Assembly (NCBI GenBank): GCA_963793305.1
Contig: CAWBZV010000005.1
Coordinates: 864,001-928,000, forward strand
Origin: an uncultured Gemmatimonadales bacterium
GTDB taxonomy: Bacteria; Gemmatimonadota; Gemmatimonadetes; Gemmatimonadales; Gemmatimonadaceae
Length of the DNA stretch: 64,000 nucleotides
Direction of reading: 5' to 3'
Position 1 is the stretch's first letter, and each line of letters begins with the position of its first letter. Both the position numbers and the translations under genes were made by a program. This document shows positions 1 to 64,000 of the stretch, in pieces. The notes under the pieces are model-generated. The model was not told the origin of the DNA. It made no database searches and was given only the letters and a program-made list of their open reading frames with translations.

Positions 1-12
1 CTTCATGGACAT
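1..12 (-). CDS. 5' end of a gene running off the left edge (MSMK...)
   Basis: Minus strand reads GAGGAGG-AATCA-ATG TCC ATG AAG, a strong Shine-Dalgarno plus start; product unknown. Confidence 0.4.
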
Positions 13-94
13 TGATTCCTCCTCGAGAGTGGTTGGAGACATGGTCTCGAGTCTAGCGCCACCCGCGAACACTTTGCGTTCCCCAGTTGGGGAG

Positions 95-1006
95 TCAAAT
101 CGTTCGCATCGCTCCCATCCACTCGGGCCGATGCGCCGTACCGTCGAACATCTCGGTGGTCTTGAACGGCTCATACTCCCCGGTCATCGCCTGCTCACGC
201 GTTCGCGCGAGCAATGCGGTGATCTGAGAGTCGCTCAGTGGGGAGAACGTATCCACGGCCTGGATCGCCTGGTCGAGCCGCGCCATGCTCTCACAGCCGT
301 TGATGACGACCGACGTCGGCAGGCTCAGCGCGTAGTGGAGGCACTCGATCGCGGTGACGGTGCCGGCCCGCAAGATGTTGCCATCGCCCAATGGCTTCAT
401 GCCAAGCACCGCGATGCCCTGCTCGACTAATCGCGGCAGCACCTGTCGACCAAAGCTCCGAAAGTGCGCGTCCATGACATTCAGGGGCATCTGACACGCA
501 TCAAACGCAAACCCGTGGGCCGCCGCGACGTCCAGCATGCGCAGATGAACGACGGGATCCTTGTGCCCGGTGAAGCCGATGTACCGCACCTTGCCGGCTT
601 GCCTGGCGGCGAGCACCGCCTCGAGCGCTCCCTCGCGCGCGAAGAAGCGGTCCGGGTCTTCCATACGAATGTTCTCGTGGAACTGGATCAGATCGACGTG
701 GTCCGTCTGGAGCCGTCGCAGCGACTCATCGATCTGTTGCGCCGTCGCCTGCTTGGTGCGTCCATCGAACTTCGTCATCAGGAAGACTTTCTGGCGGTAT
801 CCATCGCGCAACGCCCATCCCATGCGGCGCTCGCTTTCACCGTCGAAGTAATCCCACGAGTTGTCCATGAACGTGATGCCGCGATCGATGGCCGCGCGGA
901 TGATGCGGATGCCTTCGTTCGGGTCTCGCGGCCGGCCGATGTGGTGACCGCCCAGTCCAATGGCCGACACCCGTTCGCCGGTCTTTCCCAGTGTGCGATA
1001 CTGCAT
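95..1006 (-). CDS. Aldo/keto reductase
   Basis: YRTLGKTG.VSAIGLG start, GITFMDNSWDY, SLRRLQTDHVDL, GKVRYIGFTGH. Confidence 0.9.
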   Translation of the reverse strand: MQYRTLGKTGERVSAIGLGGHHIGRPRDPNEGIRIIRAAIDRGITFMDNSWDYFDGESERRMGWALRDGYRQKVFLMTKFDGRTKQATAQQIDESLRRLQTDHVDLIQFHENIRMEDPDRFFAREGALEAVLAARQAGKVRYIGFTGHKDPVVHLRMLDVAAAHGFAFDACQMPLNVMDAHFRSFGRQVLPRLVEQGIAVLGMKPLGDGNILRAGTVTAIECLHYALSLPTSVVINGCESMARLDQAIQAVDTFSPLSDSQITALLARTREQAMTGEYEPFKTTEMFDGTAHRPEWMGAMRTI

Positions 1007-1014
1007 CCTTCAGG

Positions 1015-1419
1015 CTACGGTTGCGGCTCCAGCTTGTCGAGGATCACCAATCGGACGACACGCTCCAGCTCGGCGATCTCGAATGGCTTGGACACGACGG
1101 CGGATCCGGTCGAGGTCAGCGCATCACGCACCAGATCGCTGACATCACCCGTCAGAAACACCGTGCGCCGTGCCAGGTGTGGCTGGATCGTTATCGCCCT
1201 CGCGTAGAGTGCATCGCCGCGTACGTCCGGCATGTGAAAATCCATCAATAGCCCATCGAACCATTGGTGGTGGAGCTCTACGATCGCCGCGGCGCCACTG
1301 TCCGCGACGACGGTATCCAGTCCACGACGGCGGAGGAGCTCTGCAATAGGGCGGGCAAGGCCTGGCTGATCATCGACGATCAGCACTGTTGGCGTTCGGT
1401 TTGGTGTTGGTCTCGTCAT
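1015..1419 (-). CDS. Single-domain response regulator receiver protein
   Basis: VLIVDD, LLMDFHMP (phospho-Asp), FLTG, SKPF; ATG at 1419 preferred to the ORF-track start, which overlaps the divergent gene. Confidence 0.8.
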   Translation of the reverse strand: MTRPTPNRTPTVLIVDDQPGLARPIAELLRRRGLDTVVADSGAAAIVELHHQWFDGLLMDFHMPDVRGDALYARAITIQPHLARRTVFLTGDVSDLVRDALTSTGSAVVSKPFEIAELERVVRLVILDKLEPQP

Positions 1420-1531
1420 GCAAGCAGGATGCGCCGCTTGCAAATCCCGAAGGTATTCCCTGTCCGGGGAGGGCGAGGTATACCCGATGTGGCGATGACC
1501 GCGGCACCAGCGACTGCGTATCGTTGGACTC

Positions 1532-1906
1532 ATGATAACACGACTGCTCATTGTGGCCGCTATGGGGATGCACGCCAGCGTCGCCCGCGGTCAATCAGAT
1601 TCGATCGAGGCGGCCCGCGCGGTGGGACAAGCCGAGGCAGCACTCGATTCCGCTCGCCGCTCCGTCGACGCGGTCACCGGACCGGTGGAGCTTGCCGCTC
1701 GCGCATACGCGGTCGCCGCCGCGCGACTCCGGTTGGGTGACTACGATGGCGCTCGTGAGCTAGCGAACGTCGCGTTGGCCGAAGCGCGGAACGCCAAGAA
1801 GGGGCCGGTCCGCGATCATTTCGACCGGGCACCCGTCGGCGCGGGAGCGCCGCCTCTCGCCGATTCCATTCCGTTCGGCGTCACCCCCGTTCCTGCTCAC
1901 CCGTAG
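1532..1906 (+). CDS. Hypothetical exported protein
   Basis: Signal-peptide-like MITRLLIVAAMGMHASVARG/Q, Ala-rich helical body, fills the intergenic gap. Confidence 0.55.
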   Translation: MITRLLIVAAMGMHASVARGQSDSIEAARAVGQAEAALDSARRSVDAVTGPVELAARAYAVAAARLRLGDYDGARELANVALAEARNAKKGPVRDHFDRAPVGAGAPPLADSIPFGVTPVPAHP

Positions 1907-4825
1907 GGCACCGTCAGTGAGACCTCGGTGCCTTTGCCCTCCTCGCTCGTAACGCGCAGCGTGCCATGCGCCTGCTCGACTCGCTCCCGCATGCCCAGCA
2001 GCCCCCAGTGTCCGGCGTACGATCGATACGACGGATCGACGTGGAAGCCGCATCCGTCGTCGCGCACGGTCAACCGAACAACGCGCCGCTCATAGATCAA
2101 CGCCACCCACGCCCCATGCGCGGACGCATGCTTGACCGTGTTCGACAATGCCTCTTGGGCTGTCCGGAGCAGCACGCCCTCGATATCCGGCGAGAGCGGA
2201 CGTGGCCGGCCGGACACGGTCCACTCCAGCTCCAGCCCGGATCCGGCGAGCGTCTGCCGCGCGGCATGCTCCAGCGCGGTCGTGAACGAGCCTTCGGTCA
2301 AGGCGGGCGCCCGCAAGTCCCACACGGCCTGCCGCGCGTCGGCGATCGTCCGCTGCGCGAGCGTCAGGACATCGTCGAGCGGCTTCGTGTAGTCGGCGGG
2401 CGCGTTCAATCGGCGTGTGGCCGCGCGGAGCGACAGCGCCACTCCGGCGAATCCTTGCAAGAGCGTGTCGTGGATCTCGCGCGCCAATCGGGTCCGCTCC
2501 GCGAGCACGGCCGCGAACCGTGCTTCGAGCACGCGCGTCCGCGCCTGGAGCACCGCCGCGACGGCCAACACAAGAGCGATAGCGGCCGCGATCAGAAACC
2601 ATGGCGTCAGATAAAATGGTGGCAGCACGCGAAACGCGATGGCCGCGCCGTTGGCGCTCCACGGCCCATCGGCGGGCCGGGCCGCGACGGAAAACTGATA
2701 TCGTCCGGGCGACAGATTCGTGTACGACGCGGTGCGCGAAGCGCCGGCGTCGACCCATGTGGTGTCGAACCCACCGAGCCGATATCGAAACCGCAGGTGG
2801 AGTCCCTCACGCAGGCTCACGGCGGTATACTCGAATTCGAGGCGGCGCGCGGCGGGGCTAACAGTCAGCGCTGCGCCGTTGGGCGTCGGAACGCCGTCTA
2901 TCGTAACGCGTTCGATGTGCACGACGGGCGGGTCCGGGTCCTCATGTACCACCGCCGGATCGAACGAAACCAACCCGCGCTCCATCGCGAACCAGAGCCG
3001 CCCATTCGCCGCCGTGGCGGTTGGCTGCTGCACACCGACCGCGATCTCCGGGCTCGGTAGACCATCGGCCGGCATGAACGTCGGCACGGGCCCGAGCTGC
3101 GCTGGCCGGCCGCGGCCCACCGAGTCGGCGACCGCATTGAGCTCGGCCAGTGGCACGCGCCTGATCCCGCGGAATCCAGCCAACCAGAGATGGCCGCTCC
3201 CATCCTCGGCCATCGCGGTCACGAGCTCCGGTACCAAGCCGTTCTCGCTGCGAATCGTGACCAATCGCCCGCCGGCGATCCGAGTCAGGCCCCCGATCGT
3301 GCCGGCCCACACGGCGCCGTCCGTGGTACCGAGGAGCGAGGTCACGACGCTCGCACCCAAGCCATCCGCGACGCGATAGCTCGTGATCTTCGGCAGATCG
3401 ATCCGGGACACACCGCTCGACGTGCCTGCCCAGAGGACACCGTGTCTGTCTTCCATAAGGGAAGAGACAACGCTGTCCGCCAAGCCATCGCGTTCGGTAT
3501 ATGTTGTCAGCTGCTCATGCCACAATCGTCGGAGCCCAACGCGAGTCGCGATCCAGATTCCACCCGCGTGATCGGCGAGCACCGCGTTCGCGGCCCCCGT
3601 CGGATATGCGTGCCACGATCCGGCACGGTAGCGCAGCACACCTGAGTCGCGTCGCCCGATCCATACCGAGCTATCCGGCGCGACAGCGATCGAGGAGACG
3701 ATGTCGGTTGGGCGCATAGAGACGAACGCGCCACTGTCGGCGTGCGCTCGTCGATAGAGACCACCCGTGCGTGGCGCCATCCAGAACGCGCCGGACCGAT
3801 CGATCGCGATCGCCCCGGGCGCATCCGTGGGCGACCCGTTCTGTTCTGTGAGCGGCGACAACTCCACCGAATGGAATCGGTTGAGCCCGTGCCGGGTGCC
3901 GACCCACACGTTCCCTTGCGCGTCGACGTACGCACAGAGGACATCGTCGTTCGTGAGGAGGCGCTTCTCGGCCGTGAGTTGGGTCAATCGACCCGCGTCG
4001 TAGCGGTACAATCCGGCGCCCTGTGTGCCGATCCAGAGCCCCCCATCGCGATCCTCGGCCAGAGCTTTCACGACCGCATATCGCGCGGTACTGATGAGCG
4101 ACACGCGCTCAATGCGACCGGATGCGATATGGACGATCCCATTCGTGGCGCCGGCCCAAATCGTTCCATCGCGTGCGCGTAGAATCGCGCCGACGTTCTC
4201 ATCCGGGAAGACGCGCGTCGCGGTTCCATCGCGTGGGCGGACGTTGACCAGCCCATACCCGCCGAATCCCAGCCACAGCTGACCGCTATCGCCCGCGACG
4301 ATGGATTGCCCGGTCGCCCGCGGCAATCCGTTGATCGATACCGGCGCGAGCCGCGAGCCATCTCGCCGCAGCAGTCGACCGTGATCCGTCAGCCCCCACA
4401 GAGTGCCACTCGCATCTTCGGTCAGTCCGACGATCGACTCGCCCACGACCGAATCATCGAGCGCGGCATCGCGGACGAAGCGCCCGTCGGCGTACCTCAC
4501 CAACTCGCGATCGGTGGCGATCCATAACACGCCAAGCCGGTCGCCGAGCATCGGCTGGATCGCGTAGTCGATCCGTCCGTGAAACGGCGGATCGTTGTGA
4601 TCGAACGTCGTAAATCGCACGCCGTCGAATCGCGTCGCGCCATTGGTCGTCGCCAGCCACAGATAGCCGTCGCCGCTCTGGGCGATGCGCAAGACGACAT
4701 TGACGGGCAACCCATGCTCGGCCCGCCAGAACGTTGACCCGGTAGCCGTCGACGGCCGCTACGGTCTCCTGCGCGCGCGCTACGCCGGTGAGCCCGACCA
4801 CGGCGAGCAGGGCGACTCCTCGCAT
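1897..4825 (-). CDS. Sensor histidine kinase with beta-propeller/Y_Y_Y sensor domain and HisKA_3 core (apparent +1 frameshift near 4730)
   Basis: Repeated D..G.LWIGT..GL blades, ASYTNLSPGRYQF, TM segment, AREIHDTLLQG, QEALSN, DDGCGF. Signal peptide MRGVALLAVVGLTGVARAQ (ATG 4825) joins WRAEHGLPVN if one base is removed from AACGTTCTGG. Confidence 0.88.
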
Positions 4826-4913
4826 GACCCCGAATCTATACCCCAGTCGGGGAGGGCCAAGACTCCGCACCGAGGGAATCCTATTCGGTGCCTGGCGGAA
4901 CCAACGTACACCC

Positions 4914-6179
4914 ATGACACGCGTTCTCGTACTGCTAGCGGCGGCGGCGCCATGCCTGGCGCAGGAGCCGGTCACGCGTATGGGGCTCGATGAGGTGGTC
5001 ACCGCCACTCTGCGAAATAGCCCCATCCTCGCACAGGCGAGCGGCACCGTCCGCTCGGACCGGTCATTGGAGCGCGTCGCGGTTGGCAATTTCCTGCCAT
5101 CCGCCACGCTCAATTCCGGCTACCTCCAATCGAACCAGATCATCGCGACGGCCTCCGGTGCCTACAGCGCCCAGAACTACTCGGCCGGACTCGCCGGATC
5201 GCTCGACCTGTTCACGGGCGGACGCCGCCGCGCGCAAATCAGTGCCGCGCAAGCGAACACCCGCTCGGCCGACGCGTCCCTCATCTCGACGCGGTACGCG
5301 GTCGCGCTCACCGCCCAGAGTGCGTTTTTTGCAGTGCAGCACGCACGCGACATTGTCGATGTCGGACAGACGAGTGTGGCGAACGCCGAGCGAGCGCTGC
5401 AGTACGTGAACAGTCAGCTGCAGAGCGGGACCGCGACGAAGGCCGATCTGCTCCTCGCGCAATTCAACCTCACCGTTGCGCGCCAGCAGCTCATCGCCGC
5501 ACGCGATACCCTTGCGACGACGGAGTATGCACTTGGACGCCTCGTCGGCGTCGACGGCGCGGTCGATGCGGTCGGCTCCGACTCGCTGCCCAGTCCCACG
5601 CTGGCGCTATCGGATTCAGTACTCCTCGCCCTCGCCGCACACGACGCGCCCGTAGTCAAGGCGGCCGACGAGTTCGCCACCGCGACGCGCGCCGACACCC
5701 GCGCGGCTCGTACGGAGTACATCCCGACGATCACCCTCACGGGTGGCTACGACTGGGCCACGCAGTCGCGGTTCAACGGCGCCGTCCGCCCCGGGTACTT
5801 CGTGGCGGTCGGCACGTCGTTCCCTCTCTTCAATGGATTTCAGCGCGAGAATACCGTCGAGCAGGCGTCCGTGACCGAGACCGTTGCACGCGCGCAAGAC
5901 CTCGACGAACGCCGGTTCGCCCGCGCCGAAGCGGCGCGGTTGCTCTCCGATGTCCGGGCTACGTGGGATCAACTCACGCAAGCCACGGAGGCGGTGCGCG
6001 TGACGACCGAGGACGTGCGGGTGCAGAGTGCCCGATATCAGGCCGGCGTGGCGACGTTCCTGGACTTGAGCACCGCGGAGCTGAACGAAGCGCAGGCCGG
6101 CGCGATGTTGGCGTTGGACCGGCAGTTGTACCTCATCGCCCGTGCGTCGCTCGAGGCGCTCGTGGGCCGGAGTCTCTGA
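4914..6179 (+). CDS. TolC-family outer membrane efflux protein
   Basis: Signal peptide MTRVLVLLAAAAPCLAQ; LP-x-L, DLFTGG, PLFNGF and RYQAGVATFLDL outer-membrane-factor repeats; directly upstream of RND gene. Confidence 0.85.
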   Translation: MTRVLVLLAAAAPCLAQEPVTRMGLDEVVTATLRNSPILAQASGTVRSDRSLERVAVGNFLPSATLNSGYLQSNQIIATASGAYSAQNYSAGLAGSLDLFTGGRRRAQISAAQANTRSADASLISTRYAVALTAQSAFFAVQHARDIVDVGQTSVANAERALQYVNSQLQSGTATKADLLLAQFNLTVARQQLIAARDTLATTEYALGRLVGVDGAVDAVGSDSLPSPTLALSDSVLLALAAHDAPVVKAADEFATATRADTRAARTEYIPTITLTGGYDWATQSRFNGAVRPGYFVAVGTSFPLFNGFQRENTVEQASVTETVARAQDLDERRFARAEAARLLSDVRATWDQLTQATEAVRVTTEDVRVQSARYQAGVATFLDLSTAELNEAQAGAMLALDRQLYLIARASLEALVGRSL

Positions 6180-6181
6180 CC

Positions 6182-9100
6182 ATGATGAAGATCGTCATCC
6201 TCGCCCTGCGCCGCCCGTACACGTTTATCTGCGGCGCGATCTTGGTACTACTGTTGGGGGTCTTCGCCATTACAAGAATGCCGGTGGACATCTTCCCGGC
6301 GATCGATCTCCCGGTGGCCACCGTGGTCTGGACGTTCAACGGCCTGGATCCGGAGCAGATGGAGCAGCGCATCACCACGATCACCGAGCGCATCTTCTCC
6401 AATTATGTGAGCGGGGTCGAGCACATCGAGTCGCGGTCGTACAACGGCGTCGCGACGATCAAAATCTACTTTCACCCCGGGACGAACACCGCGATCGCCA
6501 TGGCGCAGTTGACGGCGTCGGCCCAATCGGTCGTCCGCATCCTGCCGACCGGGATCACGCCGCCGGCGATCCTGTTGTACAACGCGACGGATGCACCGGT
6601 GCTGCAGGTGGGCGTCGGCAGCAAGACGTTGAGCGAAGATCAGCTCAACGACATCGCGGGCACCACGGTGCGTACTCCGCTCGCGACCGTCGGCGGCGTG
6701 ACGATCCCGCCACCCTACGGCGGTCGGCCTCGTCTCGCCATGGTCGACATCAACCTGAACACATTGTACGCGAAGGGGCTGAGTCCGGCGGACGTGAGCA
6801 CGGCCATCAACAACTCGAGCGTGATTCTTCCCACCGGCACCGCCAAGATGGGAAGCAAAGAGTACACGATCGGACTCAATACGACACCCGACTCGATCGA
6901 GCGGCTCAACGACATCCCGATCAAAGTCGTGAACGGCGCGATGGTGTACGTCCGGGACGTGGCCAACGTGCGGCTCGGCGCCGGCGTGCAGACGAACATC
7001 GTGCGCGAGAACGGCCGCCGCGGCACCTACCTGGCCGTGCTCAAAACGGGCGCTGCCTCGACACTGGCCGTGGTCGACGGCATCAAGGCGCTGCTCCCGC
7101 ACTTGAGGCAACTCGTGCCGCCGGGCGTCGATCTCACCATCCAGGCCGATCAGTCGATCTTCGTGAAGGCGGCGATCAGCGGCGTCGTCACGGAGGCCTG
7201 CATCGCCGGTTGCCTGACCGCGCTCATGATCCTCCTCTTCATCGGCAGCTGGCGATCGACGCTCATCGTGGCGACATTGATTCCGCTGGCGATCCTGTGC
7301 TCGATCATCTGCCTCATGATCTTCGGGCAGACGTTGAATCAGATGACACTGGGCGGCCTGGCGCTCGCCGTCGGCATCTTGGTGGACGACGCGACGGTCG
7401 AGATCGAGAATATCAACCGCCACGCCGAGCTGGGCTCGGAGATCCTGCAAGCGATCGTCGACGCGGCGAGCGAGATCGCGACGCCGGCGTTCGTCGCGAC
7501 GCTGTCGATCTCGATCGTGTTCATGCCGATTTTCCTGCTGACGGGACCCGCGGCGTCGCTCTTTCGTCCGCTGGCGATGGCCGTGGTGTTCGCCGTCCTG
7601 GCATCGTACCTCTTGTCGCGGACGATCGTGCCGACGATGGCCCGCTACCTGCTCGCGCACGAGTACCAACAGACGAAAACGACGCCCGGAGTGTTCGGTC
7701 GAGTCTATCAACGATTCAACCACCACTTCGACCAGTTCCGGCACGGGTACTTCGATCTGCTGGGTTGGGTCATGGTGCGGCGCCGAGTGGTGCTGATCGG
7801 GGCAGGCGTCTTCTGCCTCGGTACGTTCGTCCTGCTGCCGTTCATCGGCGAGGATTTCTTCCCGTCAGTCGATGGCGGACAGTTCGACTTGCACGTCCGC
7901 GCGCCGGCGGGCACGAAGCTCGAGGAGACCGAGCAGATGTTCGAGCGGATCGAGGCCGAGATCCATAAGGTCATCCCGGCGAGTGACCTGGACCTCGTGT
8001 CGGACGACATCGGCCTCAACAGCAATCAAGTCGCGCTCGCCACCGGCGAGTCCGCCACACTCACGCCGGCTGATGGCGACATTCTCGTCGGTCTCAAGCC
8101 GAATCACAAGCCGACGATTCACTACATGCGCCAGCTCCGCGATATGCTGCCCAGGGAGTTTCCGGGCCTCACGTTCTTTTTCGCGCCCTCCGACCTCGTC
8201 AGCTCGGTGCTCGATCTTGGGCTGCCGGCGCCGATCGACGTACAGGTCTATTCGGGAAGCGTCGACAAGCGTCCCGCATACGATGTCGCGGTGGCGCTCG
8301 CCGACAAGATCAAGCACGTGCCGGGCGCGGTCGACGTGCGCGTCGGACAGGTGATGGACTATCCCCAGATCTTCTACAACGTCGATCGCGATCGCGCCCT
8401 CCAGCTCGGCCTCACGGAGCGCGACGTCGCGTCGGGTGTGCTCGTCTCGCTGTCTTCGAGCGGTCAGACCGCGCCGAATTTTTACGTCGATCCAAAGACC
8501 GGCACCAGTTACCAGATCACGGTCCAGACGCCCCAATACAAAATGACATCGATGGACCAACTGGCCAGCACCCCGATTACGCCGGGCCCACAGCTCTTCG
8601 GCAATCTCGCGATGCCAGTGCGCAAAACGGAGATGGCGGCGGTGGATCACTACAACGTGACGCCGGTGTTCGACGTCTATGCGTCGACAGACCGGCGCGA
8701 CCTGGGCGGCGTCGCGACGGACATCGACAAGATTGTCGCGGCTGCCAAGCCGACACTGCCCCGCGGCGCCCAGATCGTGGTCCGGGGTCAGGTGCAGAGT
8801 ATGCGGTCGTCGTTTCTGGGCCTCGGACTCGGCATCGCCGGCGCCGTCATCCTCGCCTACATCCTCATGGTGGTGAACTTCCAGTCGTGGCTCGACCCGC
8901 TCGTGATCGTGCTCGGACTGCCCGGCGCGTTGGCGGGAATTCTCTGGATGCTGTTCGCCACCGGCACGACATTCACCGTACCGGCGCTCATGGGCACGAT
9001 CATGGCGGTCGGCGTCGCGACGTTCGAACAGCATTCTCCTCATCGTTTTCGCCGAGGATCAGCGACGAGCCGGAAGCTCCGCGATGGAGGCGGCCATGGA

Positions 9101-9353
9101 GGCGGGTTACACGCGACTCCGACCCGTCTGCATGACGGCACTGGCCATGATGATCGGCATGATGCCCATGGCCCTCGGCATGAGCGATGGCGGAGAGCAG
9201 AATGCACCGCTTGGTCGGGCCGTCATTGGCGGACTCATGGTCGCCACGGTCTTTACCCTGGTTATCGTTCCCGTTCTCTACACCATGATCCGCACGGGTC
9301 CGGCTCCTGTCGAGACGGCCGTGCCGGAGGTCAGCGTCAATGAGCGCCACTGA
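6182..9353 (+). CDS. RND efflux transporter permease, AcrB/CusA superfamily (apparent +1 frameshift near 9023)
   Basis: ALRRPYTF, MPVDIFPAID, GILVDDATVEIENI. Removing one T from ACGTTCGAAC restores GVATSNSILL and joins the RLRPVCMT...PMAL C-terminus (ORF 9084..9353). Confidence 0.9.
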
Positions 9354-10569
9354 GACGACCCCAACCCCTCGCCCAGTCCCGAAGCGGCGGCTCGTCATGG
9401 GGGGTGCATTCATTCTGGTCCTGCTGATCGGGGCGACTATTGCCGGCACCGTGCCGCGGATCGCGACGCAGCATGCCCTCGCCCGCGTCGCGGCGGTCGA
9501 CACGATCCCCACGGTCAACGTCGTGAGCGTGGCGCGAGCCGGCGCCGCATCATCATTGACCTTGCCCGGCACGCTCCAGCCGGTGCACCAGGCGGCGATC
9601 TATGCCCGGGCGACGGGCTACGTAAAAAAATTCTTCGTCGACTTGGGAAGCACGGTGCGCGCGGGGCAGGTGCTCGGTATCATCGAGACACCGGATCTCG
9701 ATCAGCAGCTCACCCAGGCGCGGGCGATTCTCGCCCAGGATCAATCGATGCTGGCGCTCAATCGCACAGAGGATCAACGCTGGCAGCAGATGGTGAGGGA
9801 CAGCGTCGTCACCGTCGAGCAGTATGACCAGAAGCGTCAGGCGTATCAGGGATCCCAGGCCTCGGTCTTGGGCGACCAGGCCAACGTTGACCGTTTGAGC
9901 GCACTCGTGGGGTTCGAGCGGATCGTCGCGCCGTTCAATGGTGTCATCACCTCGCGCAACATCGACGTGGGCGCGTTCGTCACGGCGACGGGCGGTCAAA
10001 GTGCCGCGCTGCCGTCCGGGAGCAGTGTCGCTCCGACCAGCCTGTTCGGGATAACGCAGACGGACACCATGCGCGTGTATCTCTCGGTACCCGAGGCCGA
10101 CGCGCCATCGGTCCGACCGGGCGAGACGGCGCAGATCCTGGTCAGCGAGCTCCCCAACGACACATTTACCGGTCGCGTCGTGCGCACGGCGCGCGCCGTG
10201 GATCCGGCGTCGCGCACGCTCCTCACCGAAGTACAGGTCGTGAACGCAACGGACAAGCTCGTCCCCGGCATGTACGCCAGGGCGACGCTTGGGTTCGACC
10301 GCCAGACGCCGCCACTGACCGTTCCGGCGTCAGCCGTGCTGTTCCTTCCGGCGGGGCTCACCGTCGCCGAGATCGATTCGGATCACGTCGTCCAACGGCG
10401 CGTGATCGATGTCGGACGCGATTTCGGATCGTACTTCGAGGTCCTGTCGGGGGTGCATGAGGGGTCGCTGTTGCTCGATAATCCTTCCGATGCGGTTCCC
10501 AATGGCACCCGCGTGCGGTGGCAAGTGCACGCGGACACGACGCGCGCCCAACCAGTCACGGTGAAATGA
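9340..10569 (+). CDS. RND periplasmic adaptor (membrane fusion protein)
   Basis: N-terminal TM, IYARATGYV...V..GQVL lipoyl half, IVAPFNGVITSRNID, DPASRTL, LVPGMYA. Confidence 0.9.
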   Translation: MSATETTPTPRPVPKRRLVMGGAFILVLLIGATIAGTVPRIATQHALARVAAVDTIPTVNVVSVARAGAASSLTLPGTLQPVHQAAIYARATGYVKKFFVDLGSTVRAGQVLGIIETPDLDQQLTQARAILAQDQSMLALNRTEDQRWQQMVRDSVVTVEQYDQKRQAYQGSQASVLGDQANVDRLSALVGFERIVAPFNGVITSRNIDVGAFVTATGGQSAALPSGSSVAPTSLFGITQTDTMRVYLSVPEADAPSVRPGETAQILVSELPNDTFTGRVVRTARAVDPASRTLLTEVQVVNATDKLVPGMYARATLGFDRQTPPLTVPASAVLFLPAGLTVAEIDSDHVVQRRVIDVGRDFGSYFEVLSGVHEGSLLLDNPSDAVPNGTRVRWQVHADTTRAQPVTVK

Positions 10570-12644
10570 TCATGAAACGATTCGTGAGCGTGATGCTGCT
10601 CTCCAGCGTCGCCGTAGGATGCGAGCAGCGCGCGGCGAGTACGTCGGAGGCGAACGGAGCCGTCGCCGAAACTGCGCCGTATCCCGACGCCGAGATTCTG
10701 GCGCACGCCGCCGACGATGCGGGCGATTGGATCCTGCCGGCCAAGTCCTATAGTAGCAATCGCGTGACGACACTCGGCGACATCACGCCGGACAACGTGA
10801 CGCACCTCAAAAAGGCGTGGGTCACGAAGCTGGCCGACGACGGCCAGCAAGAGGCGGCCCCGATCGTCTGGCGTGGCGTCATGTACCTGTCGACGCCCCA
10901 CAATCACATCCTGGCGCTCGATGCCGCGAGCGGCGCGCTCAAATGGGAAAATCCGTACACCGCTCAGTACACGATTCTCTATTTCGTCAATCGCGGCGTG
11001 GGCTTCGCCGACGGCAAGGTGTTCGAGGCGACGCAAGACTGTCATCTGATCGCGGCCGACGCAGCCACCGGCAAGACGCTGTGGAACGTGCGCGGGTGTG
11101 TCGACACGACGAACAGCCTCTATTCCATGGCCGCGTATCCCTATGACGGGAAGGTGCTCGTGGCCAATGGCGGAGGGGACAACGGGACCCGCGGGCATGT
11201 GCAGGCATTCAACGCCGCGGACGGCGCCGGTGCGTGGGATTGGGAAACCCTCAAACACGACACCTGGCCCGGCAACTCATGGGAGCATGGGGGCGGCGCC
11301 GTGTGGAGTGGCATGTCCGTCGACCCGGACACGCATACGCTGTTTCTGCCGGTCGGAAATCCGGGCCCCGATTTGATCCTGGCCGGCCGCGAGGGACCGG
11401 ATCTCTATACCAACTCCATCGTCGCGCTCGATGTGTCGACCGCCACGCCGCGCGTCAAGTGGTACTCGCAGCTGGTGCAGAACGACACGCACGACGTCGA
11501 TCCTTCCATGGCGCCCGTGCTGTTCACGGGCCGAGTCGATGACCACGCCCGCGCGATGGTGGCGATCGGGAACAAGGGCGGCGAGCTGTTCATGTTCGAT
11601 CGCACGACCGGCCAGTTGATCCATAAAGTCGTGGTCGATGATGACTACAACTTGTTCACCAGCGTGCCGACCCCGCAGGGAACGGTGGCGTGTCCGAACC
11701 ACGGCGGCGGCATAGAGTTCAACGGTGTCTCGTACGACTCGGCCACGAATCTCATATTGATTCCGAGCACGGACGAGTGCGGCGACTGGAAGACTACCGC
11801 GGCGACGGCGACCTACGTGCCAGGCCGGGCCTACACGGGTGGCAGCCTGCCGACACGCCGCGACGGTACCGGTGTCCTCACCGCCGTCGACGTTGCCACG
11901 GGCCGAGTCGCCTGGCGCGACTCGCTCGGCTTTCCAGCGCAAGGCGGTGTCACCCTGACGACAACCGGCCTGGCCTTCACGAGCGATCTCTCCGGACGCG
12001 TCTACTCGTTCGATATCAGGACGGGCAGGGAGCTCTGGCGCGATTCGACCGGATCGTCCATTGTCGCGCCGATCTCGATCTATCGTGCCAACGGCCATGT
12101 CTATGTCGCCGTGGTGAGCGGGGAAGCGGGAGCGCAGACGACGCCGAACTTGCCGCCGGCGAACGGCAGCGTCGTCACCGCGTATGCATTGGACGCAACT
12201 CGTCCTATCGTCAACTCGTCCGCGGACCAGGTACAGAGCTCGCAGCAAATCCAAGCTCCAGGCGAGGGCGGAGGCGCTCCGGCGAGTTCCGGCGCGGCGC
12301 CGTATACGTCGGCGCAGGTACAGACGGGCAAAACCGTCTTCTCGACTCAATGCGCCTCGTGTCATGGGACCCAGCTGCAGGGCATCTCGGCGCCGGGTTT
12401 GACCGGCCCGGGTTTCGGGCGCGGCAACATCAACCTTTCGGCGCTGCGCACGATCGTCACACAGACGATGCCCGCCACGGCGCCTGGCTCACTCACCCCC
12501 GATCAGTACGCGGCGGTCATGGCCTATCTGCTGGCGTACGATTGCGTGACGCCGAGTGGCAACGGCGCCGTGCCGTTCCCGACCACCGATCAACCGGCGT
12601 TCAAGGGCGTCACGATCGGCGGACGTTCGTGCCCAGTGAAATGA
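10566..12644 (+). CDS. PQQ-dependent dehydrogenase lipoprotein with C-terminal cytochrome c (quinohemoprotein-like)
   Basis: Lipobox AVGC; PQQ propeller motifs (ALDAASG..KW, VNRG, GGGAVW, GNPGP, YTNSIVALD); single CASCH heme motif with downstream Met (TMP). Confidence 0.85.
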   Translation: MIMKRFVSVMLLSSVAVGCEQRAASTSEANGAVAETAPYPDAEILAHAADDAGDWILPAKSYSSNRVTTLGDITPDNVTHLKKAWVTKLADDGQQEAAPIVWRGVMYLSTPHNHILALDAASGALKWENPYTAQYTILYFVNRGVGFADGKVFEATQDCHLIAADAATGKTLWNVRGCVDTTNSLYSMAAYPYDGKVLVANGGGDNGTRGHVQAFNAADGAGAWDWETLKHDTWPGNSWEHGGGAVWSGMSVDPDTHTLFLPVGNPGPDLILAGREGPDLYTNSIVALDVSTATPRVKWYSQLVQNDTHDVDPSMAPVLFTGRVDDHARAMVAIGNKGGELFMFDRTTGQLIHKVVVDDDYNLFTSVPTPQGTVACPNHGGGIEFNGVSYDSATNLILIPSTDECGDWKTTAATATYVPGRAYTGGSLPTRRDGTGVLTAVDVATGRVAWRDSLGFPAQGGVTLTTTGLAFTSDLSGRVYSFDIRTGRELWRDSTGSSIVAPISIYRANGHVYVAVVSGEAGAQTTPNLPPANGSVVTAYALDATRPIVNSSADQVQSSQQIQAPGEGGGAPASSGAAPYTSAQVQTGKTVFSTQCASCHGTQLQGISAPGLTGPGFGRGNINLSALRTIVTQTMPATAPGSLTPDQYAAVMAYLLAYDCVTPSGNGAVPFPTTDQPAFKGVTIGGRSCPVK

Positions 12645-12653
12645 GGTAGCCAC

Positions 12654-14006
12654 GTGCTCACTCCGCTACTCGCGCTGGTGCTCCAGGCGCCGCTCCCCGA
12701 TCTGCCGACGGCGCGATCGCCGGTGACGATCACCGCGGCGACGCTGCCGGACGGACGCGACGGATACGTGTACGACGGGAACCCCGTGCCGCCCGTGATC
12801 CGCGTCGATCCGGGCGCCCGGCTCGAGGTAAGCCTGATCAACGCGATGACACTGCCGTCGCGCGAGCCGTGCGTCATGGATCCGTGCATGCAAGCGACCA
12901 ACCTCCACTTTCACGGCATGGGCGTGTCCCCGGTCGGGCACGCGGACAACGTGCTCGGGCTATCGGCTCGACCGGGCGACACGCTGCACTACGCGGTCGA
13001 GATTCCGCGCACGCATACGCCGGGCCTGTTCTGGTACCATCCGCATCCACACGGCGAGAGCGACCGTCAGATCAACGACGGCATGTCGGGGGCGATCATT
13101 GTCGAAGGAATCGAGCGGTTCGCGCCGGCGGTTCGCGGACTCCGCGAACGTGTGCTCGTATTTCGTTCGGTGCGAGATACTGTGGCGGCCCGCGCGGCGC
13201 TCGACTCGGCCGCCCAGACGTGCGGCTCCGAGCCCGAAGCACCGGAGATCGCTTGGACGATCAACGGTGTCGCCGAGCCGTCGATCGACATCGCGCCCGG
13301 GGAGCGCCAGTTCTGGCGAATCGTGAACGCGAGTGGGGATGGGTTTCTCGACCTGGCGATCGACGGCGCACCGTGGGAGATCGTCGCGCTCGACGGCTCA
13401 CCGCTGGGCGGACCGCCGCATATGGCGCAACACGTTTCGATCCCGCCGGCTGGTCGACTGGAGGCGATCGTCACCGGACCGTCCGCTGGCGCCGCGCTGC
13501 GGACGCGGTGCGTCGACACCGGGCCGGACGGCGACCCGGCTCCCGCGATGGTCCTCGCCCATATCGTAGCGGGTACCGGCCAGTCGCATCCGTCGCTTTC
13601 GTCCGCGATCCCTCGCCGGCAACGTATCCCGGACGATGCGCTGGCGGCGCAACGACGGCAGCCCGAGGCTGTCGTGACCTTTACCGAGGACGCGGGCGGA
13701 TTCTATATCAATGCGCGCAAGTACGATCCGACTGACAAAGCGATGTTCACCGTGCGCGTGGGATCATTCGTGCATTGGCGGGTGGTGAACCGCACCCGGG
13801 AGGTGCATCCCTTTCACATTCACCAGGTGCATTTCCTGACGCCCGATTCGCTGTGGCTCGATACGATCACCGTACCACCGGGGGATTCGTTGGATATTGT
13901 TCTCGACGCGAGGAATCCCATCATTCGCGGGCTGTCAGTTTTCCATTGTCACATGATCCGGCACGAGGACAAGGGTATGATGGCCAAAGTGCTGTTCACT
14001 GAGTAA
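12654..14006 (+). CDS. Multicopper oxidase
   Basis: Four Cu motifs: TNLHFHG, WYHPHPH, HPFHIH, HCHMIRHEDKGMM. Confidence 0.9.
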   Translation: MLTPLLALVLQAPLPDLPTARSPVTITAATLPDGRDGYVYDGNPVPPVIRVDPGARLEVSLINAMTLPSREPCVMDPCMQATNLHFHGMGVSPVGHADNVLGLSARPGDTLHYAVEIPRTHTPGLFWYHPHPHGESDRQINDGMSGAIIVEGIERFAPAVRGLRERVLVFRSVRDTVAARAALDSAAQTCGSEPEAPEIAWTINGVAEPSIDIAPGERQFWRIVNASGDGFLDLAIDGAPWEIVALDGSPLGGPPHMAQHVSIPPAGRLEAIVTGPSAGAALRTRCVDTGPDGDPAPAMVLAHIVAGTGQSHPSLSSAIPRRQRIPDDALAAQRRQPEAVVTFTEDAGGFYINARKYDPTDKAMFTVRVGSFVHWRVVNRTREVHPFHIHQVHFLTPDSLWLDTITVPPGDSLDIVLDARNPIIRGLSVFHCHMIRHEDKGMMAKVLFTE

Positions 14007-14790
14007 ACCAGGACAGGATCTCCTTCGAGTACGCGTCGGTCGCTTCTTCCCAAGCGCGGTGGGCAGCCTCTAACAAGACGAGGCGACTGTGAGGCAAGCG
14101 ATCAGCGAGCAATTGATTGTTCGCGGGCGGAACGATCGGGTCGTTCTTGCCGGCGATGACGAGGACCGGCGTTTGGATCTGCCCCAGGCGCTGTTCCAGT
14201 ATCGGCAGGTCCTCCTTGTAGGCGCGGACATATTGCGCCGCGTTCTCGAATCGCTGACCGGCGGACGCGGCGCGGTAGTCGTCGATAATGGCGGGGGGCG
14301 TCACCTGGGCGGCTTGCTTCAGGTAGTCCGCGACCGCGTCCGCTCCATCGATCGACGCGAACGCGCCTTTCGGAGATTCAATGGCCGCCTTGAGCACGGG
14401 TCCCGCCAGATCGACGCGCGTTGCCGCGCCGCCAACCGCCAAGCGCGTAAACAACGTCGGATGGTCCGCGGCTGCGAACAGGAACGCCAACGCGCCAACG
14501 TCGGGACCGACACCGTATAGCCGCTCGAGTTTCAGATACGCCGCGACTTTAACCAGAAAGGCGCCCGTAGCCCTGGGCGACATCGCATCGGGTCGGCTCT
14601 CGGACAGTCCGAAGCCGGGGAGATCGATCGCAATAGTGAGATAGTTATCGACGAAATAGGGAAGAACGCGATGAAATGAGTAGAGGCTTTCAGGCCACGG
14701 GCTCGTGAAAAGGACCGGCGGTCCATCCGGGCGACCGCCTCGCGACAATCGAATGCGCAGACCGTCGATGGTCTCGGTGGTGACGTTCAC
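13996..14790 (-). CDS. Alpha/beta hydrolase (Asp-nucleophile type)
   Basis: IAIDLPGFGLS, GPDVG elbow, PVLVIAGKNDPIVP, AAH. Confidence 0.85.
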   Translation of the reverse strand: MNVTTETIDGLRIRLSRGGRPDGPPVLFTSPWPESLYSFHRVLPYFVDNYLTIAIDLPGFGLSESRPDAMSPRATGAFLVKVAAYLKLERLYGVGPDVGALAFLFAAADHPTLFTRLAVGGAATRVDLAGPVLKAAIESPKGAFASIDGADAVADYLKQAAQVTPPAIIDDYRAASAGQRFENAAQYVRAYKEDLPILEQRLGQIQTPVLVIAGKNDPIVPPANNQLLADRLPHSRLVLLEAAHRAWEEATDAYSKEILSWFTQ

Positions 14791-15656
14791 AGGTCCGACG
14801 TGAGAAACGCCTCAGCTTGCCGCGTGAATGAGTCATGAAACTGGAAGAGCGAGCCGTGTCCCGAGTCCGGATACGTCAGCAGGATAGCATTGGGCAGGTT
14901 CTCACTGAGCCAATACGAGTTCCGCACCGGGATCATCTCATCGTGCACGCCGTTCACGACAAGCGTTGGTTGGCGAACGCCTCTCAAGTCCGCGAAGCGC
15001 TCGCCCGTGAAGCGCTCCCAGTCGCGAAATGCCGCGATCTGCGCTTGTGCGACCGCCGGTCCGGACGCGGACTCTCGATCCGCTTTCCGTTGGCCGAGCC
15101 TCTCGACGAACGCCGCGCCGGCCGCCTGGCTCGATGCCGTGGGCGCGAAGAAGATCTTTTGCAATACCGCGTAACCGCGCAGCGTCGGGTCGCTCAGGGG
15201 TCTCGCGAGGCTGGGCTTGTCGAGATGCATGATGTCTTCGCCGCCACGCGGCCCGGTGCCGACGAGGATCATCCGGCGGAAGATCGACGGCCGACTGCGC
15301 ACCATGTCCTGCGCGACCATCCCGCCGAGCGAGAATCCGAGGACGTCGCAGGTGGCGATGTGGAGGCCATCGAGAAACGCCAACGCATGCGTCGCCATGC
15401 CGGCGACCGTAGTCGGCACCGTCCCGCTCGAGCGTCCGATCCCGGCGTTATCGAACAGAATGACGTCGTGTCCCGTCGCCAGCACGTCGGTGACCGCCGG
15501 GTCCCAATTGTCGAGCGTCCCCGTGAAGTGTTGCAGCAAGAGGAGCGGAAGCCCTGGCCCCGCGCCGAACCGGCGATAGGCGTACCGTTGACCGCCGACA
15601 TCGAGGAACTGCGTCGGGGCGGTGATATTGCTCTGCGTCAGCGTCTCAGTGGCCAT
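14787..15656 (-). CDS. Alpha/beta hydrolase
   Basis: FDNAGIGRS, GFSLGG elbow, NG..DEMIP, YPDSGHG. Confidence 0.88.
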   Translation of the reverse strand: MATETLTQSNITAPTQFLDVGGQRYAYRRFGAGPGLPLLLLQHFTGTLDNWDPAVTDVLATGHDVILFDNAGIGRSSGTVPTTVAGMATHALAFLDGLHIATCDVLGFSLGGMVAQDMVRSRPSIFRRMILVGTGPRGGEDIMHLDKPSLARPLSDPTLRGYAVLQKIFFAPTASSQAAGAAFVERLGQRKADRESASGPAVAQAQIAAFRDWERFTGERFADLRGVRQPTLVVNGVHDEMIPVRNSYWLSENLPNAILLTYPDSGHGSLFQFHDSFTRQAEAFLTSDL

Positions 15657-15774
15657 GCGAGAATCCTAGAGCAACCCGCGGGCCAGCGCTAAGTCTTTTG
15701 ATGGCAGCGCGTTCGATCGGCGGAGATCTGCCGAACTTTCAGAAATTGCCGAGACTTCGTCGTATTGTTCTCGA

Positions 15775-16233
15775 ATGAGAGAGCGCGAGTTCGACGAGCA
15801 GACACTCGATGTCCGCCGGGCGTGGCCGCTGTTCTGGCGCGCGATTCGCCTCCGGTGTCCGAACTGCGGCGGCGGGAAGATCTTCGCTACGTGGCTCACG
15901 CTCAAACCGAAGTGTCCGACGTGTGGCATCGATCTCGATCGCGCCGAGGACGACTATTTCATCGGCGCGTATCTGTTCAACCTCATCGCGGTCGAGCTCT
16001 TGGTCGCGGCGGCGCTGACGGTCGTCGGGGTGCTCACCTACCCGCATGTGCCGTGGACGGCGCTCCAGTACTCCACGATCGTGCTCGTCCTTGGCGGCGC
16101 CTTCGCGTGCTATCCGTTCGCGAAGACGACGTGGCTCGCCTTTGACCTCATGCTCCGACCCGTCACGCCCGAGGAGATGGAGTGGTACCGGACGGGTGGA
16201 ACGTCGGCCGGCCGCGATCTGCCCCAACTATAG
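15775..16233 (+). CDS. DUF983-like Zn-ribbon membrane protein
   Basis: RCPNCGGGKIF and KCPTCG pairs followed by two TM helices. Confidence 0.75.
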   Translation: MREREFDEQTLDVRRAWPLFWRAIRLRCPNCGGGKIFATWLTLKPKCPTCGIDLDRAEDDYFIGAYLFNLIAVELLVAAALTVVGVLTYPHVPWTALQYSTIVLVLGGAFACYPFAKTTWLAFDLMLRPVTPEEMEWYRTGGTSAGRDLPQL

Positions 16234-16265
16234 ATCGAGGACGCCACCGCGCCACCCTGGGCTGC

Positions 16266-16688
16266 TCATTCAGCGGCGCTGGAGCCAGGTGGGGTCGCTT
16301 CCCAGCTGCCAGTGATGTCGATCGGCCACTCCTCCGGTCGCTCTTCTTCGGGCAGATGAGGGCGATACATGATCACCTTCGCGCGCTCGAGGGTGATCAA
16401 CCCTCCATCGATCATCGTGTCGAGCTCGGGGAGTATCGCCGCAATCCGCTCTTCGGTCTCGACGCATTCCACGACGATCGGGAGATCGAACGAGAGATAC
16501 TCGAGGCGGTCCGTGTGCAGGACGGCGTTGGCGCCGAACCCCATGACGCCACGGAATGCGGTCGCCCCGGCGTACCGCCGCTTTCGGAGGAGCTCGATGA
16601 TGGCCTGATACAACGGCTGGCCTTTGTAGTGATCGCGCTCGCCGAGATGAATGCGCATGAGAACGCGCTCGCCCTTGAACCCGTGCAT
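16266..16688 (-). CDS. DUF190 (PII-like) protein
   Basis: LMRIHLGERD, GATAFRGVMGFG, LSFDLPIVVE, GLITLE; GGAGGAG Shine-Dalgarno. Confidence 0.85.
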   Translation of the reverse strand: MHGFKGERVLMRIHLGERDHYKGQPLYQAIIELLRKRRYAGATAFRGVMGFGANAVLHTDRLEYLSFDLPIVVECVETEERIAAILPELDTMIDGGLITLERAKVIMYRPHLPEEERPEEWPIDITGSWEATPPGSSAAE

Positions 16689-16703
16689 CGGCTCCTCCCG
16701 TTT

Positions 16704-17117
16704 TTACAAGTCGAGCGGCCCCGGCGTATCCGTGGTTTGCCCGACTTCGATCAGATAGCCGTCCGGATCACGCATGTAGCACCGTATCTCTGTTTCATGA
16801 ACCTTCGGCTCGGTGACAAACTTCCCACCGCGCGATGACCAGAGGTCATAGCACCGCTTGATGTTGGTGACGCGGAGATTCAGAAAGTAGCTCAAGACGT
16901 TCGGATCGCGCGGCGGCGACGCGACGACATCGGGTTTATCATCGGTTGGCCCGCCACCGAGGGCGATGATGATCCACGTATTCCCCAGTTGCACGTACGT
17001 CGGCTCCCCATCATCCACGACGGTAGCCCCCAGCACGTCGCGATAAAACGCCACCGATCGAGCGATATCGCGAACGATTACCGTGCTCGTCACTCTGAAC
17101 TGCGGTTCCGTTATCAT
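16704..17117 (-). CDS. VOC/glyoxalase family protein
   Basis: VRDIARSVAFYRDVLG and RDPDGYLIE motifs; ATGA overlap with upstream ORF. Confidence 0.85.
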   Translation of the reverse strand: MITEPQFRVTSTVIVRDIARSVAFYRDVLGATVVDDGEPTYVQLGNTWIIIALGGGPTDDKPDVVASPPRDPNVLSYFLNLRVTNIKRCYDLWSSRGGKFVTEPKVHETEIRCYMRDPDGYLIEVGQTTDTPGPLDL

Positions 17118-17341
17118 GGCGGACCACCCTGTTCTTTCCAGGTCTTGAACCTCGCACACGCTTCGGCAGTCCACCGCGGCTCGCCAGCGCTCGGCGGAGG
17201 CATGTGCCCGCTCAGCACGGCCTCATAGATCGCATCGGCGTGTGCGAAGACGCTGTCGCGATCGGAAAGGTCCATTGCCTTCTTCATGTGGGCTACATCC
17301 ATGTCGGTGAACATGGGACGGATATCGGATGCGAAGCTCAA
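17114..17341 (-). CDS. Small hypothetical protein
   Basis: AGAAGGAGG Shine-Dalgarno before TTG start; coupled to the VOC gene; SF..DIRP.F...D..HM...DLS...MPP...W pattern. Confidence 0.65.
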   Translation of the reverse strand: MSFASDIRPMFTDMDVAHMKKAMDLSDRDSVFAHADAIYEAVLSGHMPPPSAGEPRWTAEACARFKTWKEQGGPP

Positions 17342-17353
17342 AATACCTCCTTC

Positions 17354-17398
17354 TGTCTATCGTTTGTCCAGTTTTTGTCCTTGACATAAGCTAGTCAA
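17354..17398. promoter_or_regulatory. Candidate CarH-type operator 1 over divergent promoters
   Basis: TGTC at 17354/17365/17376 and GACA/GTCA at 17383/17394 (11-bp period); contains TTGACATAAGCTAGTCAA; minus-strand TTGACT-N17-AAAACT promoter candidate. Confidence 0.65.
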
Positions 17399-17437
17399 GA
17401 TGGTATATATGTGTTGGCGGTTGGGCCCGGAGGGCTG

Positions 17438-17929
17438 ATGCAAATTCGACGCTATGTCCCCATCCTCGTCGCGCTCGCGACGCTCGTGGTGGTTGTCTCC
17501 TGCAGCTCGATCAGCCAGCGGAAGGTAGCGCAGATTGGCCCGCAGGATCCCCTCGGCAGTGCACACTGGACCGGCACATTGACGATGCCGAGCGGGTCGC
17601 ACGGCGCGTACGACGTGTCCGGCACGGCGTCGCTGGTTCGCAATGGACCCGGCAGCAGTGTGGCGACCGTCGTGATCAGCAACGCGGTACCCCGAGGATT
17701 CCATCCGTGGGAAGTCTACCGCGGACAGTGTGGCCATGACGCGAGCTTGATCGGCGTGTTGAGCGCGTATCCGTGGCTCGCTGTCAAGGACGACGGCACG
17801 GCCTCCGCCACCGCGACATTGGCCTCTGAGCTGTTGGTCGGCGACTATCACGTCAACGTGAACGCGTCGCCGACGGACAAGGCGACGATCATCGCCTGCG
17901 GCAATGTTGCGGCACCCAGCGGTACGTAG
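17438..17929 (+). CDS. Lipoprotein of CHRD/Cu-Zn-SOD-like type, paralog A
   Basis: GGAGG Shine-Dalgarno, lipobox-like VVSC, HPWEVYRGQCG, YHVNVNAS, IIACGN. Confidence 0.7.
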   Translation: MQIRRYVPILVALATLVVVVSCSSISQRKVAQIGPQDPLGSAHWTGTLTMPSGSHGAYDVSGTASLVRNGPGSSVATVVISNAVPRGFHPWEVYRGQCGHDASLIGVLSAYPWLAVKDDGTASATATLASELLVGDYHVNVNASPTDKATIIACGNVAAPSGT

Positions 17930-17945
17930 CGCGACCACGTGACCC

Positions 17946-18398
17946 ATGCCCACACCGGGTAGAGACCGCGCCCGCGAGCTGGCGTGCCAACTGCTCACTC
18001 GCGAAACATTGGCGCCGCCGGGCGCCGACACGACAAACGGAGCCGACCGCGTCTGTCGACGCGCGTCCGACGAGCTGTCCCGTTGGATCGGTACCGATGG
18101 ATGTCGCGCCCTCTTCGCGCGCGCGTTGGCCACGGCCCAGGCCGAGGGCGGTCATCCCGTACTCGACACGGTGCGAACGAGCGCCCGGTCGGTGTACTGC
18201 CTGGACGGTCTGAGTGACGCCGCGGCCCGCCATGGCGCGGCGGCCGCTACCGATGGCGCGGCGGCCGTGCTCGCGGCGCTTATCGAGCTTCTCGGCCGAC
18301 TGATCGGAGATGATATGGCGTTGAGTCTTCTGGAACAAAGTGCGTACGCCCGTCCCCCGACCCCCGCCCGCGCCCGTCGCGGACAGGTGACCCCATGA
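17946..18398 (+). CDS. Hypothetical protein coupled to the KaiC-like ATPase
   Basis: ATGA overlap with next gene; LSRWIG..G..ALFARAL and LIELLGRLIG helices. Confidence 0.65.
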   Translation: MPTPGRDRARELACQLLTRETLAPPGADTTNGADRVCRRASDELSRWIGTDGCRALFARALATAQAEGGHPVLDTVRTSARSVYCLDGLSDAAARHGAAAATDGAAAVLAALIELLGRLIGDDMALSLLEQSAYARPPTPARARRGQVTP

Positions 18399-19834
18399 TG
18401 ATTCACCTCGTGGGGCGCGACGACGAGATACGCGAGGACGAGATAGTGGATGGGTCGCTCATCGGATCCGTGCTGACGGCCGTCCCTGGTCTCGATGCGG
18501 TGCTGCGCGGCGGACTGCCGGAGCTCTCGTTCAACCTGATCGCCGGCGGACCAGGCGCCGGAAAAACCACGCTGGCGCAGCAGATCGTGTTCAGCAACGC
18601 CACCGTCGAGCGCCCCGCGCTCTATTTCACGGTGCTCGGCGAGCCGACCCTCAAGATGCTGCGCTACCAGCGGCAATTCCGCTTCTTCCAGTCAGACCTC
18701 GTCGGCACCGCCGTGCATTTCATCAATCTGGCCGAGGAAGTGCTGCGCGACGATCTCGCCGCGGTCCTCCACCGGATCGTCGACGAAGTCGAGCGCATCG
18801 GCCCGGCGTTCGTGGTCGTCGACTCGTGTCGCACCCTCGGCCTCCACGCATCGGGGCGGCAGACTCCCGACGCGATGGGCATGGAGCAATTCGTGCAGCG
18901 GCTCGCGCTCCAACTCACGACGTGGGAAGTGACCTCCTTTCTGATCGGCGAATACGCCGCGCCCGACCTCGCGAATCCGCTCTTCACCGTGGCCGACGGC
19001 ATTCTCTGGCTCTCGCAAGCGCCAGAACGCAACTCGGTCGTCCGCAAGTTGCAGGTGGTCAAGATGCGCGGGCGGGCTCCGATACCAGGTCTCCACACGT
19101 TCCGGATGACCGACCGCGGCATCCAGGTCTTTCCACGTATTCCGGGACACCAGGAAGCGCGCCGCCCGCGACGCCAAGAGCGGCTCGCCACCGGCGTCCC
19201 GGGACTCGATGCCATGACGGGCGGCGGCTATCCCGCGGGTGACGCGGTCTTGATCACCGGACCGGCCGGCAGTGGAAAGACGATGTTCGCCACGCAGTTC
19301 CTGGCCGATGGCCTCACGCGCGGCGAGGCCGGAGTCGCGGTCGTCTTCGAGGAATATCCGGACGCTTATCTCGCCCGAGCGACGGCGTTGGGTCTCGACC
19401 TCCAGGCGATGACCGAGCGACACAAGCTGGCCGTCATCTATCTGCGCCCGCTGGATCTCTCGGTCGATGAAACGCTGGCCGCCATCCTCGATGCCGTCGA
19501 GCGCCTCGGCGCGACGCGCGTGGTCATCGACTCATTGTCGGGGTTCGAGGTGGCGCTCGCTCCGACTTTTCGCGACGACTTTCGCGAGTCGCTCTATCGG
19601 CTCGTCGGGGCACTCACGGCGACGGGTGTCACCGTTCTCATGACCGCGGAAACGCCACTCGAACGCGTGTCTTTCGTGACAGACGACATCATCGTGCAAC
19701 GATATGTGGAGATCGCCGGTGAGCTCCGGCCCATGCTGGCCGTCGTCAAGATGCGCGGCAGTGCACATAGCAGAGACTATCGCGCGTATGAGATCACCGC
19801 GCGCGGTGCGGTCGTCGCGGATGCCGGTGCATAA
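18395..19834 (+). CDS. Double-domain KaiC/RAD55-family ATPase
   Basis: Two Walker A motifs (GGPGAGKT, GPAGSGKT), VVVDS/VVIDS Walker B, two VVKMRG motifs, TGVPGLDAM. Confidence 0.9.
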   Translation: MMIHLVGRDDEIREDEIVDGSLIGSVLTAVPGLDAVLRGGLPELSFNLIAGGPGAGKTTLAQQIVFSNATVERPALYFTVLGEPTLKMLRYQRQFRFFQSDLVGTAVHFINLAEEVLRDDLAAVLHRIVDEVERIGPAFVVVDSCRTLGLHASGRQTPDAMGMEQFVQRLALQLTTWEVTSFLIGEYAAPDLANPLFTVADGILWLSQAPERNSVVRKLQVVKMRGRAPIPGLHTFRMTDRGIQVFPRIPGHQEARRPRRQERLATGVPGLDAMTGGGYPAGDAVLITGPAGSGKTMFATQFLADGLTRGEAGVAVVFEEYPDAYLARATALGLDLQAMTERHKLAVIYLRPLDLSVDETLAAILDAVERLGATRVVIDSLSGFEVALAPTFRDDFRESLYRLVGALTATGVTVLMTAETPLERVSFVTDDIIVQRYVEIAGELRPMLAVVKMRGSAHSRDYRAYEITARGAVVADAGA

Positions 19835-21622
19835 ATGGACCCCCTGGTTGCCGGGGCCGACGCGTCGCTCGCGCTCGTGCAGCACTTTCTGGAGCACGCA
19901 CCAGTGGCGTCAGCGGTCGTCAGCGGTGCCGCGCACGGATGCGTCTTCACCAACGCCGCGTTCCGGCGCATCAGCGCGGACGCGGGGGTGTACGCCGGCA
20001 TAGGTGATCCCATCGCCGATGCGTTGCCCGCTGAGGCGCGCGACGATGTGAACGCGTTGCTGGACCGCGTGCGGCGAGACGGCGTCGCGGCGTACCACGC
20101 GCGCATCGGACTCCTCTGGCTGTGCGACGCGTGGCCCGTCGTGGAGGAAGGCGGACGGTTGGACTATCTGGTCGTCACGCTGCGCCAGGCGCAACGCCGC
20201 GAGGTCACGCGGATGCGCCACCGGGCGATCACCGAGCGGCTGTTGCTCGCGGCGCTGCGCGAGCAGGATGGGGCCCGCCGCGCGGACAACGCGCGCGCCC
20301 GCGCGGTGTTCCTGGCCGAGACGAGTCGGCGCCTCGGCGGGTCCCTCGGGCTGGCCGCCGCCTATGCCGCGGTCGCGACGGTCGCGCTCCCGGTCCCGGG
20401 CGCGTGGTCCATCGTCGACGTCGACCAAGCCAATGGCGGCTGGCGACGGCTGGCGATCGCGCACCCCGATCGGACCAAGGAAGCACTCGCCGGCGAGCTC
20501 GCCGGACATTGGTCGCCGGCGCCCGGCGATCCGCTTGGCGTCCCACTCATCGCGCAGTCGCGCGTATCGACGATCGTCGCCTCGGACACCGAGGCGGTGC
20601 TCGCCGGCGCGGCGCACGGTCCGGATAATCTCCGTATTCTCCGCGCCCTCGAGCTCGGCGCGCTCCTCGTCGTGCCGCTCATCGCCCACGAACGGCTCCG
20701 CGGCGCCATCACATTCGTCAACCCGATGGAGGCCGCTCCGTATACGAGCGATGACGTCGTCCTCGCGGAGGACCTCGCGGCCCGTTGCGCGAATCTGCTC
20801 GATGGCGCGCGCCGCTACGACGACGGGCGCTTGGCCCAGATCGGCGCCGACACGGCGCGCGATGACGCCGAGCACGCCAACGAGGCGAAAGACGCCGTCC
20901 TCACCTCGATGAGCCACGAGCTCCGCACGCCGTTGAACGCCATCCTCGGGTATACCGAGCTGCTGACGTTGGGCACGCAAGGACCGGTGTCCGCGGACCA
21001 GACCGAGGCCTTGAGTCGGATTCGACGCGCGGGTATGCACCTGCTCGGCCTCATTAACGATGTCTTGCAAGTCGCGCGGCTCAGCGATTCGCAAGCGCGC
21101 TTTCTCATCACCGACGTGCCCGTGGGTGAAGTACTCGATGCGGCTGGGTACATGGTCGCACCGCTCGCCGTGGCCCAGCGGCTCGAGCTGGCGCGCGTGC
21201 CCTGTCCAGTGACGCTCTCCATGCACGCCGATCGGGACAAAGTGCTCCAGATCTTGCTCAACGTGCTGGCCAACGCGATCAGGTTCACGGCACCCGGCGG
21301 GCGGGTCATCCTGGCGGCGGTACCGGTCGATCGACGCCGGACCGGGAGCGCGCCGCCACTCGCTCCACCGGCGGCCGCACAGTCGGTGCGGCTCACGGTG
21401 AGTGACACGGGGCGGGGGATTTCCCTCGACCAGCTCCAGACGATCTTCGAGCCGTTCGTGCAGGTTGGCGCGCGCTTGGCGGGCAAGGACGAAGGGACCG
21501 GGCTCGGCCTCGCTATCAGCCGCGATCTCGCGAGAGGGATGGGCGGCGACCTCACGGTCGAGAGCACGCTCGGTGTCGGATCGACATTTACTCTGATCGT
21601 CCCCGGCGTCACCGTGGTGTAA
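19835..21622 (+). CDS. PAS/GAF sensor histidine kinase
   Basis: MSHELRTPLNAI, QILLNVLANAIRF, DTGRGI, FEPFVQ, GTGLGL. Confidence 0.9.
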   Translation: MDPLVAGADASLALVQHFLEHAPVASAVVSGAAHGCVFTNAAFRRISADAGVYAGIGDPIADALPAEARDDVNALLDRVRRDGVAAYHARIGLLWLCDAWPVVEEGGRLDYLVVTLRQAQRREVTRMRHRAITERLLLAALREQDGARRADNARARAVFLAETSRRLGGSLGLAAAYAAVATVALPVPGAWSIVDVDQANGGWRRLAIAHPDRTKEALAGELAGHWSPAPGDPLGVPLIAQSRVSTIVASDTEAVLAGAAHGPDNLRILRALELGALLVVPLIAHERLRGAITFVNPMEAAPYTSDDVVLAEDLAARCANLLDGARRYDDGRLAQIGADTARDDAEHANEAKDAVLTSMSHELRTPLNAILGYTELLTLGTQGPVSADQTEALSRIRRAGMHLLGLINDVLQVARLSDSQARFLITDVPVGEVLDAAGYMVAPLAVAQRLELARVPCPVTLSMHADRDKVLQILLNVLANAIRFTAPGGRVILAAVPVDRRRTGSAPPLAPPAAAQSVRLTVSDTGRGISLDQLQTIFEPFVQVGARLAGKDEGTGLGLAISRDLARGMGGDLTVESTLGVGSTFTLIVPGVTVV

Positions 21623-21698
21623 GCCGTCCGAGCAGAGCGCGCATGAGCGTGGCTCGTATTATGCCCTGTCTCGTGTATGACATCAGGTGGAGCGCGTC

Positions 21699-21932
21699 AT
21701 GGCAGCACCGGCAATCGTGAGGCACCACGAGGATGGGCGCAATAACCCGCGCTCGCACGTCGGTGACCACGCGAGCGAGGATCCAACGATCGCTCGCGTT
21801 ATACCCCGAGGCGCTTGGCGCCGCGCGCACGTCCATCACTCGCGAGCTGAAGTCGTGGGGGTCATCCTGTGGTGGATCGTGATCGGCGCGCTCACGATTG
21901 GAAGCGTGATATTCATCATCGACCAACCGTAA
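21699..21932 (+). CDS. Small hypothetical membrane protein
   Basis: GGAG upstream of ATG; C-terminal hydrophobic stretch VVGVILWWIVIGALTIGSVIFII. Confidence 0.35.
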   Translation: MAAPAIVRHHEDGRNNPRSHVGDHASEDPTIARVIPRGAWRRAHVHHSRAEVVGVILWWIVIGALTIGSVIFIIDQP

Positions 21933-22053
21933 CATGCGACCTCGCGCGATGTAGCAGCACCATGCACGCTGTTGCTCGATCGGACTGTTGTCGGCGGCGG
22001 GGCACCTGACACGCCGGGGTGGTTGTCCGAGAGAAGTTGGCCCTGGAGGGCTT

Positions 22054-22551
22054 ATGTACGTTCGACATTACGCGCTCATCACGACCTCGCTCGCGACGCT
22101 GGCTATTGTCAGCTCCTGCAACCCGTTCGTCAGTCATCAGAAGGTCGGTCAGATCGATCCCAAGAACGCCCACTCGAGCACACAGTGGAATGGCACGCTG
22201 TCGACGACCGGCGGCATGAGCGGCGCGGTCGACATGCACGGCACAGTCTCGCTCGGTGCCAACGGACCCGGAAGCAGCCTGGCGACAATCGCCATCAGCA
22301 ACGCCGCTCCCAAGGGTGTCCATCCGTGGGAGGTCTACCGTGGCCAGTGTGGCAATGACGGTGACGTGATCGGTGCGTTCAGCGCTTATCCGCCGCTCAC
22401 GGTCAGGAACGACGGCACGGCGACGGCGATCGCGACGTTGCAGGCCGAGTTGCCGGTGACCGGCGACTATCACGTGAACGTGAACGCGTCGTCGACCAAC
22501 ATGGCGACGATCATTGCCTGCGGCAATCTCGCCGCGCCGAGCGGAGCGTAG
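22054..22551 (+). CDS. Lipoprotein of CHRD/Cu-Zn-SOD-like type, paralog B
   Basis: GGAGG Shine-Dalgarno, lipobox VSSC, same HPWEVYRGQCG, YHVNVNAS and IIACGN motifs as 17438..17929. Confidence 0.7.
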   Translation: MYVRHYALITTSLATLAIVSSCNPFVSHQKVGQIDPKNAHSSTQWNGTLSTTGGMSGAVDMHGTVSLGANGPGSSLATIAISNAAPKGVHPWEVYRGQCGNDGDVIGAFSAYPPLTVRNDGTATAIATLQAELPVTGDYHVNVNASSTNMATIIACGNLAAPSGA

Positions 22552-22560
22552 TTCGTAAGG

Positions 22561-22595
22561 CCCGCTCCTGACACTCGGCCAGTGTCAGGAGCGGG
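22561..22595. terminator. Hairpin between convergent genes
   Basis: Perfect 15-bp stem CCCGCTCCTGACACT / AGTGTCAGGAGCGGG with 5-nt loop; no clear U-tract. Confidence 0.6.
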
Positions 22596-22702
22596 ATAGG
22601 CTCAACGCAAGAGATCGCCAACCCGCGCAACGACGAATCGATAGCCACAGGCCACGTGACGACGACTTCGCATTTGTTCGCGATGCGAGGTCGCTTTCGT
22701 TT

Positions 22703-23689
22703 CTACGGCGTCGCCGCGAATAGCCGATCCGGCACGAGCACGACCTTGCCCGCCACGCCAGCCGCGACGCGCGCATACGCCGCGGCGGCTTGAGAGAGCG
22801 GGTATCGCTCGACAACGGTGAGCGGAGCGAGCGCGCCGGACTCGAACAGCGGCACGAGCGCCGTAAGGACGCGCGCACATTTGACGGCCTCGTCGGCAAC
22901 TGTGTCGACGCTCAGCACGCGGAGGCGGCGGTGATAGAACGAGAGGAGGTCGAGCGTCACCTCCCGCCCGCCCGCGGCAGAGTAGACCACCATCGCTCCG
23001 CCTGGGGCGAGAGCGTCGAGCATCGGCTGAAAGATCGCGGCGCCGACGCCGTTGAGCGCGAGGTCGCAGCCGCGGCCATTGGTCGCGGCGCGGACGACCG
23101 ACACGAGATCGTTCTGGTCCGATCTCGCGATGGCCGCGACATTGGCAACGATGCGCGTGGCCTCAGCGGCGTCTTTGACGAGCGCGACCACGTGAGCGCC
23201 ACGCGCGACGGCGAGTTGGGTCGCGGCAAAGCCGACCGCACCGGCGGCTCCGGAGGCGACGAGCCACTGTCCCTCGGCCAGCTGCCCAGCTTGCACCACC
23301 GTCCACGCCGTGATGAATGGTACGCCGATCACCGCGGCCTGCTCGTCAGTGAGATTCTTGGGGCGGAATGCAATCGCGTCGCGGGGGAGCACTACGTACT
23401 CCGCGTGCGCACCATCTCGCCGAATGCCGAGATCGCCGCCGGACCCGTACACATCACGGCCGACGAGCTCCTGAGGGCCCTCCGTGACCCGTCCGGCGAA
23501 GTCGCGGCCGAGGGTGCGCGGAAGGCGGGCGTTGGCGAAACGGCCCTCGGCGCTGACGATATCGCTGGGGTTGATCGCGGCGGCGTGGACCTCGACCAAG
23601 ACGTCGTCCGGCCCCGGCGTCGGCATCGGGATATCGCTAGGAGAGAGCGCGGTGATCGGACCGTGCGCGGCTATGCGAAGCGCTTGCAT
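22703..23689 (-). CDS. MDR-family NADPH:quinone oxidoreductase / Zn-ADH-like protein
   Basis: VLVEVHAAAINPSD, LGRDFAG, GAHAEY, GAAGAVG, GKVVL. Confidence 0.88.
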   Translation of the reverse strand: MQALRIAAHGPITALSPSDIPMPTPGPDDVLVEVHAAAINPSDIVSAEGRFANARLPRTLGRDFAGRVTEGPQELVGRDVYGSGGDLGIRRDGAHAEYVVLPRDAIAFRPKNLTDEQAAVIGVPFITAWTVVQAGQLAEGQWLVASGAAGAVGFAATQLAVARGAHVVALVKDAAEATRIVANVAAIARSDQNDLVSVVRAATNGRGCDLALNGVGAAIFQPMLDALAPGGAMVVYSAAGGREVTLDLLSFYHRRLRVLSVDTVADEAVKCARVLTALVPLFESGALAPLTVVERYPLSQAAAAYARVAAGVAGKVVLVPDRLFAATP

Positions 23690-23916
23690 TGCCTGCTAAG
23701 GATAACCCAACGCCCTGGTCGATAGACCCCTTTCAGTTCCACGCCATTGTTTCACGGCGTCCCGTGGCACGTTCGCGAAACGGTCGCTCTCGAGCGTGAC
23801 CGCGTGCCAACCATCTCGCTCGCTTCGACTTGTGCCCGTCGCACTCCGAGGCCCGCGCCCGGGTCCGGTCTTGCTATTGTACGCTCGCGTTCTCCCACGC
23901 ACACGAGGATACCGAG

Positions 23917-24831
23917 ATGATCCGATATGCAGTGCTGGCGCTCGTTGCGTCAGCGACGACGATCCAAGCGCAAAACATGATGCACGACGCGATGGCGTCG
24001 CACGATCCCAATTCCGCGCCGAAGGCGATGGTCGATCGATTCAGCGCCGCCGCCGGTCACTTGCAACTCCGCACGGCCGACAACGGCATCCCTCAGGCCA
24101 ACGCCCCCGTCGATTTCGACCACGGCCCGTTTATCACGATGGGGCACGGCCCCAAGGGCCAACTGGTCATGTACTACAACTTCGACGTCCAGCCGTCGAA
24201 GGCCGCGACGATCTATGTGTTGGTGCACGCGGGCTCGATGACGCCAGTCGAGGGCCAGTTGCCGATCATCGATGAGCTCCCCGGTGAGACCGGGTACAGC
24301 GACTTTCGTCAGGTCGTTCGCGTGACAGTACCGGCGGACTATCACACGAACACGGCCGCGAGCGTGAAGGACATCGAGAGCGCCGGTTGGCCGACGGAGC
24401 GAACCACGACGATCGTCAACGATCCGATCGTACCCGAAGGCTCGCACGCGCGCCACGGCATCGATGGACATCCCGCGCCGCTTCGCGCCGCGTGGTACCG
24501 TGGACAGACGGTGCGGTTTCTGGCATTCGAGCAGGATCTCCAGGGCGATGCCGCGGGGACCGTTCCCGTGTCACCGATCTTCGTCACGTTCGTGAAAAAC
24601 CCCGGCGAGTCCGGTGGTGGGCCCGGCTCGGGCTTCAAGACCGAGGGCGGATCGATGCAGACGCACAACGTCGTCGCCACGGTTCCCGGTGAGCCCGGGT
24701 ATTCACCCCTCTGGCAGGTGAGCGTGTACGACAACGGCGCGTTCGCGTTGGTCAGCGATCTCCCGTCGGTGGGGCGCGCCAAGATTCTTGCGCAAAGCGT
24801 CGCGCTGGTGAACTGCCCGGTCGTGCACTAG
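23917..24831 (+). CDS. Secreted hypothetical protein with internal repeat
   Basis: GAGG Shine-Dalgarno, signal peptide MIRYAVLALVASATTIQAQ; repeated PG..GYS motif and VNDPIV/VNCPVV ends. Confidence 0.7.
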   Translation: MIRYAVLALVASATTIQAQNMMHDAMASHDPNSAPKAMVDRFSAAAGHLQLRTADNGIPQANAPVDFDHGPFITMGHGPKGQLVMYYNFDVQPSKAATIYVLVHAGSMTPVEGQLPIIDELPGETGYSDFRQVVRVTVPADYHTNTAASVKDIESAGWPTERTTTIVNDPIVPEGSHARHGIDGHPAPLRAAWYRGQTVRFLAFEQDLQGDAAGTVPVSPIFVTFVKNPGESGGGPGSGFKTEGGSMQTHNVVATVPGEPGYSPLWQVSVYDNGAFALVSDLPSVGRAKILAQSVALVNCPVVH

Positions 24832-24848
24832 GGAGGACCATAGTCCGT

Positions 24849-24881
24849 CGGCCGCGGCGGCCTTGTCGGCCGCCGTGACCG
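24849..24881. terminator. GC-rich hairpin between convergent genes
   Basis: GCGGCGGCC-TTGTC-GGCCGCCGT stem, downstream of groL and of the convergent gene. Confidence 0.5.
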
Positions 24882-24909
24882 GTGGAAAAGTGCTCTTCGC
24901 GGTGAACGC

Positions 24910-26876
<1,967 letters not shown>

Positions 26877-26901
26877 GAAGACTCCCGTTCGATAGACTAT
26901 G

Positions 26902-26980
26902 AACATATACCCCGGGATGGTATCTGTCAATGTTTTGTCCTAGACATATATTTGACAGACTCACGCTTGAGGCGTATCCT
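26902..26980. promoter_or_regulatory. Back-to-back sigma70-type promoters overlapped by candidate CarH-type operator 2
   Basis: Minus TTGACA(26930-26925)-N17-TATGTT toward groS; plus TTGACA(26952)-N17-TATCCT; TGTC at 26925/26936 and GACA at 26943/26954. Confidence 0.7.
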
Positions 26981-27024
26981 TCAAGGGTCAGATCGCCACT
27001 CAGCCTTATGTCAGGAGCTGCCTT

Positions 27025-27342
27025 ATGGATGGCCCAATGCGCGAAGTCACGTTCACGCAGACGCACCGTCGCACACACCGGCGTCGCAACATCATCGTCT
27101 CGCAATTCGACGACACGAAGAGCGTGATTCCCATTCGGCCCAGTGAGGCTCCGGCTCCGGCGCTCTTGAACGACGGCCGCGCGTGGCGCTACATCGTGCA
27201 GACCGACGACGGCCCGTGGACGACGCATCGCCGTGTCGACATCTCGCTCGACGCATCGGACAGCGAAGTCGTGCTGGCGGTGGCGCGCCATCTGGCGAGC
27301 CCCGGTTGGAATCGCAATGCAGCCGTGGCGCGGATCCTGTGA
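27025..27342 (+). CDS. Small hypothetical protein
   Basis: AGGAG Shine-Dalgarno before ATG, downstream of a consensus-like promoter. Confidence 0.5.
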   Translation: MDGPMREVTFTQTHRRTHRRRNIIVSQFDDTKSVIPIRPSEAPAPALLNDGRAWRYIVQTDDGPWTTHRRVDISLDASDSEVVLAVARHLASPGWNRNAAVARIL

Positions 27343-27344
27343 CG

Positions 27345-27647
27345 ATGGCCGAACGGGAATTCGACTTCGAGGACGACAGCCGCACGTTCTCGTGCCGCGT
27401 CGAGAAGCGGAACGAGTTGGCGGAACCATGGTGGTGGTTCAAGGTCTCCGGGGACAAGCAGCGCTATGCGCCGTTTCGGGCCGCCCCTGGCGATACGAAG
27501 TACGCGATTCAGTCCCGCATCACGCTGTACTACCGCGATCTCCTGGTCCGCCGCGCAACGCCGGCGGTCCCGTGGCACCGTCGCGGGAAGCCAGTTCCGA
27601 GTCCCGTTGTGGAAACACCTCCCGCGACGGATCCAACAACGGCCTGA
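27345..27647 (+). CDS. Small hypothetical protein
   Basis: MAEREFDFEDDSRTFSCRVE...WWWF...QRYAPFRA; plausible composition, starts 2 nt after upstream stop. Confidence 0.6.
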   Translation: MAEREFDFEDDSRTFSCRVEKRNELAEPWWWFKVSGDKQRYAPFRAAPGDTKYAIQSRITLYYRDLLVRRATPAVPWHRRGKPVPSPVVETPPATDPTTA

Positions 27648-27831
27648 CCGTTGGCCTGCCGCTCAGGCGTCGCAGTGCCAGTGCACCGGCGCCGAGCGCG
27701 GCTCCGCCCAGCGCGAGTCCCGCGAAGAGGGTGAGGCCGATGGCGACTAACGCGCCTCCGACAACGACCGCCATCGCGCCGACCGCAATGGCGGTCGCTT
27801 TGTTTCGTACCGTGATCTGATACACGCGCAT
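27520..27831 (-). CDS. Small membrane protein downstream of the MerR regulator
   Basis: Starts immediately after the regulator's stop; two hydrophobic helices; 3' end overlaps the convergent ORF. Confidence 0.45.
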   Translation of the reverse strand: MRVYQITVRNKATAIAVGAMAVVVGGALVAIGLTLFAGLALGGAALGAGALALRRLSGRPTVRPLLDPSREVFPQRDSELASRDGATGPPALRGGPGDRGSTA

Positions 27832-28770
27832 CTACGTCTCCGACTGACCCGCGGCGCGGAGTGCCAGTCTCAAGTCGGTGAGACTCTCGATGACGTGGAC
27901 TCCCGTTCCCCTCAGCTCCGCGGCGATCTCGAGCGCGCCGGCTCCGCCGGCGAGCAGCGGTACGCGGGCCGCGAGTCGCACGCGCAACGTCCGCAGTTCC
28001 TGGAGCAGCAACTCGTCGTTGCCGGCTCGTGGCACCGTCACGCTGACCGCGCGAGCCGATGTGCTCGTGGCGGCCACCGCGATCTCGCTCACCGGCACGC
28101 CGGGACCGAGATACGTGACGCGCCACCCTTCGATGGCCGCTCCAGCCGTCGCCATGACGGCCTCGATCTCCTGGCGGTCGCCCACGGGAGTCGCCACGAG
28201 CAAGTTCGGGGCGTCGCCCGAGACGATGAGCACGGGCACAATGCCCTCGATGACTCGGCGGAGCGCGACGAGGACCAACTGCTCCTCGCCGGGGGCGAGC
28301 TCCCCAGCGCTGCGTTCGTCGCCGATCTGTTTCAAGAGCGGGGTCGCCACGGTGTCGAGAAACGCGCTGGCGCCGACGAGCGCGGCGGATCGCCGCAGCA
28401 GGCGCTCGAGACCGACGGCATCGAGGGCGCGCGCGCGGGCGCGAGCTTGGGCGACGTCATCCGCGGCCGTTGTGCCCGAGGTCCGTGCGCGACGAGTGGT
28501 GCCGAGTTGGCGGCGTGCTTCCTCGTCATCGCGGACCAGCCGCGCCAATTCTTTCGTGGGCAGCTTGGCAACCTGGGAAATGCCGCGTCCGGCCGCGGTG
28601 GCCAGGGCCATCAGGCGGAGTCGCTCGATATCGGCGTCGGAGTAGAGTCGCCGGCCACCATCGGTCCGCGTCGGCTCGATGGCGCGATAGCGGCGCTCCC
28701 ATACCCGGAGCACGTGCGGGCTGATGCCGGTTCGTTCTGCGGCCACTCCAATCGGATGTTCGTCTACCAT
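27832..28770 (-). CDS. CarH/LitR-like MerR-family regulator with degenerate cobalamin-binding domain
   Basis: TGISPHVLRVWERRY...RTDGGRRLYS (CarH-type winged helix); four-helix bundle plus Rossmann domain (GWRVTYLGPGVP, LAGG); His ligands replaced. Confidence 0.85.
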   Translation of the reverse strand: MVDEHPIGVAAERTGISPHVLRVWERRYRAIEPTRTDGGRRLYSDADIERLRLMALATAAGRGISQVAKLPTKELARLVRDDEEARRQLGTTRRARTSGTTAADDVAQARARARALDAVGLERLLRRSAALVGASAFLDTVATPLLKQIGDERSAGELAPGEEQLVLVALRRVIEGIVPVLIVSGDAPNLLVATPVGDRQEIEAVMATAGAAIEGWRVTYLGPGVPVSEIAVAATSTSARAVSVTVPRAGNDELLLQELRTLRVRLAARVPLLAGGAGALEIAAELRGTGVHVIESLTDLRLALRAAGQSET

Positions 28771-28771
28771 T

Positions 28772-28805
28772 TGTCAACGTTATATGATTGACATAGGTTA
28801 GTCAA
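28772..28805. promoter_or_regulatory. Candidate autoregulatory operator 3 and leaderless promoter of the regulator
   Basis: TTGACATAGGTTAGTCAA (16/18 identical to the 17381 site); TGTC 28772, GACA 28790, GTCA 28801; minus TTGACT-N17-TAACGT-N6-ATG. Confidence 0.65.
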
Positions 28806-28864
28806 CGCGACGGTCATTCCGCCGCACTCTGGTCGAACGTATGGCGCGGGGCATCCTTCCGCGC

Positions 28865-30583
28865 ATGAGACTCTCCGCCACGCTCGCTCCGCTCGCCATC
28901 ACGCTGCTGCTCTCCGGCTGCCACATCCAATCATCGTCGGGATCCGCGCAGTTCGCGATCTCGTTTCCATCGTCCGTGCACGACGGGCCCATCACCGGGC
29001 GCGTATTTCTCCTCGTCACGCGCGACTCGACGCCCGAACCGCGCGAGATAGCCGGTGGGATGTCGACCAACGTCACGATGTACGGCTCGGACGTGAGCGG
29101 CCTCCGACCGGGGCAACTCGCGATCATTACCGATTCGACGGCGGGATATCCCCTCGCGTCGCTCCACGATATCGCGGCCGGCGACTATTGGGTCCAGGCC
29201 GTGCTCAACATCTATACCGAGTTCCACCGCGCCGACGGCCACACGATCTGGGCGCACATGGACCAGTGGGAAGGCCAGCAATTCTATCGGGCGCCCGGCA
29301 ACCTGGTGAGCGCGCCGCAGCGCGTGCACCTCGATCCGGCATCAGGCTATCGCATCAACGTCGCGCTCTCCCGCGTGCTTCCGCCGGTGACTCTCCCGCC
29401 GGACACGAAATGGGTGAAGCACGTCAAGATCGAAAGCCCGATGCTCACCAAGTTCTGGGGCCACCCGATCTTCCTCGGCGCCACGGTGCTCCTGCCCAAG
29501 GGCTACGACGAACATCCCACGGCGCACTATCCGACGATCTATTCGCAAACACACTTCGGTCTCCGCCCGCCACTGGGCTTCACGACCGATACCCAACCGC
29601 CGCCTGCCCAGATGGTAGCCCTCATGCGGGGCTACAACATGGAGCCGGGCAACGTGTTCTACCACGACTGGGATGGCGCTCTCTTTCCGCGGATGATCGC
29701 GGTGACGTTCCAGCACCCGACGCCGTACTTCGATGACTCCTACGCCGTCAACTCCGCCAATAACGGCCCGTACGGAGACGCCATTCTCCAGGAGTTGATC
29801 CCGTACCTCGAGCAGCACTTTCGCATGATCCCCAAGTCGTACGCGCGCGTCCTCACGGGTGGTTCCACGGGCGGCTGGGAGTCGATCGCGCTCCAGATCT
29901 ACCATCCGGATTTCTTTGGCGGGACGTGGACGTTATATCCCGACCCCGTCGATTTCCGGCACTACGACATGGTCAATGCATACGCCGATACGAACGCGTT
30001 CACGGTGGGCGAATCGGGCGACCACATCTTTAGCCCCGTGAGTCCGTGGTTTCATCCCGACCGCATACTCGTTCGCGGCAATGACGGCCAGCCATATGTG
30101 ACCGAGCGCCAGTGGAGCGCGATGGAAGATGTGCTCGGCAGCCACGGCCGGTCAGGGCAGCAGCTCGAAGCGTGGGAGGCCGTGTATGGCCCGACGGGAT
30201 CGGACGGCTACCCGACGCCGCTCTGGGACAAGCGGACCGGGCACATCGATCACACGGTCGCGGCCTACATGCGCGATCACGGATTCGATCTGCGCGCGTA
30301 CCTCGCCGCGCATTGGGCCACGGTCGGACCCCAACTCGTGGACAAACTGCACGTCAATGTCGGCGACATGGACAACTTCTATCTCAATCTCGCCGTCTAC
30401 GATCTCCAAGCTTTTCTCGACTCGACCACCGCGCCGCACGTGCCCGGCGTATTCAACTACGGCCGGCCGGAGAAAGGCCACGGGTGGCAGCACGCGAGCA
30501 ACGCCGCGATCGTGCGCGAGATGGCGGCGGCCATCAAGCGGCACGCGCCCGCCGGGGAAAACGTCCAACAGTGGCAGTATTGA
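28865..30583 (+). CDS. Putative esterase lipoprotein (alpha/beta hydrolase)
   Basis: Lipobox LSGC, VLLPKGY, DDSYAVNSANNGPYGDA, GGSTGGW nucleophile elbow. Confidence 0.82.
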   Translation: MRLSATLAPLAITLLLSGCHIQSSSGSAQFAISFPSSVHDGPITGRVFLLVTRDSTPEPREIAGGMSTNVTMYGSDVSGLRPGQLAIITDSTAGYPLASLHDIAAGDYWVQAVLNIYTEFHRADGHTIWAHMDQWEGQQFYRAPGNLVSAPQRVHLDPASGYRINVALSRVLPPVTLPPDTKWVKHVKIESPMLTKFWGHPIFLGATVLLPKGYDEHPTAHYPTIYSQTHFGLRPPLGFTTDTQPPPAQMVALMRGYNMEPGNVFYHDWDGALFPRMIAVTFQHPTPYFDDSYAVNSANNGPYGDAILQELIPYLEQHFRMIPKSYARVLTGGSTGGWESIALQIYHPDFFGGTWTLYPDPVDFRHYDMVNAYADTNAFTVGESGDHIFSPVSPWFHPDRILVRGNDGQPYVTERQWSAMEDVLGSHGRSGQQLEAWEAVYGPTGSDGYPTPLWDKRTGHIDHTVAAYMRDHGFDLRAYLAAHWATVGPQLVDKLHVNVGDMDNFYLNLAVYDLQAFLDSTTAPHVPGVFNYGRPEKGHGWQHASNAAIVREMAAAIKRHAPAGENVQQWQY

Positions 30584-30585
30584 TC

Positions 30586-31242
30586 CTACTGTAAGTCGTC
30601 GTCGCTCTCCGCCTTCCGCTGGCGGCCTGGAGCCGTGAGCTGCTGCAGGTCGCCGGTGAGCGACTGGTACCCCGAGGGAATCGTAAAGAGCGAAGGAGAC
30701 AGCGCGGTGCGCACGACGCTCGTGGCCTTGGCCTCGAATCCGGGCGCGCCGCTGACCGACGTGCGGATCACGAGCGGAAAGCTCTTCATGCCCGGCGCAT
30801 TGCAGACATCGACCGCGATCGTGTCGGTGTGCAGCGAATAGTCGTCGCACTCGACACCGGCGATCGTCTCATGTGTGCCGGTGCGCTGCGGCTCCTGTCC
30901 GCTCCCCGCGCTCGTCATGCCGGACAGCATCCCGGCGATCGGTCCCATCCCGCCCCCCAGTCGCGCCGGGTTGACGCCAGTGGGATCGATCGCCATGTAC
31001 GCGTGGAGGTCGTGGTTGAGGGCGACCACCGATCCGGTCTGCAGATCGTAGATCACCGAAGCGGATCCGCTCCCCACCATGTCGATCCGGACCTTGGACC
31101 CTTTGACCGAGTAGCGCATCGTCGCCGCCTCGTCGTCCCCGTTCGGGACGCGATACGTGATCACACCTTCAAAGGGGCTCGACTGCGCGCGCACGACACT
31201 TGGCGATAACGCCAATGCCGCGGCTAGGACATACCGTCGCAT
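30586..31242 (-). CDS. DUF4412-like exported protein
   Basis: Signal peptide ...VRAQ, FEGVITY, KVRID, TGTHETIAGVEC, LFTIPSGY. Confidence 0.7.
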   Translation of the reverse strand: MRRYVLAAALALSPSVVRAQSSPFEGVITYRVPNGDDEAATMRYSVKGSKVRIDMVGSGSASVIYDLQTGSVVALNHDLHAYMAIDPTGVNPARLGGGMGPIAGMLSGMTSAGSGQEPQRTGTHETIAGVECDDYSLHTDTIAVDVCNAPGMKSFPLVIRTSVSGAPGFEAKATSVVRTALSPSLFTIPSGYQSLTGDLQQLTAPGRQRKAESDDDLQ

Positions 31243-31352
31243 GACGCGAATTGAAGCGAGATTCGCGCCATCTGAGGAGCCGCCGATTATCGTGGTCGAG
31301 CGGCCATGTGCTATCGCATTCTGCGACACACCTCGCACATTGCGAGAACGCG

Positions 31353-34300
31353 TCAAGGTACCAGTTGCCGCAGGTCGTCGCCCAGATGGCGAAATTCGAG
31401 GATCGCGCCCGCCAGGATCGCCGCCGCGACGAGCGCCGCGAGGAGCTGCAGCACCCGTTGCAGCCAGCGTGGACCCGCGAAGAGCCAGACGCGCGTCACG
31501 GTGATGAGCACGCGGATCGCGACGGTCACGGCCACCAGCGTGATGGCGAGCGACCGCAGCCCTTGGAACGGGGGAATGAGGAAGGCCCCCGCCAGCACGA
31601 GTAACTCGGCCACGAACAGGACCTGCAGCCACCGGCGCGTCATGATCGCGAACAGGCTCTCCTGCGTTGCGACCTCGACCAATCCCCACAGTGCGCTGCC
31701 GAGACGGCTCAAGACGACCGCGCCGCGATTGAGCTCGGGGCGCTCGTAGTCGGTCCCGAGGCGGTCGAGCATCCGGCCCATCACGCGGCTGGCCCGAGAA
31801 ATCAGAGTCGCTGCCTGTGGGCGGTCGAGCGTCCGATCGATGTTCGTTCCGGCCGCGTACACCGCGCGCAACTGCGCCGGTGTACTCAAAAGATCGCGCA
31901 AGGCGTCAGCCGGCACGGTCGCCGGCTGATTGGCATCGATCGCCGTCGCGAGCGCGCCCGTCGCCTTCGCGACCGCATCCCCCCGCACCTGGGTCTCGAA
32001 GATCGTCGCGTGCGCCTCGGCCACCCACGTTTGCCACGTCCCGGTCTGAGCCGGATCGCGCCCGGCCATCACCGCCTTGATGAGCCGCTCCGCGCCATCG
32101 AGCCGGCCCCAGGTGAGGTCGTTCTGACGCCACCCTCGATTGAGGAAGGCGCCGAAGTTCCGAAGCGCGGTGCCGGCCAACTTCGGCGAGAGCGGCGGCC
32201 GGCGATCCACGCGCTCATTCACGATCTCGGTCGCGTCCTCCGGCGAGATCCGCACGACGTCGATGCGCGACAGGTTGCCTTGCACCGCCGTCGCGTAGCG
32301 AATCGGATAGGTCACCGAGTCGACACACTCGAACGAGTCGTACACGAACCGGACGACATCCCGGACCTCGACCCATCGCGCGTTATCGGTGGCACTCGAG
32401 GTGAAGAGCGTATCGACCAGCTGGCTCGCCTCCCGCATCGGGGGCGTGACGCGGTTCGCGACCGCGTAGGCAATGTCGTCGAACGCCTTCCACTGTTGCC
32501 CCACGAGTTGGTCCGCGTAGGCGAGCCGCTCGGTCTCCGTGGGGAGCGCCAGCAGCTTGGCGACGCTCTCGTGCGTCAGCGCCGCCGCATCGACCGCGAC
32601 GGCGAGCGCGTTGACCGGCGTCTCCGGTTTGCCGCGGGCGCCCCGGGCCGTCAGTGTGTCCTGCGCGCGGCGCAGGGACTCGTAGGCTGTGCTCAGCGTC
32701 TTCGAGAGCACCGCGATCGCCCGTTGGATATTGACCACATCGTCAGGCGTCCACGTGGTGCGCGCCCGCGCGAACAGGCTGTCCTCGGGCTGCTCGCGAT
32801 CGGGCATGACCCGATCGATGTTGGCGCGGATGGCGTCCACGAGACGATCGGTGCGGTCGTCCATGGCCGACAGGGTGTCGAGCCGCATCAAGGTGAGATC
32901 GAGGCGTCGCAGGCGATAGCTGAGGTCGAAGCGAAACAGAAAAGCGTTTTCGGTCTCTCGCGCGTCGCTCGCCGGCGGCGCACTCGTGGCCGCTGGAATG
33001 GTCTTCGACACGGCCGGCGCGTTTTTCTGGTGCTCTTCCGCGAACCGTCGCTCACGCCACGCGCGGGCGAGGTAGCGAATCGCCCGCACATCATCGGATT
33101 CGGCCGGGAATCCCGCGAGCGTCGCGATCACGTTCGCGAAGTCATCGGTGACGCTCGCGACTTTGAGCCGGTGAAATCCGGCGTAGGACGGCCCCAGTTT
33201 GTCGATCCGCTCCTGCAACCCTTCGGACGCCCAAGCATACCCTTCAGTGCGCATGACGTCCGCGCGCTCCTGGAACGTCGCCGGTGAGCTCCGAAAGCAC
33301 TTGCCCGCGATCAGCACGCTCAAATTGCCGTTGGATCCGCTCAGGATGCGGTCCACCCGGTCGATCAACTGGTTGCGTTCCGCCACGCGTTGGAGCTCGT
33401 CGCGAATCGTCTCTTGGCCCGCCAGCGTGAGCGCGGCGATCGTGTTCTCTACGACCGTCGGCCGCGGCACCGGCGCGCCATCGGCAGTCGCCACAATGAC
33501 GTCTTCCGGGTGCTGCGGCGACGGCTCGACGTAGATCAGCTTGCGGTCCATCGGTTTTGTCCCGCGCACCGCCGACAACGCGTCGATGGCGTAGCTGAAC
33601 GGCTTGTTGTCCAGGTACCCGCCGTCGCCGAACGCGTGATTCTGCACGTCATAGATGGCGCTGTCGGTATCGACCGAGGGCGGGGCGACGTACTCGGGGA
33701 AATACCGTTGCCACCGGGTCGTCGGCCCGGCTCCCAGAACAGTCACGATGTCCCTGATCTGCACGGGCTCGAACGCGATCGGAAAAGCCGACGTGCACCT
33801 CGCCGCGAACGCCAGCATCGGGTTCTCCGATGCCGCGAAGTCGTCGGCCACCTTCGGCGCGAAGCGAAACCGGAAGAATTTGCGATGCCAACTCTCGGTC
33901 ACGCGTTCGTCGGACAACGACAGGTAGATGGGCAGCCCCTGAATGTCCGTCGTGGTGACGAAGCAATCGATGCTGTCAACCAGCGCTCCACGGCTGGCGG
34001 CTGCTGCCTTGGACTTGTCCATCCCGTCGAACGCGTTGTACAGCAGCTTGAGCATGCGACGACCGTTGAGCAGCGACGGCGGCGGGTCATCGAACGGAAT
34101 GTGCGGGAGGGCCGACTGCTTGTCGTAGAGCAACGTGCTCATGTCGGCGAGTTGGATCCATAAGCTCGCCAGCTGGTCGAGCTGCTGGCCGTGCGCGAGC
34201 GCCTTCGCCAGGTAGATGCCGTTGATCCCACCGGCCGAGGTGCCGGAAACGATGTCGACAATGAAGCGGGTGTAGATGGTTCCGGGCCCGCTCGAACTGA

Positions 34301-34541
34301 CCCGGTCGCTGTGCAGCACCTTGGCGAGGCGCCGGTAGACCCGCTCGGTCGGGGTCAACTCTTCGTCGGCGAAGCGGGCGACGGTCGGATCGGTGGGATC
34401 CGGCGCCGTCGCCCGCACCATGCCGAGCAGTTCCTGCACGACACCATTGATGTACACCGCCAGCGACACGCCGCCGTAGAGGACCACGGCGAACCGCAGT
34501 TCTCGCCGCACATCCATTGCCGGGCGGTTCAGGTCGGCCAT
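31353..34541 (-). CDS. Patatin-like protein with DUF3376-type C-terminus
   Basis: ELRFAVVLYGGVSLAVY, GTSAGGING, DGGYLDNKPF, KLAG...FGAF...WRQNDLTWGRLDG; C-terminal TM helices. Confidence 0.88.
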   Translation of the reverse strand: MADLNRPAMDVRRELRFAVVLYGGVSLAVYINGVVQELLGMVRATAPDPTDPTVARFADEELTPTERVYRRLAKVLHSDRVSSSGPGTIYTRFIVDIVSGTSAGGINGIYLAKALAHGQQLDQLASLWIQLADMSTLLYDKQSALPHIPFDDPPPSLLNGRRMLKLLYNAFDGMDKSKAAAASRGALVDSIDCFVTTTDIQGLPIYLSLSDERVTESWHRKFFRFRFAPKVADDFAASENPMLAFAARCTSAFPIAFEPVQIRDIVTVLGAGPTTRWQRYFPEYVAPPSVDTDSAIYDVQNHAFGDGGYLDNKPFSYAIDALSAVRGTKPMDRKLIYVEPSPQHPEDVIVATADGAPVPRPTVVENTIAALTLAGQETIRDELQRVAERNQLIDRVDRILSGSNGNLSVLIAGKCFRSSPATFQERADVMRTEGYAWASEGLQERIDKLGPSYAGFHRLKVASVTDDFANVIATLAGFPAESDDVRAIRYLARAWRERRFAEEHQKNAPAVSKTIPAATSAPPASDARETENAFLFRFDLSYRLRRLDLTLMRLDTLSAMDDRTDRLVDAIRANIDRVMPDREQPEDSLFARARTTWTPDDVVNIQRAIAVLSKTLSTAYESLRRAQDTLTARGARGKPETPVNALAVAVDAAALTHESVAKLLALPTETERLAYADQLVGQQWKAFDDIAYAVANRVTPPMREASQLVDTLFTSSATDNARWVEVRDVVRFVYDSFECVDSVTYPIRYATAVQGNLSRIDVVRISPEDATEIVNERVDRRPPLSPKLAGTALRNFGAFLNRGWRQNDLTWGRLDGAERLIKAVMAGRDPAQTGTWQTWVAEAHATIFETQVRGDAVAKATGALATAIDANQPATVPADALRDLLSTPAQLRAVYAAGTNIDRTLDRPQAATLISRASRVMGRMLDRLGTDYERPELNRGAVVLSRLGSALWGLVEVATQESLFAIMTRRWLQVLFVAELLVLAGAFLIPPFQGLRSLAITLVAVTVAIRVLITVTRVWLFAGPRWLQRVLQLLAALVAAAILAGAILEFRHLGDDLRQLVP

Positions 34542-34639
34542 GCGTCAGTATGGAACCCCAGTACGACCTTCGCAACACACTCACAATGTCAAGATTGTGT
34601 TTCGTTGACGGGCGTCGAGACTACCCTAGCTTGAGTAGC

Positions 34640-37045
34640 ATGCTGGATACTCTACGCCAAGACGCCCGCTTTGCCCTGCGTCAACTCCGGGTCGCGCGAT
34701 CCTTCTCGGTCGCCGCGATCGGCACACTCGCTTTGGGGATCGGTGCGACGGTCGCGGTCTTTAGCGCCGTCGAGGCGGTCGTCCTCCGACCATTTCCGTT
34801 CACCCAGCCCGACCGGGTCGTCAATCTCCATCCGGCGCGGAATGGCGCCGCGATCGCGGTCTCGTCAAACCTCGAGTTCGCCACCTGGCGCGAGCTCCCT
34901 CACGCGTTCGATAGTCTCGTCGCGATCTCTCAGGGGGCCTCGTTCATCCTGAGTCGCGCGGACGCCCCTGAGGTGCTGACGGGCGCCCGCGCGTCGTCCG
35001 CATTTACCCACGTGCTGGGCGTCGCGCCGGAGATCGGGCGTGGATTCTCTCCGGCGGATGAACAACCAGGAGCGCCACACGTCGTGCTCCTGAGCCACAC
35101 GCTCTGGATGCGGGACTATAACGGAACCCGTACTGTGCTCGGCCAGACGGTGCGGCTCGATGGCGACACGTACGTCATCATCGGCGTGATGCCCGCTTCG
35201 CTCGACGCGGTCAGCACCGGTGCGCAACTCTGGGTCCCGCTGACCCTGTCGTCCACCGACCTGCAGGACTTCAAGGCGCGCTACCTCCAGATCGTCGGCC
35301 GGCTCGCGCCGGGCGTGTCACTTGCGCAAGCGACCGCCGCGGTCGATGCCTCCGAGCGGAAGCTCGCGGCGGAGCACCCGATGTGGGGCACGGGATATAG
35401 CGGGCAGGTGACGCGATTCTCCGACGACATGATCGGCGCCTTCCGCACGCGGCTCTTCATTCTGCTGGGCGCGGTGTCGTTCGTCTTCCTCATTGCCTGC
35501 GTGAACGTCACGAACCTCCTGCTCTCGCGCGGCAGCGCGCGCGTGCGCGAGATGGGCGTCCGCACGGCATTGGGCGCGAACCGCGGCCGGCTCATCCAGC
35601 AGCTGCTCACCGAAAGCGCCGTCTTGAGCGCGTGCGCCGGCGCCGCGGGCATAGCGCTGGCCTATGCCCTGATGAGAGCCGTCGTGGCCGCCAGTCCACC
35701 CGGCATCCCCCGGATCGAAGAGACGCGCATTGATGGCGCGGCGCTCCTTATCGCCATCCTCGCGTCCGCCGTGTGCAGCGTGCTCGTTGGTCTCTTTCCC
35801 GCGTTTCGTAGCGCGAAGCCAATGCTTCGAGGGGGCTTGAGTGAGACCAAAGACCGCGGTCGTGCGCGTGGCGCGCTGGTTGCCGCCGAGGTGGCGCTGG
35901 CCATGGCGCTCTTGGCCGGCGCGGGACTGTTGATTCGTTCCGCATGGGCGATCAGCCACGTCGACCCCGGGTTCGACGGCCACGATGTGCTCACCGCACA
36001 AGTGCTGCTCCCGCCCGCGCGGTATGACTTCGCCAATGGGGTCGTCACCTACAGGGCCATTCGGGATGCCGTCGCCAGGACCCCGGGTGTGCAGCAGGTC
36101 TCTCTGACGTCGTCGGCGCCCCTCACGCCACCCATCCAAGTCGGCATCGGCGCCGAAGGCCGGCCGTACATCGACGGCGAGCGTCTCGTCACCAACGGGT
36201 TTATGGTGAGCCCCGATTACTTCGCCACGATGAAGCTGCATATGCGCTCGGGCCGCGACTTCGCCCAGACGGACAACGCGAACGCGCCGCTCGTGGCTAT
36301 TATCAACCAAGCGCTGGCGAAGAAGCTCTGGCCGAATGAAGACGCGGTCGGCAAGCGCTTCGAGGGCATGGATCCCAGCCACCAGCACCTCATGCAGGTG
36401 GTGGGCGTCATCGACGATGCCAGGACGATTGGTCTGGAGCAGGCTCCCACGCCCGAGTTCTACATCCCGTTCGAGCAGGTCCCGCCACCGCTCTGGTCCG
36501 GCCTCGGCGGCTCACTCATCATCGCCGCGCGTACGGCGACCGACCCTGCGATGATGGAGCGCGCCCTCCGCCAAGCGGTGGCCAGCGTTGACCCGAGTCT
36601 GCCGCTTGCCCAGGTCGCGACGATGGACCAACTGGCCCGTACATCGCGCGCCACCGCGCGCTTCAACACGCTGCTGTTAGGGCTACTGGGCGCGATCGCG
36701 CTCCTGTTGGCGAGCGTCGGCGTCTACGGCGTGATCGCCTACTCCGTCGCCCAGCGCACCCGCGAGATCGCCCTCCGGATGGCCCTGGGCGCGACACCGC
36801 CCGCGATCGCCGCGCTCGTGGTGCGCCATGGACTCACGCCGATCGTGATTGGGGCGGTGATCGGCGGCGTGTTGTCCGCGGCCACCACGCGTCTCTTGCG
36901 CGAGCAACTCTACGGCGTGGGGCCCGGCGATCCCACGACGATTCTGGCGATCGCCACGCTCCTCCTCTTCGTCTCGCTCGTCGCGGCCTGCATTCCGACC
37001 TGGCGCGCCATGACCATCTCGCCGGCTCGCGCATTGACGGCATAA
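34640..37045 (+). CDS. Duplicated MacB/FtsX-type ABC permease (ADOP-like orphan permease)
   Basis: QDARFALRQL, LIACVNVTNLLL, RE..VR.ALGA, GVYGVIAYSVAQRTREIALRMALGA. Confidence 0.9.
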   Translation: MLDTLRQDARFALRQLRVARSFSVAAIGTLALGIGATVAVFSAVEAVVLRPFPFTQPDRVVNLHPARNGAAIAVSSNLEFATWRELPHAFDSLVAISQGASFILSRADAPEVLTGARASSAFTHVLGVAPEIGRGFSPADEQPGAPHVVLLSHTLWMRDYNGTRTVLGQTVRLDGDTYVIIGVMPASLDAVSTGAQLWVPLTLSSTDLQDFKARYLQIVGRLAPGVSLAQATAAVDASERKLAAEHPMWGTGYSGQVTRFSDDMIGAFRTRLFILLGAVSFVFLIACVNVTNLLLSRGSARVREMGVRTALGANRGRLIQQLLTESAVLSACAGAAGIALAYALMRAVVAASPPGIPRIEETRIDGAALLIAILASAVCSVLVGLFPAFRSAKPMLRGGLSETKDRGRARGALVAAEVALAMALLAGAGLLIRSAWAISHVDPGFDGHDVLTAQVLLPPARYDFANGVVTYRAIRDAVARTPGVQQVSLTSSAPLTPPIQVGIGAEGRPYIDGERLVTNGFMVSPDYFATMKLHMRSGRDFAQTDNANAPLVAIINQALAKKLWPNEDAVGKRFEGMDPSHQHLMQVVGVIDDARTIGLEQAPTPEFYIPFEQVPPPLWSGLGGSLIIAARTATDPAMMERALRQAVASVDPSLPLAQVATMDQLARTSRATARFNTLLLGLLGAIALLLASVGVYGVIAYSVAQRTREIALRMALGATPPAIAALVVRHGLTPIVIGAVIGGVLSAATTRLLREQLYGVGPGDPTTILAIATLLLFVSLVAACIPTWRAMTISPARALTA

Positions 37046-37088
37046 CTCGCCGAATTTACCCGATGTCGTGTCCGGTAGTCCCATAGAT

Positions 37089-37358
37089 ATGGAACTCAAT
37101 GTGGGACTCGGACAACTGCAACGGGTGTTTGGCGAGTGGGCCGGTGTCTTCGGCGGCGGCGAGTGGGTGATGATCGGTGACGAGCGGAAGCCGCTCGCGT
37201 GGCTCCTCACGAGCCTCTCGCGCTGCCAGGATCAGATGCCCTCGTCCGTCTGCGTCGTACTCGACATGGACGATGGCTCGACCTTCGCCCAAGCCGTCCG
37301 CTCCATTCGCGCCCGCCGCCGCCAAAAGCCCCGGCGCTCCCGCAAGCGGCTGGCATGA
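37089..37358 (+). CDS. Small hypothetical protein
   Basis: Open frame filling the gap; no recognised motif. Confidence 0.35.
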   Translation: MELNVGLGQLQRVFGEWAGVFGGGEWVMIGDERKPLAWLLTSLSRCQDQMPSSVCVVLDMDDGSTFAQAVRSIRARRRQKPRRSRKRLA

Positions 37359-37371
37359 GTTAACGTCCGCT

Positions 37372-37777
37372 ATGGCCTCCATAGCGGACGAGATCAAGCG
37401 AGAGAAGATCCGGCGCGCGAGACTCGCCGGCCCCGACTGCGTCACGAGACAGGCGACCGTCGCGGAGCCGGAAGCCCAAGCCGACCAATACGTCGCCGGG
37501 CCTCATCTACATGCTGAACGGGGCACGACAGCACAGCTACACGGATCCCTTCGACCGGACGAGTCCCCCGATCGTGATCGGCCCGCACTGGATGATCCTG
37601 TGGCCCTTTGATGCCAAGGCTGCCGGGATCGGGACCATCATGCGCGATGGGGGCACCATGGTCATGTTCGCCGGCACCCCGTATGCCCACCTGCACGTCT
37701 GCGGCTCGCCGTGGGACGGAAACGAATACCATCCAGGCGACCGCGCCGTGTGGACGATGACCTACGCCCGCCCTTAG
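37372..37777 (+). pseudogene. Probable internally deleted hypothetical gene
   Basis: N-part MASIADEIKREKIRRARLAGPDCVTRQATVAE changes frame near 37470 into KPKPTNTSPGLIYMLNG...GPHWMILWP...AGTPYAHLH; as I recall the family, an intervening segment is missing. Confidence 0.55.
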
Positions 37778-37940
37778 CGCGCGGTGTACACCGTTGCGAC
37801 GATAGCGACCACGGCGTAGATCACCGTGCTGGCGGGCAGCTTGTCGCCGAATTCCGACATGGAAAGCAAGAGTCTGTTGATCGTATGCACGGCTAGCAGA
37901 CGAAAAGCACAAGCCGTGCGCAACGCGCCGGGAACTATAT

Positions 37941-37960
37941 ATTCAACCCGATGGTTGAAT
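37941..37960. promoter_or_regulatory. Palindromic operator upstream of the DUF899 gene
   Basis: Perfect ATTCAACC-CGAT-GGTTGAAT, immediately after a TATATA/TATATT -10-like element. Confidence 0.65.
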
Positions 37961-37982
37961 GTATCACAAACCGGGGAGACAA

Positions 37983-38738
37983 ATGCCGAGACATGAGACC
38001 GGAACCCGCGAGGAGTGGCTCAAAGCGCGCCTCGCGCTGCTGGACGCCGAGAAGGAGCTCACGCGGCACAGCAATGACGTAGCGCGGCGGCGGCAAGAAT
38101 TGCCTTGGGTGCCGGTCGAAAAAACCTATCGATTCGACACGGACGATGGGCGCGCCTCACTGCCGGACCTCTTCAAGGGCCGCTCGCAACTCCTCGTCTA
38201 TCATTTCATGTTCGGCCCCGACTTCAAGGCGGGTTGCCCATCCTGCTCCTCGATTGCCGACGGATTCAATGGCATCGCCGTCCACCTCGCCAATCACAAC
38301 GTCATGCTGTGGGCGATCTCGCGCGGGCCGCTCGCCAAGCTCCAAGCGTTCAAGAAGCGGATGGGCTGGACGTTCCCGTGGGCGTCATCGGGCGACACCG
38401 ACTTCAACGCCGACTACGCGGCCTCGTTCACCGACCAGCAACAGCGCGAAGGCATCGAGTACAATTTCCGACGCGAGGCCCCCGTGGACATCACCGCCGG
38501 AGGTACCGACATCGACCACGCGGGCCAAGCCGGAACCGATGACCTCACGTTTCTGCGTGAGCGGCCCGGCGTGAGCGCGTTCGTGCTCGAGGATGGCGTC
38601 GTCTACCACACGTACTCCGCGTACTCCCGCGGTGTCAATGGCCTGTGGGGCATGTATCAGTGGCTCGACCGCGCGCCCAAGGGGCGCAACGAAGCGAAGG
38701 GCGTCTGGTGGCGCCATCACGACCGGTACCCGAGCTAG
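37983..38738 (+). CDS. DUF899 thioredoxin-like protein
   Basis: REEWLKAR..LL..EKELT, LFKGRSQLLVYHFM, GCPSCS, YHTYS.YSRG. Confidence 0.9.
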   Translation: MPRHETGTREEWLKARLALLDAEKELTRHSNDVARRRQELPWVPVEKTYRFDTDDGRASLPDLFKGRSQLLVYHFMFGPDFKAGCPSCSSIADGFNGIAVHLANHNVMLWAISRGPLAKLQAFKKRMGWTFPWASSGDTDFNADYAASFTDQQQREGIEYNFRREAPVDITAGGTDIDHAGQAGTDDLTFLRERPGVSAFVLEDGVVYHTYSAYSRGVNGLWGMYQWLDRAPKGRNEAKGVWWRHHDRYPS

Positions 38739-39679
38739 GCCAAAAACTGCTTGACGAGCACGGCGGTGTCGTCGGGATTCTCCTCGGGGAAGAAGTGCCC
38801 GCCCTTCATCGCCTGTCCATGCGCGGACGGAGCCCATTGGCGCCAAATGCCGAGTGGGCCGCCGTCCTTGGCGTAGAAGCTGTCGAGCGGGCCGCCCTCC
38901 GCCCACAGATGCAGCATCGGACATTCGATTTGCTTGCCCGCTGCCTTGTCGGCCCGATCGTGGTCGACATCGATCGTCGCCGCGGCCCGATACTCTTCGC
39001 AGATCCCGTGCACGCGGGCCGGATCGCGATACGTTGACAAATACTGCTCGAGAATCTCCGGGCCGAATGAGCCGTGGCCGAAGGGATTGTCGAAGGCCGC
39101 CTTGGGCGCGCCGAGCAGATAGCTCTCCGGAAGCGGCGCCAACTGCGAGAGCAGGATCCACGGCCAGTAGGTTCGTGCGAAGCGTGCGTCGGATCGGTCC
39201 CACGCCTCCATGATCGGGATCACGTCGAAGACCGCGAGACGCTCCACGTGCGTCGGATGGTCGAGGGTGAGACGATAGGAGACCCGTCCGCCGCGATCGT
39301 GGCCGATCAGTATGAACGTTGGAAAGCCGAGCTTGTCCATCACCTCGACCAGCTCCTTGGCCATCGCGCGCTTGGAGTATGGAAAGTGATCGTCCGTGGA
39401 CGCGGGCACGCCGCTGCGACCGTAGGCCCGCAAGTCGACGCAGATCACGGTGTGATCCACGGCCAGCTTTGGCGCCAGATAGCGCCACATGAGGCTCGTG
39501 CGCGGGAAGCCGTGCACCATCAGAATCGGCGGCCCCTTGCCATACCGGCGCCCGAAGATCGTGTTGCCGGACACGTCGACTTGAAACGTCTCGAACGGAT
39601 CCATAGGAAAAACACCCTCAGTAAGAGCTGCCACCGTTGCGACCGTTAGGGCGCCCAGAAAAGTACGCCGTTGCATCAT
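38735..39679 (-). CDS. Haloacetate dehalogenase-like alpha/beta hydrolase, possible Tat signal
   Basis: HGFP, DLRAYG, GHDRGGRV (Asp nucleophile), EEYRA, GHFFPEE; N-terminal QRRTFLG. Confidence 0.82.
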   Translation of the reverse strand: MMQRRTFLGALTVATVAALTEGVFPMDPFETFQVDVSGNTIFGRRYGKGPPILMVHGFPRTSLMWRYLAPKLAVDHTVICVDLRAYGRSGVPASTDDHFPYSKRAMAKELVEVMDKLGFPTFILIGHDRGGRVSYRLTLDHPTHVERLAVFDVIPIMEAWDRSDARFARTYWPWILLSQLAPLPESYLLGAPKAAFDNPFGHGSFGPEILEQYLSTYRDPARVHGICEEYRAAATIDVDHDRADKAAGKQIECPMLHLWAEGGPLDSFYAKDGGPLGIWRQWAPSAHGQAMKGGHFFPEENPDDTAVLVKQFLA

Positions 39680-39721
39680 ACGGTCTTGATCTCGCCGCCA
39701 TCAATGCGCACATCGCTCCCG

Positions 39722-39917
39722 GCTGCGGGACCGCACCGGCAATATTGAGCAGCGCATCAATGCGATCGAGCGCCCGAGTGAAGGCGTCGATGGTCATCGC
39801 CAGCCCGCCGAACGAGTACGAATAGTGGCGCCCGGTTGGGACCTCGGTAAATCCGAAGCCCGGAAGATCCGGCGCGATCACCCGATACCGCGTCGCGAGA
39901 CGCGGGATGAGCTCGCG
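39722..39917 (-). pseudogene. Mosaic remnant: alpha/beta hydrolase fragment fused to an SDR-like fragment
   Basis: RELIPRLATRYRVIAPDLPGFGFT...TIDAFTRAL runs into DRIDALLNIAGAVPQ; no proper start or full domain. Confidence 0.6.
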
Positions 39918-39997
39918 AGGGCAATCGAGGCGCGGCTGACGAATTGGTGTCGGATATCCGACAGTGACGAACTGTCGTCGTGCGATCAGATTGTGGC

Positions 39998-40651
39998 ATG
40001 TTCATCCCACTCGCGTACGAGCGTCTGTCCATCGCGGAGTCCCTGGCCAGAGCGACCGACTTTTACGATGTGATGCGGCGGCGGCGCACGACGCGCCACT
40101 TCTCGCCAGAGCCCGTTCCACGCGAGCTCATCGAGCTGGCGATCCACACCGCCGGCACGGCACCATCCGGTGCACACCTGCAGCCGTGGACGTTCGTCGC
40201 CATCTCCGATCCCGAGCTCAAGCGCCTGTTGCGGGAAGCCGCCGAGGCAGAGGAGCGTCGCTTCTATCAAGAGCTCGCGCCGCCAGAATGGCTCGAGGCG
40301 CTGGCGCCACTCGGCACCGATGAGCACAAGCCACATCTGACCGACGCACCATGGGTCGTCGTGCTGTTCCGGCAGGTGTACGGGATGCGCTCAGACGGTG
40401 GCAAGCGCACGTACTATTACACGCAAGAGTCCTGCGGCATCGCGGCGGGCCTCTTCATTGCCGCGGTGCACCGGATGGGTCTGGTGACGCTGACACACAC
40501 CCCGAGCCCCATGGGGTTCTTAAGCGAGCTGTTGGAGCGCCCGGCGAACGAGCGCGCGATGCTCGTTATGCCGGTCGGGTATCCGGCGCCCGACGCCCGC
40601 ATACCGGATCTCGAGCGCAAGCCACTCGCGGAGATTACGGTGTGGAAGTAA
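39998..40651 (+). CDS. Nitroreductase family, iodotyrosine deiodinase-like
   Basis: RRRTTRHFS, TAPSGAHLQPW, EERRFY, LGTDEHKPHL, ESCGIAAG, THTPSPM, VGYP. Confidence 0.85.
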   Translation: MFIPLAYERLSIAESLARATDFYDVMRRRRTTRHFSPEPVPRELIELAIHTAGTAPSGAHLQPWTFVAISDPELKRLLREAAEAEERRFYQELAPPEWLEALAPLGTDEHKPHLTDAPWVVVLFRQVYGMRSDGGKRTYYYTQESCGIAAGLFIAAVHRMGLVTLTHTPSPMGFLSELLERPANERAMLVMPVGYPAPDARIPDLERKPLAEITVWK

Positions 40652-41180
40652 CCGCGTGAAATTCGATGGCATAGTCCACGGGTCCACCCAGATGGGGACT
40701 CGTGATGTGCGCGATCATGCGCAGACGTTGCCCGCCGTCTTCCACCACGTATTGAAAGGCGCTGCCGCCGCTTCCGGCGTCGCAAAATTGCGTCAGCGTA
40801 TCCGCGACCACGGTCTCGTGCGCGCGGCAAACGTCGCCGTGGCCATTGTCCCAACGGATGATCGCGCCAGCGCGAGGTAACGTCATCGCCTTGCCCGAAT
40901 CTCCCTGCGTGCCAACAGAGTCCGCGAGAACGATCACGCGAAGTACGCCCGGTAATGTGTTGGTCTCGAGCAGCCGGCGACGAGCGATCCGGTGCGCGGT
41001 CGGCAGCATCCCGTGTACCCCTCGATCAACGGCCTGCTGTACGGCCGGAAGCTGCCCGGTGTCCGGCGCATACGCGTACTGCCCCGGACGCTCGAAGAGA
41101 GCGCCCGAAGCAGTGCTGTCCTGGGCAAGGGCGCTCCGTCCAACAACGACGAACGCGACAATCCACCAGGCGCGAGTCAT
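40635..41180 (-). CDS. Hypothetical exported protein
   Basis: Signal peptide MTRAWWIVAFVVVGRSALAQ; starts 1 nt after the upstream stop. Confidence 0.6.
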   Translation of the reverse strand: MTRAWWIVAFVVVGRSALAQDSTASGALFERPGQYAYAPDTGQLPAVQQAVDRGVHGMLPTAHRIARRRLLETNTLPGVLRVIVLADSVGTQGDSGKAMTLPRAGAIIRWDNGHGDVCRAHETVVADTLTQFCDAGSGGSAFQYVVEDGGQRLRMIAHITSPHLGGPVDYAIEFHAVTSTP

Positions 41181-41181
41181 A

Positions 41182-41763
41182 TCAGAGCGCCGACCGAACG
41201 ACGCGCTGCACGTCGGACTGCGCCGACTTGAGCTTGAACGCACCAATGAGCATGATAATTCCGCCAACGACCGCGAATCCCGATATCAGTCCCATGATCG
41301 CCGCCAGCGTGGCGCCTTGATAGTAGAAGGCGAAGCCGCCGGCAACAATGCTCAAAACCCCAAATGCCATCGTCCAACCCCACGGCAGGTCGGCTGCTTT
41401 CTGCTGCACCGACACGTATACGCCGATTGAGCCCGTCAGGATGAGCCACCAGGCGGCCCAGACCACCGCGAAGGCCAGCGACAACACGGGATAGAAGAAC
41501 AGGGCGGCCATGCCGAATCCGACGCTGACGATGCCGCCGAGGAGCATGAGCCACCAGTGGTTGTACAGCGGCTTGAGATCGAACGAGTGCACGATGTTCG
41601 TGAAGCCATCGACGAGCGCCCAGATCGCGATCACGAGCGCGAACGCGGCAACCGACTCGAGTGGCCGCGCAAAGATGAAGATGCCGAGCGTAATCGAGAA
41701 CAGGCCGCGGAGCACGAGGCCCCACCAGGCGCGATTGAGTATGGTGGTCACGTCCTTAGGCAT
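41182..41763 (-). CDS. HdeD/DUF308 membrane protein
   Basis: WWGLVLRGLFSI.LG...P, six TM helices with W....G....AG repeats. Confidence 0.82.
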   Translation of the reverse strand: MPKDVTTILNRAWWGLVLRGLFSITLGIFIFARPLESVAAFALVIAIWALVDGFTNIVHSFDLKPLYNHWWLMLLGGIVSVGFGMAALFFYPVLSLAFAVVWAAWWLILTGSIGVYVSVQQKAADLPWGWTMAFGVLSIVAGGFAFYYQGATLAAIMGLISGFAVVGGIIMLIGAFKLKSAQSDVQRVVRSAL

Positions 41764-42145
41764 TGTCCCCTCCGACTGCGGCCGAGAGCTCGCTCAGCGA
41801 ATCGTCGAAGTCGGCCTTCGCCTGCTGCCAGTCCGCGGACGTCGCGCGGAGCAAGGCACTGCCTTTCGTCACGACGGTCTCACGCGCGGCGCGAAGCCGA
41901 TCCGCTACCGGCGCGGTGCCGATGGCGTCAATGTGTCCCTGGAGCTCGTCGCGGTACTTCGCGATCAACGTCTGGATCTCGCCGAGCTTGACCTTGGCTT
42001 GATCCGCGGCGGACCCGGCCGCCACGCGGAGCGCTTGCTCCGTCATGACCCGATCGCCTTCCAGCCGCGCCATCTCCCGGCTGGTGGCGTCGAACGCTTG
42101 ACGCCGCGCCTTGAGCTGAGCGGACAGTGAATCACTTGTGTTCAT
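41756..42145 (-). CDS. Hypothetical coiled-coil protein
   Basis: AGGAGG Shine-Dalgarno, amphipathic helical sequence, overlaps start of the HdeD-like gene. Confidence 0.6.
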   Translation of the reverse strand: MNTSDSLSAQLKARRQAFDATSREMARLEGDRVMTEQALRVAAGSAADQAKVKLGEIQTLIAKYRDELQGHIDAIGTAPVADRLRAARETVVTKGSALLRATSADWQQAKADFDDSLSELSAAVGGDNA

Positions 42146-42235
42146 GCACCCTCCTGAGTTACGTGTGTCACGTACACATACTCAGGCTCGATCGCCAACG
42201 CGTAATACTTTTTTGCGATCACGGGTATGCTACCG

Positions 42236-43135
42236 TCAGGCCAGCCCCTCGACGATGCGGCGGAAGATGCGCGTCCGCGCCGATCGGTCATCCGTGCGCG
42301 ACACGAGCTGCGTCTCCAACGGGATCGCAACATCGGTGAGCGGCACATAGCGAACCGTCGGCGGTATCGCCGGCCGCGCCGTGGTGGGCAGCAACGCCCA
42401 TCCATAGCCGCTCCCCACGAGCGCGAACGCGGTCGCGGAGCTGATATCCACCTGACCAATGGCGGGAATCAACCGCGGCGTAAAGCCGACTTGATGAAAC
42501 GCGCCGAGAATACGATCGAACATCGTCGGGTGCACGGCCCGGTCGTACCACATGAAATCATACGGTTCGAGGTCCACCGCCGAGATCTTGGCGCGCCGTG
42601 ACAGCGGATGGCCACGAGCGACGATCACGCCCGACATGTGGTCCTCCGTCACGGTCTCCATATTCACGTCTGACCGCGCCGGCTGCATCGCATAGCCGAT
42701 CCCGGCGTCGATGGCCCGAACCAACGTCGCCTCGACCATCGCGATCGACGCCATCGACTCCAGGTGGACCGCCACCTTCGGTGCCGCCTTCCGGTACCGC
42801 GCGAGCACGGTCCGAATCCACGCCGGGCGCAGCTCGGGGTTGACGACGCCCACGACCAATGGCCCGTCCTCGCTCTCTCTCGCATCACGCGCTCTCGCGA
42901 TCGCCGCCGTCGCCTCGGCCAGCGTCCGGCGCGCCCCTTCCATGAATCGCTCGCCGGCCTGCGTCAGGTGCACGCCGTGCGCGCTTCGCGCGAACAGGGT
43001 CACACCCAGCTCGCGCTCCAGATCCTGGATCGTGCGGCTGAGCGCCGACTGGGCCACGCGCAAGTGCTGCGCGGCGCGACGGACGCTACGTGCATCGGCA
43101 ACCGCGATGAACGCCCGCAGGTGGCGAATCTCCAT
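42236..43135 (-). CDS. LysR-family transcriptional regulator
   Basis: MEIRHLRAFIAVA...AQSALSRTIQDLERELGVTLFAR...LTQAG. Confidence 0.93.
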   Translation of the reverse strand: MEIRHLRAFIAVADARSVRRAAQHLRVAQSALSRTIQDLERELGVTLFARSAHGVHLTQAGERFMEGARRTLAEATAAIARARDARESEDGPLVVGVVNPELRPAWIRTVLARYRKAAPKVAVHLESMASIAMVEATLVRAIDAGIGYAMQPARSDVNMETVTEDHMSGVIVARGHPLSRRAKISAVDLEPYDFMWYDRAVHPTMFDRILGAFHQVGFTPRLIPAIGQVDISSATAFALVGSGYGWALLPTTARPAIPPTVRYVPLTDVAIPLETQLVSRTDDRSARTRIFRRIVEGLA

Positions 43136-43156
43136 AGCGCGATAATATGTTGCATT

Positions 43157-43402
43157 ATGGCAGATGAGGATATGCGGGCGGAGCTGGAGCGGCTGCGCAA
43201 GGAAAACGAGTCCCTCAAGAAGGGCGCGGCCAAAGGGGTCTCACTCAAGGTCAGTGAGAAGGGCGGGGTCTCGGTCTACGGGCTGGGGCGCTTTCCCATT
43301 ACCCTGTACAAGGAACAGTGGGCCAAGCTCCTCGACATGGCCGAGGACATCCGGGCGTTCATCGCGACGCACGACAAGGAGCTGAAAACGAAGGGGCAGT
43401 GA
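43157..43402 (+). CDS. Small conserved hypothetical protein
   Basis: Coiled coil followed by KVSEKGGVSVYGLGRFPITLYKEQW; GC-rich third positions. Confidence 0.75.
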   Translation: MADEDMRAELERLRKENESLKKGAAKGVSLKVSEKGGVSVYGLGRFPITLYKEQWAKLLDMAEDIRAFIATHDKELKTKGQ

Positions 43403-43406
43403 CGCC

Positions 43407-45542
43407 TCACGGGGCGATCCGGTGAACGCACTTGATAGTCAATGTCGCTGTCAGCGGCCGATCGATCGCCCGCCCATCCGGGAACCGAAACCGGGATAAT
43501 GGGTCCGTCGTGTAACCGGAGTTCCAGACGACGTAGATGTCGTCCCCGATGATCGGCGTCCAATGAAACCGAAGGTCGAAATCGGTGCGATTGAGCGCGT
43601 TGTCGTACTGGGCGAAGCCGAGGAAGTCCGCGACCGTCGTGAACGCGTACTCCAATCGCGCCGTCGACTGGATAGCCGCGAAGTGACCGACCGGGAGTGA
43701 GACCTCCGTCCGTGTGACCCCTCCGCCCAGGATGAGATGACCGCCCGAGCGCCAGGTCACGCCACCGTCGGTCTCGGTACTGTGCCCGTTGTAGAACGTT
43801 CCCGTTGACACGAACGCGAATCCGCTGATCGGCCGGCCGAGGGATGTCTGGTACTGCGCCCCAACTTGGGTCCACCAGTAGTCGCCGGCCCGAATCGTGA
43901 CGCCGCGAAACACGGTGAACGTGTCCGGTGGCGCGTCCATAAACCGCTGCACGGTCCAATAGAACTGGTCGCCGTTGTCGAGGGTCCCGCCCACCGGATG
44001 CCACTCGATGAGGGCGTTCTGCCAGCCCTTGCCATCGTGGTTCAAATAGATATCCCATGACGGGATCTGGAAATCGAATTGCCTGATGCCGAGCACGTGG
44101 GGTCGCGGCATGAAATCGATGTGCCCGTCGAGCTCCAAGGCGTCCGTGCGGCGAACAAAGCCGAGCGTCGGCGCGAACCCGGAATCGTACTGGGCGACCG
44201 AGATGTTGTTGTCGAAGAGATCGTTCGGAAAGTCGGTTCCGATTCTCCAGGCGGCTCTCGTCCCCGCCGTGTCGGGTGTCTGCGTTCCCGCGACCCAAAA
44301 CTGCGGCTCGATATTCTGATTGCCGATTTTGAGAGGAAAATCTCCATCGATGCCCGCCGCCACATCGCTGCCGTGCACGCTCGAACCGGTGCGAGCCGTG
44401 ACGATCGCCCCAATGTACGAGCGATCGAACACGTCGCGCTTGATGCGCACGACGGCATCGTTCGCGTCATCGATCCCGCCGGTCCGCGTGTCGAGTACGC
44501 CCAGGGTCCACGATCCCGCTTTGCCCGTGAGGCGCGCCCCGGCCAGGATGGGTACGACGGCGCCGGAATCCGTGAGGCCGATGCGCCGCGAGTAGAAGAG
44601 CAGGGCGTGATCGTTGCCGAAGTCGAAGATGCCGCTCGATTCGAGGAAGAACGTGCGCTTCTCGGGGAAGAACGTCGGAAAGCGCGTGAGATTGATCACC
44701 TGGCTGTCGACTTCGACCTGCGCGAAGTCGGTATTGACGGTGAGGTCCGCCGTCATCGTTCCTGACACCGCGAGCTTGGCGTCGACCCCCACTTTCCCGG
44801 CGCCGCCCGCGCCGCCGATACGGTCGCCGACCGAATCGTGCGGCGCCTGAAATGCGTCCGCCAGCACGTAGGGCAGGATCTCGATGTCGCGCGTGCGACT
44901 CACGCCATCGAGTCCCGTGAGCTCGCCCTCGCCGTCGAGTTGATACAGGCCTTGGGTTCGTCTCCACCCGGACCACAGATCTTCTTCGTTTCGCCGACGG
45001 ATGAACCGCCGCACGTTGAACCCGAACGCCGCGGTCGCGCCCGCCGTGAAGCGCAAGGTCCGGAATGGAATGCGAAAGATGGCCGTCCACCCGGTCGAGT
45101 CTTTGCTGGTCGTCACGGTCCAGATCCCGTTCCAATCCTGGTTGACGTTGTCGCCTTCGGTGATCTGCGCATCCCAGCGCGCGCCGTTGGGGTTGGTCTG
45201 GAAAAGCCAGCCGCCACGCCGGTCGTGGAAACTGTCGATCAGGATCGTCAGGTTGTCGTCGGCCGAGAGATCGGCATCGCGTCGAAGCTGGGTGGCCCTG
45301 ATGGCGCTCGCGTGCTGATCCCAGGCCCGAACGGCGACGTACAGCGCGTCATGATCCCGCAGGATTCTGACGACTGTGCGCTCGCTCGCGGGCGCCCCTT
45401 CCACCGGGTCGCGCTGCCGAAAATCGATTATCGAGTCGGCCGTGGCCCAGGCCGCGGAGTCGACCGTCGCCACGGCGCGCACGCCGATGGTGGCCGAGTC
45501 GCCAGCGCTCACGAAGAGCGCAACACTGAGTAGACATATCAT
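43407..45542 (-). CDS. DUF5916 / CBM9-like outer membrane protein
   Basis: Signal peptide, N-terminal sugar-binding-like domain, TVNTDFAQVEVD, NLTRFPTFFPEKRTFFLE, FYSRRIG. Confidence 0.82.
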   Translation of the reverse strand: MICLLSVALFVSAGDSATIGVRAVATVDSAAWATADSIIDFRQRDPVEGAPASERTVVRILRDHDALYVAVRAWDQHASAIRATQLRRDADLSADDNLTILIDSFHDRRGGWLFQTNPNGARWDAQITEGDNVNQDWNGIWTVTTSKDSTGWTAIFRIPFRTLRFTAGATAAFGFNVRRFIRRRNEEDLWSGWRRTQGLYQLDGEGELTGLDGVSRTRDIEILPYVLADAFQAPHDSVGDRIGGAGGAGKVGVDAKLAVSGTMTADLTVNTDFAQVEVDSQVINLTRFPTFFPEKRTFFLESSGIFDFGNDHALLFYSRRIGLTDSGAVVPILAGARLTGKAGSWTLGVLDTRTGGIDDANDAVVRIKRDVFDRSYIGAIVTARTGSSVHGSDVAAGIDGDFPLKIGNQNIEPQFWVAGTQTPDTAGTRAAWRIGTDFPNDLFDNNISVAQYDSGFAPTLGFVRRTDALELDGHIDFMPRPHVLGIRQFDFQIPSWDIYLNHDGKGWQNALIEWHPVGGTLDNGDQFYWTVQRFMDAPPDTFTVFRGVTIRAGDYWWTQVGAQYQTSLGRPISGFAFVSTGTFYNGHSTETDGGVTWRSGGHLILGGGVTRTEVSLPVGHFAAIQSTARLEYAFTTVADFLGFAQYDNALNRTDFDLRFHWTPIIGDDIYVVWNSGYTTDPLSRFRFPDGRAIDRPLTATLTIKCVHRIAP

Positions 45543-45577
45543 GCTAGTTATCTAGCATACAGCTAGAAAACTAGCAT
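45541..45577. promoter_or_regulatory. Tandem GCTAG-N4-CTAGC palindromes at the start of the DUF5916 gene
   Basis: ATGCTAG-TTAT-CTAGCAT and GCTAG-AAAA-CTAGC, 19 bp apart. Confidence 0.6.
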
Positions 45578-45584
45578 CGTTGGC

Positions 45585-46292
45585 TTACGGCACGGTTACA
45601 GCGATGATCCCCGCAAATTGACCATCCGTACCTGGCCGATCCGGCGCCACGTAGAACTGCGAGATGGCGCCATCGAGATAGAGGGCATCCGGGCAGTGGA
45701 GCGCATCGCGAAAAATCGCCGCGAACGTGTAGAGATTGACAGGGTCACGCGCCATGGCAAACACAATAGTCCCATCGCTGCGTACCCCGACGCCGTTCCG
45801 CACGTACTTGGACAGGCCCGCGGGGTTGAACGCCGGATGGATGCGACCGCCAGACACAAGCAGCGGCCCGGATTGCACGGCGAGATCCGGTGTCACTGCG
45901 AGAGCAGGGTAGGCGTCCGACTCTACGATTGCCGCCCGGCCCTTCGTCACGTAGAACACACCGTTCGGTTTCAGATAGAAATTGGGCGGCGGATCGGCGG
46001 TCGAGTCCCGGGTATTGAGTGGGACCAGCATGTGGCGTTTCTGGACGAAGAGGCCGAGCGGGACCTGCCCGACCGCGAAGATCCCGCCATTCGTCGCGAA
46101 CGCCAGGTGCCGCCCGTGCGAGCGCACGATCGAGTCGAGTCGAGCGAATGAACCTATTGGCCGCCCACTGGCATCGCGCCAGTAGAGTTCGACGTCGTCG
46201 CGTCCTATACTGAACTCGCAGACCGATACCTGCACACCGCCGACGTCCCGCGTAGTGCACAACCCAACCAGTGCCGCGATCGCCAAAATCAT
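45585..46292 (-). CDS. Phosphodiester glycosidase family protein (YigE/DUF2233-like)
   Basis: FATNGG, NFYLKPNGVF, QSGPLL, RNGVG, ALYLDG. Confidence 0.85.
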   Translation of the reverse strand: MILAIAALVGLCTTRDVGGVQVSVCEFSIGRDDVELYWRDASGRPIGSFARLDSIVRSHGRHLAFATNGGIFAVGQVPLGLFVQKRHMLVPLNTRDSTADPPPNFYLKPNGVFYVTKGRAAIVESDAYPALAVTPDLAVQSGPLLVSGGRIHPAFNPAGLSKYVRNGVGVRSDGTIVFAMARDPVNLYTFAAIFRDALHCPDALYLDGAISQFYVAPDRPGTDGQFAGIIAVTVP

Positions 46293-46655
46293 ATGAGAGC
46301 CTTTCTGATCCCAGCTGCGCTATTGGTCATATCCAACACGTTCATGACGTTCGCCTGGTACGGCCACCTGAAATACGAGAAGACGGCCTTGTGGATCGTG
46401 ATCCTCGTGAGCTGGGGCATCGCGTTCTTCGAGTACTGCTTTCAGGTACCCGCCAATCGCATCGGCAACATCGCGGGTACCTCGGCCGGCCAGCTCAAAA
46501 TCATGCAAGAGGCGATCACCTTGGTCGTGTTCGCCGTCTTCGCCCGCCTCTACCTGGGCGAGCGACTCACCTGGAACTACTACGCCGCCTTTGTGCTGAT
46601 CTTCGGCGCAGTATGCCTCGTCTTTATTCCGGCGTCCAGTGTGGGTGGCTCGTGA
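46293..46655 (+). CDS. DMT-family small membrane protein (DUF486-like)
   Basis: SNTFMTFAWYGHLK, SWGIAFFEYCFQVPANRIG, QLKIMQE. Confidence 0.85.
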   Translation: MRAFLIPAALLVISNTFMTFAWYGHLKYEKTALWIVILVSWGIAFFEYCFQVPANRIGNIAGTSAGQLKIMQEAITLVVFAVFARLYLGERLTWNYYAAFVLIFGAVCLVFIPASSVGGS

Positions 46656-47382
46656 ACAGACCGTCGACGATGCCGATCCGGTAGGCGATAAAAAGGCCGA
46701 AAGCGAGGCTGATCGCGCCGGACGCGACTCGGAGCCCACGGGGGCTGATCCACCCGAACGGCAAGCTGATGACCATCGTCATGAGCATCATCCCAACGAT
46801 GGTGCCGAGCCCGAAAATCAGCAGATAGAATACCGCCAGACCGGGATCGTGAATCGTCGTCAGCACGAGCAACGCGACGGCGGCCGATCCGGCAAGACCG
46901 TGCACGATCCCGACCATCAGGGGTCGGACGTACCGATAGGCGCCCAGCGCGCCGAAGTGCCGGTCGAGCCAGCCGAGTGGCGTTGCTTCAGCCGCGTGCG
47001 AATGCGCTTCGGGCTCATGTCCGTGCACGTGCGTGTGCACATAGTCGCCATGCTCATGCGCATGTGCATGCACGTGTTTCGAGCGTGGAATGATGCCTCG
47101 AAGGTTCATGAACCCGAGTAGCACCAGCATCACACCGACGGTCCATTCCATGGAGAGCCCGAGGCGCGGTGGGATCACCCAGCCGAACACGATGATCCCG
47201 CTTCCGACCGCCAGTATCGTCAAGGTGTGCCCGACGCCCCATACCGCGCCGATGGCCGCGGCGCCGCCGACGGATCGTTGCCGCGTGATGATCGTCGTCA
47301 CCGCGATGACGTGGTCGGGGTCAGTGGCGTGGCGCATCCCCAAGAAGAATCCCAAGGACAGAACCGCCAGGAGCCCGGTCAC
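46624..47382 (-). CDS. High-affinity nickel transporter (NiCoT/UreH-like)
   Basis: GMRHATDPDH, WGVGHT, His-rich loop, GIVHGLAGS; last gene of the hydrogenase operon. Confidence 0.85.
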   Translation of the reverse strand: MTGLLAVLSLGFFLGMRHATDPDHVIAVTTIITRQRSVGGAAAIGAVWGVGHTLTILAVGSGIIVFGWVIPPRLGLSMEWTVGVMLVLLGFMNLRGIIPRSKHVHAHAHEHGDYVHTHVHGHEPEAHSHAAEATPLGWLDRHFGALGAYRYVRPLMVGIVHGLAGSAAVALLVLTTIHDPGLAVFYLLIFGLGTIVGMMLMTMVISLPFGWISPRGLRVASGAISLAFGLFIAYRIGIVDGLFTSHPHWTPE

Positions 47383-48038
47383 GGAATCGCCGCCTCCAGC
47401 AAGGCGACGAGCTCCCCCATGCCTTCGCCGGTCTTGGCCGAGACGGCCAATGTCCGCATGCCGGGCCGTACAGCCTGCACGTTGCGTTCGATGGCGTCCC
47501 GGTCGAACTCCACGGCAAGGGCGAGGTCCATCTTCGTGATCACCGCGACGTCGGCGGTATTGAAGATCGTCGGATACTTGAGCGGCTTGTCTTCACCTTC
47601 GGTGACCGACAGGATCACGCAGCGCAGGTGCTCTCCCAGGTCATACGATGCGGGGCACACCAGGTTGCCCACGTTCTCGAGGAACAAGAAGTCGAGCTGG
47701 TCCAACGCCCATCCGTCAAGGGCTTGCTCGACCATCGCCGCATCGAGGTGGCAAATGGTACCCGTGGTGATCTGCCGGACTTGGGCGCCGCTCCGCGCCA
47801 GGCGTGCGGCGTCATTCTCGGTCGCCAGGTCGCCAACGAGCGCTGCCACCCGATATCGCCTGTGCAAGGTCGTCAGGATTCTCTCGAGCAACATCGTCTT
47901 TCCCGAGCCCGGGCTCGATACCAGACTGACGACAAAGACCCCGTTCTCCTGAAAGCGATCTCGCAATGCCCGCGCGAGGATATCGTTGTGCTTGAGGATA
48001 TTCTGCCGCACCTCGACCAGTCGCGGAGCCATGGTCAT
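47379..48038 (-). CDS. hypB: Hydrogenase nickel incorporation GTPase
   Basis: SSPGSGKT, CHLDA, ENVGNLVCPA, EGEDKPLKYP, TKMD. Confidence 0.95.
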   Translation of the reverse strand: MTMAPRLVEVRQNILKHNDILARALRDRFQENGVFVVSLVSSPGSGKTMLLERILTTLHRRYRVAALVGDLATENDAARLARSGAQVRQITTGTICHLDAAMVEQALDGWALDQLDFLFLENVGNLVCPASYDLGEHLRCVILSVTEGEDKPLKYPTIFNTADVAVITKMDLALAVEFDRDAIERNVQAVRPGMRTLAVSAKTGEGMGELVALLEAAIP

Positions 48039-48277
48039 GACTCGATCTCCAACGCCACGAGCTCCAGCTCCCGGCCGTCGGTATCCTCAATCACGAGACG
48101 TGAACCGGCAATCGGCGTGTCCTGGCATGCGATGTCGAACGAAAACGCCAACGCCTCCTTGGCGACACCAGCCAACTGGCCGATCTTCACATGCACGGCA
48201 CATACGCGCCCGCCCAGGCGCCCGCCTTCCTCCGTGGCGATTTCCACGAGGCTCACGGCTACGGACAATTCGTGCAT
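48035..48277 (-). CDS. hypA: Hydrogenase nickel metallochaperone, short form without Zn finger
   Basis: MHELS N-terminus, V.IGQLAGV..EAL.FSF, GREL C-terminus; no CxxC pairs. Confidence 0.85.
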   Translation of the reverse strand: MHELSVAVSLVEIATEEGGRLGGRVCAVHVKIGQLAGVAKEALAFSFDIACQDTPIAGSRLVIEDTDGRELELVALEIES

Positions 48278-50412
48278 TGCCCAAAGGCCGCGAGCGCGGC
48301 TTGGCCGAGGCTGATCCCGCCATCGTTCGGCGGAACGAGGTGGTTGGTCCACGCGCCCAACTCACCCTGCACAATCATATTTTGTAGGACACCACCCGAC
48401 GCCACCACGGTATCGACGTCGTGTGTGTCACACAGAGTCGCAATCGCGCCGCGCAGCCCACGAACGAACCCGGCGTGGAACGCCCGCGCAATCGCATTGA
48501 CATCGCGCCCACGTCCGCGATCCCTGACAACGCCGGCGAGCAGCGGCCGAAAATCCAGCTCGGCGCCGTCGAACGGAAAATCATACGGCGCGGTGTGACC
48601 TGATCTTCGCGCGCACTGCTCCAGCCAGATCGCCGCTTGCCCTTCGAACGAGATCGGCCGCATCCAGCCGAGGACCGCGGCGACTGTGTCGAATAGCCTT
48701 CCGGTGGAGGTGGTGGTGAACGTTCGTGTTCCGCTCCCGAGCACGGCGAGCGCGTCACGATATCGGTCGGAGTCGAGCTCGACATCGATCTGATGCAAGA
48801 ACCCGGCGGCCGCCTGCACGGGATGCCGCGCCGCCGCATCGCCGCCGACGAGCGCGGCTGGCCTGAGATGCGCGACGCGCTCGAACCCGCGCGCCACACT
48901 GCCGACGAAGATCTCGCCACCCCAGATAGTGCCGTCGTCGCCATACCCCGTGCCGTCGAGCGCCACACCGAGCACACGCCGTTCCCACTCGCCGCGCTCG
49001 GCGAGCACTGAGGCCACGTGTGCGCGATGATGCTGCACTCTCAGTGACACACCGCTCGCGGAGCGGTACTCCGGATGCGCGTCGCCGACGACGAGGGCCT
49101 CGGCGCGGTCCACACGGTACATCCGGAGGAGGTCATCGATCGTCTCGCGAAACGCGCGAAAGGATTGGTAGTCGTCGAGATCCCCAATGTGCTGACTCAC
49201 GAACGCTTGGCCATCGACCACCAGCGTGATCGTATTCTTGAGATCGGCGCCGAGCGCGAGAATCGGCCGGTCGGTCGGAATGGTCGCCACCGCCCCGGGC
49301 GCATACCCGCGACTCCGCCGCAGAATTATCGGCCCGGGACGCACCACGGAATCCTCGATCCGCCGCGCAATCGGCCGCTCGCCGACCAGAAACCCGTCCG
49401 CTATGCCGCTGAGCCGTTCGCGCGCCTCGCGGTCCTGATACGCAATCGGCTCGCTCGACCGATTGCCGCTCGTCATCACGAGCGCCGTCGGCGCGCCTGC
49501 CGCGAACAGCAGGTGATGCACCGGAGAGTACGGCAGCATGATCCCGAGCTCGTCGTTGTCGGGCGCGACACCCGGTAGCTTCACGGTGCCGGGCACGAGC
49601 ACGATGGGTCTGGCGCGACTGGTGAGCAACGCCACGGCCTCGTCGGATAACTCGGCCAGTCCTCTCGCCGCGTCCACGTCCCGCACCATGACCGCGAACG
49701 GCTTCTCCTTTCGGTATTTTCGCTCCCGCAACGCGACGACCGCGGCCGCGTTTCGTGCATCACATGTCAGGTGATACCCGCCAATCCCTTTGACCGCCAG
49801 AATCCATCCTTCCCGCAGCCGTTCGGCGGCGCCTGCAAGGTCATATTGCGGTCCGCACGCGGGGCAGCAAACGGGTTGCGCATGGAATCGCCGATTCGCA
49901 GGGTCATGGTATTCGTTTGCGCACAATGCATCCATCCGCCACATCGCCATCGTCGTGGCCGGGCGATCATACGGCAGCTCGCGCACAATCGAATACCGCG
50001 GTCCACAGTTCGTGCAATTAATGTACGGGTACAAAAACCGCGGATCGCCCGCATCGAACAACTCGCCAAGGCACGCGTCACACGTCGCCAAATCGGGGGA
50101 GATGGGAACGACCGGCGGATCGGGTCGCCGACTCTCCCGAATCTCGAAGTCGCCCAGTCCAGCAACATCGGCCGGTGCAACGTCGATGGCCGCAATCGCG
50201 GCCGCGGGCGGCGCATGCGCGCGCAGCGCGCCGAGAAACGTGTCGAGGTCATCGTGCGACCCTTCGAGGTGAATCTCCACGCCGTCCCCGGCGTTCAGCA
50301 CCCACCCGGCCAACGTGTGCTCATGCGCCAGTCGATAGACATACGGCCGAAAGCCGACCCCCTGCACGATGCCGCGCACGCGCACCGAGCACGCGCTCGT
50401 CACTCCGGTCAT
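48259..50412 (-). CDS. hypF: Carbamoyltransferase HypF
   Basis: VRGIVQGVGFRP, CDAC, INCTNCGPRY, RFHAQP.CCPACGP, KGIGGYHL, QHHRAH, DGTGYG, PNDGGISLGQ. Confidence 0.96.
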   Translation of the reverse strand: MTGVTSACSVRVRGIVQGVGFRPYVYRLAHEHTLAGWVLNAGDGVEIHLEGSHDDLDTFLGALRAHAPPAAAIAAIDVAPADVAGLGDFEIRESRRPDPPVVPISPDLATCDACLGELFDAGDPRFLYPYINCTNCGPRYSIVRELPYDRPATTMAMWRMDALCANEYHDPANRRFHAQPVCCPACGPQYDLAGAAERLREGWILAVKGIGGYHLTCDARNAAAVVALRERKYRKEKPFAVMVRDVDAARGLAELSDEAVALLTSRARPIVLVPGTVKLPGVAPDNDELGIMLPYSPVHHLLFAAGAPTALVMTSGNRSSEPIAYQDREARERLSGIADGFLVGERPIARRIEDSVVRPGPIILRRSRGYAPGAVATIPTDRPILALGADLKNTITLVVDGQAFVSQHIGDLDDYQSFRAFRETIDDLLRMYRVDRAEALVVGDAHPEYRSASGVSLRVQHHRAHVASVLAERGEWERRVLGVALDGTGYGDDGTIWGGEIFVGSVARGFERVAHLRPAALVGGDAAARHPVQAAAGFLHQIDVELDSDRYRDALAVLGSGTRTFTTTSTGRLFDTVAAVLGWMRPISFEGQAAIWLEQCARRSGHTAPYDFPFDGAELDFRPLLAGVVRDRGRGRDVNAIARAFHAGFVRGLRGAIATLCDTHDVDTVVASGGVLQNMIVQGELGAWTNHLVPPNDGGISLGQAALAAFGQCTNCP

Positions 50413-50738
50413 TCGCCGACCACACACCCACGGCCTTGCCAGCCGACTTGCACCACCGTGCCATCCTGCACGAGCACAGGCACAGTCCGCTCGGGGCCGG
50501 CGTACGAGCGCATGCGGTCCCGCGCTTGCGTGTCCGTCTCGACGTCGTACTCGGTAAACGCGACGCGCCGCATCTCCAGCCACTCCCGCATATCGCGCGT
50601 GTAGGGACACGTCGTCGTCCCGAACAGCTCTAGCCGCGCTGCGCTGCGGCTAGAGCTTCGCTTCGAGGCGTCGCTCCGCTCCGCACGAAGCGGGTCGGTT
50701 GGACAGATCTCGGCTGCGCCTCGATCAGGCGTTGGCAC
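50409..50738 (-). CDS. Glutaredoxin-like protein with N-terminal extension
   Basis: CPYT, EYDVE, RTVPVLV, C-terminal GWQGRGC; GTG start overlapping the end of the SIS gene (start uncertain). Confidence 0.75.
   Translation of the reverse strand: MPTPDRGAAEICPTDPLRAERSDASKRSSSRSAARLELFGTTTCPYTRDMREWLEMRRVAFTEYDVETDTQARDRMRSYAGPERTVPVLVQDGTVVQVGWQGRGCVVGE
50627..50692. repeat. Compound palindromic (REP-like) element
   Basis: AGCTCTAGCCGC-N8-GCGGCTAGAGCT followed by a GCTTCG...CGAAGC stem. Confidence 0.5.
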
Positions 50739-51876
50739 GGATGAGATGGTAGATGGAAGCCTGGACTTCTTGAATCCGCGGGATGTAATCCGACCGCACG
50801 ACGATGCAGTGATCCGCCAACCCACGCCGCCGAATCTCACCGCCGTCGTACCCGAGCAGCGCCACCGTCACGAGCTCACGCTTCCGCGCCTCTTCGAGCG
50901 CGGCGATCACATTGCGCGACCCACCGCTCGTCGAGATCGCAATGGCGATGTCGCCAGGCGCGGCGTGGGCGATGAGTTGTCTTAAGAAAATGACATCGAC
51001 GCCAACGTCATTCGCGATCGCCGTGATGTTCGCCGGCTCCATCGCCAGCGATATCGCGGGCATCGGCACATATCCCTCGGGCGGGGCAACGCAGTCCAAC
51101 GCCCAATCGTTGGCGTCGGTCGCCGAGCCGCCGTTGCCGAAGATGATGAGCTTCGAACCCTGTCTGACACTCTCCCGAATCGCCAGCGTCGCGTCACCGA
51201 TGGCGTCGGCCTCCTCGGCCGCGACCGTCGCGCGCAGCGCGCTGTCGTCAGAAACCTTCGCGATGATGGATCCGGCGACATCCGCCATCGGAACCGACTG
51301 CCCCCGCGCCAGAAACGGATACAGGAACTCGGCCTGCCCAACGTCGTGCCCGAGCTCGCGGTGCTCGAAGAACACGTGCACCGTCTCCCACAACGTGTGA
51401 TACAGGATCTCGATCATCTCCTGATGCATGAACGGATCGTGCGTCACCGCTCGAATCGCGTACGACCCGGCCGAGCCGGGAAGCGCGAACGTCATGGCCC
51501 CTCGCGATCGCGCCACCGCCAGCGCCGCCCACACCGCCGGATCACCCTCCGGCGGCCCGAAACCCATGACGATGTCCTCAGGCCGCAGGATGGCATCGAG
51601 CCACGCCGGAAACTCCGGCGAAATGTCGAGCGCGGGCAACGCTCGCTTGCCGACGATGACGGGATGCACGAACTCGACGGACACGTGCTGCGCGTCAGTC
51701 GCATACGACCCTCGTCCGAACGCGAGCAACCGCCCGCCGCGCAGAAAGCGCTGCGCCATCTCTTCGCACGCCTCCGCCAGCACCACCGCCTCGCGCGCGA
51801 AGAACGCCTCGAACAACTGGTTGCGTTCGAGCAACCCCTGTTCGATCTGCGCACCAAGTCCCAATCGCGTCAACAT
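50725..51876 (-). CDS. Tandem SIS-domain (GmhA/phosphoheptose isomerase-like) protein
   Basis: Two SIS halves: GRGSYATDAQH and FGNGGSATDA, TAIAND, AISTSGGS, RIQEVQ. Confidence 0.85.
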   Translation of the reverse strand: MLTRLGLGAQIEQGLLERNQLFEAFFAREAVVLAEACEEMAQRFLRGGRLLAFGRGSYATDAQHVSVEFVHPVIVGKRALPALDISPEFPAWLDAILRPEDIVMGFGPPEGDPAVWAALAVARSRGAMTFALPGSAGSYAIRAVTHDPFMHQEMIEILYHTLWETVHVFFEHRELGHDVGQAEFLYPFLARGQSVPMADVAGSIIAKVSDDSALRATVAAEEADAIGDATLAIRESVRQGSKLIIFGNGGSATDANDWALDCVAPPEGYVPMPAISLAMEPANITAIANDVGVDVIFLRQLIAHAAPGDIAIAISTSGGSRNVIAALEEARKRELVTVALLGYDGGEIRRRGLADHCIVVRSDYIPRIQEVQASIYHLIRANA

Positions 51877-52883
51877 ATGCGAGGCAGAGGATCCCCGACG
51901 AGCATATCCACGATGCGGCTCCCGCCGTACCCCGTTGTGACGAGCACGGAGCCGGCTGGCTCGCTCTTGATCTCACCAATAAGCGCTGCGCGCTCGCCCA
52001 TTGCCGCCAACGCCATCTCGGCATACTCGGCCGCAACAACCGTCAGGAATTGCCCTTCGTTGGCAATGTGTAGTGGATCGAGACCGAGTAACTCGCAGGC
52101 GCCTCTGACCTCCGCACGGACCGGTATGAGCTCTTCCAGGAGATGAACGCCGAAGCCGCTGTCGAGGGCCAGCTCATTGAGTGTCGTCGCGACCCCGCCC
52201 CGGGTCGGATCGCGCATCCACCGCACACCGGGGCCCGCGGCTCGCATCAACGCTTCCACGAGCGGGAAAACCGATCGCGTGTCCGACTGGAGATCGGCCT
52301 CCAGATCCAGCTCCCCACGCGCGAGCAAGATCGTGATCCCGTGATCCCCGATGGGCCCCGAGACAATGATCTTGTCCCCAGGTTGAACCTGGCGGGGCCC
52401 GAGCACGAGCCCGGGGCGCCGTAGTCCAATCCCTGTCGTCGTGATGTACATCTGGTCGGCCTTGCCGTGCTCGACGACTTTCGTATCGCCACCGACGATC
52501 GCAATCCCGGCGCACGCGGCGGCCTGTGCCATCGCGCGCACTTCGGCCTCGAGGACACTCGTCGGCAATCCCGCCTCGAGCACAAACGATACGACCATCG
52601 CCACCGGCGTGGCGCCAGATACCGCGAGGTCGTTCACGGTACCGTTGACGGCCAACTCTCCAATGGACCCGCCGGGGAACTTGAGCGGCGTGACGACAAA
52701 CGCGTCGGTCGTAATGGCCACTGCCGCTCCGTCGACGTCGACCGTCGCCGCATCGCCGAGCGACTCGTGCGCATCGTAGGCATCGCGCATGAGCAACGGC
52801 GCGATCAGCCCGTCGATGAGGCGCCGGGTCGCCTTGCCGCCGGCGCCATGGGCCATCTCGATCTGCGGCTCGCGAAATTTCAC
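51870..52883 (-). CDS. hypE: Hydrogenase maturation protein HypE
   Basis: MAHGAGG, FPGGSIG.LAVNGTVND, GGDTKVVE, MRDPTRGG, terminal LPRIC; GTGA overlap with hypD. Confidence 0.96.
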   Translation of the reverse strand: MKFREPQIEMAHGAGGKATRRLIDGLIAPLLMRDAYDAHESLGDAATVDVDGAAVAITTDAFVVTPLKFPGGSIGELAVNGTVNDLAVSGATPVAMVVSFVLEAGLPTSVLEAEVRAMAQAAACAGIAIVGGDTKVVEHGKADQMYITTTGIGLRRPGLVLGPRQVQPGDKIIVSGPIGDHGITILLARGELDLEADLQSDTRSVFPLVEALMRAAGPGVRWMRDPTRGGVATTLNELALDSGFGVHLLEELIPVRAEVRGACELLGLDPLHIANEGQFLTVVAAEYAEMALAAMGERAALIGEIKSEPAGSVLVTTGYGGSRIVDMLVGDPLPRIC

Positions 52884-54005
52884 ACCGTTGCGGGCTGGCG
52901 CCCCAACGTCTTCCGATGCTCGTAGTTGTAGTACGCTGCGCATGATCCTTCCGAGGAGACCATCAACGCCCCGACCGGCCGCTCGGGCGTGCACTCGCGC
53001 CCGAACAGTTTGCACTGCACAGGCTTGAGCACGCCCTTCAAGACTTCACCGCACTGCGCGGCCTTGGGATCGGTCACCCGCACCCCCGCGATGTCGAATC
53101 GGCGCTCGGCATCCCACTGCGCGTAGCTCTCCTTGATCCGCAGGGCAGACTGCGAGATGAACCCGAGCCCGCGCCACTCGAAGAACGGCCGCAGCTCGAA
53201 CACCTCGGCCATCGCCGAGAGCGCGGCCCGGTTGCCTTCCCAGGGAACGACGCGCTTGTATTGGTTCTCGACGATCGAGGTACGCCGTTTGATCTGCCGC
53301 AGCAACATGACGATCGATTGCAGCATGTCGAGTGGCTCGAACCCGGAGACGACGATCGGCCGCTTCTCGTCCCGCGCGATCCACTCATACGGCCGGCATC
53401 CAATCACGGTCGACACGTGCCCGGGACCGATAAACGCGTCCAGTCGCATATCGGGTGAATCCAATATCGCCCGAATAGCGGGGATGATGGTGACGTGGTT
53501 ACAGAACACCGAAAAATTCTTGATGCCCTCGGCTTTCGCCCGCATGAGCGTCAACGCGGTCGATGGCGCCGTCGTCTCGAACCCGATGGCGAAGAACATG
53601 ACGTGCCGGTCGGGATTGGTTCTGGCCAGCTTGAGGGCGTCCGATGGCGAGTACACGATGCGCACATCCATGCCCCGCGCCTTGTGCTCCAAGGGGCTGC
53701 CGTGCGCACCCGGCACGCGCATCATGTCGCCGAACGCCGCGAAGATGACCTCGGGCTGCCTGCCGAGCGCGAGCCCGTCATCGATCCGCCCCATCGGAAG
53801 CACGCACACGGGGCATCCCGGCCCGTGAATCAACTCGAATGTTCTCAGGCAGGACATCCTTGAGCCCGAACCGATAGATCGCGTGCGTATGGCCACCGCA
53901 CACCTCCATGAACCGATACCGACGCCCGGGGTCGGTCAGCCACCGGATCTCCTCGGCGACCGTGTTGATCACCTCGGGATCGCGAAACTCATCGACGAAT
54001 CTCAT
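52880..54005 (-). CDS. hypD: Hydrogenase maturation protein HypD (apparent +1 frameshift near 53839)
   Basis: MEVCGGHTH in one frame; HGPGCPVC, GFETT, GPGHVS, MVSSEG in the other; removing one T from AACATTCGAG restores ENIELIHG. Confidence 0.93.
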
Positions 54006-54277
54006 GAGGACTCCAGCCCGTAGCCGCGGACCTCTTCCATCGCCGCCAGGTCTTCGCCGAGGATTCTTAACGTTCGCATCTGCTCGGCCGCGTCCTGCTC
54101 GCTGATCTTGCTCATCGCGAAACCGACGTGAATGAGGACCCAGTCGCCAGGAACTGGATGCTCATCGACGAGCAGCCCGAGATCCACGCGCCGGCGCACC
54201 CCATTGACGTCAACGAGCGCGAGCGTCGCGTAATCGGCGACCATCTCGACGATCTTACCGGGAATCGCTAGGCACAT
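54002..54277 (-). CDS. hypC: Hydrogenase assembly chaperone HypC
   Basis: MCLAIPG, GDWVLIHVGFA. Confidence 0.95.
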   Translation of the reverse strand: MCLAIPGKIVEMVADYATLALVDVNGVRRRVDLGLLVDEHPVPGDWVLIHVGFAMSKISEQDAAEQMRTLRILGEDLAAMEEVRGYGLESS

Positions 54278-54409
54278 TTGGCGACAATGTGGAATGTACA
54301 CCTGAACTCATCGAGCCTGAGCGTCGTTTGATCGGCGACCATCTCGACGATACTATCGGGAATCGCTAGACACATTGGCGACAATGTCGAATGTACACTT
54401 GAGCTCATC
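54221..54409. repeat. Diverged tandem duplication of about 92 bp at the yceI/hypC junction
   Basis: Copies at 54221-54312 and 54319-54409 share ATCGGCGACCATCTCGACGAT, GGGAATCGCTAG, TTGGCGACAATGT, GAATGTACAC. Confidence 0.9.
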
Positions 54410-54916
54410 CTTTGCCTTGACCGCCCCACCTGCGGCGCTCACGAGCTTGATTCCGTAGTCAGTCTGTCTGACACTGAACTCACCATACGCCCGCAGTGTC
54501 GCAGGACTGACAATCGTACGCGCATTCACAGGCTGCCGGCGCGAAGCGCCGTGCAGCGTGAGATTGCCCGAAAGGGCAACATCGAATTGCCCATCGCCGG
54601 TGCGCTTCGTGGTGGTAACGGAGGTCGGCGAATCGTACGAGATAGTCTGGTATTTCGATATCTCGAGCACTTGATCCCGCATGATGCTCTCGATCTCCTC
54701 CCGATCGCGACTGCTGACGTCGTCGATGAGCTCCAACGAAGCCCCGGTGATCGAGAGCGCCAACGACGCGTCGGCGCCCGATTCCGGATCGATGTTAACC
54801 TCGCCCTCGTACTGCCGGACCGCAAATGTCGGATTGTGCGCCAGCGCCGACAACATGCCGGCCGCAAACGCCTTGATCGTGAATTTGCTCACGCCAACCT
54901 CGATCCTATACCTCAC
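54353..54916 (-). CDS. YceI-like protein
   Basis: Y.I....S.F start, L...KY..I.Y, LSGNLTLHG, F.VRQTDYGI. Confidence 0.8.
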   Translation of the reverse strand: MRYRIEVGVSKFTIKAFAAGMLSALAHNPTFAVRQYEGEVNIDPESGADASLALSITGASLELIDDVSSRDREEIESIMRDQVLEISKYQTISYDSPTSVTTTKRTGDGQFDVALSGNLTLHGASRRQPVNARTIVSPATLRAYGEFSVRQTDYGIKLVSAAGGAVKAKDELKCTFDIVANVSSDSR

Positions 54917-55113
54917 ATAGCTCTGAGCTTCAGATATCGGGCCACATCGGGCACGGCGTTCTGGATCAGGTCGACTGGCCGTATCTGCCCCAGCAATTGC
55001 CGAACGTTCCGGTTCGACAAGATCAAGCCGGCGCCGAGGACCGCCAGCGCCACTCCGCCGAACAGGAGCATAGTATCCCGATCGGCCGCGTCGTCATTCT
55101 CGACTGCTCTCAT
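54913..55113 (-). CDS. Small membrane protein of the hydrogenase cluster
   Basis: Single TM, PDVARYLKLRAM end, GTGA overlap with the YceI-like gene. Confidence 0.65.
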   Translation of the reverse strand: MRAVENDDAADRDTMLLFGGVALAVLGAGLILSNRNVRQLLGQIRPVDLIQNAVPDVARYLKLRAM

Positions 55114-55853
55114 CGCTCCCCCCATTCAAGAATTTCGCGATCAGCAACTCCACGACGGTCGCGGCCTGCACGACAGCGGCCTCTACTTCGGGACTCAGCC
55201 CCATCTGCCCTTCCGGCGGCCCCAGTGTGACCGGCTCACACCCGACGATCAGTACGTTCTTCAACGTCGCGCCTTGCGCCCTCGACAGCCGCAACACGTG
55301 CAGGGGATTCATGTCGTGCGCATCGAATGTCGCCGGGTCGCTCTCGTGCTCGATGTCGGGCTCGATGACAAAGAATGTCGCCCGGAGTCTTCCCCCACGG
55401 ACACGCGTCGACGAGGATGACGTGGTCGTACTCATCCATGAGGGCAAACGCGAGATCGTACCCTCGTATGCCAAAATCGACGACGTTCACACCAGCGGGG
55501 AACTCGCGGCAACCGAAATGCCTGACGACCTCGACCCCGAACCCGTCGTCGCCCATGAAGATGTTGCCGATCCCGGCTACGAGAACCCGTGGCGGCGAGG
55601 GTTCCGGCGGCTCGGCCGCCGCCTCTATGAACTCCAACTCGGCCGGCGCAAAGAAGAACCGATGCGCGGGCGCGCGCGGCCCGAGGGCTCGGCCCGGGTC
55701 GTCGTCGAGCACGACCACGACGTGCTCCTGCCCGCCGTAATCCCGCTCGACGGACGCCACTCGCGCCAACTGACCCGCCAGCGCGAGATCGAAAATGTCG
55801 CCCCGCACTTTGGGCTGAAGCCGCACGCGATCCCCGGGCTGCAGCGTGGTCAT
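55094..55853 (-). CDS. Hydrogenase maturation endopeptidase (HyaD/HupD family) with an extra N-terminal domain (apparent +1 frameshift near 55380)
   Basis: VLVAGIGNIFMGDDGFG, DFGIRG, ILVDA; removing one base joins PGTFFVIEP...DAHDMNP...IVGCEP...GLS. Confidence 0.85.
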
Positions 55854-56608
55854 ACGGGTCTCATCGTCCCATGCAGCTTCATGAGCTGCTCGGCCGCGAG
55901 GGATTGCGTGCGCTCCAACAGCGCGCGACCCTTCTCGTCGGACGCGCGTATCTCGCGCTGCTCATCGTCGGTCAGCGTCAGGATCCGGAGCGACAGGATC
56001 TCATCGATCTCCGTGCTATCGTAGAGATCCCCGGGACTCTCGTCCGCGATCTCCGGATAGTCGTACACAATGATAGGAGACGACAGCATGATCTGATGCT
56101 GTCCGCGCGGACCCGCCAGTACGGGCCACGTCCGAAGGTTCCGGCACTCGCCCGCCGTCGCCCGATAGATCTCCGGCGGGTCGATCATCGAGACGAACTC
56201 TCCGTTCGACACGCCGAGAATCGTGTGCGTCGCCGCCATCGAGTGCCCGGACTCGGGCGTGTTGACGATTCGGGCGCGGAGTCTCAACGTGCGGTCGGCA
56301 TACCGGAGCGTGGACACCTCGACCACGCCACTCAACGAGGCCCAAGCGAACGGCGTCGAGCCCATCGCGCTGGTGGTCACCTCGCGCTCGACCGGATCGG
56401 GCGTGAGCTCGATGAACCGCACGCGCACATCGAACGTCGTCGCCGCATCGCCCATGACGAGACACTCGGTCTGCATGTACTCGCCGGGCGCGATGACGCC
56501 GAAGTTGAACGGCTGGCGATTCTTGAGCGCCGATGGGCGGTACGGGTAGAGCAGGTACCCTTCGTAGAGCAACACATTGGCGACTTTGTCGACGTCGGTG
56601 ATGGTCAT
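55850..56608 (-). CDS. Conserved group 1h hydrogenase-associated hypothetical protein
   Basis: VLLYEGYLLYPYR.SA.KN, LSSPII.YDYPEIA.ES.GDLYDSTEIDEILSLR. Confidence 0.8.
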   Translation of the reverse strand: MTITDVDKVANVLLYEGYLLYPYRPSALKNRQPFNFGVIAPGEYMQTECLVMGDAATTFDVRVRFIELTPDPVEREVTTSAMGSTPFAWASLSGVVEVSTLRYADRTLRLRARIVNTPESGHSMAATHTILGVSNGEFVSMIDPPEIYRATAGECRNLRTWPVLAGPRGQHQIMLSSPIIVYDYPEIADESPGDLYDSTEIDEILSLRILTLTDDEQREIRASDEKGRALLERTQSLAAEQLMKLHGTMRPV

Positions 56609-57234
56609 ACGCGCGTCACCTCCTCCATCACTTGCTCCCAGGTGGGAATGCCGCGAGCGATCTTGAACCGGTAGAGCCGCTCGAAGATGTCCCGCCGGAG
56701 CGCCAACCAGGCGAGGTTCGGATAGTACTGATCCATGAGATTCTTCCATACCTTCACCGGGAGCCGGAACTTCGCCTCGCGGTCCCAGGGGATCGGCGCG
56801 ACCTGCAGCGCCCCGGACGCATCCTGATAGAACACGCTGCCGCTGAACTGAAACGTGAGCGGCACCTCGCCATCGGCGAGCGCATAGAAATACTTGGTCG
56901 CCGCGACGTTGAAGTCGAACGTGCACGGCACGGGCATCTCGACCGTGGTCTCGCGAGTGAACGACGGCACGATCACACCCACGTGCGTCCACAGCAGGCT
57001 CTTGAGCGTCGTGCCCCAGCGATCCCGCTCGCCGAAGAGGTCCCGGAGCTTCGCCGCTTCCTCGCTATCGTACTGGCGGCGCACGACGTCGAGCTGGATC
57101 TGGCACCTCAGGACCACGGTGTGGACCGCCTCGTCGGATGGCTGGTTCGTCACCCGCAGCGCGAATCCCAACATCGGTACGAGAGCAAAGGGCGTCACCG
57201 ACGCGCTCTCAACGGCGAACGATAGATCAGGCAC
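56605..57234 (-). CDS. DUF6084-like group 1h hydrogenase-associated protein
   Basis: LRCQIQL, DLFGERDRW, PCTFDFNVAATKYF, FSGSVFY, PWDREA, YYPN. Confidence 0.8.
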   Translation of the reverse strand: MPDLSFAVESASVTPFALVPMLGFALRVTNQPSDEAVHTVVLRCQIQLDVVRRQYDSEEAAKLRDLFGERDRWGTTLKSLLWTHVGVIVPSFTRETTVEMPVPCTFDFNVAATKYFYALADGEVPLTFQFSGSVFYQDASGALQVAPIPWDREAKFRLPVKVWKNLMDQYYPNLAWLALRRDIFERLYRFKIARGIPTWEQVMEEVTRV

Positions 57235-57788
57235 GACGCCTCAGCTCGTTGAAGAAGTCCGCGATCGCCACCCACACCTGCGTTCCCCCCGAGAGCCCCT
57301 TCCACTGTGTTCGAATCAACCCCACCAGCCGGTAGCACTGGTCGATCGGCGCCACGAAATACTCCGGCACGGCGCGATTGACGAGCAGGGCTTCGAACGT
57401 CAGGCGCCAGCCCTATGTCCTCCCACGTGTCGAGGTCTAGCGCGGACTCCGTTGCCCCAGCCGGGCTCGGATAATACGCCACCACACGCTTATGCGGCGT
57501 GGAATGGACGAAGAACGCCAGGTTGATCGGAATCCCGAGCGCGTCCCATTGCGCGTTGCTCATCTGAAAGTCGCTCAAGAGTCGCACGCGCCGAGGCACG
57601 CGCTTGCGCGTTGTCGTCCGCTCGAACAACACGGCGCAGGCGCCACACGCGCAGATGAGCCGTCGCTCGCCCACCTCGAGCAGATGCTCGTGGTCGCTGT
57701 GCAAATCGGTCCCACACAACTCACACCGCTCGGTCGCCCGCGAGCGGGCATTGAACTGGCGCAGGCGATTGAACGCGGTCGCGCCCAC
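57227..57788 (-). CDS. DUF5947-like group 1h hydrogenase-associated protein (apparent +1 frameshift near 57397)
   Basis: ERCELC, H.H, CACGAC, YPSPAGATES; removing one T from GACGTTCGAA restores PDVEALLV...PIDQCY.LVG...W.GLSGG. Confidence 0.82.
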
Positions 57789-58234
57789 TAGCGCCTGCGC
57801 TCCAGCATCACCAGCGGCTCTTGGCGCTCCACGACGATCGAGTCGACCTCGGGGGCGGCCTCTCGAAGCGCCTCTTCAATGGTTCGGACGAGCGACGTCG
57901 GGCCGTCGACGCGCACGTGCGCCGATGAGTCATCGACGCGTAAGATCTCGACCTTTCCCTCGTGTGTCCGCAATGCCTCTCGGACCCGCTTGGTGGCGTC
58001 CCACGGATGCAGGTCATGCAACAACAGCAGCGTGCGCACTTTCGGATCCCGCGCGAATCGCTCCAGCAGCGCCTCGCCGGGCGCGCCACTCGCGCGCGTC
58101 AGGTCGAGGAGACGCCCGAGTCCAGCGGCATGGAGCTCCATCACGGCCTGCAACAACTCCTTTGACATGGCTTTCGAGGCCGGGTCACTCCCGGCCTCGA
58201 GTTGCTCCACCAGCTCGGCGATGCGCTCGATCAA
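57788..58234 (-). CDS. NifU-like hydrogenase accessory protein
   Basis: VMELHAAGL, LLLLHDLHP, RV..AL, IEEALREAAPEV; TTG start overlapping the hhyL stop; no CxxC seen. Confidence 0.7.
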   Translation of the reverse strand: MIERIAELVEQLEAGSDPASKAMSKELLQAVMELHAAGLGRLLDLTRASGAPGEALLERFARDPKVRTLLLLHDLHPWDATKRVREALRTHEGKVEILRVDDSSAHVRVDGPTSLVRTIEEALREAAPEVDSIVVERQEPLVMLERRR

Positions 58235-60024
58235 GGTTGTATCCCGAACATCGGCGTGTGATGCGTCTCGAGCGTCTTGCCGTTGCCGAGGTACATGTGG
58301 ACGCCGCACGGCAGACAGGGATCGAAGCTCCGCACGGCGCGCATGATGTCGATGCCCTTGAACGAGTCCGGCCCGTTCTCCTCGAAGATCGGCGTGTTCT
58401 GCACGGCATCTTCGTACGGTCCGGGCGTCCCATAGACATCGCGCACGCTGCCGTTCCACGGCGTCGGCGGATACGGGTGGTAGTTGGCGATCTTGCCTTC
58501 GCGGATCACGACGTGATGCGACAGCACGCCCCGGACGGCCTCGTGGAATCCGCAGGCGATGGCCTCGTCGGGCACCTTGAACTCGCTCCACGTCCTGGTG
58601 CGCCCCGCATGGAGCTCGGCCAGCGCCTTATCCACGAAGTAGTACGCGCAGGCGCACGCATACGCCTGGAAGTACGTGCGCGCGCGGTCACGCTCGAGCG
58701 CGTTGCTCCACTTTGGGATCTTCCACTCGAACTCGGTCTCCGGCAGCGTGGCGGTCTTCGGCAGATAGATCTTGACACTCTTGCCGGTCGCTTTCACGTA
58801 CCCAATGTCAACGATGCCGGCCAACGCCGTGGCCCAGAATCTGGCGATCGGCCCGCCACCGGTATCGAGCGCCAGATAATCTTTGCCGTCGAACCACCGC
58901 GGCGACATGGTCCAGCTGTACTTGTCATCGAAGTCGCGCTTCTGCGGACGGGGTATCGTCGTCTGGTTCCATGGGTGCCGCTGATCAACGGGGTTCCCAA
59001 GCGGGTCTTGCCGCACGAAGGTCTCACTATTCTGCCAATCGTCGTAGAACGAATGCCCCAGCAGAATCCTGATCCCCAGATTGATATCAACCAAATCATG
59101 CGTCACCAACTTCCCATCGACAACGACGCCAGGCGTGACATACATAGCGTCGCCCCACGTCGACATCTTCTTATACGTGTAGTCACACGCATCGGGATTA
59201 TTGAACGACCCCCAGCAGCCGAGCAACGTCCGCCGATACCCAACCTTCTCGTATCCCGGTAGCGCCTCATAGAAGAAGTCGAACAGATCATCATGCAACG
59301 GCACGACCTTCTTCATGAACTCGGCGTATCTCGCCAGCCGGACGAGATAGTCGGTAAAGAGCTGGATGGTAGGCACGGTCCCAACGCCGCCAGGATACAG
59401 CGTCGACGGATGCACATGCCGTCCTTCCATGAGACAGAACATCTCACGGGTATATCGACTGACCTGTAGCGTCTCGAGATAGAACGACCCGGTGAAGGGA
59501 TTCAGCGCGGTCATGATGTCCGCGATGGTCCGAAATCCGTGCTGCTCGGCGTGAGGGGATTGGGTCTTCTTGGCCTTCTCCCAAACGCCAGGATTCGTGG
59601 CGCGCACCATCTGCTCGCAGAAGTCGACGCCGACCAGGTTATCCTGGAAGATGTTGTGATCGAACATGTACTCGGCCGCTTCGCCGAGGTTGACGATCCA
59701 CTCACCGAGCGCGGGCGGCTTGACGCCAAAGGCCATGTTCTGCGCATACATGGCGCAGGTCGCGTGATTATCGCCGCAGATCCCGCAGATGCGACTCGTA
59801 ATGAAGTGCGAGTCGCGCGGGTCTTTGCCTTTCATGAAAATGGAATAGCCGCGGAAGATCGACGATGTGCTATGGCACTCCGCGACTTCTCTGTTCTCGA
59901 AGTCGATCTTGGTGAAGATGCCGAGGCTCCCGACAATGCGCGTGATGGGATCCCAGTTCATCTCCACGAGTTTGCGCGATTTCCCCTCGCTGCCAGCGCG
60001 CCCCGTGGGGGCAACAGTTGTCAT
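58231..60024 (-). CDS. hhyL: Group 1h [NiFe]-hydrogenase large subunit
   Basis: L1 TSRICGICGDNH and L2 SFDPCLPCGVH signatures; WDPITRIVGSLG; C-terminal extension after the His. Confidence 0.96.
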   Translation of the reverse strand: MTTVAPTGRAGSEGKSRKLVEMNWDPITRIVGSLGIFTKIDFENREVAECHSTSSIFRGYSIFMKGKDPRDSHFITSRICGICGDNHATCAMYAQNMAFGVKPPALGEWIVNLGEAAEYMFDHNIFQDNLVGVDFCEQMVRATNPGVWEKAKKTQSPHAEQHGFRTIADIMTALNPFTGSFYLETLQVSRYTREMFCLMEGRHVHPSTLYPGGVGTVPTIQLFTDYLVRLARYAEFMKKVVPLHDDLFDFFYEALPGYEKVGYRRTLLGCWGSFNNPDACDYTYKKMSTWGDAMYVTPGVVVDGKLVTHDLVDINLGIRILLGHSFYDDWQNSETFVRQDPLGNPVDQRHPWNQTTIPRPQKRDFDDKYSWTMSPRWFDGKDYLALDTGGGPIARFWATALAGIVDIGYVKATGKSVKIYLPKTATLPETEFEWKIPKWSNALERDRARTYFQAYACACAYYFVDKALAELHAGRTRTWSEFKVPDEAIACGFHEAVRGVLSHHVVIREGKIANYHPYPPTPWNGSVRDVYGTPGPYEDAVQNTPIFEENGPDSFKGIDIMRAVRSFDPCLPCGVHMYLGNGKTLETHHTPMFGIQP

Positions 60025-60031
60025 ATTGTCC

Positions 60032-61093
60032 TCAAGCCCTGGGGTGATATCCCGTGGTCAACTCTCCCCGCGGGTGGCGCCACTTCGGTTCTTTATTGAG
60101 GGTCGTATTCGTAAAGGATCTCAGCGCTCGAATCGTGCGCCCGTAGATGCTGATGCTCGCGGCGGAGACTTTCGCGCCCGGCGGCTCATCCATGAACGGC
60201 ATGAACTTGTCGGGGAACCCGGGCATGGTGCATCCGATGCAGATGCCGCCGACGTTCGGGCACCCGCCGATGCCCGCCATCCATCCCCGCTTCGGCACGT
60301 TGCAGTTCACGACCGGCCCCCAGCATCCGAGCTTGACGATGCACTTGGGCGAGCCGTACTCGGTCGCGAAATCGCCTTGCTCGTAGTATCCGGCGCGATC
60401 ACATCCCTCATGCACCGTCTTCCCGAACAACCACGTCGGTCGTAACTGATCGTCAAGCGGAATCATTGGCGCGAGACCGGCAACCTGATACAGGAGATAG
60501 AGCACGGTCTCCATGAAGTTGTCAGGCTGCACCGGACACCCGGGCACATTGACAATCGGGACACCCGCTTTCGACCGCCAATCCCATCCGAGATAATCCG
60601 CGAGTCCCATGCACCCGGTCGGGTTGCCGGACATTGCATGGATGCCACCGTACGTGGCGCACGTCCCGATCGCGACAACTGCGAGGGCCTTTGGCGCGAG
60701 CCGATCGATCCATTCCGTGGTCTTGATCGGCTGCCCGGTTTTGGTGTCAGTGCCGAGCGCGGCCCAGTACCCATCGGGCCCGTGGATCTTCTCGTTCGGG
60801 ACTGAGCCCTCAACGACGAGCACGAACGGATCGAGCTTCCCTTGCTCGGCTTGATACCAGAACTTCATGAAATCCGAGCCGTTCTCAACCGCGAGAACGG
60901 GGTTGTGCAAATGGACCTTGGGCAAACCGGGAATAGCGCCGAGCAACACGTCTTCGATGCTCGGCTGTGTCGCCGCGGTAATCGAGACCGTATCGCCATC
61001 GCACCCCAGGCCGGCGGTCATCCAGACGATGTGGATCTCGGGAACCGGCGACGGCCGCTGCGTCTTGCGACCATAAGGCACGGTGTCGGGCAT
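60032..61093 (-). CDS. hhyS: Group 1h [NiFe]-hydrogenase small subunit
   Basis: GLGCDGD, VEGS, GTCATYGG, PGCP, HEGCDR, KLGCWGP, GGCPNVGGICIGC; no Tat signal. Confidence 0.95.
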   Translation of the reverse strand: MPDTVPYGRKTQRPSPVPEIHIVWMTAGLGCDGDTVSITAATQPSIEDVLLGAIPGLPKVHLHNPVLAVENGSDFMKFWYQAEQGKLDPFVLVVEGSVPNEKIHGPDGYWAALGTDTKTGQPIKTTEWIDRLAPKALAVVAIGTCATYGGIHAMSGNPTGCMGLADYLGWDWRSKAGVPIVNVPGCPVQPDNFMETVLYLLYQVAGLAPMIPLDDQLRPTWLFGKTVHEGCDRAGYYEQGDFATEYGSPKCIVKLGCWGPVVNCNVPKRGWMAGIGGCPNVGGICIGCTMPGFPDKFMPFMDEPPGAKVSAASISIYGRTIRALRSFTNTTLNKEPKWRHPRGELTTGYHPRA

Positions 61094-61151
61094 AGCCCCT
61101 CGATGCGCGTTGTGGTGGCTTTGAGATACCGACACGAGCCGGCCGCAACAA

Positions 61152-61190
61152 GCGGGGACATCCCGCGATGTCCTAGGGGAATCCCTTAGG
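61152..61190. promoter_or_regulatory. Paired GGG-N-CCC palindromes upstream of hhyS, candidate response-regulator sites
   Basis: GCGGGGACATCCCGC and CCTAGGGGAATCCCTTAGG with centres about 22 bp apart. Confidence 0.5.
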
Positions 61191-61202
61191 TCGAACCGCT
61201 AC

Positions 61203-61856
61203 TCAATCACTGCTCAGCCGCCACTCGATCGCGCGCTGCATCAACGCGCGCGCGCTCGGGAGCGACAGCTTGTCCTTGATGTGCGCTTGATACGATTCGA
61301 CGGTCTTGATGCTCAAATGCAGTTGCTCGGCGATCTCGCGCGTCCCGTGGCCGTCGCCGATGAGCCTGAACACTTCGAGCTCGCGGTCGCTGAGCGTCGA
61401 GACGAGGCTCTGCGGCGAGTTGCCTTGTTTCGAGACGAGCTGTTGCAGCATCGTGTTCGCGATGCGATCGCTGACGTACACCTCGTGGCGCAAAATGCGG
61501 CGGATCGCCACGAGCACCCGCTCGGTGGCTTCCTGCTTCATGATGTAGCCGTTCGCGCCCGCCCGCAGGGCTCGCTCGGCGTAGAGCGACTCGTCGTGCA
61601 TCGACAGGACGAGAATGGGCAGGTTGGTATCGGTCGCCCGAATGCTCTTCAGTAGGTCGAGTCCGTCGGGCCCATTGAGCGAGATGTCGAGTACCAAGAC
61701 GTCGGGATTGAGCGCGGCAAGCGCGGCGGGGACCGGCCAGGCTGCCTCAGCCTCGCCGCAGACTATGAGATCCGGCTCCTGATTGATGAGCAGCGTCAGG
61801 CCCTGTCGGACGATCGGGTGATCGTCGACGAGAAAGACGCGGTACCGATCGGTCAC
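61203..61856 (-). CDS. NarL/LuxR-family response regulator
   Basis: FLVDDHPIVRQGL, VLDISL, LSMH, GANGYIMK, LSDRELEV...SIKTVESY; GTGA overlap with the kinase stop. Confidence 0.93.
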   Translation of the reverse strand: MTDRYRVFLVDDHPIVRQGLTLLINQEPDLIVCGEAEAAWPVPAALAALNPDVLVLDISLNGPDGLDLLKSIRATDTNLPILVLSMHDESLYAERALRAGANGYIMKQEATERVLVAIRRILRHEVYVSDRIANTMLQQLVSKQGNSPQSLVSTLSDRELEVFRLIGDGHGTREIAEQLHLSIKTVESYQAHIKDKLSLPSARALMQRAIEWRLSSD

Positions 61857-63256
61857 GCGCGCAGCGGGAATCGACACGAGACCACCGTCCCGCGCTCCGG
61901 CCCGCGCCGCACTTCGACTGATCCGCCGACCAAATTCGCGCGATATCGCATGATGTGGAGCCCCAGTCCGCTTCGGCTCGGCAATGTGTCGGGCAATCCC
62001 ACCCCATCATCCTCGATAGTGATATTGCCCTCTTCCGCCGATCGCCGCAACGAGACGCATACGCGCGTCGGCCTGGCGTGGCGGATGGCATTGTTCACGG
62101 CCTCCTGCACGATGTGATACACCTGCGTTGCCACCCTCACATCGGGCACCTCGATAGGCTCATTGCACCGTATTTCACAAGGGATGCGAAAGAGGTCCTC
62201 GACCTCTCCGGCCCACCGCTTGAGCGCGGCGAGCAGACCCTCCGCGTCCGACAACACCGGCAGCAGGCCCCGGGACAGCTCGCGAGTCTTATTGATGGCC
62301 TCGTTGACGAGCCGGACGATCTTGGCTGCATCCGCCGGCTCGGCCATCTGCCCGTCGGCGAGCTTCTGCTCCAGGACCTTCGACATGAAGGCAATGCCCG
62401 TGAGATGCTGACCGAGGCCGTCGTGCAGATCCTGTGCGATCTGTCGCTGCACCGTGGTGCTGACATTGAGGATGGCCTCTTCCATCCGCTTGCGCTCCGT
62501 GATGTCGATGCCGGTCGCGATCACCGAGCCGGGGGAAAGCGTCGTGCACGACCAGGCAATGCGCCGCTGGCCTCCATCCGCATCGGTCAGCCAGCTCTCG
62601 AACTCGCTGCGAGCGACAGTCTGGGGAGGAATCGAGAACAACTCGCCGAACGATCGTCCGTTGGCCGTGCGCCCCAGCAACCGCTCGCACGCGCGGTTGG
62701 ACCGGATGATCTGCCCGGAGGGGTCCAGGACGACGATCAGCGCGCCGACAGTGTCGAGGATCCCGGACACGACGTTGCGCTCCTCTTGCAGCGCTTCCTC
62801 CGTGCGCTTGAGCTCCGTGATATCGAACGCGACTCCGTGGATGAACCACGGACGCCCGTCGTCACGCCGCACCATCTTGGCTTCGCAGTGGAACCACACC
62901 ATGTGGCCATCGCGCGCGATGACGCGATACGCCGATCGCAACGGCCGTCCCGTCAGGAACATCTCGGCCGCTTCGATGCTCCAGCGTGAGCGATCGTCCG
63001 GGTGCACCTGGTTGTACCAGCGCACGGGGTCCTCGAGCCATTCCGCTTGTGTGAATCCGAGCACTTCTTCGATCCGCGGACTCACATATGCTTCACCGAT
63101 GCCGCGGTCGAGGTAGGCCATGAAGACGACGGCTTGGACCTGCTCGACCAGCGTCCGGTACCGGGCCTCGAGCGTGTGCTCTTCCATCTGGCCCGGCGGT
63201 CCGACAAAGACCGACGCGAGCCCTACGAGCGTGGCCTCCGCTTCTATTTGATTCAC
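61853..63256 (-). CDS. Cytoplasmic PAS-PAS sensor histidine kinase (HisKA_3)
   Basis: YVSP...LG...W...VHPDD PAS with DITE, second PAS with DITERK, AQDLHDGLGQ, QEAVNNA, DDGVG, GLGL; no TM segment. Confidence 0.92.
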   Translation of the reverse strand: MNQIEAEATLVGLASVFVGPPGQMEEHTLEARYRTLVEQVQAVVFMAYLDRGIGEAYVSPRIEEVLGFTQAEWLEDPVRWYNQVHPDDRSRWSIEAAEMFLTGRPLRSAYRVIARDGHMVWFHCEAKMVRRDDGRPWFIHGVAFDITELKRTEEALQEERNVVSGILDTVGALIVVLDPSGQIIRSNRACERLLGRTANGRSFGELFSIPPQTVARSEFESWLTDADGGQRRIAWSCTTLSPGSVIATGIDITERKRMEEAILNVSTTVQRQIAQDLHDGLGQHLTGIAFMSKVLEQKLADGQMAEPADAAKIVRLVNEAINKTRELSRGLLPVLSDAEGLLAALKRWAGEVEDLFRIPCEIRCNEPIEVPDVRVATQVYHIVQEAVNNAIRHARPTRVCVSLRRSAEEGNITIEDDGVGLPDTLPSRSGLGLHIMRYRANLVGGSVEVRRGPERGTVVSCRFPLRA

Positions 63257-64000
63257 GTGCGCCGCTTGTTGAGGGAGGCCTGGGTAAACCGCCGCAGCGC
63301 GTGAATGGCCTTACCGTATGTCATGACCGCGGCCGTCGAGAGCAGGGAACCGGGCGGCTGATTCATGAAGGGTTGAAACTTGTCCGGAAATCCAGGCATA
63401 GTGCACCCGATGCAAATGCCGCCCACGTTGGGACAACCGCCGATCCCACTCATCCATCCCCGCTTCCCGACGTTGCACTGCACAACCGGTCCCCAGCAGC
63501 CGAGCTTCACAATGCAGGTCTTCGCTCCGTACGTATCGGCGAACTCACCTTGCTCGTAATATCCTCCACGATCGCACCCTTCGTGCACGGTGCTCTCGAA
63601 GAGCCAACGCGGCCTCAGCGACTCATCGAGCGAAATCATCGGCGCGCGTCCCGCCGCCATGTGCAATAAATAGAGCAGCGTCTCCATCATATTATCGGGT
63701 TGCACGGGGCAACCTGGGACGCATACGATCGGAATCTGCGCCTGGGACCGCCATTCCCAGCCCAGGTAGTCGGGCAAGCCCATGCAACCGGTCGGGTTGC
63801 CTTGCATGGCGTGAATGCCGCCGTACGCCGAGCATGTGCCCGCGGCGACGACGGCCCAGGCATTCGGCGCCAGGCGATCGATCCACGTGCACGTCTTGAT
63901 CGGTTCCTTCGTGGTTGGGTCAGTGCCGAACGATGCCCAGTAGCCTTCGCCGGCGAGCGATTCATCCGGAATCGAGCCTTCGACGACCAGGATGAAGGGG
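63253..64000 (-). CDS. Second group 1h-type small subunit paralog, C-terminally shortened (5' end beyond the window)
   Basis: Open to the edge: VEGSIP, GTCSAYGG, PGCP, HEGCDR, KLGCWGP, GGCPNVGGICIGC; ends SLNKRRT with GTGA overlap onto the kinase. Confidence 0.9.
   Translation of the reverse strand, partial: PFILVVEGSIPDESLAGEGYWASFGTDPTTKEPIKTCTWIDRLAPNAWAVVAAGTCSAYGGIHAMQGNPTGCMGLPDYLGWEWRSQAQIPIVCVPGCPVQPDNMMETLLYLLHMAAGRAPMISLDESLRPRWLFESTVHEGCDRGGYYEQGEFADTYGAKTCIVKLGCWGPVVQCNVGKRGWMSGIGGCPNVGGICIGCTMPGFPDKFQPFMNQPPGSLLSTAAVMTYGKAIHALRRFTQASLNKRRT

Follow-up and report, generated by a model that had tools for sequence, protein, structure and literature searches.

CarH is known as the B12 photoreceptor of genes for carotenoids and photoprotection, and works as an AdoCbl-dependent oligomer that comes off DNA in the light. 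Chaperonin genes, in contrast, are mostly held to be controlled by HrcA, sigma32 and HspR. Here we describe a locus, in a 64,000-nucleotide stretch of Gemmatimonadales DNA (the window), where a CarH-family regulator is encoded close to a second groESL operon (groESL2). CarA and CarH of Myxococcus xanthus, acting at Pcrt, resemble this locus in the MerR-type RxWERRY domain, the loss of the tryptophan of the Wx9EH motif, the presence alongside it of an intact CarH paralog under the same operator, and a -35 box that lies within the 11-bp repeats (PMC9304148). As described in the same source, EH and the classic B12-binding motif survive in CarA, whereas in the window protein EH has become EQ and HxxG has become QxxE. 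CarA targets crt genes, whereas the putative targets here are groESL2 and small genes; the CarS anti-repressor is described as acidic and SH3-like (PMC8156234), whereas the orf105 and orf100 products are basic and match no family.

CarH of Thermus thermophilus (PDB 5C8D/5C8E/5C8F) and class I LitR of Bacillus megaterium match the window protein over its entire length in sequence (E 2e-20) and in fold (Foldseek E 3e-12), and they also use nnnnTnnACAn repeats placed over promoter elements. However, the AdoCbl contacts W131, H142 and H177 of CarH are replaced in the window regulator, the CarH operator has three or four tandem repeats rather than inverted two-repeat arms serving two divergent promoters, and the regulon content differs. 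The class II-V LitR proteins of Pseudomonas, Burkholderia, Vibrio and Micrococcales are members of the CarH family for which B12 independence is reported (PMC9758184); in these the Rossmann B12 domain is absent or replaced, whereas the window protein keeps both C-terminal subdomains and has point losses, and no LOV partner adjoins its gene. HrcA/CIRCE and HspR/HAIR likewise control groE promoters through a repressor that sits on an inverted repeat, and HspR, which is MerR-like, is reported to co-repress groE in Helicobacter pylori (PMC9696931). In the window genome, however, HrcA/CIRCE serves the other groESL copy and not groES2, no HAIR element was found near the window sites within 2 mismatches, and the regulator reaches 37.7 bits with the HspR model, whose cut-off is 105. 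No link of CarH or LitR to groESL or hsp20 was found in the open-access literature searched, mostly at listing level.

The CarH-family regulator and its B12 residues

The first-pass annotation had proposed a local CarH-like regulator, and this holds for the fold and for the CarH-type operators, but not for the residues that make CarH a B12 photoreceptor. The recognition helix reads RVWERRY (MerR_1, E 2e-15), the four-helix bundle and Rossmann domain are both present, and the top Foldseek matches of the predicted model (pLDDT 81.9) are CarH structures; in a tree without a myxobacterial row, the protein nests among Gemmatimonadales CarH proteins. Four key positions are substituted, namely W to R153, H to Q164, the lower-ligand H to Q200, and G to E203, such that Wx9EH reads R-x9-EQ and D/ExHxxG reads DRQEIE, and the Pfam B12-binding model gives 25.4 bits, below its cut-off of 32.1. 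The C-terminal domains are nonetheless under purifying selection in the genus (dN/dS 0.13-0.19). The Wx9EH tryptophan, reported to contact the adenosyl group (PMC9304148, PMC11796333), is missing from all 59 members of the degenerate clade to which the regulator belongs, as is the glycine, while the lower-ligand histidine persists in 50 of the 59. This clade accounts for two of 80 metagenome-scan loci. Judged by these residues, the window regulator is probably not a B12 photoreceptor, although residual tetrapyrrole binding may persist, given the histidine in those 50 members and in the regulators of three genomes of the same genus (G001, G003 and G004).

The window genome (G000, 5.72 Mb; C2 and C21 are contigs of it) also encodes, on C2, an intact CarH paralog in which Wx9EH and HxxG are preserved and whose promoter carries the same operator, an arrangement shared by G001 and G004. 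A cobalamin adenosyltransferase is present in all three genomes searched. The intact paralog could share the window operators, and one might suppose that light remains the signal, with this CarH, or a remnant of corrinoid or heme binding in the window protein, as the switch and groESL2 as a photo-oxidative-stress gene; the adenosyltransferase, the histidine retained across most of the clade, and the position of hsp20 behind CarH proteins that retain W and H, seen in several genomes, all fit this idea. Yet G003 (one contig, 94% complete) retains the groES2 operator while its sole CarH-like protein found is of the degenerate type, the adenosyl-contacting tryptophan is lost throughout the clade, and G000 has glutamine at both histidine positions. 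Nor were light-related targets evident in G000. As the first-pass annotation had anticipated, no carotenoid target was found: the sole squalene/phytoene-synthase gene has no operator and reads as part of an apparent hopanoid cluster. No photolyase was found, and none of the three hsp20, two FAS1, one desaturase, two crtI-like and one prenyl-synthase matches is preceded by an operator. We therefore regard control by light as unlikely.

Operator architecture and promoters

The motif that drew attention to the locus, TGTC-N7-TGTC-N3-GACA-N7-G(A/T)CA, is present as claimed at 17365-17397 and 26925-26957, without a third copy in the genome, and in degenerate form at 28772-28804; the extended string TTGACATA(A/G)G(C/T)TAGTCAA occurs exactly twice in the genome, both times inside the window. 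A fourth operator lies beyond the window, at the promoter of the second carH paralog (G000:C2:623385). Each operator consists of two-repeat arms in inverted orientation, built of CarH-type 11-bp repeats, which fit the consensus nnnnTnnACAn given for CarH (PMC9304148) and lie over promoter elements, in an inverted rather than a purely tandem arrangement.

Table 1. Coordinates of the features discussed, numbered from the first nucleotide of the window.
Feature	Position	Strand	Description
Divergent from operator 1	16266..17341	-	75-aa ORF (17114-17341), VOC/glyoxalase (16704-17117), DUF190 (16266-16688)
Operator 1	17354..17398	.	between 75-aa ORF and lipoprotein; bipartite scores 38.4, 35.3
Lipoprotein-like protein	17438..17929	+	weak Cu/Zn-SOD-like fold, few histidines; best E 1.6e-3, TM about 0.5
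Downstream of lipoprotein	17946..21622	+	150-aa ORF, KaiC-like ATPase (18395-19834), GAF histidine kinase (19835-21622)
groEL2	24910..26547	-	intact chaperonin, 545 aa; dN/dS 0.07-0.09
groES2	26568..26876	-	second co-chaperonin copy; 83% identity to CIRCE-controlled copy
groES2 promoter-like site	26902..26930	-	TTGACA-17-TATGTT
Operator 2	26925..26957	.	TGTC-N7-TGTC-N3-GACA-N7-GACA; score 40.8, top in genome
orf105 promoter-like site	26952..26980	+	TTGACA-17-TATCCT
orf105	27025..27342	+	basic, pI 10.5; paralog after C2 operator
orf100	27345..27647	+	basic, pI 9.3; no known family
CarH-family regulator	27832..28770	-	312 aa; MerR HTH, four-helix bundle, Rossmann domain
Operator 3, putatively autoregulatory	28761..28805	.	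score 30.1

Profiles trained outside the genus recovered the same sites. A tandem-repeat profile 22 bp long, derived from 39 sites 5' of carH in 13 genomes of other genera, placed window sites at ranks 1 and 2 genome-wide, and the corresponding bipartite profile gave six matches at four loci, the three window sites and the C2 paralog promoter, against none in each of five genome shuffles within 100-nt blocks. Outside these four loci, 11 tandem-repeat matches exceeded 16.5 bits where 9-15 are expected by chance; nine of 12 single matches inspected in G000 fell inside called ORFs, and although tandem-only targets may exist, we claim none. Among GTDB genomes the strict operator pattern occurs at 57 loci, with TAnnnT 16-18 nt past the outer repeat in 35/57 and 31/57, compared with 1/57 at a control distance.

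Could the motif be nothing but -35 boxes that overlap where promoters diverge in a GC-rich genome? The outer repeats are indeed -35 boxes, and reverse-strand TTGACT accounts for the GTCA variant of the outer repeat. The inner repeats do not follow from this, as both inner elements occur in just three of the 100 promoters of the form TTGAC[AGT]-N16-18-TAnnnT in the genome, all three being these operators; the 11-bp spacing recurs in 20 of 34 GACA pairs 5' of carH in other genera, and a carH homolog lies within 3 kb of 53 of the 57 GTDB loci. We give this explanation almost no weight; the motif is real.

Overlap with a -35 box had been proposed for all three sites. It is borne out by a promoter scanner, on both strands, at operator 2 (10/12 matches), whereas at operators 1 and 3 it was read by eye only. 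At operator 2 each outer repeat holds the TTGACA -35 of one of two back-to-back promoters, for groES2 and orf105, and the operator is almost identical in G003, G001 and G004 though the promoter spacers diverge; the groES2 -10 is TATAAT in G001 and G004. Operator 1 opposes three TGTC repeats (17354, 17365 and 17376) to GACA/GTCA repeats (17383 and 17394), with a candidate lipoprotein promoter, TTGACA-17-TATATA (-10 TAGTAT in G001), and in G001 and G004 its motif positions are retained while the spacers have changed. Operator 3 overlaps a candidate leaderless regulator promoter, TTGACT(28805)-17-TAACGT-6 nt-ATG(28770), which is absent from the scanner list.

At sites 1 and 3 the -35 is the start of an 18-bp palindrome, TTGAC-N8-GTCAA, and this, together with the MerR HTH, could suggest a classical MerR-type activator that stays on the palindrome and twists the promoter upon ligand binding. 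MerR-activated promoters have spacers of 19-20 bp, while those here are 17 bp; the palindrome is missing from site 2; and in its fold and recognition helix the protein matches CarH repressors, making activation very improbable.

A second groESL copy and its neighbours

That groESL here might lie outside HrcA/CIRCE control holds for the window copy, where no CIRCE was found upstream of groES2 within 5 mismatches, but not for the genome, in which the main groESL on C21 has CIRCE and hrcA is present. Because the window groESL is the second copy, HrcA control is supplemented rather than replaced. All four same-genus groES2 copies have the operator and no CIRCE, compared with CIRCE in 32 of 37 other groES copies; the four genomes represent one event, not four. 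Purifying selection acts on groESL2 (groES2 dN/dS 0.09 against G003). GroES-GroEL trees are poorly resolved; the second copies of the window, Roseisolibacter and G009 may share a common origin. Nine soil metatranscriptome runs share 5-12% of words, and in the four examined, groESL2, orf105-orf100 and portions of the regulator gene are spanned by contigs from related strains, indicating neither strand nor level; one contig crosses the operator, and the groEL cover comes mostly from other organisms. We set these contigs aside as evidence.

The proposed three-arm regulon finds support for groESL2, orf105-orf100 and the regulator's own gene; the VOC/DUF190 and lipoprotein-KaiC arm has its operator in G000, G001 and G004. 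In G003 there are two operators, that of groES2/orf105 and the regulator's own, and operator 1 was not found, leaving groESL2, orf105-orf100 and putative autoregulation as the conserved core. The 150-aa ORF, KaiC-like and GAF kinase genes would, from their tight spacing, belong to the lipoprotein operon, and homologs of the lipoprotein lie behind this operator in G017, G063, G181 and Roseisolibacter. The product of orf105, with which orf100 is likely co-transcribed, has no Atlas, Pfam or NCBIfam match; it was found in one of 400 other genomes of the order, with none of the examined partners within 20 kb. Complex prediction for the regulator with orf105 reached 0.02 where the mark was 0.32, its runs scattering over 0.42, 0.00 and 0.02. 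A 580-aa esterase-like gene to the right of site 3 was rejected as a target, a different gene being found there in G003.

In relatives, chaperone genes recur behind such operators: hsp20 at six of the 57 GTDB loci, with related operators 5' of hsp20 in several Gemmatimonadales. In the cultured Roseisolibacter H3M3-2 the operator is followed by lipoprotein-groES-groEL, and its regulator lost the B12 residues separately from the window clade (AU p 3e-54). Even so, groESL under a CarH-type operator is rare, with none at 59 further, hand-picked carH loci of the order. A groESL operon beside carH-hsp20 in G177 has CIRCE and was dropped as an operator target.

The homologous C2 operator lies between carH and (hsp20-)orf105, with groES2 holding the position of carH in the window. 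This suggests that groESL2 may be a bystander, a chaperonin that landed on the arm driving carH in a C2-type locus, with the operator kept for orf105-orf100 and autoregulation; the presence of orf105 behind the operator in both regulator lineages agrees. Several features make this improbable, including the groES2 -35 inside a repeat, the conserved -10, the selection on groESL2, and the different arrangement in which Roseisolibacter groESL follows its operator. Moreover, even from an accidental position, binding would cover the groES2 -35.

A predicted B12-independent repressor

The reading that we favour, at a probability of roughly 0.6, is that the 312-aa protein is a B12-independent, CarA-like putative repressor of a spare chaperonin, with the conserved CarH-type operators as its predicted binding sites. 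It would likely bind these without vitamin B12 or light, its degenerate C-terminal domain giving a constitutive CarA-like oligomer, and each half of the inverted operator would take one dimer on two tandem repeats, blocking both divergent promoters together; CarA itself is a B12-independent dimer with cooperative operator binding. Repression would extend to groESL2, orf105-orf100 and the regulator's own gene, with lipoprotein-KaiC and VOC/DUF190 added in some members of the genus. Where an intact C2 CarH is present, both proteins would share these sites, in the manner of CarA and CarH in Myxococcus. The least certain step is release, for which we offer a rather doubtful suggestion: chaperonin shortage under protein-damaging stress might cost the repressor its fold or oligomer. 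Comparable chaperone-feedback control is known for HrcA and HspR. Alternatively, a partner anti-repressor or a non-B12 ligand could effect release.

In a broader and more tentative proposal, the CarH family of Gemmatimonadales may have turned chaperone regulator, of hsp20 and a second groESL, with purifying selection having at least twice accompanied the rebuilding of its B12 pocket into a sensor of protein-damaging stress that needs no B12; if so, HrcA, sigma32 and HspR would be joined by a new means of controlling chaperonins. With the operator, both promoters and the putative repressor defined to the base, and a parallel arrangement in the cultured Roseisolibacter sp. H3M3-2, the proposal is testable. 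Intact CarH with hsp20 and two separate B12-less lineages with groESL would form a natural series for studying how the signal of a photoreceptor changes. If confirmed, a CarH-derived repressor acting at a second groESL would join the photoreceptor and chaperonin fields and add a further mode of chaperonin regulation.

Operators at the promoters

Every site in the window comprises two outward-pointing arms of 11-bp repeats that fit nnnnTnnACAn, the CarH repeat consensus according to the available text of PMC9304148, and the three operator strings reported by the first-pass annotation were verified in the sequence. Only two loci of the 5.72-Mb assembly carry the full TGTC/GACA pattern, and each lies inside the window; a looser outer pattern gives eight strand-level matches, C2:623386 among them. 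To avoid circularity, a 22-bp profile was built from other genera only, using 39 tandem-repeat sites found within 200 nt of upstream sequence at the carH homologs of 13 genomes; its seed idea, the 11-bp GACA repeat, came from the window finding itself. In these upstream regions, GACA pairs 11 bp apart accounted for 20/34, and the TGTC-to-GACA distance was most often 29 (12/50), followed by 18 (6/50). A bipartite scan with the reverse and forward arms of this profile returned six matches at four loci in the host genome, G000 (window 26924, 17353/17364 and 28760, and C2:623385), and none in five shuffles of that genome within 100-nt blocks. Both inner elements were present in only three of 100 sigma70-like promoters of G000, all three at these operator loci. 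Because of these two results, the motif does not reduce to coincident -35 boxes, and the operator observation is confirmed.

The reported overlap with -35 boxes holds for both promoters at site 2, where the outermost repeat of either arm contains the TTGACA of a promoter with a 17-bp spacer, one directed toward groES and the other toward orf105, and for a candidate leaderless promoter of the regulator at site 3, read by eye on the reverse strand as TTGACT-17-TAACGT-6-ATG. The site 2 operator is nearly identical between G000 and the same-genus genome G003, though promoter spacers differ and the genes on either side are 0.5–0.8 apart in synonymous distance. Repeat positions of site 1 are retained in two further genomes of the genus, G001 and G004; no counterpart was found in G003.

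Coordinates of features (window numbering unless a contig or locus is named)
Feature	Location	Observation
Site 1	17354..17398	
Site 2	26925..26957	
Site 3	28761..28805	
Regulator	27832..28770 (-)	312 aa
Lipoprotein	17438..17929 (+)	downstream of site 1
Second lipoprotein copy	22054-22551	60% identical, no operator; FAS1 gene directly before it in G001
Patatin-like ORF, by eye	31353-34541	1062 aa, GTSAGG motif
Cluster resembling NiFe hydrogenase, by eye	46600-61100	with maturation genes and nickel transporter
Intact carH paralog facing orf105 paralog	G000:C2:622398-623770 (L001:9366-10770)	
Main groEL	G000:C21:23312-24878	two tblastn pieces, frame change
Third, more distant groEL	G000:C2:821704-823542	no groES match; likewise split
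B12-less CarH-like gene	L282:1769-6930 (G181:C3)	four operators within 5 kb, preceding a lipoprotein homolog, small unknown proteins and the gene itself, near genes resembling IF-1 and cold-shock protein
150-aa-ORF and KaiC-like cassette, another Gemmatimonadales record	L092:2-1020	window-like, downstream of carH-hsp20 pair

A second chaperonin operon

The groESL of the window is a second copy in G000, which also has hrcA. The earlier statement that no CIRCE is visible at the window groES is upheld, CIRCE being found instead at the main copy on C21. Among 41 distinct groES copies, all four same-genus second copies have the operator and no CIRCE; the remaining 37 comprise 32 with CIRCE, one cut by a contig end inside a visible CIRCE, and four second copies without it. 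One CIRCE-bearing row (L049) comes from an unpublished genome, G012, and the conclusions are independent of it. Both groES2 and groEL2 show dN/dS of 0.07–0.09. The splits in the C21 and C2 groEL genes may be assembly indels; if they are real, the window groEL would be the sole intact copy in G000.

Other second groESL copies without CIRCE include L066 (G009:C44), with repeated TTGACC-N3-GGTCAA-like palindromes upstream, and L068 (G059:C7) and L071 (G043:C117), each adjoined by a divergent 285–289-aa protein that by eye resembles a helix-turn-helix regulator.

Searches of G000, G001 and G003 yielded no photolyase, and no operator was found upstream of crtI-like, FAS1 or hsp20 genes of G000; since G000 is 92% complete, missing genes cannot be taken as proven absent. 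Its single squalene/phytoene-synthase gene lies in what appears by eye to be a hopanoid cluster, with no operator. The site 1 lipoprotein has few histidines and a weak Cu/Zn-SOD-like fold, a structural resemblance that would fit a general stress set.

A regulator without B12 residues

The window regulator matches Thermus thermophilus CarH in sequence and fold, and its RVWERRY helix is intact. The adenosyl-contacting Trp is replaced by Arg, EH by EQ, the cobalt-ligand His by Gln and the motif Gly by Glu (roles of CarH W131, E141, H142 and H177 as described in the available text of PMC11796333). Its 59 closest database proteins (63–96% identical) retain the Trp in 0/59, the Gly in 0/59 and the His in 50/59. 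Across three same-genus comparisons, dN/dS is 0.13–0.19 in both C-terminal subdomains, indicating that this domain is maintained.

The C2 paralog retains Wx9EH and HxxG and lies opposite an orf105 paralog, with the fourth operator between them. In G001 and G004, hsp20 sits between the C2-type carH and the orf105 paralog; it is absent from this locus in G000, where the operator immediately precedes the orf105 paralog. G003 has the degenerate regulator type only; of its two operators, one lies at groES2/orf105 and the other at the regulator gene. The genus comprises six genomes, and in two of them, 90% and 94% complete, no match was obtained at E 1e-20.

From its sequence, the window protein is most likely a B12-independent, CarA-like repressor. 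One dimer would occupy each two-repeat arm and cover both back-to-back -35 boxes, so that groESL2 and orf105-orf100 would switch together; the repressor would also restrict its own synthesis, and an intact C2 CarH, where one exists, would add a light- and AdoCbl-sensitive layer at the same sites. HrcA and HspR are models for stress-dependent repressor release, and by analogy a tentative first choice of release signal is loss of fold or oligomer under stress. Slightly less probable is a partner protein; orf105 and orf100 are basic, unlike CarS (features from the available text of PMC8156234). More doubtful still is a ligand other than B12, bound through the His where that residue is retained.

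Distribution and relation to known systems

The strict operator pattern occurs at 57 loci in GTDB, against a chance expectation of about two estimated at even base composition, and at 53 of these a carH homolog lies no more than 3 kb away. The neighbouring genes encode FAD oxidoreductase (35), fatty-acid desaturase (25), hsp20 (6) and groESL (4), and more rarely photolyase (3), crtI (2), FAS1 (2) and lipoprotein (2). Three of the four groESL loci are not independent because they repeat the same-genus arrangement. The fourth belongs to Roseisolibacter sp. H3M3-2, in which carH lies opposite lipoprotein-groES-groEL and a separate groES has CIRCE; in the regulator of this strain, Val replaces the Trp and Gln the His. 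Loci matching the window operator/regulator group were placed in Gemmatimonadaceae/Gemmatimonadales. Further carH loci (n = 59) were hand-picked as top matches plus a spread of others, 25 being first viewed with 1.5 kb of flank only and six of those re-examined with longer flank. Six of the 59 had hsp20 and none had groESL under the operator, which counts against generality; the groESL-operator arrangement is narrow in distribution. In Acidobacteriota, about 35 loci (within L087-L140) have the same compact inverted operator between an intact carH and a desaturase/FAD oxidoreductase cluster, a conserved CarH regulon of that phylum.

In trees, the window clade groups with CarH proteins linked to FAS1/DUF378, and the Roseisolibacter type lies next to the hsp20-linked CarH proteins. 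The larger was a quick tree of 108 rows, with duplicates, most Acidobacteriota and most distant metagenome rows removed; on the smaller, of 36 rows, a constraint uniting the two B12-less groups, chosen after the larger tree was seen, was rejected (AU p 3e-54). A further B12-less group (P0073, P0096 and L278 of G260; W>R, EH>ER, HxxG>RxxE) adjoins FAS1 and lies near the window clade.

The proposal of a CarH-like regulon that includes groESL is partly supported: it stands as to the CarH-type operators and a groES without CIRCE, and is revised in that the regulator lacks the B12 residues and the groESL is a second copy. The regulator would work like CarH and like CarA, yet misses two defining features of the former and one of the latter. 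B12-free LitR classes are known, but those described in the available text of PMC9758184 lack or replace the domain that the window regulator keeps. HspR is a MerR-like repressor of groE (available text of PMC9696931), but neither the window protein nor its site fits it. No CarH-chaperone link was found in the open-access literature searched. The new elements here are the proposed chaperone targets and the repeated loss of the B12 pocket.

Follow-up and report, generated by a model that had tools for sequence, protein, structure and literature searches.

Why would a group 1h small-subunit gene have a sensor kinase and a response regulator behind it, and no dedicated large subunit? The question is posed by one end of a 64,000-nucleotide stretch of an uncultured Gemmatimonadales genome (hereafter the window), where hhyS2, a paralog of the small-subunit gene hhyS, precedes a PAS kinase gene, a NarL-type regulator gene and the hydrogenase genes hhyS and hhyL (Table 1). 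The module is real and conserved, and it is not wholly new. We propose, with a probability of about 0.4 for the chain as a whole, that HhyS2 with a borrowed HhyL would act on the PAS kinase, which would pass the signal to the regulator at a palindrome, turning hhySL on.

Table 1. Positions of the module, the hydrogenase genes and the candidate control elements in the window
Feature	Position	Strand	Remarks
hhyL, group 1h large subunit	58231..60024	-	597 aa; 80% identity with HofG
hhyS, main group 1h small subunit	60032..61093	-	likely start ATG 61093 (MPDTVPYGR); 75% identical to HofK
Candidate sigma-70-type hhyS promoter	61123..61151	-	TTGTTG, 17 bases, TATCTC; by eye from alignments
15-bp palindrome	61174-61188	.	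upstream of hhyS; candidate operator for the regulator; consensus TAGGGGA-W-TCCCCTA
NarL/LuxR-type response regulator	61203..61877	-	REC + GerE; alternative start GTG 61856
Soluble sensor kinase	61853..63256	-	467 aa; N-terminal helix, PAS1, shortened PAS2, HisKA_3 (H278), HATPase_c
PAS1, kinase residues 30-150	62807..63169	-	conserved PAS subfamily co-occurring with hhyS2
hhyS2, group 1h small-subunit paralog	63253..64000	-	334 aa; continues to genome C5:928257

Anatomy of hhyS2, the kinase and the regulator

The hhyS2 ORF is intact in the genome (C5:927253-928257, 257 bases past the window end). Its continuation beyond position 64000 was examined, as the earlier note had proposed; the ORF is completed there and no second large subunit lies beside it. 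The product comprises the domains Oxidored_q6 and NiFe_hyd_SSU_C. The claim that this is a diverged second small subunit with all visible Fe-S ligands extends to the full ORF, in which 12/12 ligand positions are present (C29, D32, C142, C183; H225, C228, C248, C254; C261, C275, C282, C285), assigned from what we take to be the ligands of standard small subunits. Among 30 paralogs the Asp of the proximal cluster is replaced by Glu in five and C183 is absent in one. HhyS2 is 67% identical to HofK and 32% to HoxB, its best PDB match is 5AA5 (HofK/HofG; E 4.9e-157), and it keeps 152 of the 167 residues that are invariant among main copies. Altered residues beside the proximal cluster are 34-36, 54, 64 and 179, and residues typical of the clade are C123 (27/30 paralogs), C179 (26/30), W134, G231 and G264, together with a distinct C-terminal helix. 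W54 was discarded as a paralog marker (80/80 versus 0/64 at first, but 20/30 once deeper paralogs were included), and so was a C123-C179 pair, the two positions not co-varying. The AlphaFold2 model of HhyS2 is of low quality, with a mean pLDDT of 55.7 and values below 50 in the C-terminal half.

Both termini set the paralogs apart from the main copies. The N-terminal PYGR motif, found in 24/38 main copies, occurs in 0/30 paralogs and is absent in this HhyS2, and the terminal L-T-T-G-Y motif is kept in 4/30 paralogs versus 37/38 main copies. The reported stop at SLNKRRT is true of this ORF (its C-terminus, at window position 63253), at a point where the main HhyS runs on as EPKWRHPRGELTTGYHPRA, but it is a lineage-specific trait, nearly all relatives extending further by EP-x-WR and an unconserved basic tail. 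By the features of the group 1h family, HhyS2 is closest to HofK and has the ligands of three clusters including the Asp; it has neither an LTTGY-type C-terminal motif nor, in any of 80 loci, its own large subunit directly downstream.

The kinase matches PAS_3, PAS, HisKA_3 and HATPase_c; it is, as claimed, a PAS-PAS kinase (PAS2 being shorter here than in relatives), and it appears soluble, without a clear membrane helix, because its maximum 19-residue hydropathy is only 1.66. PAS1 has a single invariant Cys (C124) across 57 kinases and therefore no NreB-like cluster motif. The TGA of hhyS2 overlaps the kinase GTG in the GTGA at 63253-63256, as described before; the overlap recurs in the closest relatives (L003, L109-L115) and is restricted to this lineage, whereas in most loci a gap of some 90-280 bases precedes the first kinase match. 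A second GTGA overlap, between kinase and regulator, exists provided that GTG 61856 is the start codon of the regulator, but the in-frame GTG 61877, from which its phospho-acceptor D64 is numbered, is also possible. The recognition helix of the regulator, KTVESYQ, is conserved in relatives. A tblastn search of the assembly (92% complete) found one group 1h large subunit, behind the main hhyS; downstream of hhyL come genes for NifU-like, DUF5947 and DUF6084 proteins and a protease, and hyp genes.

Conservation of the module

The order hhyS2-kinase-regulator-hhyS-hhyL was found in 65 of 80 related loci picked by hhyS2. None of the 80 has a large subunit upstream of hhyS2 or between hhyS2 and the kinase, which upholds, with the single hhyL of the assembly, the claim that no large subunit follows the second hhyS. 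A 5-kb gap between the two copies in two genomes was considered as a place for a second large subunit, but what occupies it is a longer kinase plus an unrelated gene. Reciprocally, 80 metagenome loci picked by the kinase have hhyS2 directly upstream in 71 cases, a contig edge in seven and no paralog in two. Counts of loci and genomes throughout overstate independence, the genomes being related and some of the loci being duplicates. The phylogeny suggested in the earlier note placed the kinase-linked copies, with their conserved synteny, in one clade (29 rows, SH-aLRT 100 in a quick tree); the linkage is present in other genomes.

Could hhyS2 nevertheless be a decaying or misassembled duplicate, as its shorter tail here and the frameshifts or lost partners at some related loci (L005, L021) might suggest? 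This reading, which had been named as what would overturn the proposal, is refuted by its own clade, by the same junction in independent metagenome contigs and by a median dN/dS of 0.027 for the paralog (0.019 for the main copy; 31/2016 pairs with usable dS). Judged by this ratio, hhyS2 is under strong purifying selection.

The earlier suggestion of a possibly undescribed system has to be withdrawn in part, since an extra hhyS is already in print. It is reported, in the available text of PMC8027828, some 3,600 bp ahead of hhySL in Acidobacteriaceae bacterium KBS 83, Edaphobacter aggregans and Pyrinomonas methylaliphatogenes. The spacing is alike (about 3.1-3.8 kb here and in relatives) and, on a comparison made from that description, the extra copy is almost certainly the same module. 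The same text gives no clade, kinase, regulator, operator or function for it; the Gemmatimonadota occurrence, the link to one PAS subfamily and the candidate operator go beyond it. It also describes hydrogenase induction by carbon limitation, a paralog transcript in one of two strains (detected in KBS 83, not in E. aggregans) and, in exponential phase, hhyL transcript without hhyS transcript. Our literature search, most subscription papers being beyond its reach, found no characterisation of the module or the palindrome.

The occurrence of hhyS2 is tied to that of PAS1. Across Acidobacteriota, PAS1 matches occur in exactly the 12/401 genomes that hold hhyS2, with varying kinase core (HisKA_3 or hybrid HisKA) and regulator; six of 401 Gemmatimonadota genomes carry PAS1, five with the paralog and one with a contig ending at the kinase start. 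PAS1 was found neither in sampled genomes carrying hhySL alone nor in plasmids. Only close relatives, with no gene context, matched a profile built from the paralog alignment, and the matches of a broad phmmer search with the kinase N-terminus were dominated by multi-PAS proteins. Those paralog-plus-PAS1 genomes that were examined encode a group 1h-like large subunit, and most of the genomes examined have just one HhyL. HhyS2 might be an alternative catalytic small subunit that offers HhyL another electron acceptor. Its position in the operon would then reflect co-regulation only, and the kinase would sense some other signal; the retention of the whole electron-transfer chain, the identity to HofK and the transcript in KBS 83 (PMC8027828) agree with this. 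We consider it improbable, since hhyS2 remains next to a PAS1 kinase where the module has moved to a site apart from hhySL and also where the kinase core has been exchanged, and since PAS1 is missing from the sampled hhySL-only genomes.

A candidate operator upstream of hhyS

The promoter candidate of hhyS fits the CTTG...17...GATTCT layout of many relatives; a consensus promoter scan yielded nothing above chance, the candidate being under its threshold. Upstream of it lies the palindrome, for which a matrix was trained on 34 loci. All 29 held-out loci score at least 12.8 bits, the 99th percentile of shuffles being 11.4. Scores of at least 12 bits upstream of hhyS were found in 55/57 further loci with the cognate regulator, in 1/7 with another regulator and in 3/23 with none adjacent; the last three carry the regulator at another place in the contig or genome. 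The exact palindrome is upstream of hhyS and unique in the genome in three of five module genomes and is absent in 5/5 genomes without this regulator beside hhyS. We infer that the regulator probably binds the palindrome and activates. Because the palindrome tracks the regulator and hhyS2 co-occurs with PAS1, the module very probably controls the hhySL promoter. Of the signalling route to hhySL drawn in the earlier note, these data thus support the control of hhySL and the tie of hhyS2 to the PAS1 of the kinase. Autoregulation of hhyS2 is not supported, since only 2/79 regions upstream of hhyS2 reach 12 bits.

The present genome holds five sites of at least 21 bits (0 expected under a Markov model), and the palindrome is also found ahead of SulP/STAS, BON, cytochrome c and copper-oxidase genes. 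Several of the sites are near a second NarL-type regulator (C10:94110) with the similar helix KTVDTY, so a different protein could read the palindrome. That a global regulator of this kind does so, while the adjacent kinase-regulator pair controls something else, seems very improbable, since across two phyla the site tracks the cognate regulator and is missing in six of the seven loci where another NarL regulator takes its place.

A possible sensory role of HhyS2 and its relation to known systems

We propose that HhyS2 would be the input subunit, and the PAS kinase the transmitter, of a control module for the group 1h hydrogenase. By borrowing the sole HhyL of the cell, HhyS2 would form a low-abundance sensory hydrogenase; PAS1 would read the redox state of its Fe-S chain, as set by H2 oxidation and the drain of electrons to respiration, and the NarL-type regulator would bind the palindrome before hhyS and switch on hhySL. 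That HhyS2 acts on PAS1 is likely and, given such an action, the odds that a borrowed HhyL takes part are slightly better than even. The invariant residues that HhyS2 keeps and the group 1h-like large subunit of the examined genomes favour the borrowing, and HhyL may be free for another partner, since its transcript appears without that of hhyS in exponential phase (PMC8027828, available text). Its binding could be weakened, because PYGR is absent, the C-terminal motif mostly absent and residues near the proximal cluster changed. A predicted complex of HhyS2 with kinase residues 1-165 scored 0.15 against a mark of 0.32, a result that speaks neither for nor against an interaction.

Some observations speak against the proposed chain: E. 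aggregans induced hhySL and oxidised H2 without a detected paralog transcript (PMC8027828, available text), the paralog is absent upstream in two of the 80 kinase loci, and one locus (L021) has the paralog without kinase or hhyL. RNA runs showed only small shares (0.05-0.11); from four of the seven came short stretches of contig, part of them covering hhyS2, kinase and regulator in two soil runs, and these can show neither transcription nor its level.

In another reading HhyS2 would not need HhyL but would itself be an Fe-S sensor, docking on PAS1 and responding to O2 or to the cytoplasmic redox state, with the regulator still controlling hhySL; by analogy it would resemble NreA modulating NreB, but HhyS2 would supply the Fe-S cluster that PAS1 lacks. 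The lone invariant Cys of PAS1, the extra clade-typical Cys residues and the changes beside the proximal cluster are in line with such a sensor, and so is the palindrome before BON/USP-region, cytochrome c and copper-oxidase genes, a set that presumably resembles a low-oxygen or dormancy regulon. The finding that induction in culture followed carbon limitation (available text of PMC8027828) points the same way. We regard this reading as unlikely, though deserving serious attention: the ligands of three clusters and most of the invariant residues are kept, which looks like more than a sensor acting alone would require; C123 and C179 do not co-vary and so form no obvious pair; and in three relatives the exact palindrome is only at hhyS. 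An assembly checkpoint, in which HhyS2 would bind matured HhyL or take up Fe-S clusters and report to the kinase whether nickel insertion and cluster supply suffice for making more enzyme, would suit a protein with fold and ligands intact that has lost the terminal motifs of the working subunit, in genomes that mostly hold one HhyL; no precedent for it was found in the literature search, and we give it a small chance.

If HhyS2 borrows HhyL as we propose, the enzyme and the sensor would have one catalytic subunit in common, unlike in group 2b systems, and if the sensor reading is true, soil bacteria could detect atmospheric levels of H2 or the electron flow from it. The module is a concrete candidate for the on-switch of the atmospheric-H2 hydrogenase in abundant soil Acidobacteriota and some Gemmatimonadota, and each link lends itself to a simple test: the regulator with the 15-bp site, the PAS domain with its partner, and cultured strains with the extra copy. 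Tentatively, the module may be a second, independently evolved hydrogenase-based sensor, in which HhyS2 and a shared HhyL feed a PAS subfamily wired to several kinase types and a NarL-type activator at its operator.

The logic is like that of the group 2b HoxBC-HoxJ-HoxA system of Cupriavidus necator (annotated pHG1 record; HydDB table, available text of PMC5037454), in which a hydrogenase-derived input, a soluble kinase and a regulator of the hydrogenase operon are likewise combined. By sequence, the module is not a group 2b system: HhyS2 has no dedicated large subunit and is much closer to HofK than to HoxB, the kinase is of the HisKA_3 type without significant match to HoxJ (best E 0.22), and the regulator, NarL-type with GerE, does not match the sigma-54 regulator HoxA. 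If the model holds, the likeness to HoxBC-HoxJ-HoxA is convergent. HofK/HofG (5AA5) includes the best solved relative of HhyS2, with the same ligand set; HhyS2 differs from HofK in lacking the terminal motifs, in the conserved residues of its own C-terminal helix and in sitting beside a kinase rather than a large subunit. NreABC of staphylococci (PMC8139620, available text) offers an analogy by description only: it shares an accessory soluble protein, a cytoplasmic PAS kinase and Fe-S in sensing, and its regulator binds a GC-rich palindrome, the palindrome that tracks the regulator here being a candidate site. NreB carries its own [4Fe-4S] cluster, in contrast to PAS1, and NreA is a nitrate-binding GAF protein, whereas the accessory protein of the module described here is a hydrogenase small subunit.

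The second small-subunit gene and its locus

The window ends within the second group 1h small-subunit gene, hhyS2, which in the genome is a complete ORF of 334 AAs, its product sharing 68% identity with the main HhyS. It is followed by a PAS-PAS-HisKA_3-HATPase kinase gene and a REC-GerE regulator gene, and then by hhyS, hhyL and accessory and maturation genes of the usual kind; the earlier note had described the small subunit, kinase and regulator correctly. Its statement that no large subunit follows the second copy also holds: the upstream neighbour past the window is a DNA-alkylation-repair-like ORF, no large subunit was found beside or upstream of hhyS2 beyond the window end, and the assembly encodes a single group 1h large subunit. 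The early stop of hhyS2 and its GTGA overlap with the kinase gene, both noticed before, are present here and are lineage-specific, as relatives run on with EP-x-WR and a variable tail and most have a gap before the kinase. A 98%-identical relative of the protein is labelled Gemmatimonadaceae.

HhyS2 keeps the 12 Fe-S ligand positions and 152 of the 167 residues that are identical in all 38 main copies. It has conserved residues of its own (W134, G231, Q260, G264), among them a further series within the C-terminal helix (Q300, S304, L306, A310, A320, S328, L329), while C123 and C179 are present in most paralogs. The N-terminal PYGR motif is found in 0/30 paralogs versus 24/38 main copies, and the terminal LTTGY motif in 4/30 versus 37/38. 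Together, the kept residues, the paralog-specific residues and the lost terminal motifs fit a subunit that would have retained its cofactor chain and gained a new surface.

Features of the locus, of the window's own assembly (contigs C3, C5, C10 and C23; the window lies on C5) and of two related loci (L021, L060)
Feature	Location	Remarks
Candidate operator	window 61174-61188	15-bp palindrome between regulator and hhyS
Short inverted repeat	window 61156-61173	arms of 7 bp around a 4-base loop, lying between operator and candidate promoter; may be a terminator or a second site; in locus L003 the letters differ and still mostly pair
hhyS, longest ORF	window 60032-61135	GTG start at 61135 falls within the candidate promoter
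hhyS, ATG start	window 61093	GAGGGG site upstream; better fit to relatives than the GTG
ORFs downstream of hhyL	window 47379-57788	hypF-, hypD-, hypE-, hypB-, hypA- and hypC-like (named by eye from translations); SIS-domain protein, glutaredoxin-like ORF, YceI, HycI-type protease
Element upstream of hhyS2	C5:928290-928310	weaker form of the TAGAATACGC element
Further palindromes	C10:67249, 72729, 73878, 85481, 126996, 133324, 135112
Further palindromes	C23:4609, 5039, 8645, 24435, 46759; C3:719680
NarL regulator	C10:94110-94740
Second [NiFe]-hydrogenase	C10:75240-78830	other type, 24-26% identical to HhySL, PF00374 762 bits; protease-like and membrane-protein neighbours; adjoins cytochrome b/c and ccmE/F genes
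hhyS2 locus L021	L021:8001-10235	hhyS2, then maturation genes and a remnant of hhyS; the locus lacks a kinase and its genome an HhyL match; looks like a deleted locus
Tandem PAS1 kinases	L060:8001-12552	HisKA and HisKA_3 kinases behind a single hhyS2 that retains the LTTGY tail

Conservation of the module and the first PAS domain

The earlier note asked whether kinase-linked short copies form their own clade with conserved synteny, and both are seen. Among the best 80 of 562 confirmed hhyS2 relatives in genome_contigs (identity 77-98%, mostly Acidobacteriota), kinase, regulator, hhyS and hhyL lie downstream of hhyS2 in 65; the downstream genes reach only hhyS in five, only kinase and regulator follow in three, and only the kinase in four (two at a contig end). 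Of the remaining three loci, one has a frameshifted kinase, one an hhyS remnant without kinase, and one runs into a contig edge. A large subunit upstream of hhyS2 or before the kinase occurs in 0/80. Reciprocally, when metagenome loci were chosen by their kinase only (80 of 289 taken), the paralog is directly upstream in 71, a contig edge intervenes in seven, and two lack the paralog. In a quick IQ-TREE of 70 rows, drawn from 19 of the 80 loci and from deeper copies (L208 skipped, L090, L193 and L203 missed by the filter, and the characterised small subunit HofK left out), 29 paralogs form one clade (SH-aLRT 100), 27 of them followed by a PAS1-type kinase (exceptions L195 and L021). A decaying duplicate, for which dN/dS near 1 would be expected, is contradicted by a median pairwise dN/dS of 0.027 in the paralog, close to the 0.019 of the main copy (31 usable of 2016 pairs; L005 dropped for a frameshift).

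The window-type Gemmatimonadota paralogs group with one Terriglobia row, nested in Acidobacteriota diversity, a tree position that may point to inter-phylum transfer. A distant HhyS-like group in Gemmatimonadota (L096-L101, L108) shows ~50% identity and a long C-terminal extension.

Across 57 kinases compared, the first PAS domain (PAS1) is highly conserved and the second variable; a PAS1 profile gives these kinases 146-250 bits and no other PAS protein of the window's genome more than 22. Among 401 sampled Acidobacteriota genomes, the centre genome being included by design, 24 have an HhyS-like match and 12 a PAS1 match, the same 12 that carry the paralog. In Gemmatimonadota, 19 of 401 genomes contain an HhyS-like match and six a PAS1 match, five with the paralog (including the window's own) and one with a contig ending at the kinase start. 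These tallies take in two unpublished genomes, G157 and G429, each a single distant match, and nothing else stated here draws on those two. Behind PAS1 the kinase is interchangeable: HisKA_3 in most members, but HisKA or hybrid HisKA-REC in L192, L194, L196 and L197 and in L060's first kinase. That hhyS2 pairs with a single PAS subfamily at the level of whole genomes is a new element of the analysis.

In genomes G542 (loci L205, L194) and G767 (L206, L195), a PAS1 kinase and regulator lie upstream of hhySL and hhyS2 elsewhere, so any partnership there would act in trans. Two genomes with a single hhyS match (L199, L200), in which no hhyS2 match was found, have a PAS kinase without PAS1 and a NarL regulator upstream of hhySL. 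We read this arrangement as a two-component pair having been recruited a second time to this position.

A candidate operator that tracks the regulator

The regulator-hhyS intergenic region holds a GGGA-n-TCCC palindrome in 39/63 loci (consensus TAGGGGA-W-TCCCCTA); the window's one copy is by itself within chance (6/100 shuffles matched). With a matrix trained on 34 loci, 29/29 held-out loci score at least 12.8 bits (shuffles: 99th percentile 11.4, maximum 13.3). At 12 bits, it finds 55/57 further loci with a regulator at least 60% identical (a set that counts the window's own copy as well as some loci that are duplicates or nearly identical), 1/7 with a different regulator (score 12.3), and 3/23 rows without an adjacent regulator (two being duplicates); in these three (L175, L212, L214), the regulator lies at a distance of 4 kb or at another place in the genome. 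Kinship limits these counts; the operator/regulator split is seen inside both phyla. In 3/5 module genomes the exact palindrome is present a single time, in front of hhyS, against 0/5 comparison genomes; the regulator helix KTVESY is nearly invariant. Such a candidate operator, tracking the regulator on present sequence comparisons, is likewise a new element here.

In many relatives, the operator is followed by two weaker similar sites at ~22-base steps and a CTTG...17...GATTCT element (by eye; the pattern for the -35-like element matched just 21/64 regions); in the window's genome, the stretch from operator to this element is ~24 bases shorter. NarL-family activators typically have phased sites lying upstream of a -35 element. 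Upstream of hhyS2, loci L003-L082 share a conserved TAGAATACGC element, with TAGAATAC common to 37 loci; it is a probable -10 box for the promoter of the module itself.

Across the window's own genome, the matrix finds five sites of at least 21 bits (0 expected) and 15 of at least 17 bits (7.6 expected). Several on C10 and C23 precede SulP/STAS, BON, cytochrome c, copper-oxidase and alpha/beta-hydrolase genes, and SIR2-like/REC genes also lie downstream of further palindromes; in the vicinity are USP genes, a further NarL regulator, whose helix reads KTVDTY, and the second hydrogenase. The set resembles a regulon for low oxygen or dormancy and may belong to the NarL regulator on C10; either the regulon is wider in this genome, or two regulators have a common site.

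Proposed signalling and comparison with known systems

We propose that the kinase-regulator pair would control hhySL, with a probability of roughly four in five, and HhyS2 would quite likely act on PAS1. The signal would be read by HhyS2 with a borrowed HhyL, the favoured basis because the subunit is so fully conserved, because the genomes examined carry HhyL (except that of L021, kinase-less at that locus), and because the parts of PMC8027828 covered report hhyL but not hhyS transcript during growth. The main rival is a stand-alone O2/redox sensor; in the same parts of that paper, induction followed carbon limitation and E. aggregans gave no paralog transcript, results that speak against a simple H2 switch.

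PMC8027828, as far as covered, records an extra hhyS copy in three Acidobacteria. The covered parts of PMC5900883 describe the loci with no mention of an extra copy, those of PMC5037454 contain no kinase-linked group 1h type, and those of PMC13098282 state an open question that the module bears on. The module is a real, widespread regulatory module, uncharacterised and noted in passing in print. NreABC offers an architectural analogy; its defining PAS domain with [4Fe-4S] ligands and its GAF nitrate receptor, as given in the covered parts of PMC8139620, are absent from the module. HhyS2 is just 32% identical to HoxB of the group 2b H2-sensing pathway, and the kinase and regulator match neither HoxJ nor HoxA; by sequence the module is not a group 2b system, and it may work like one.
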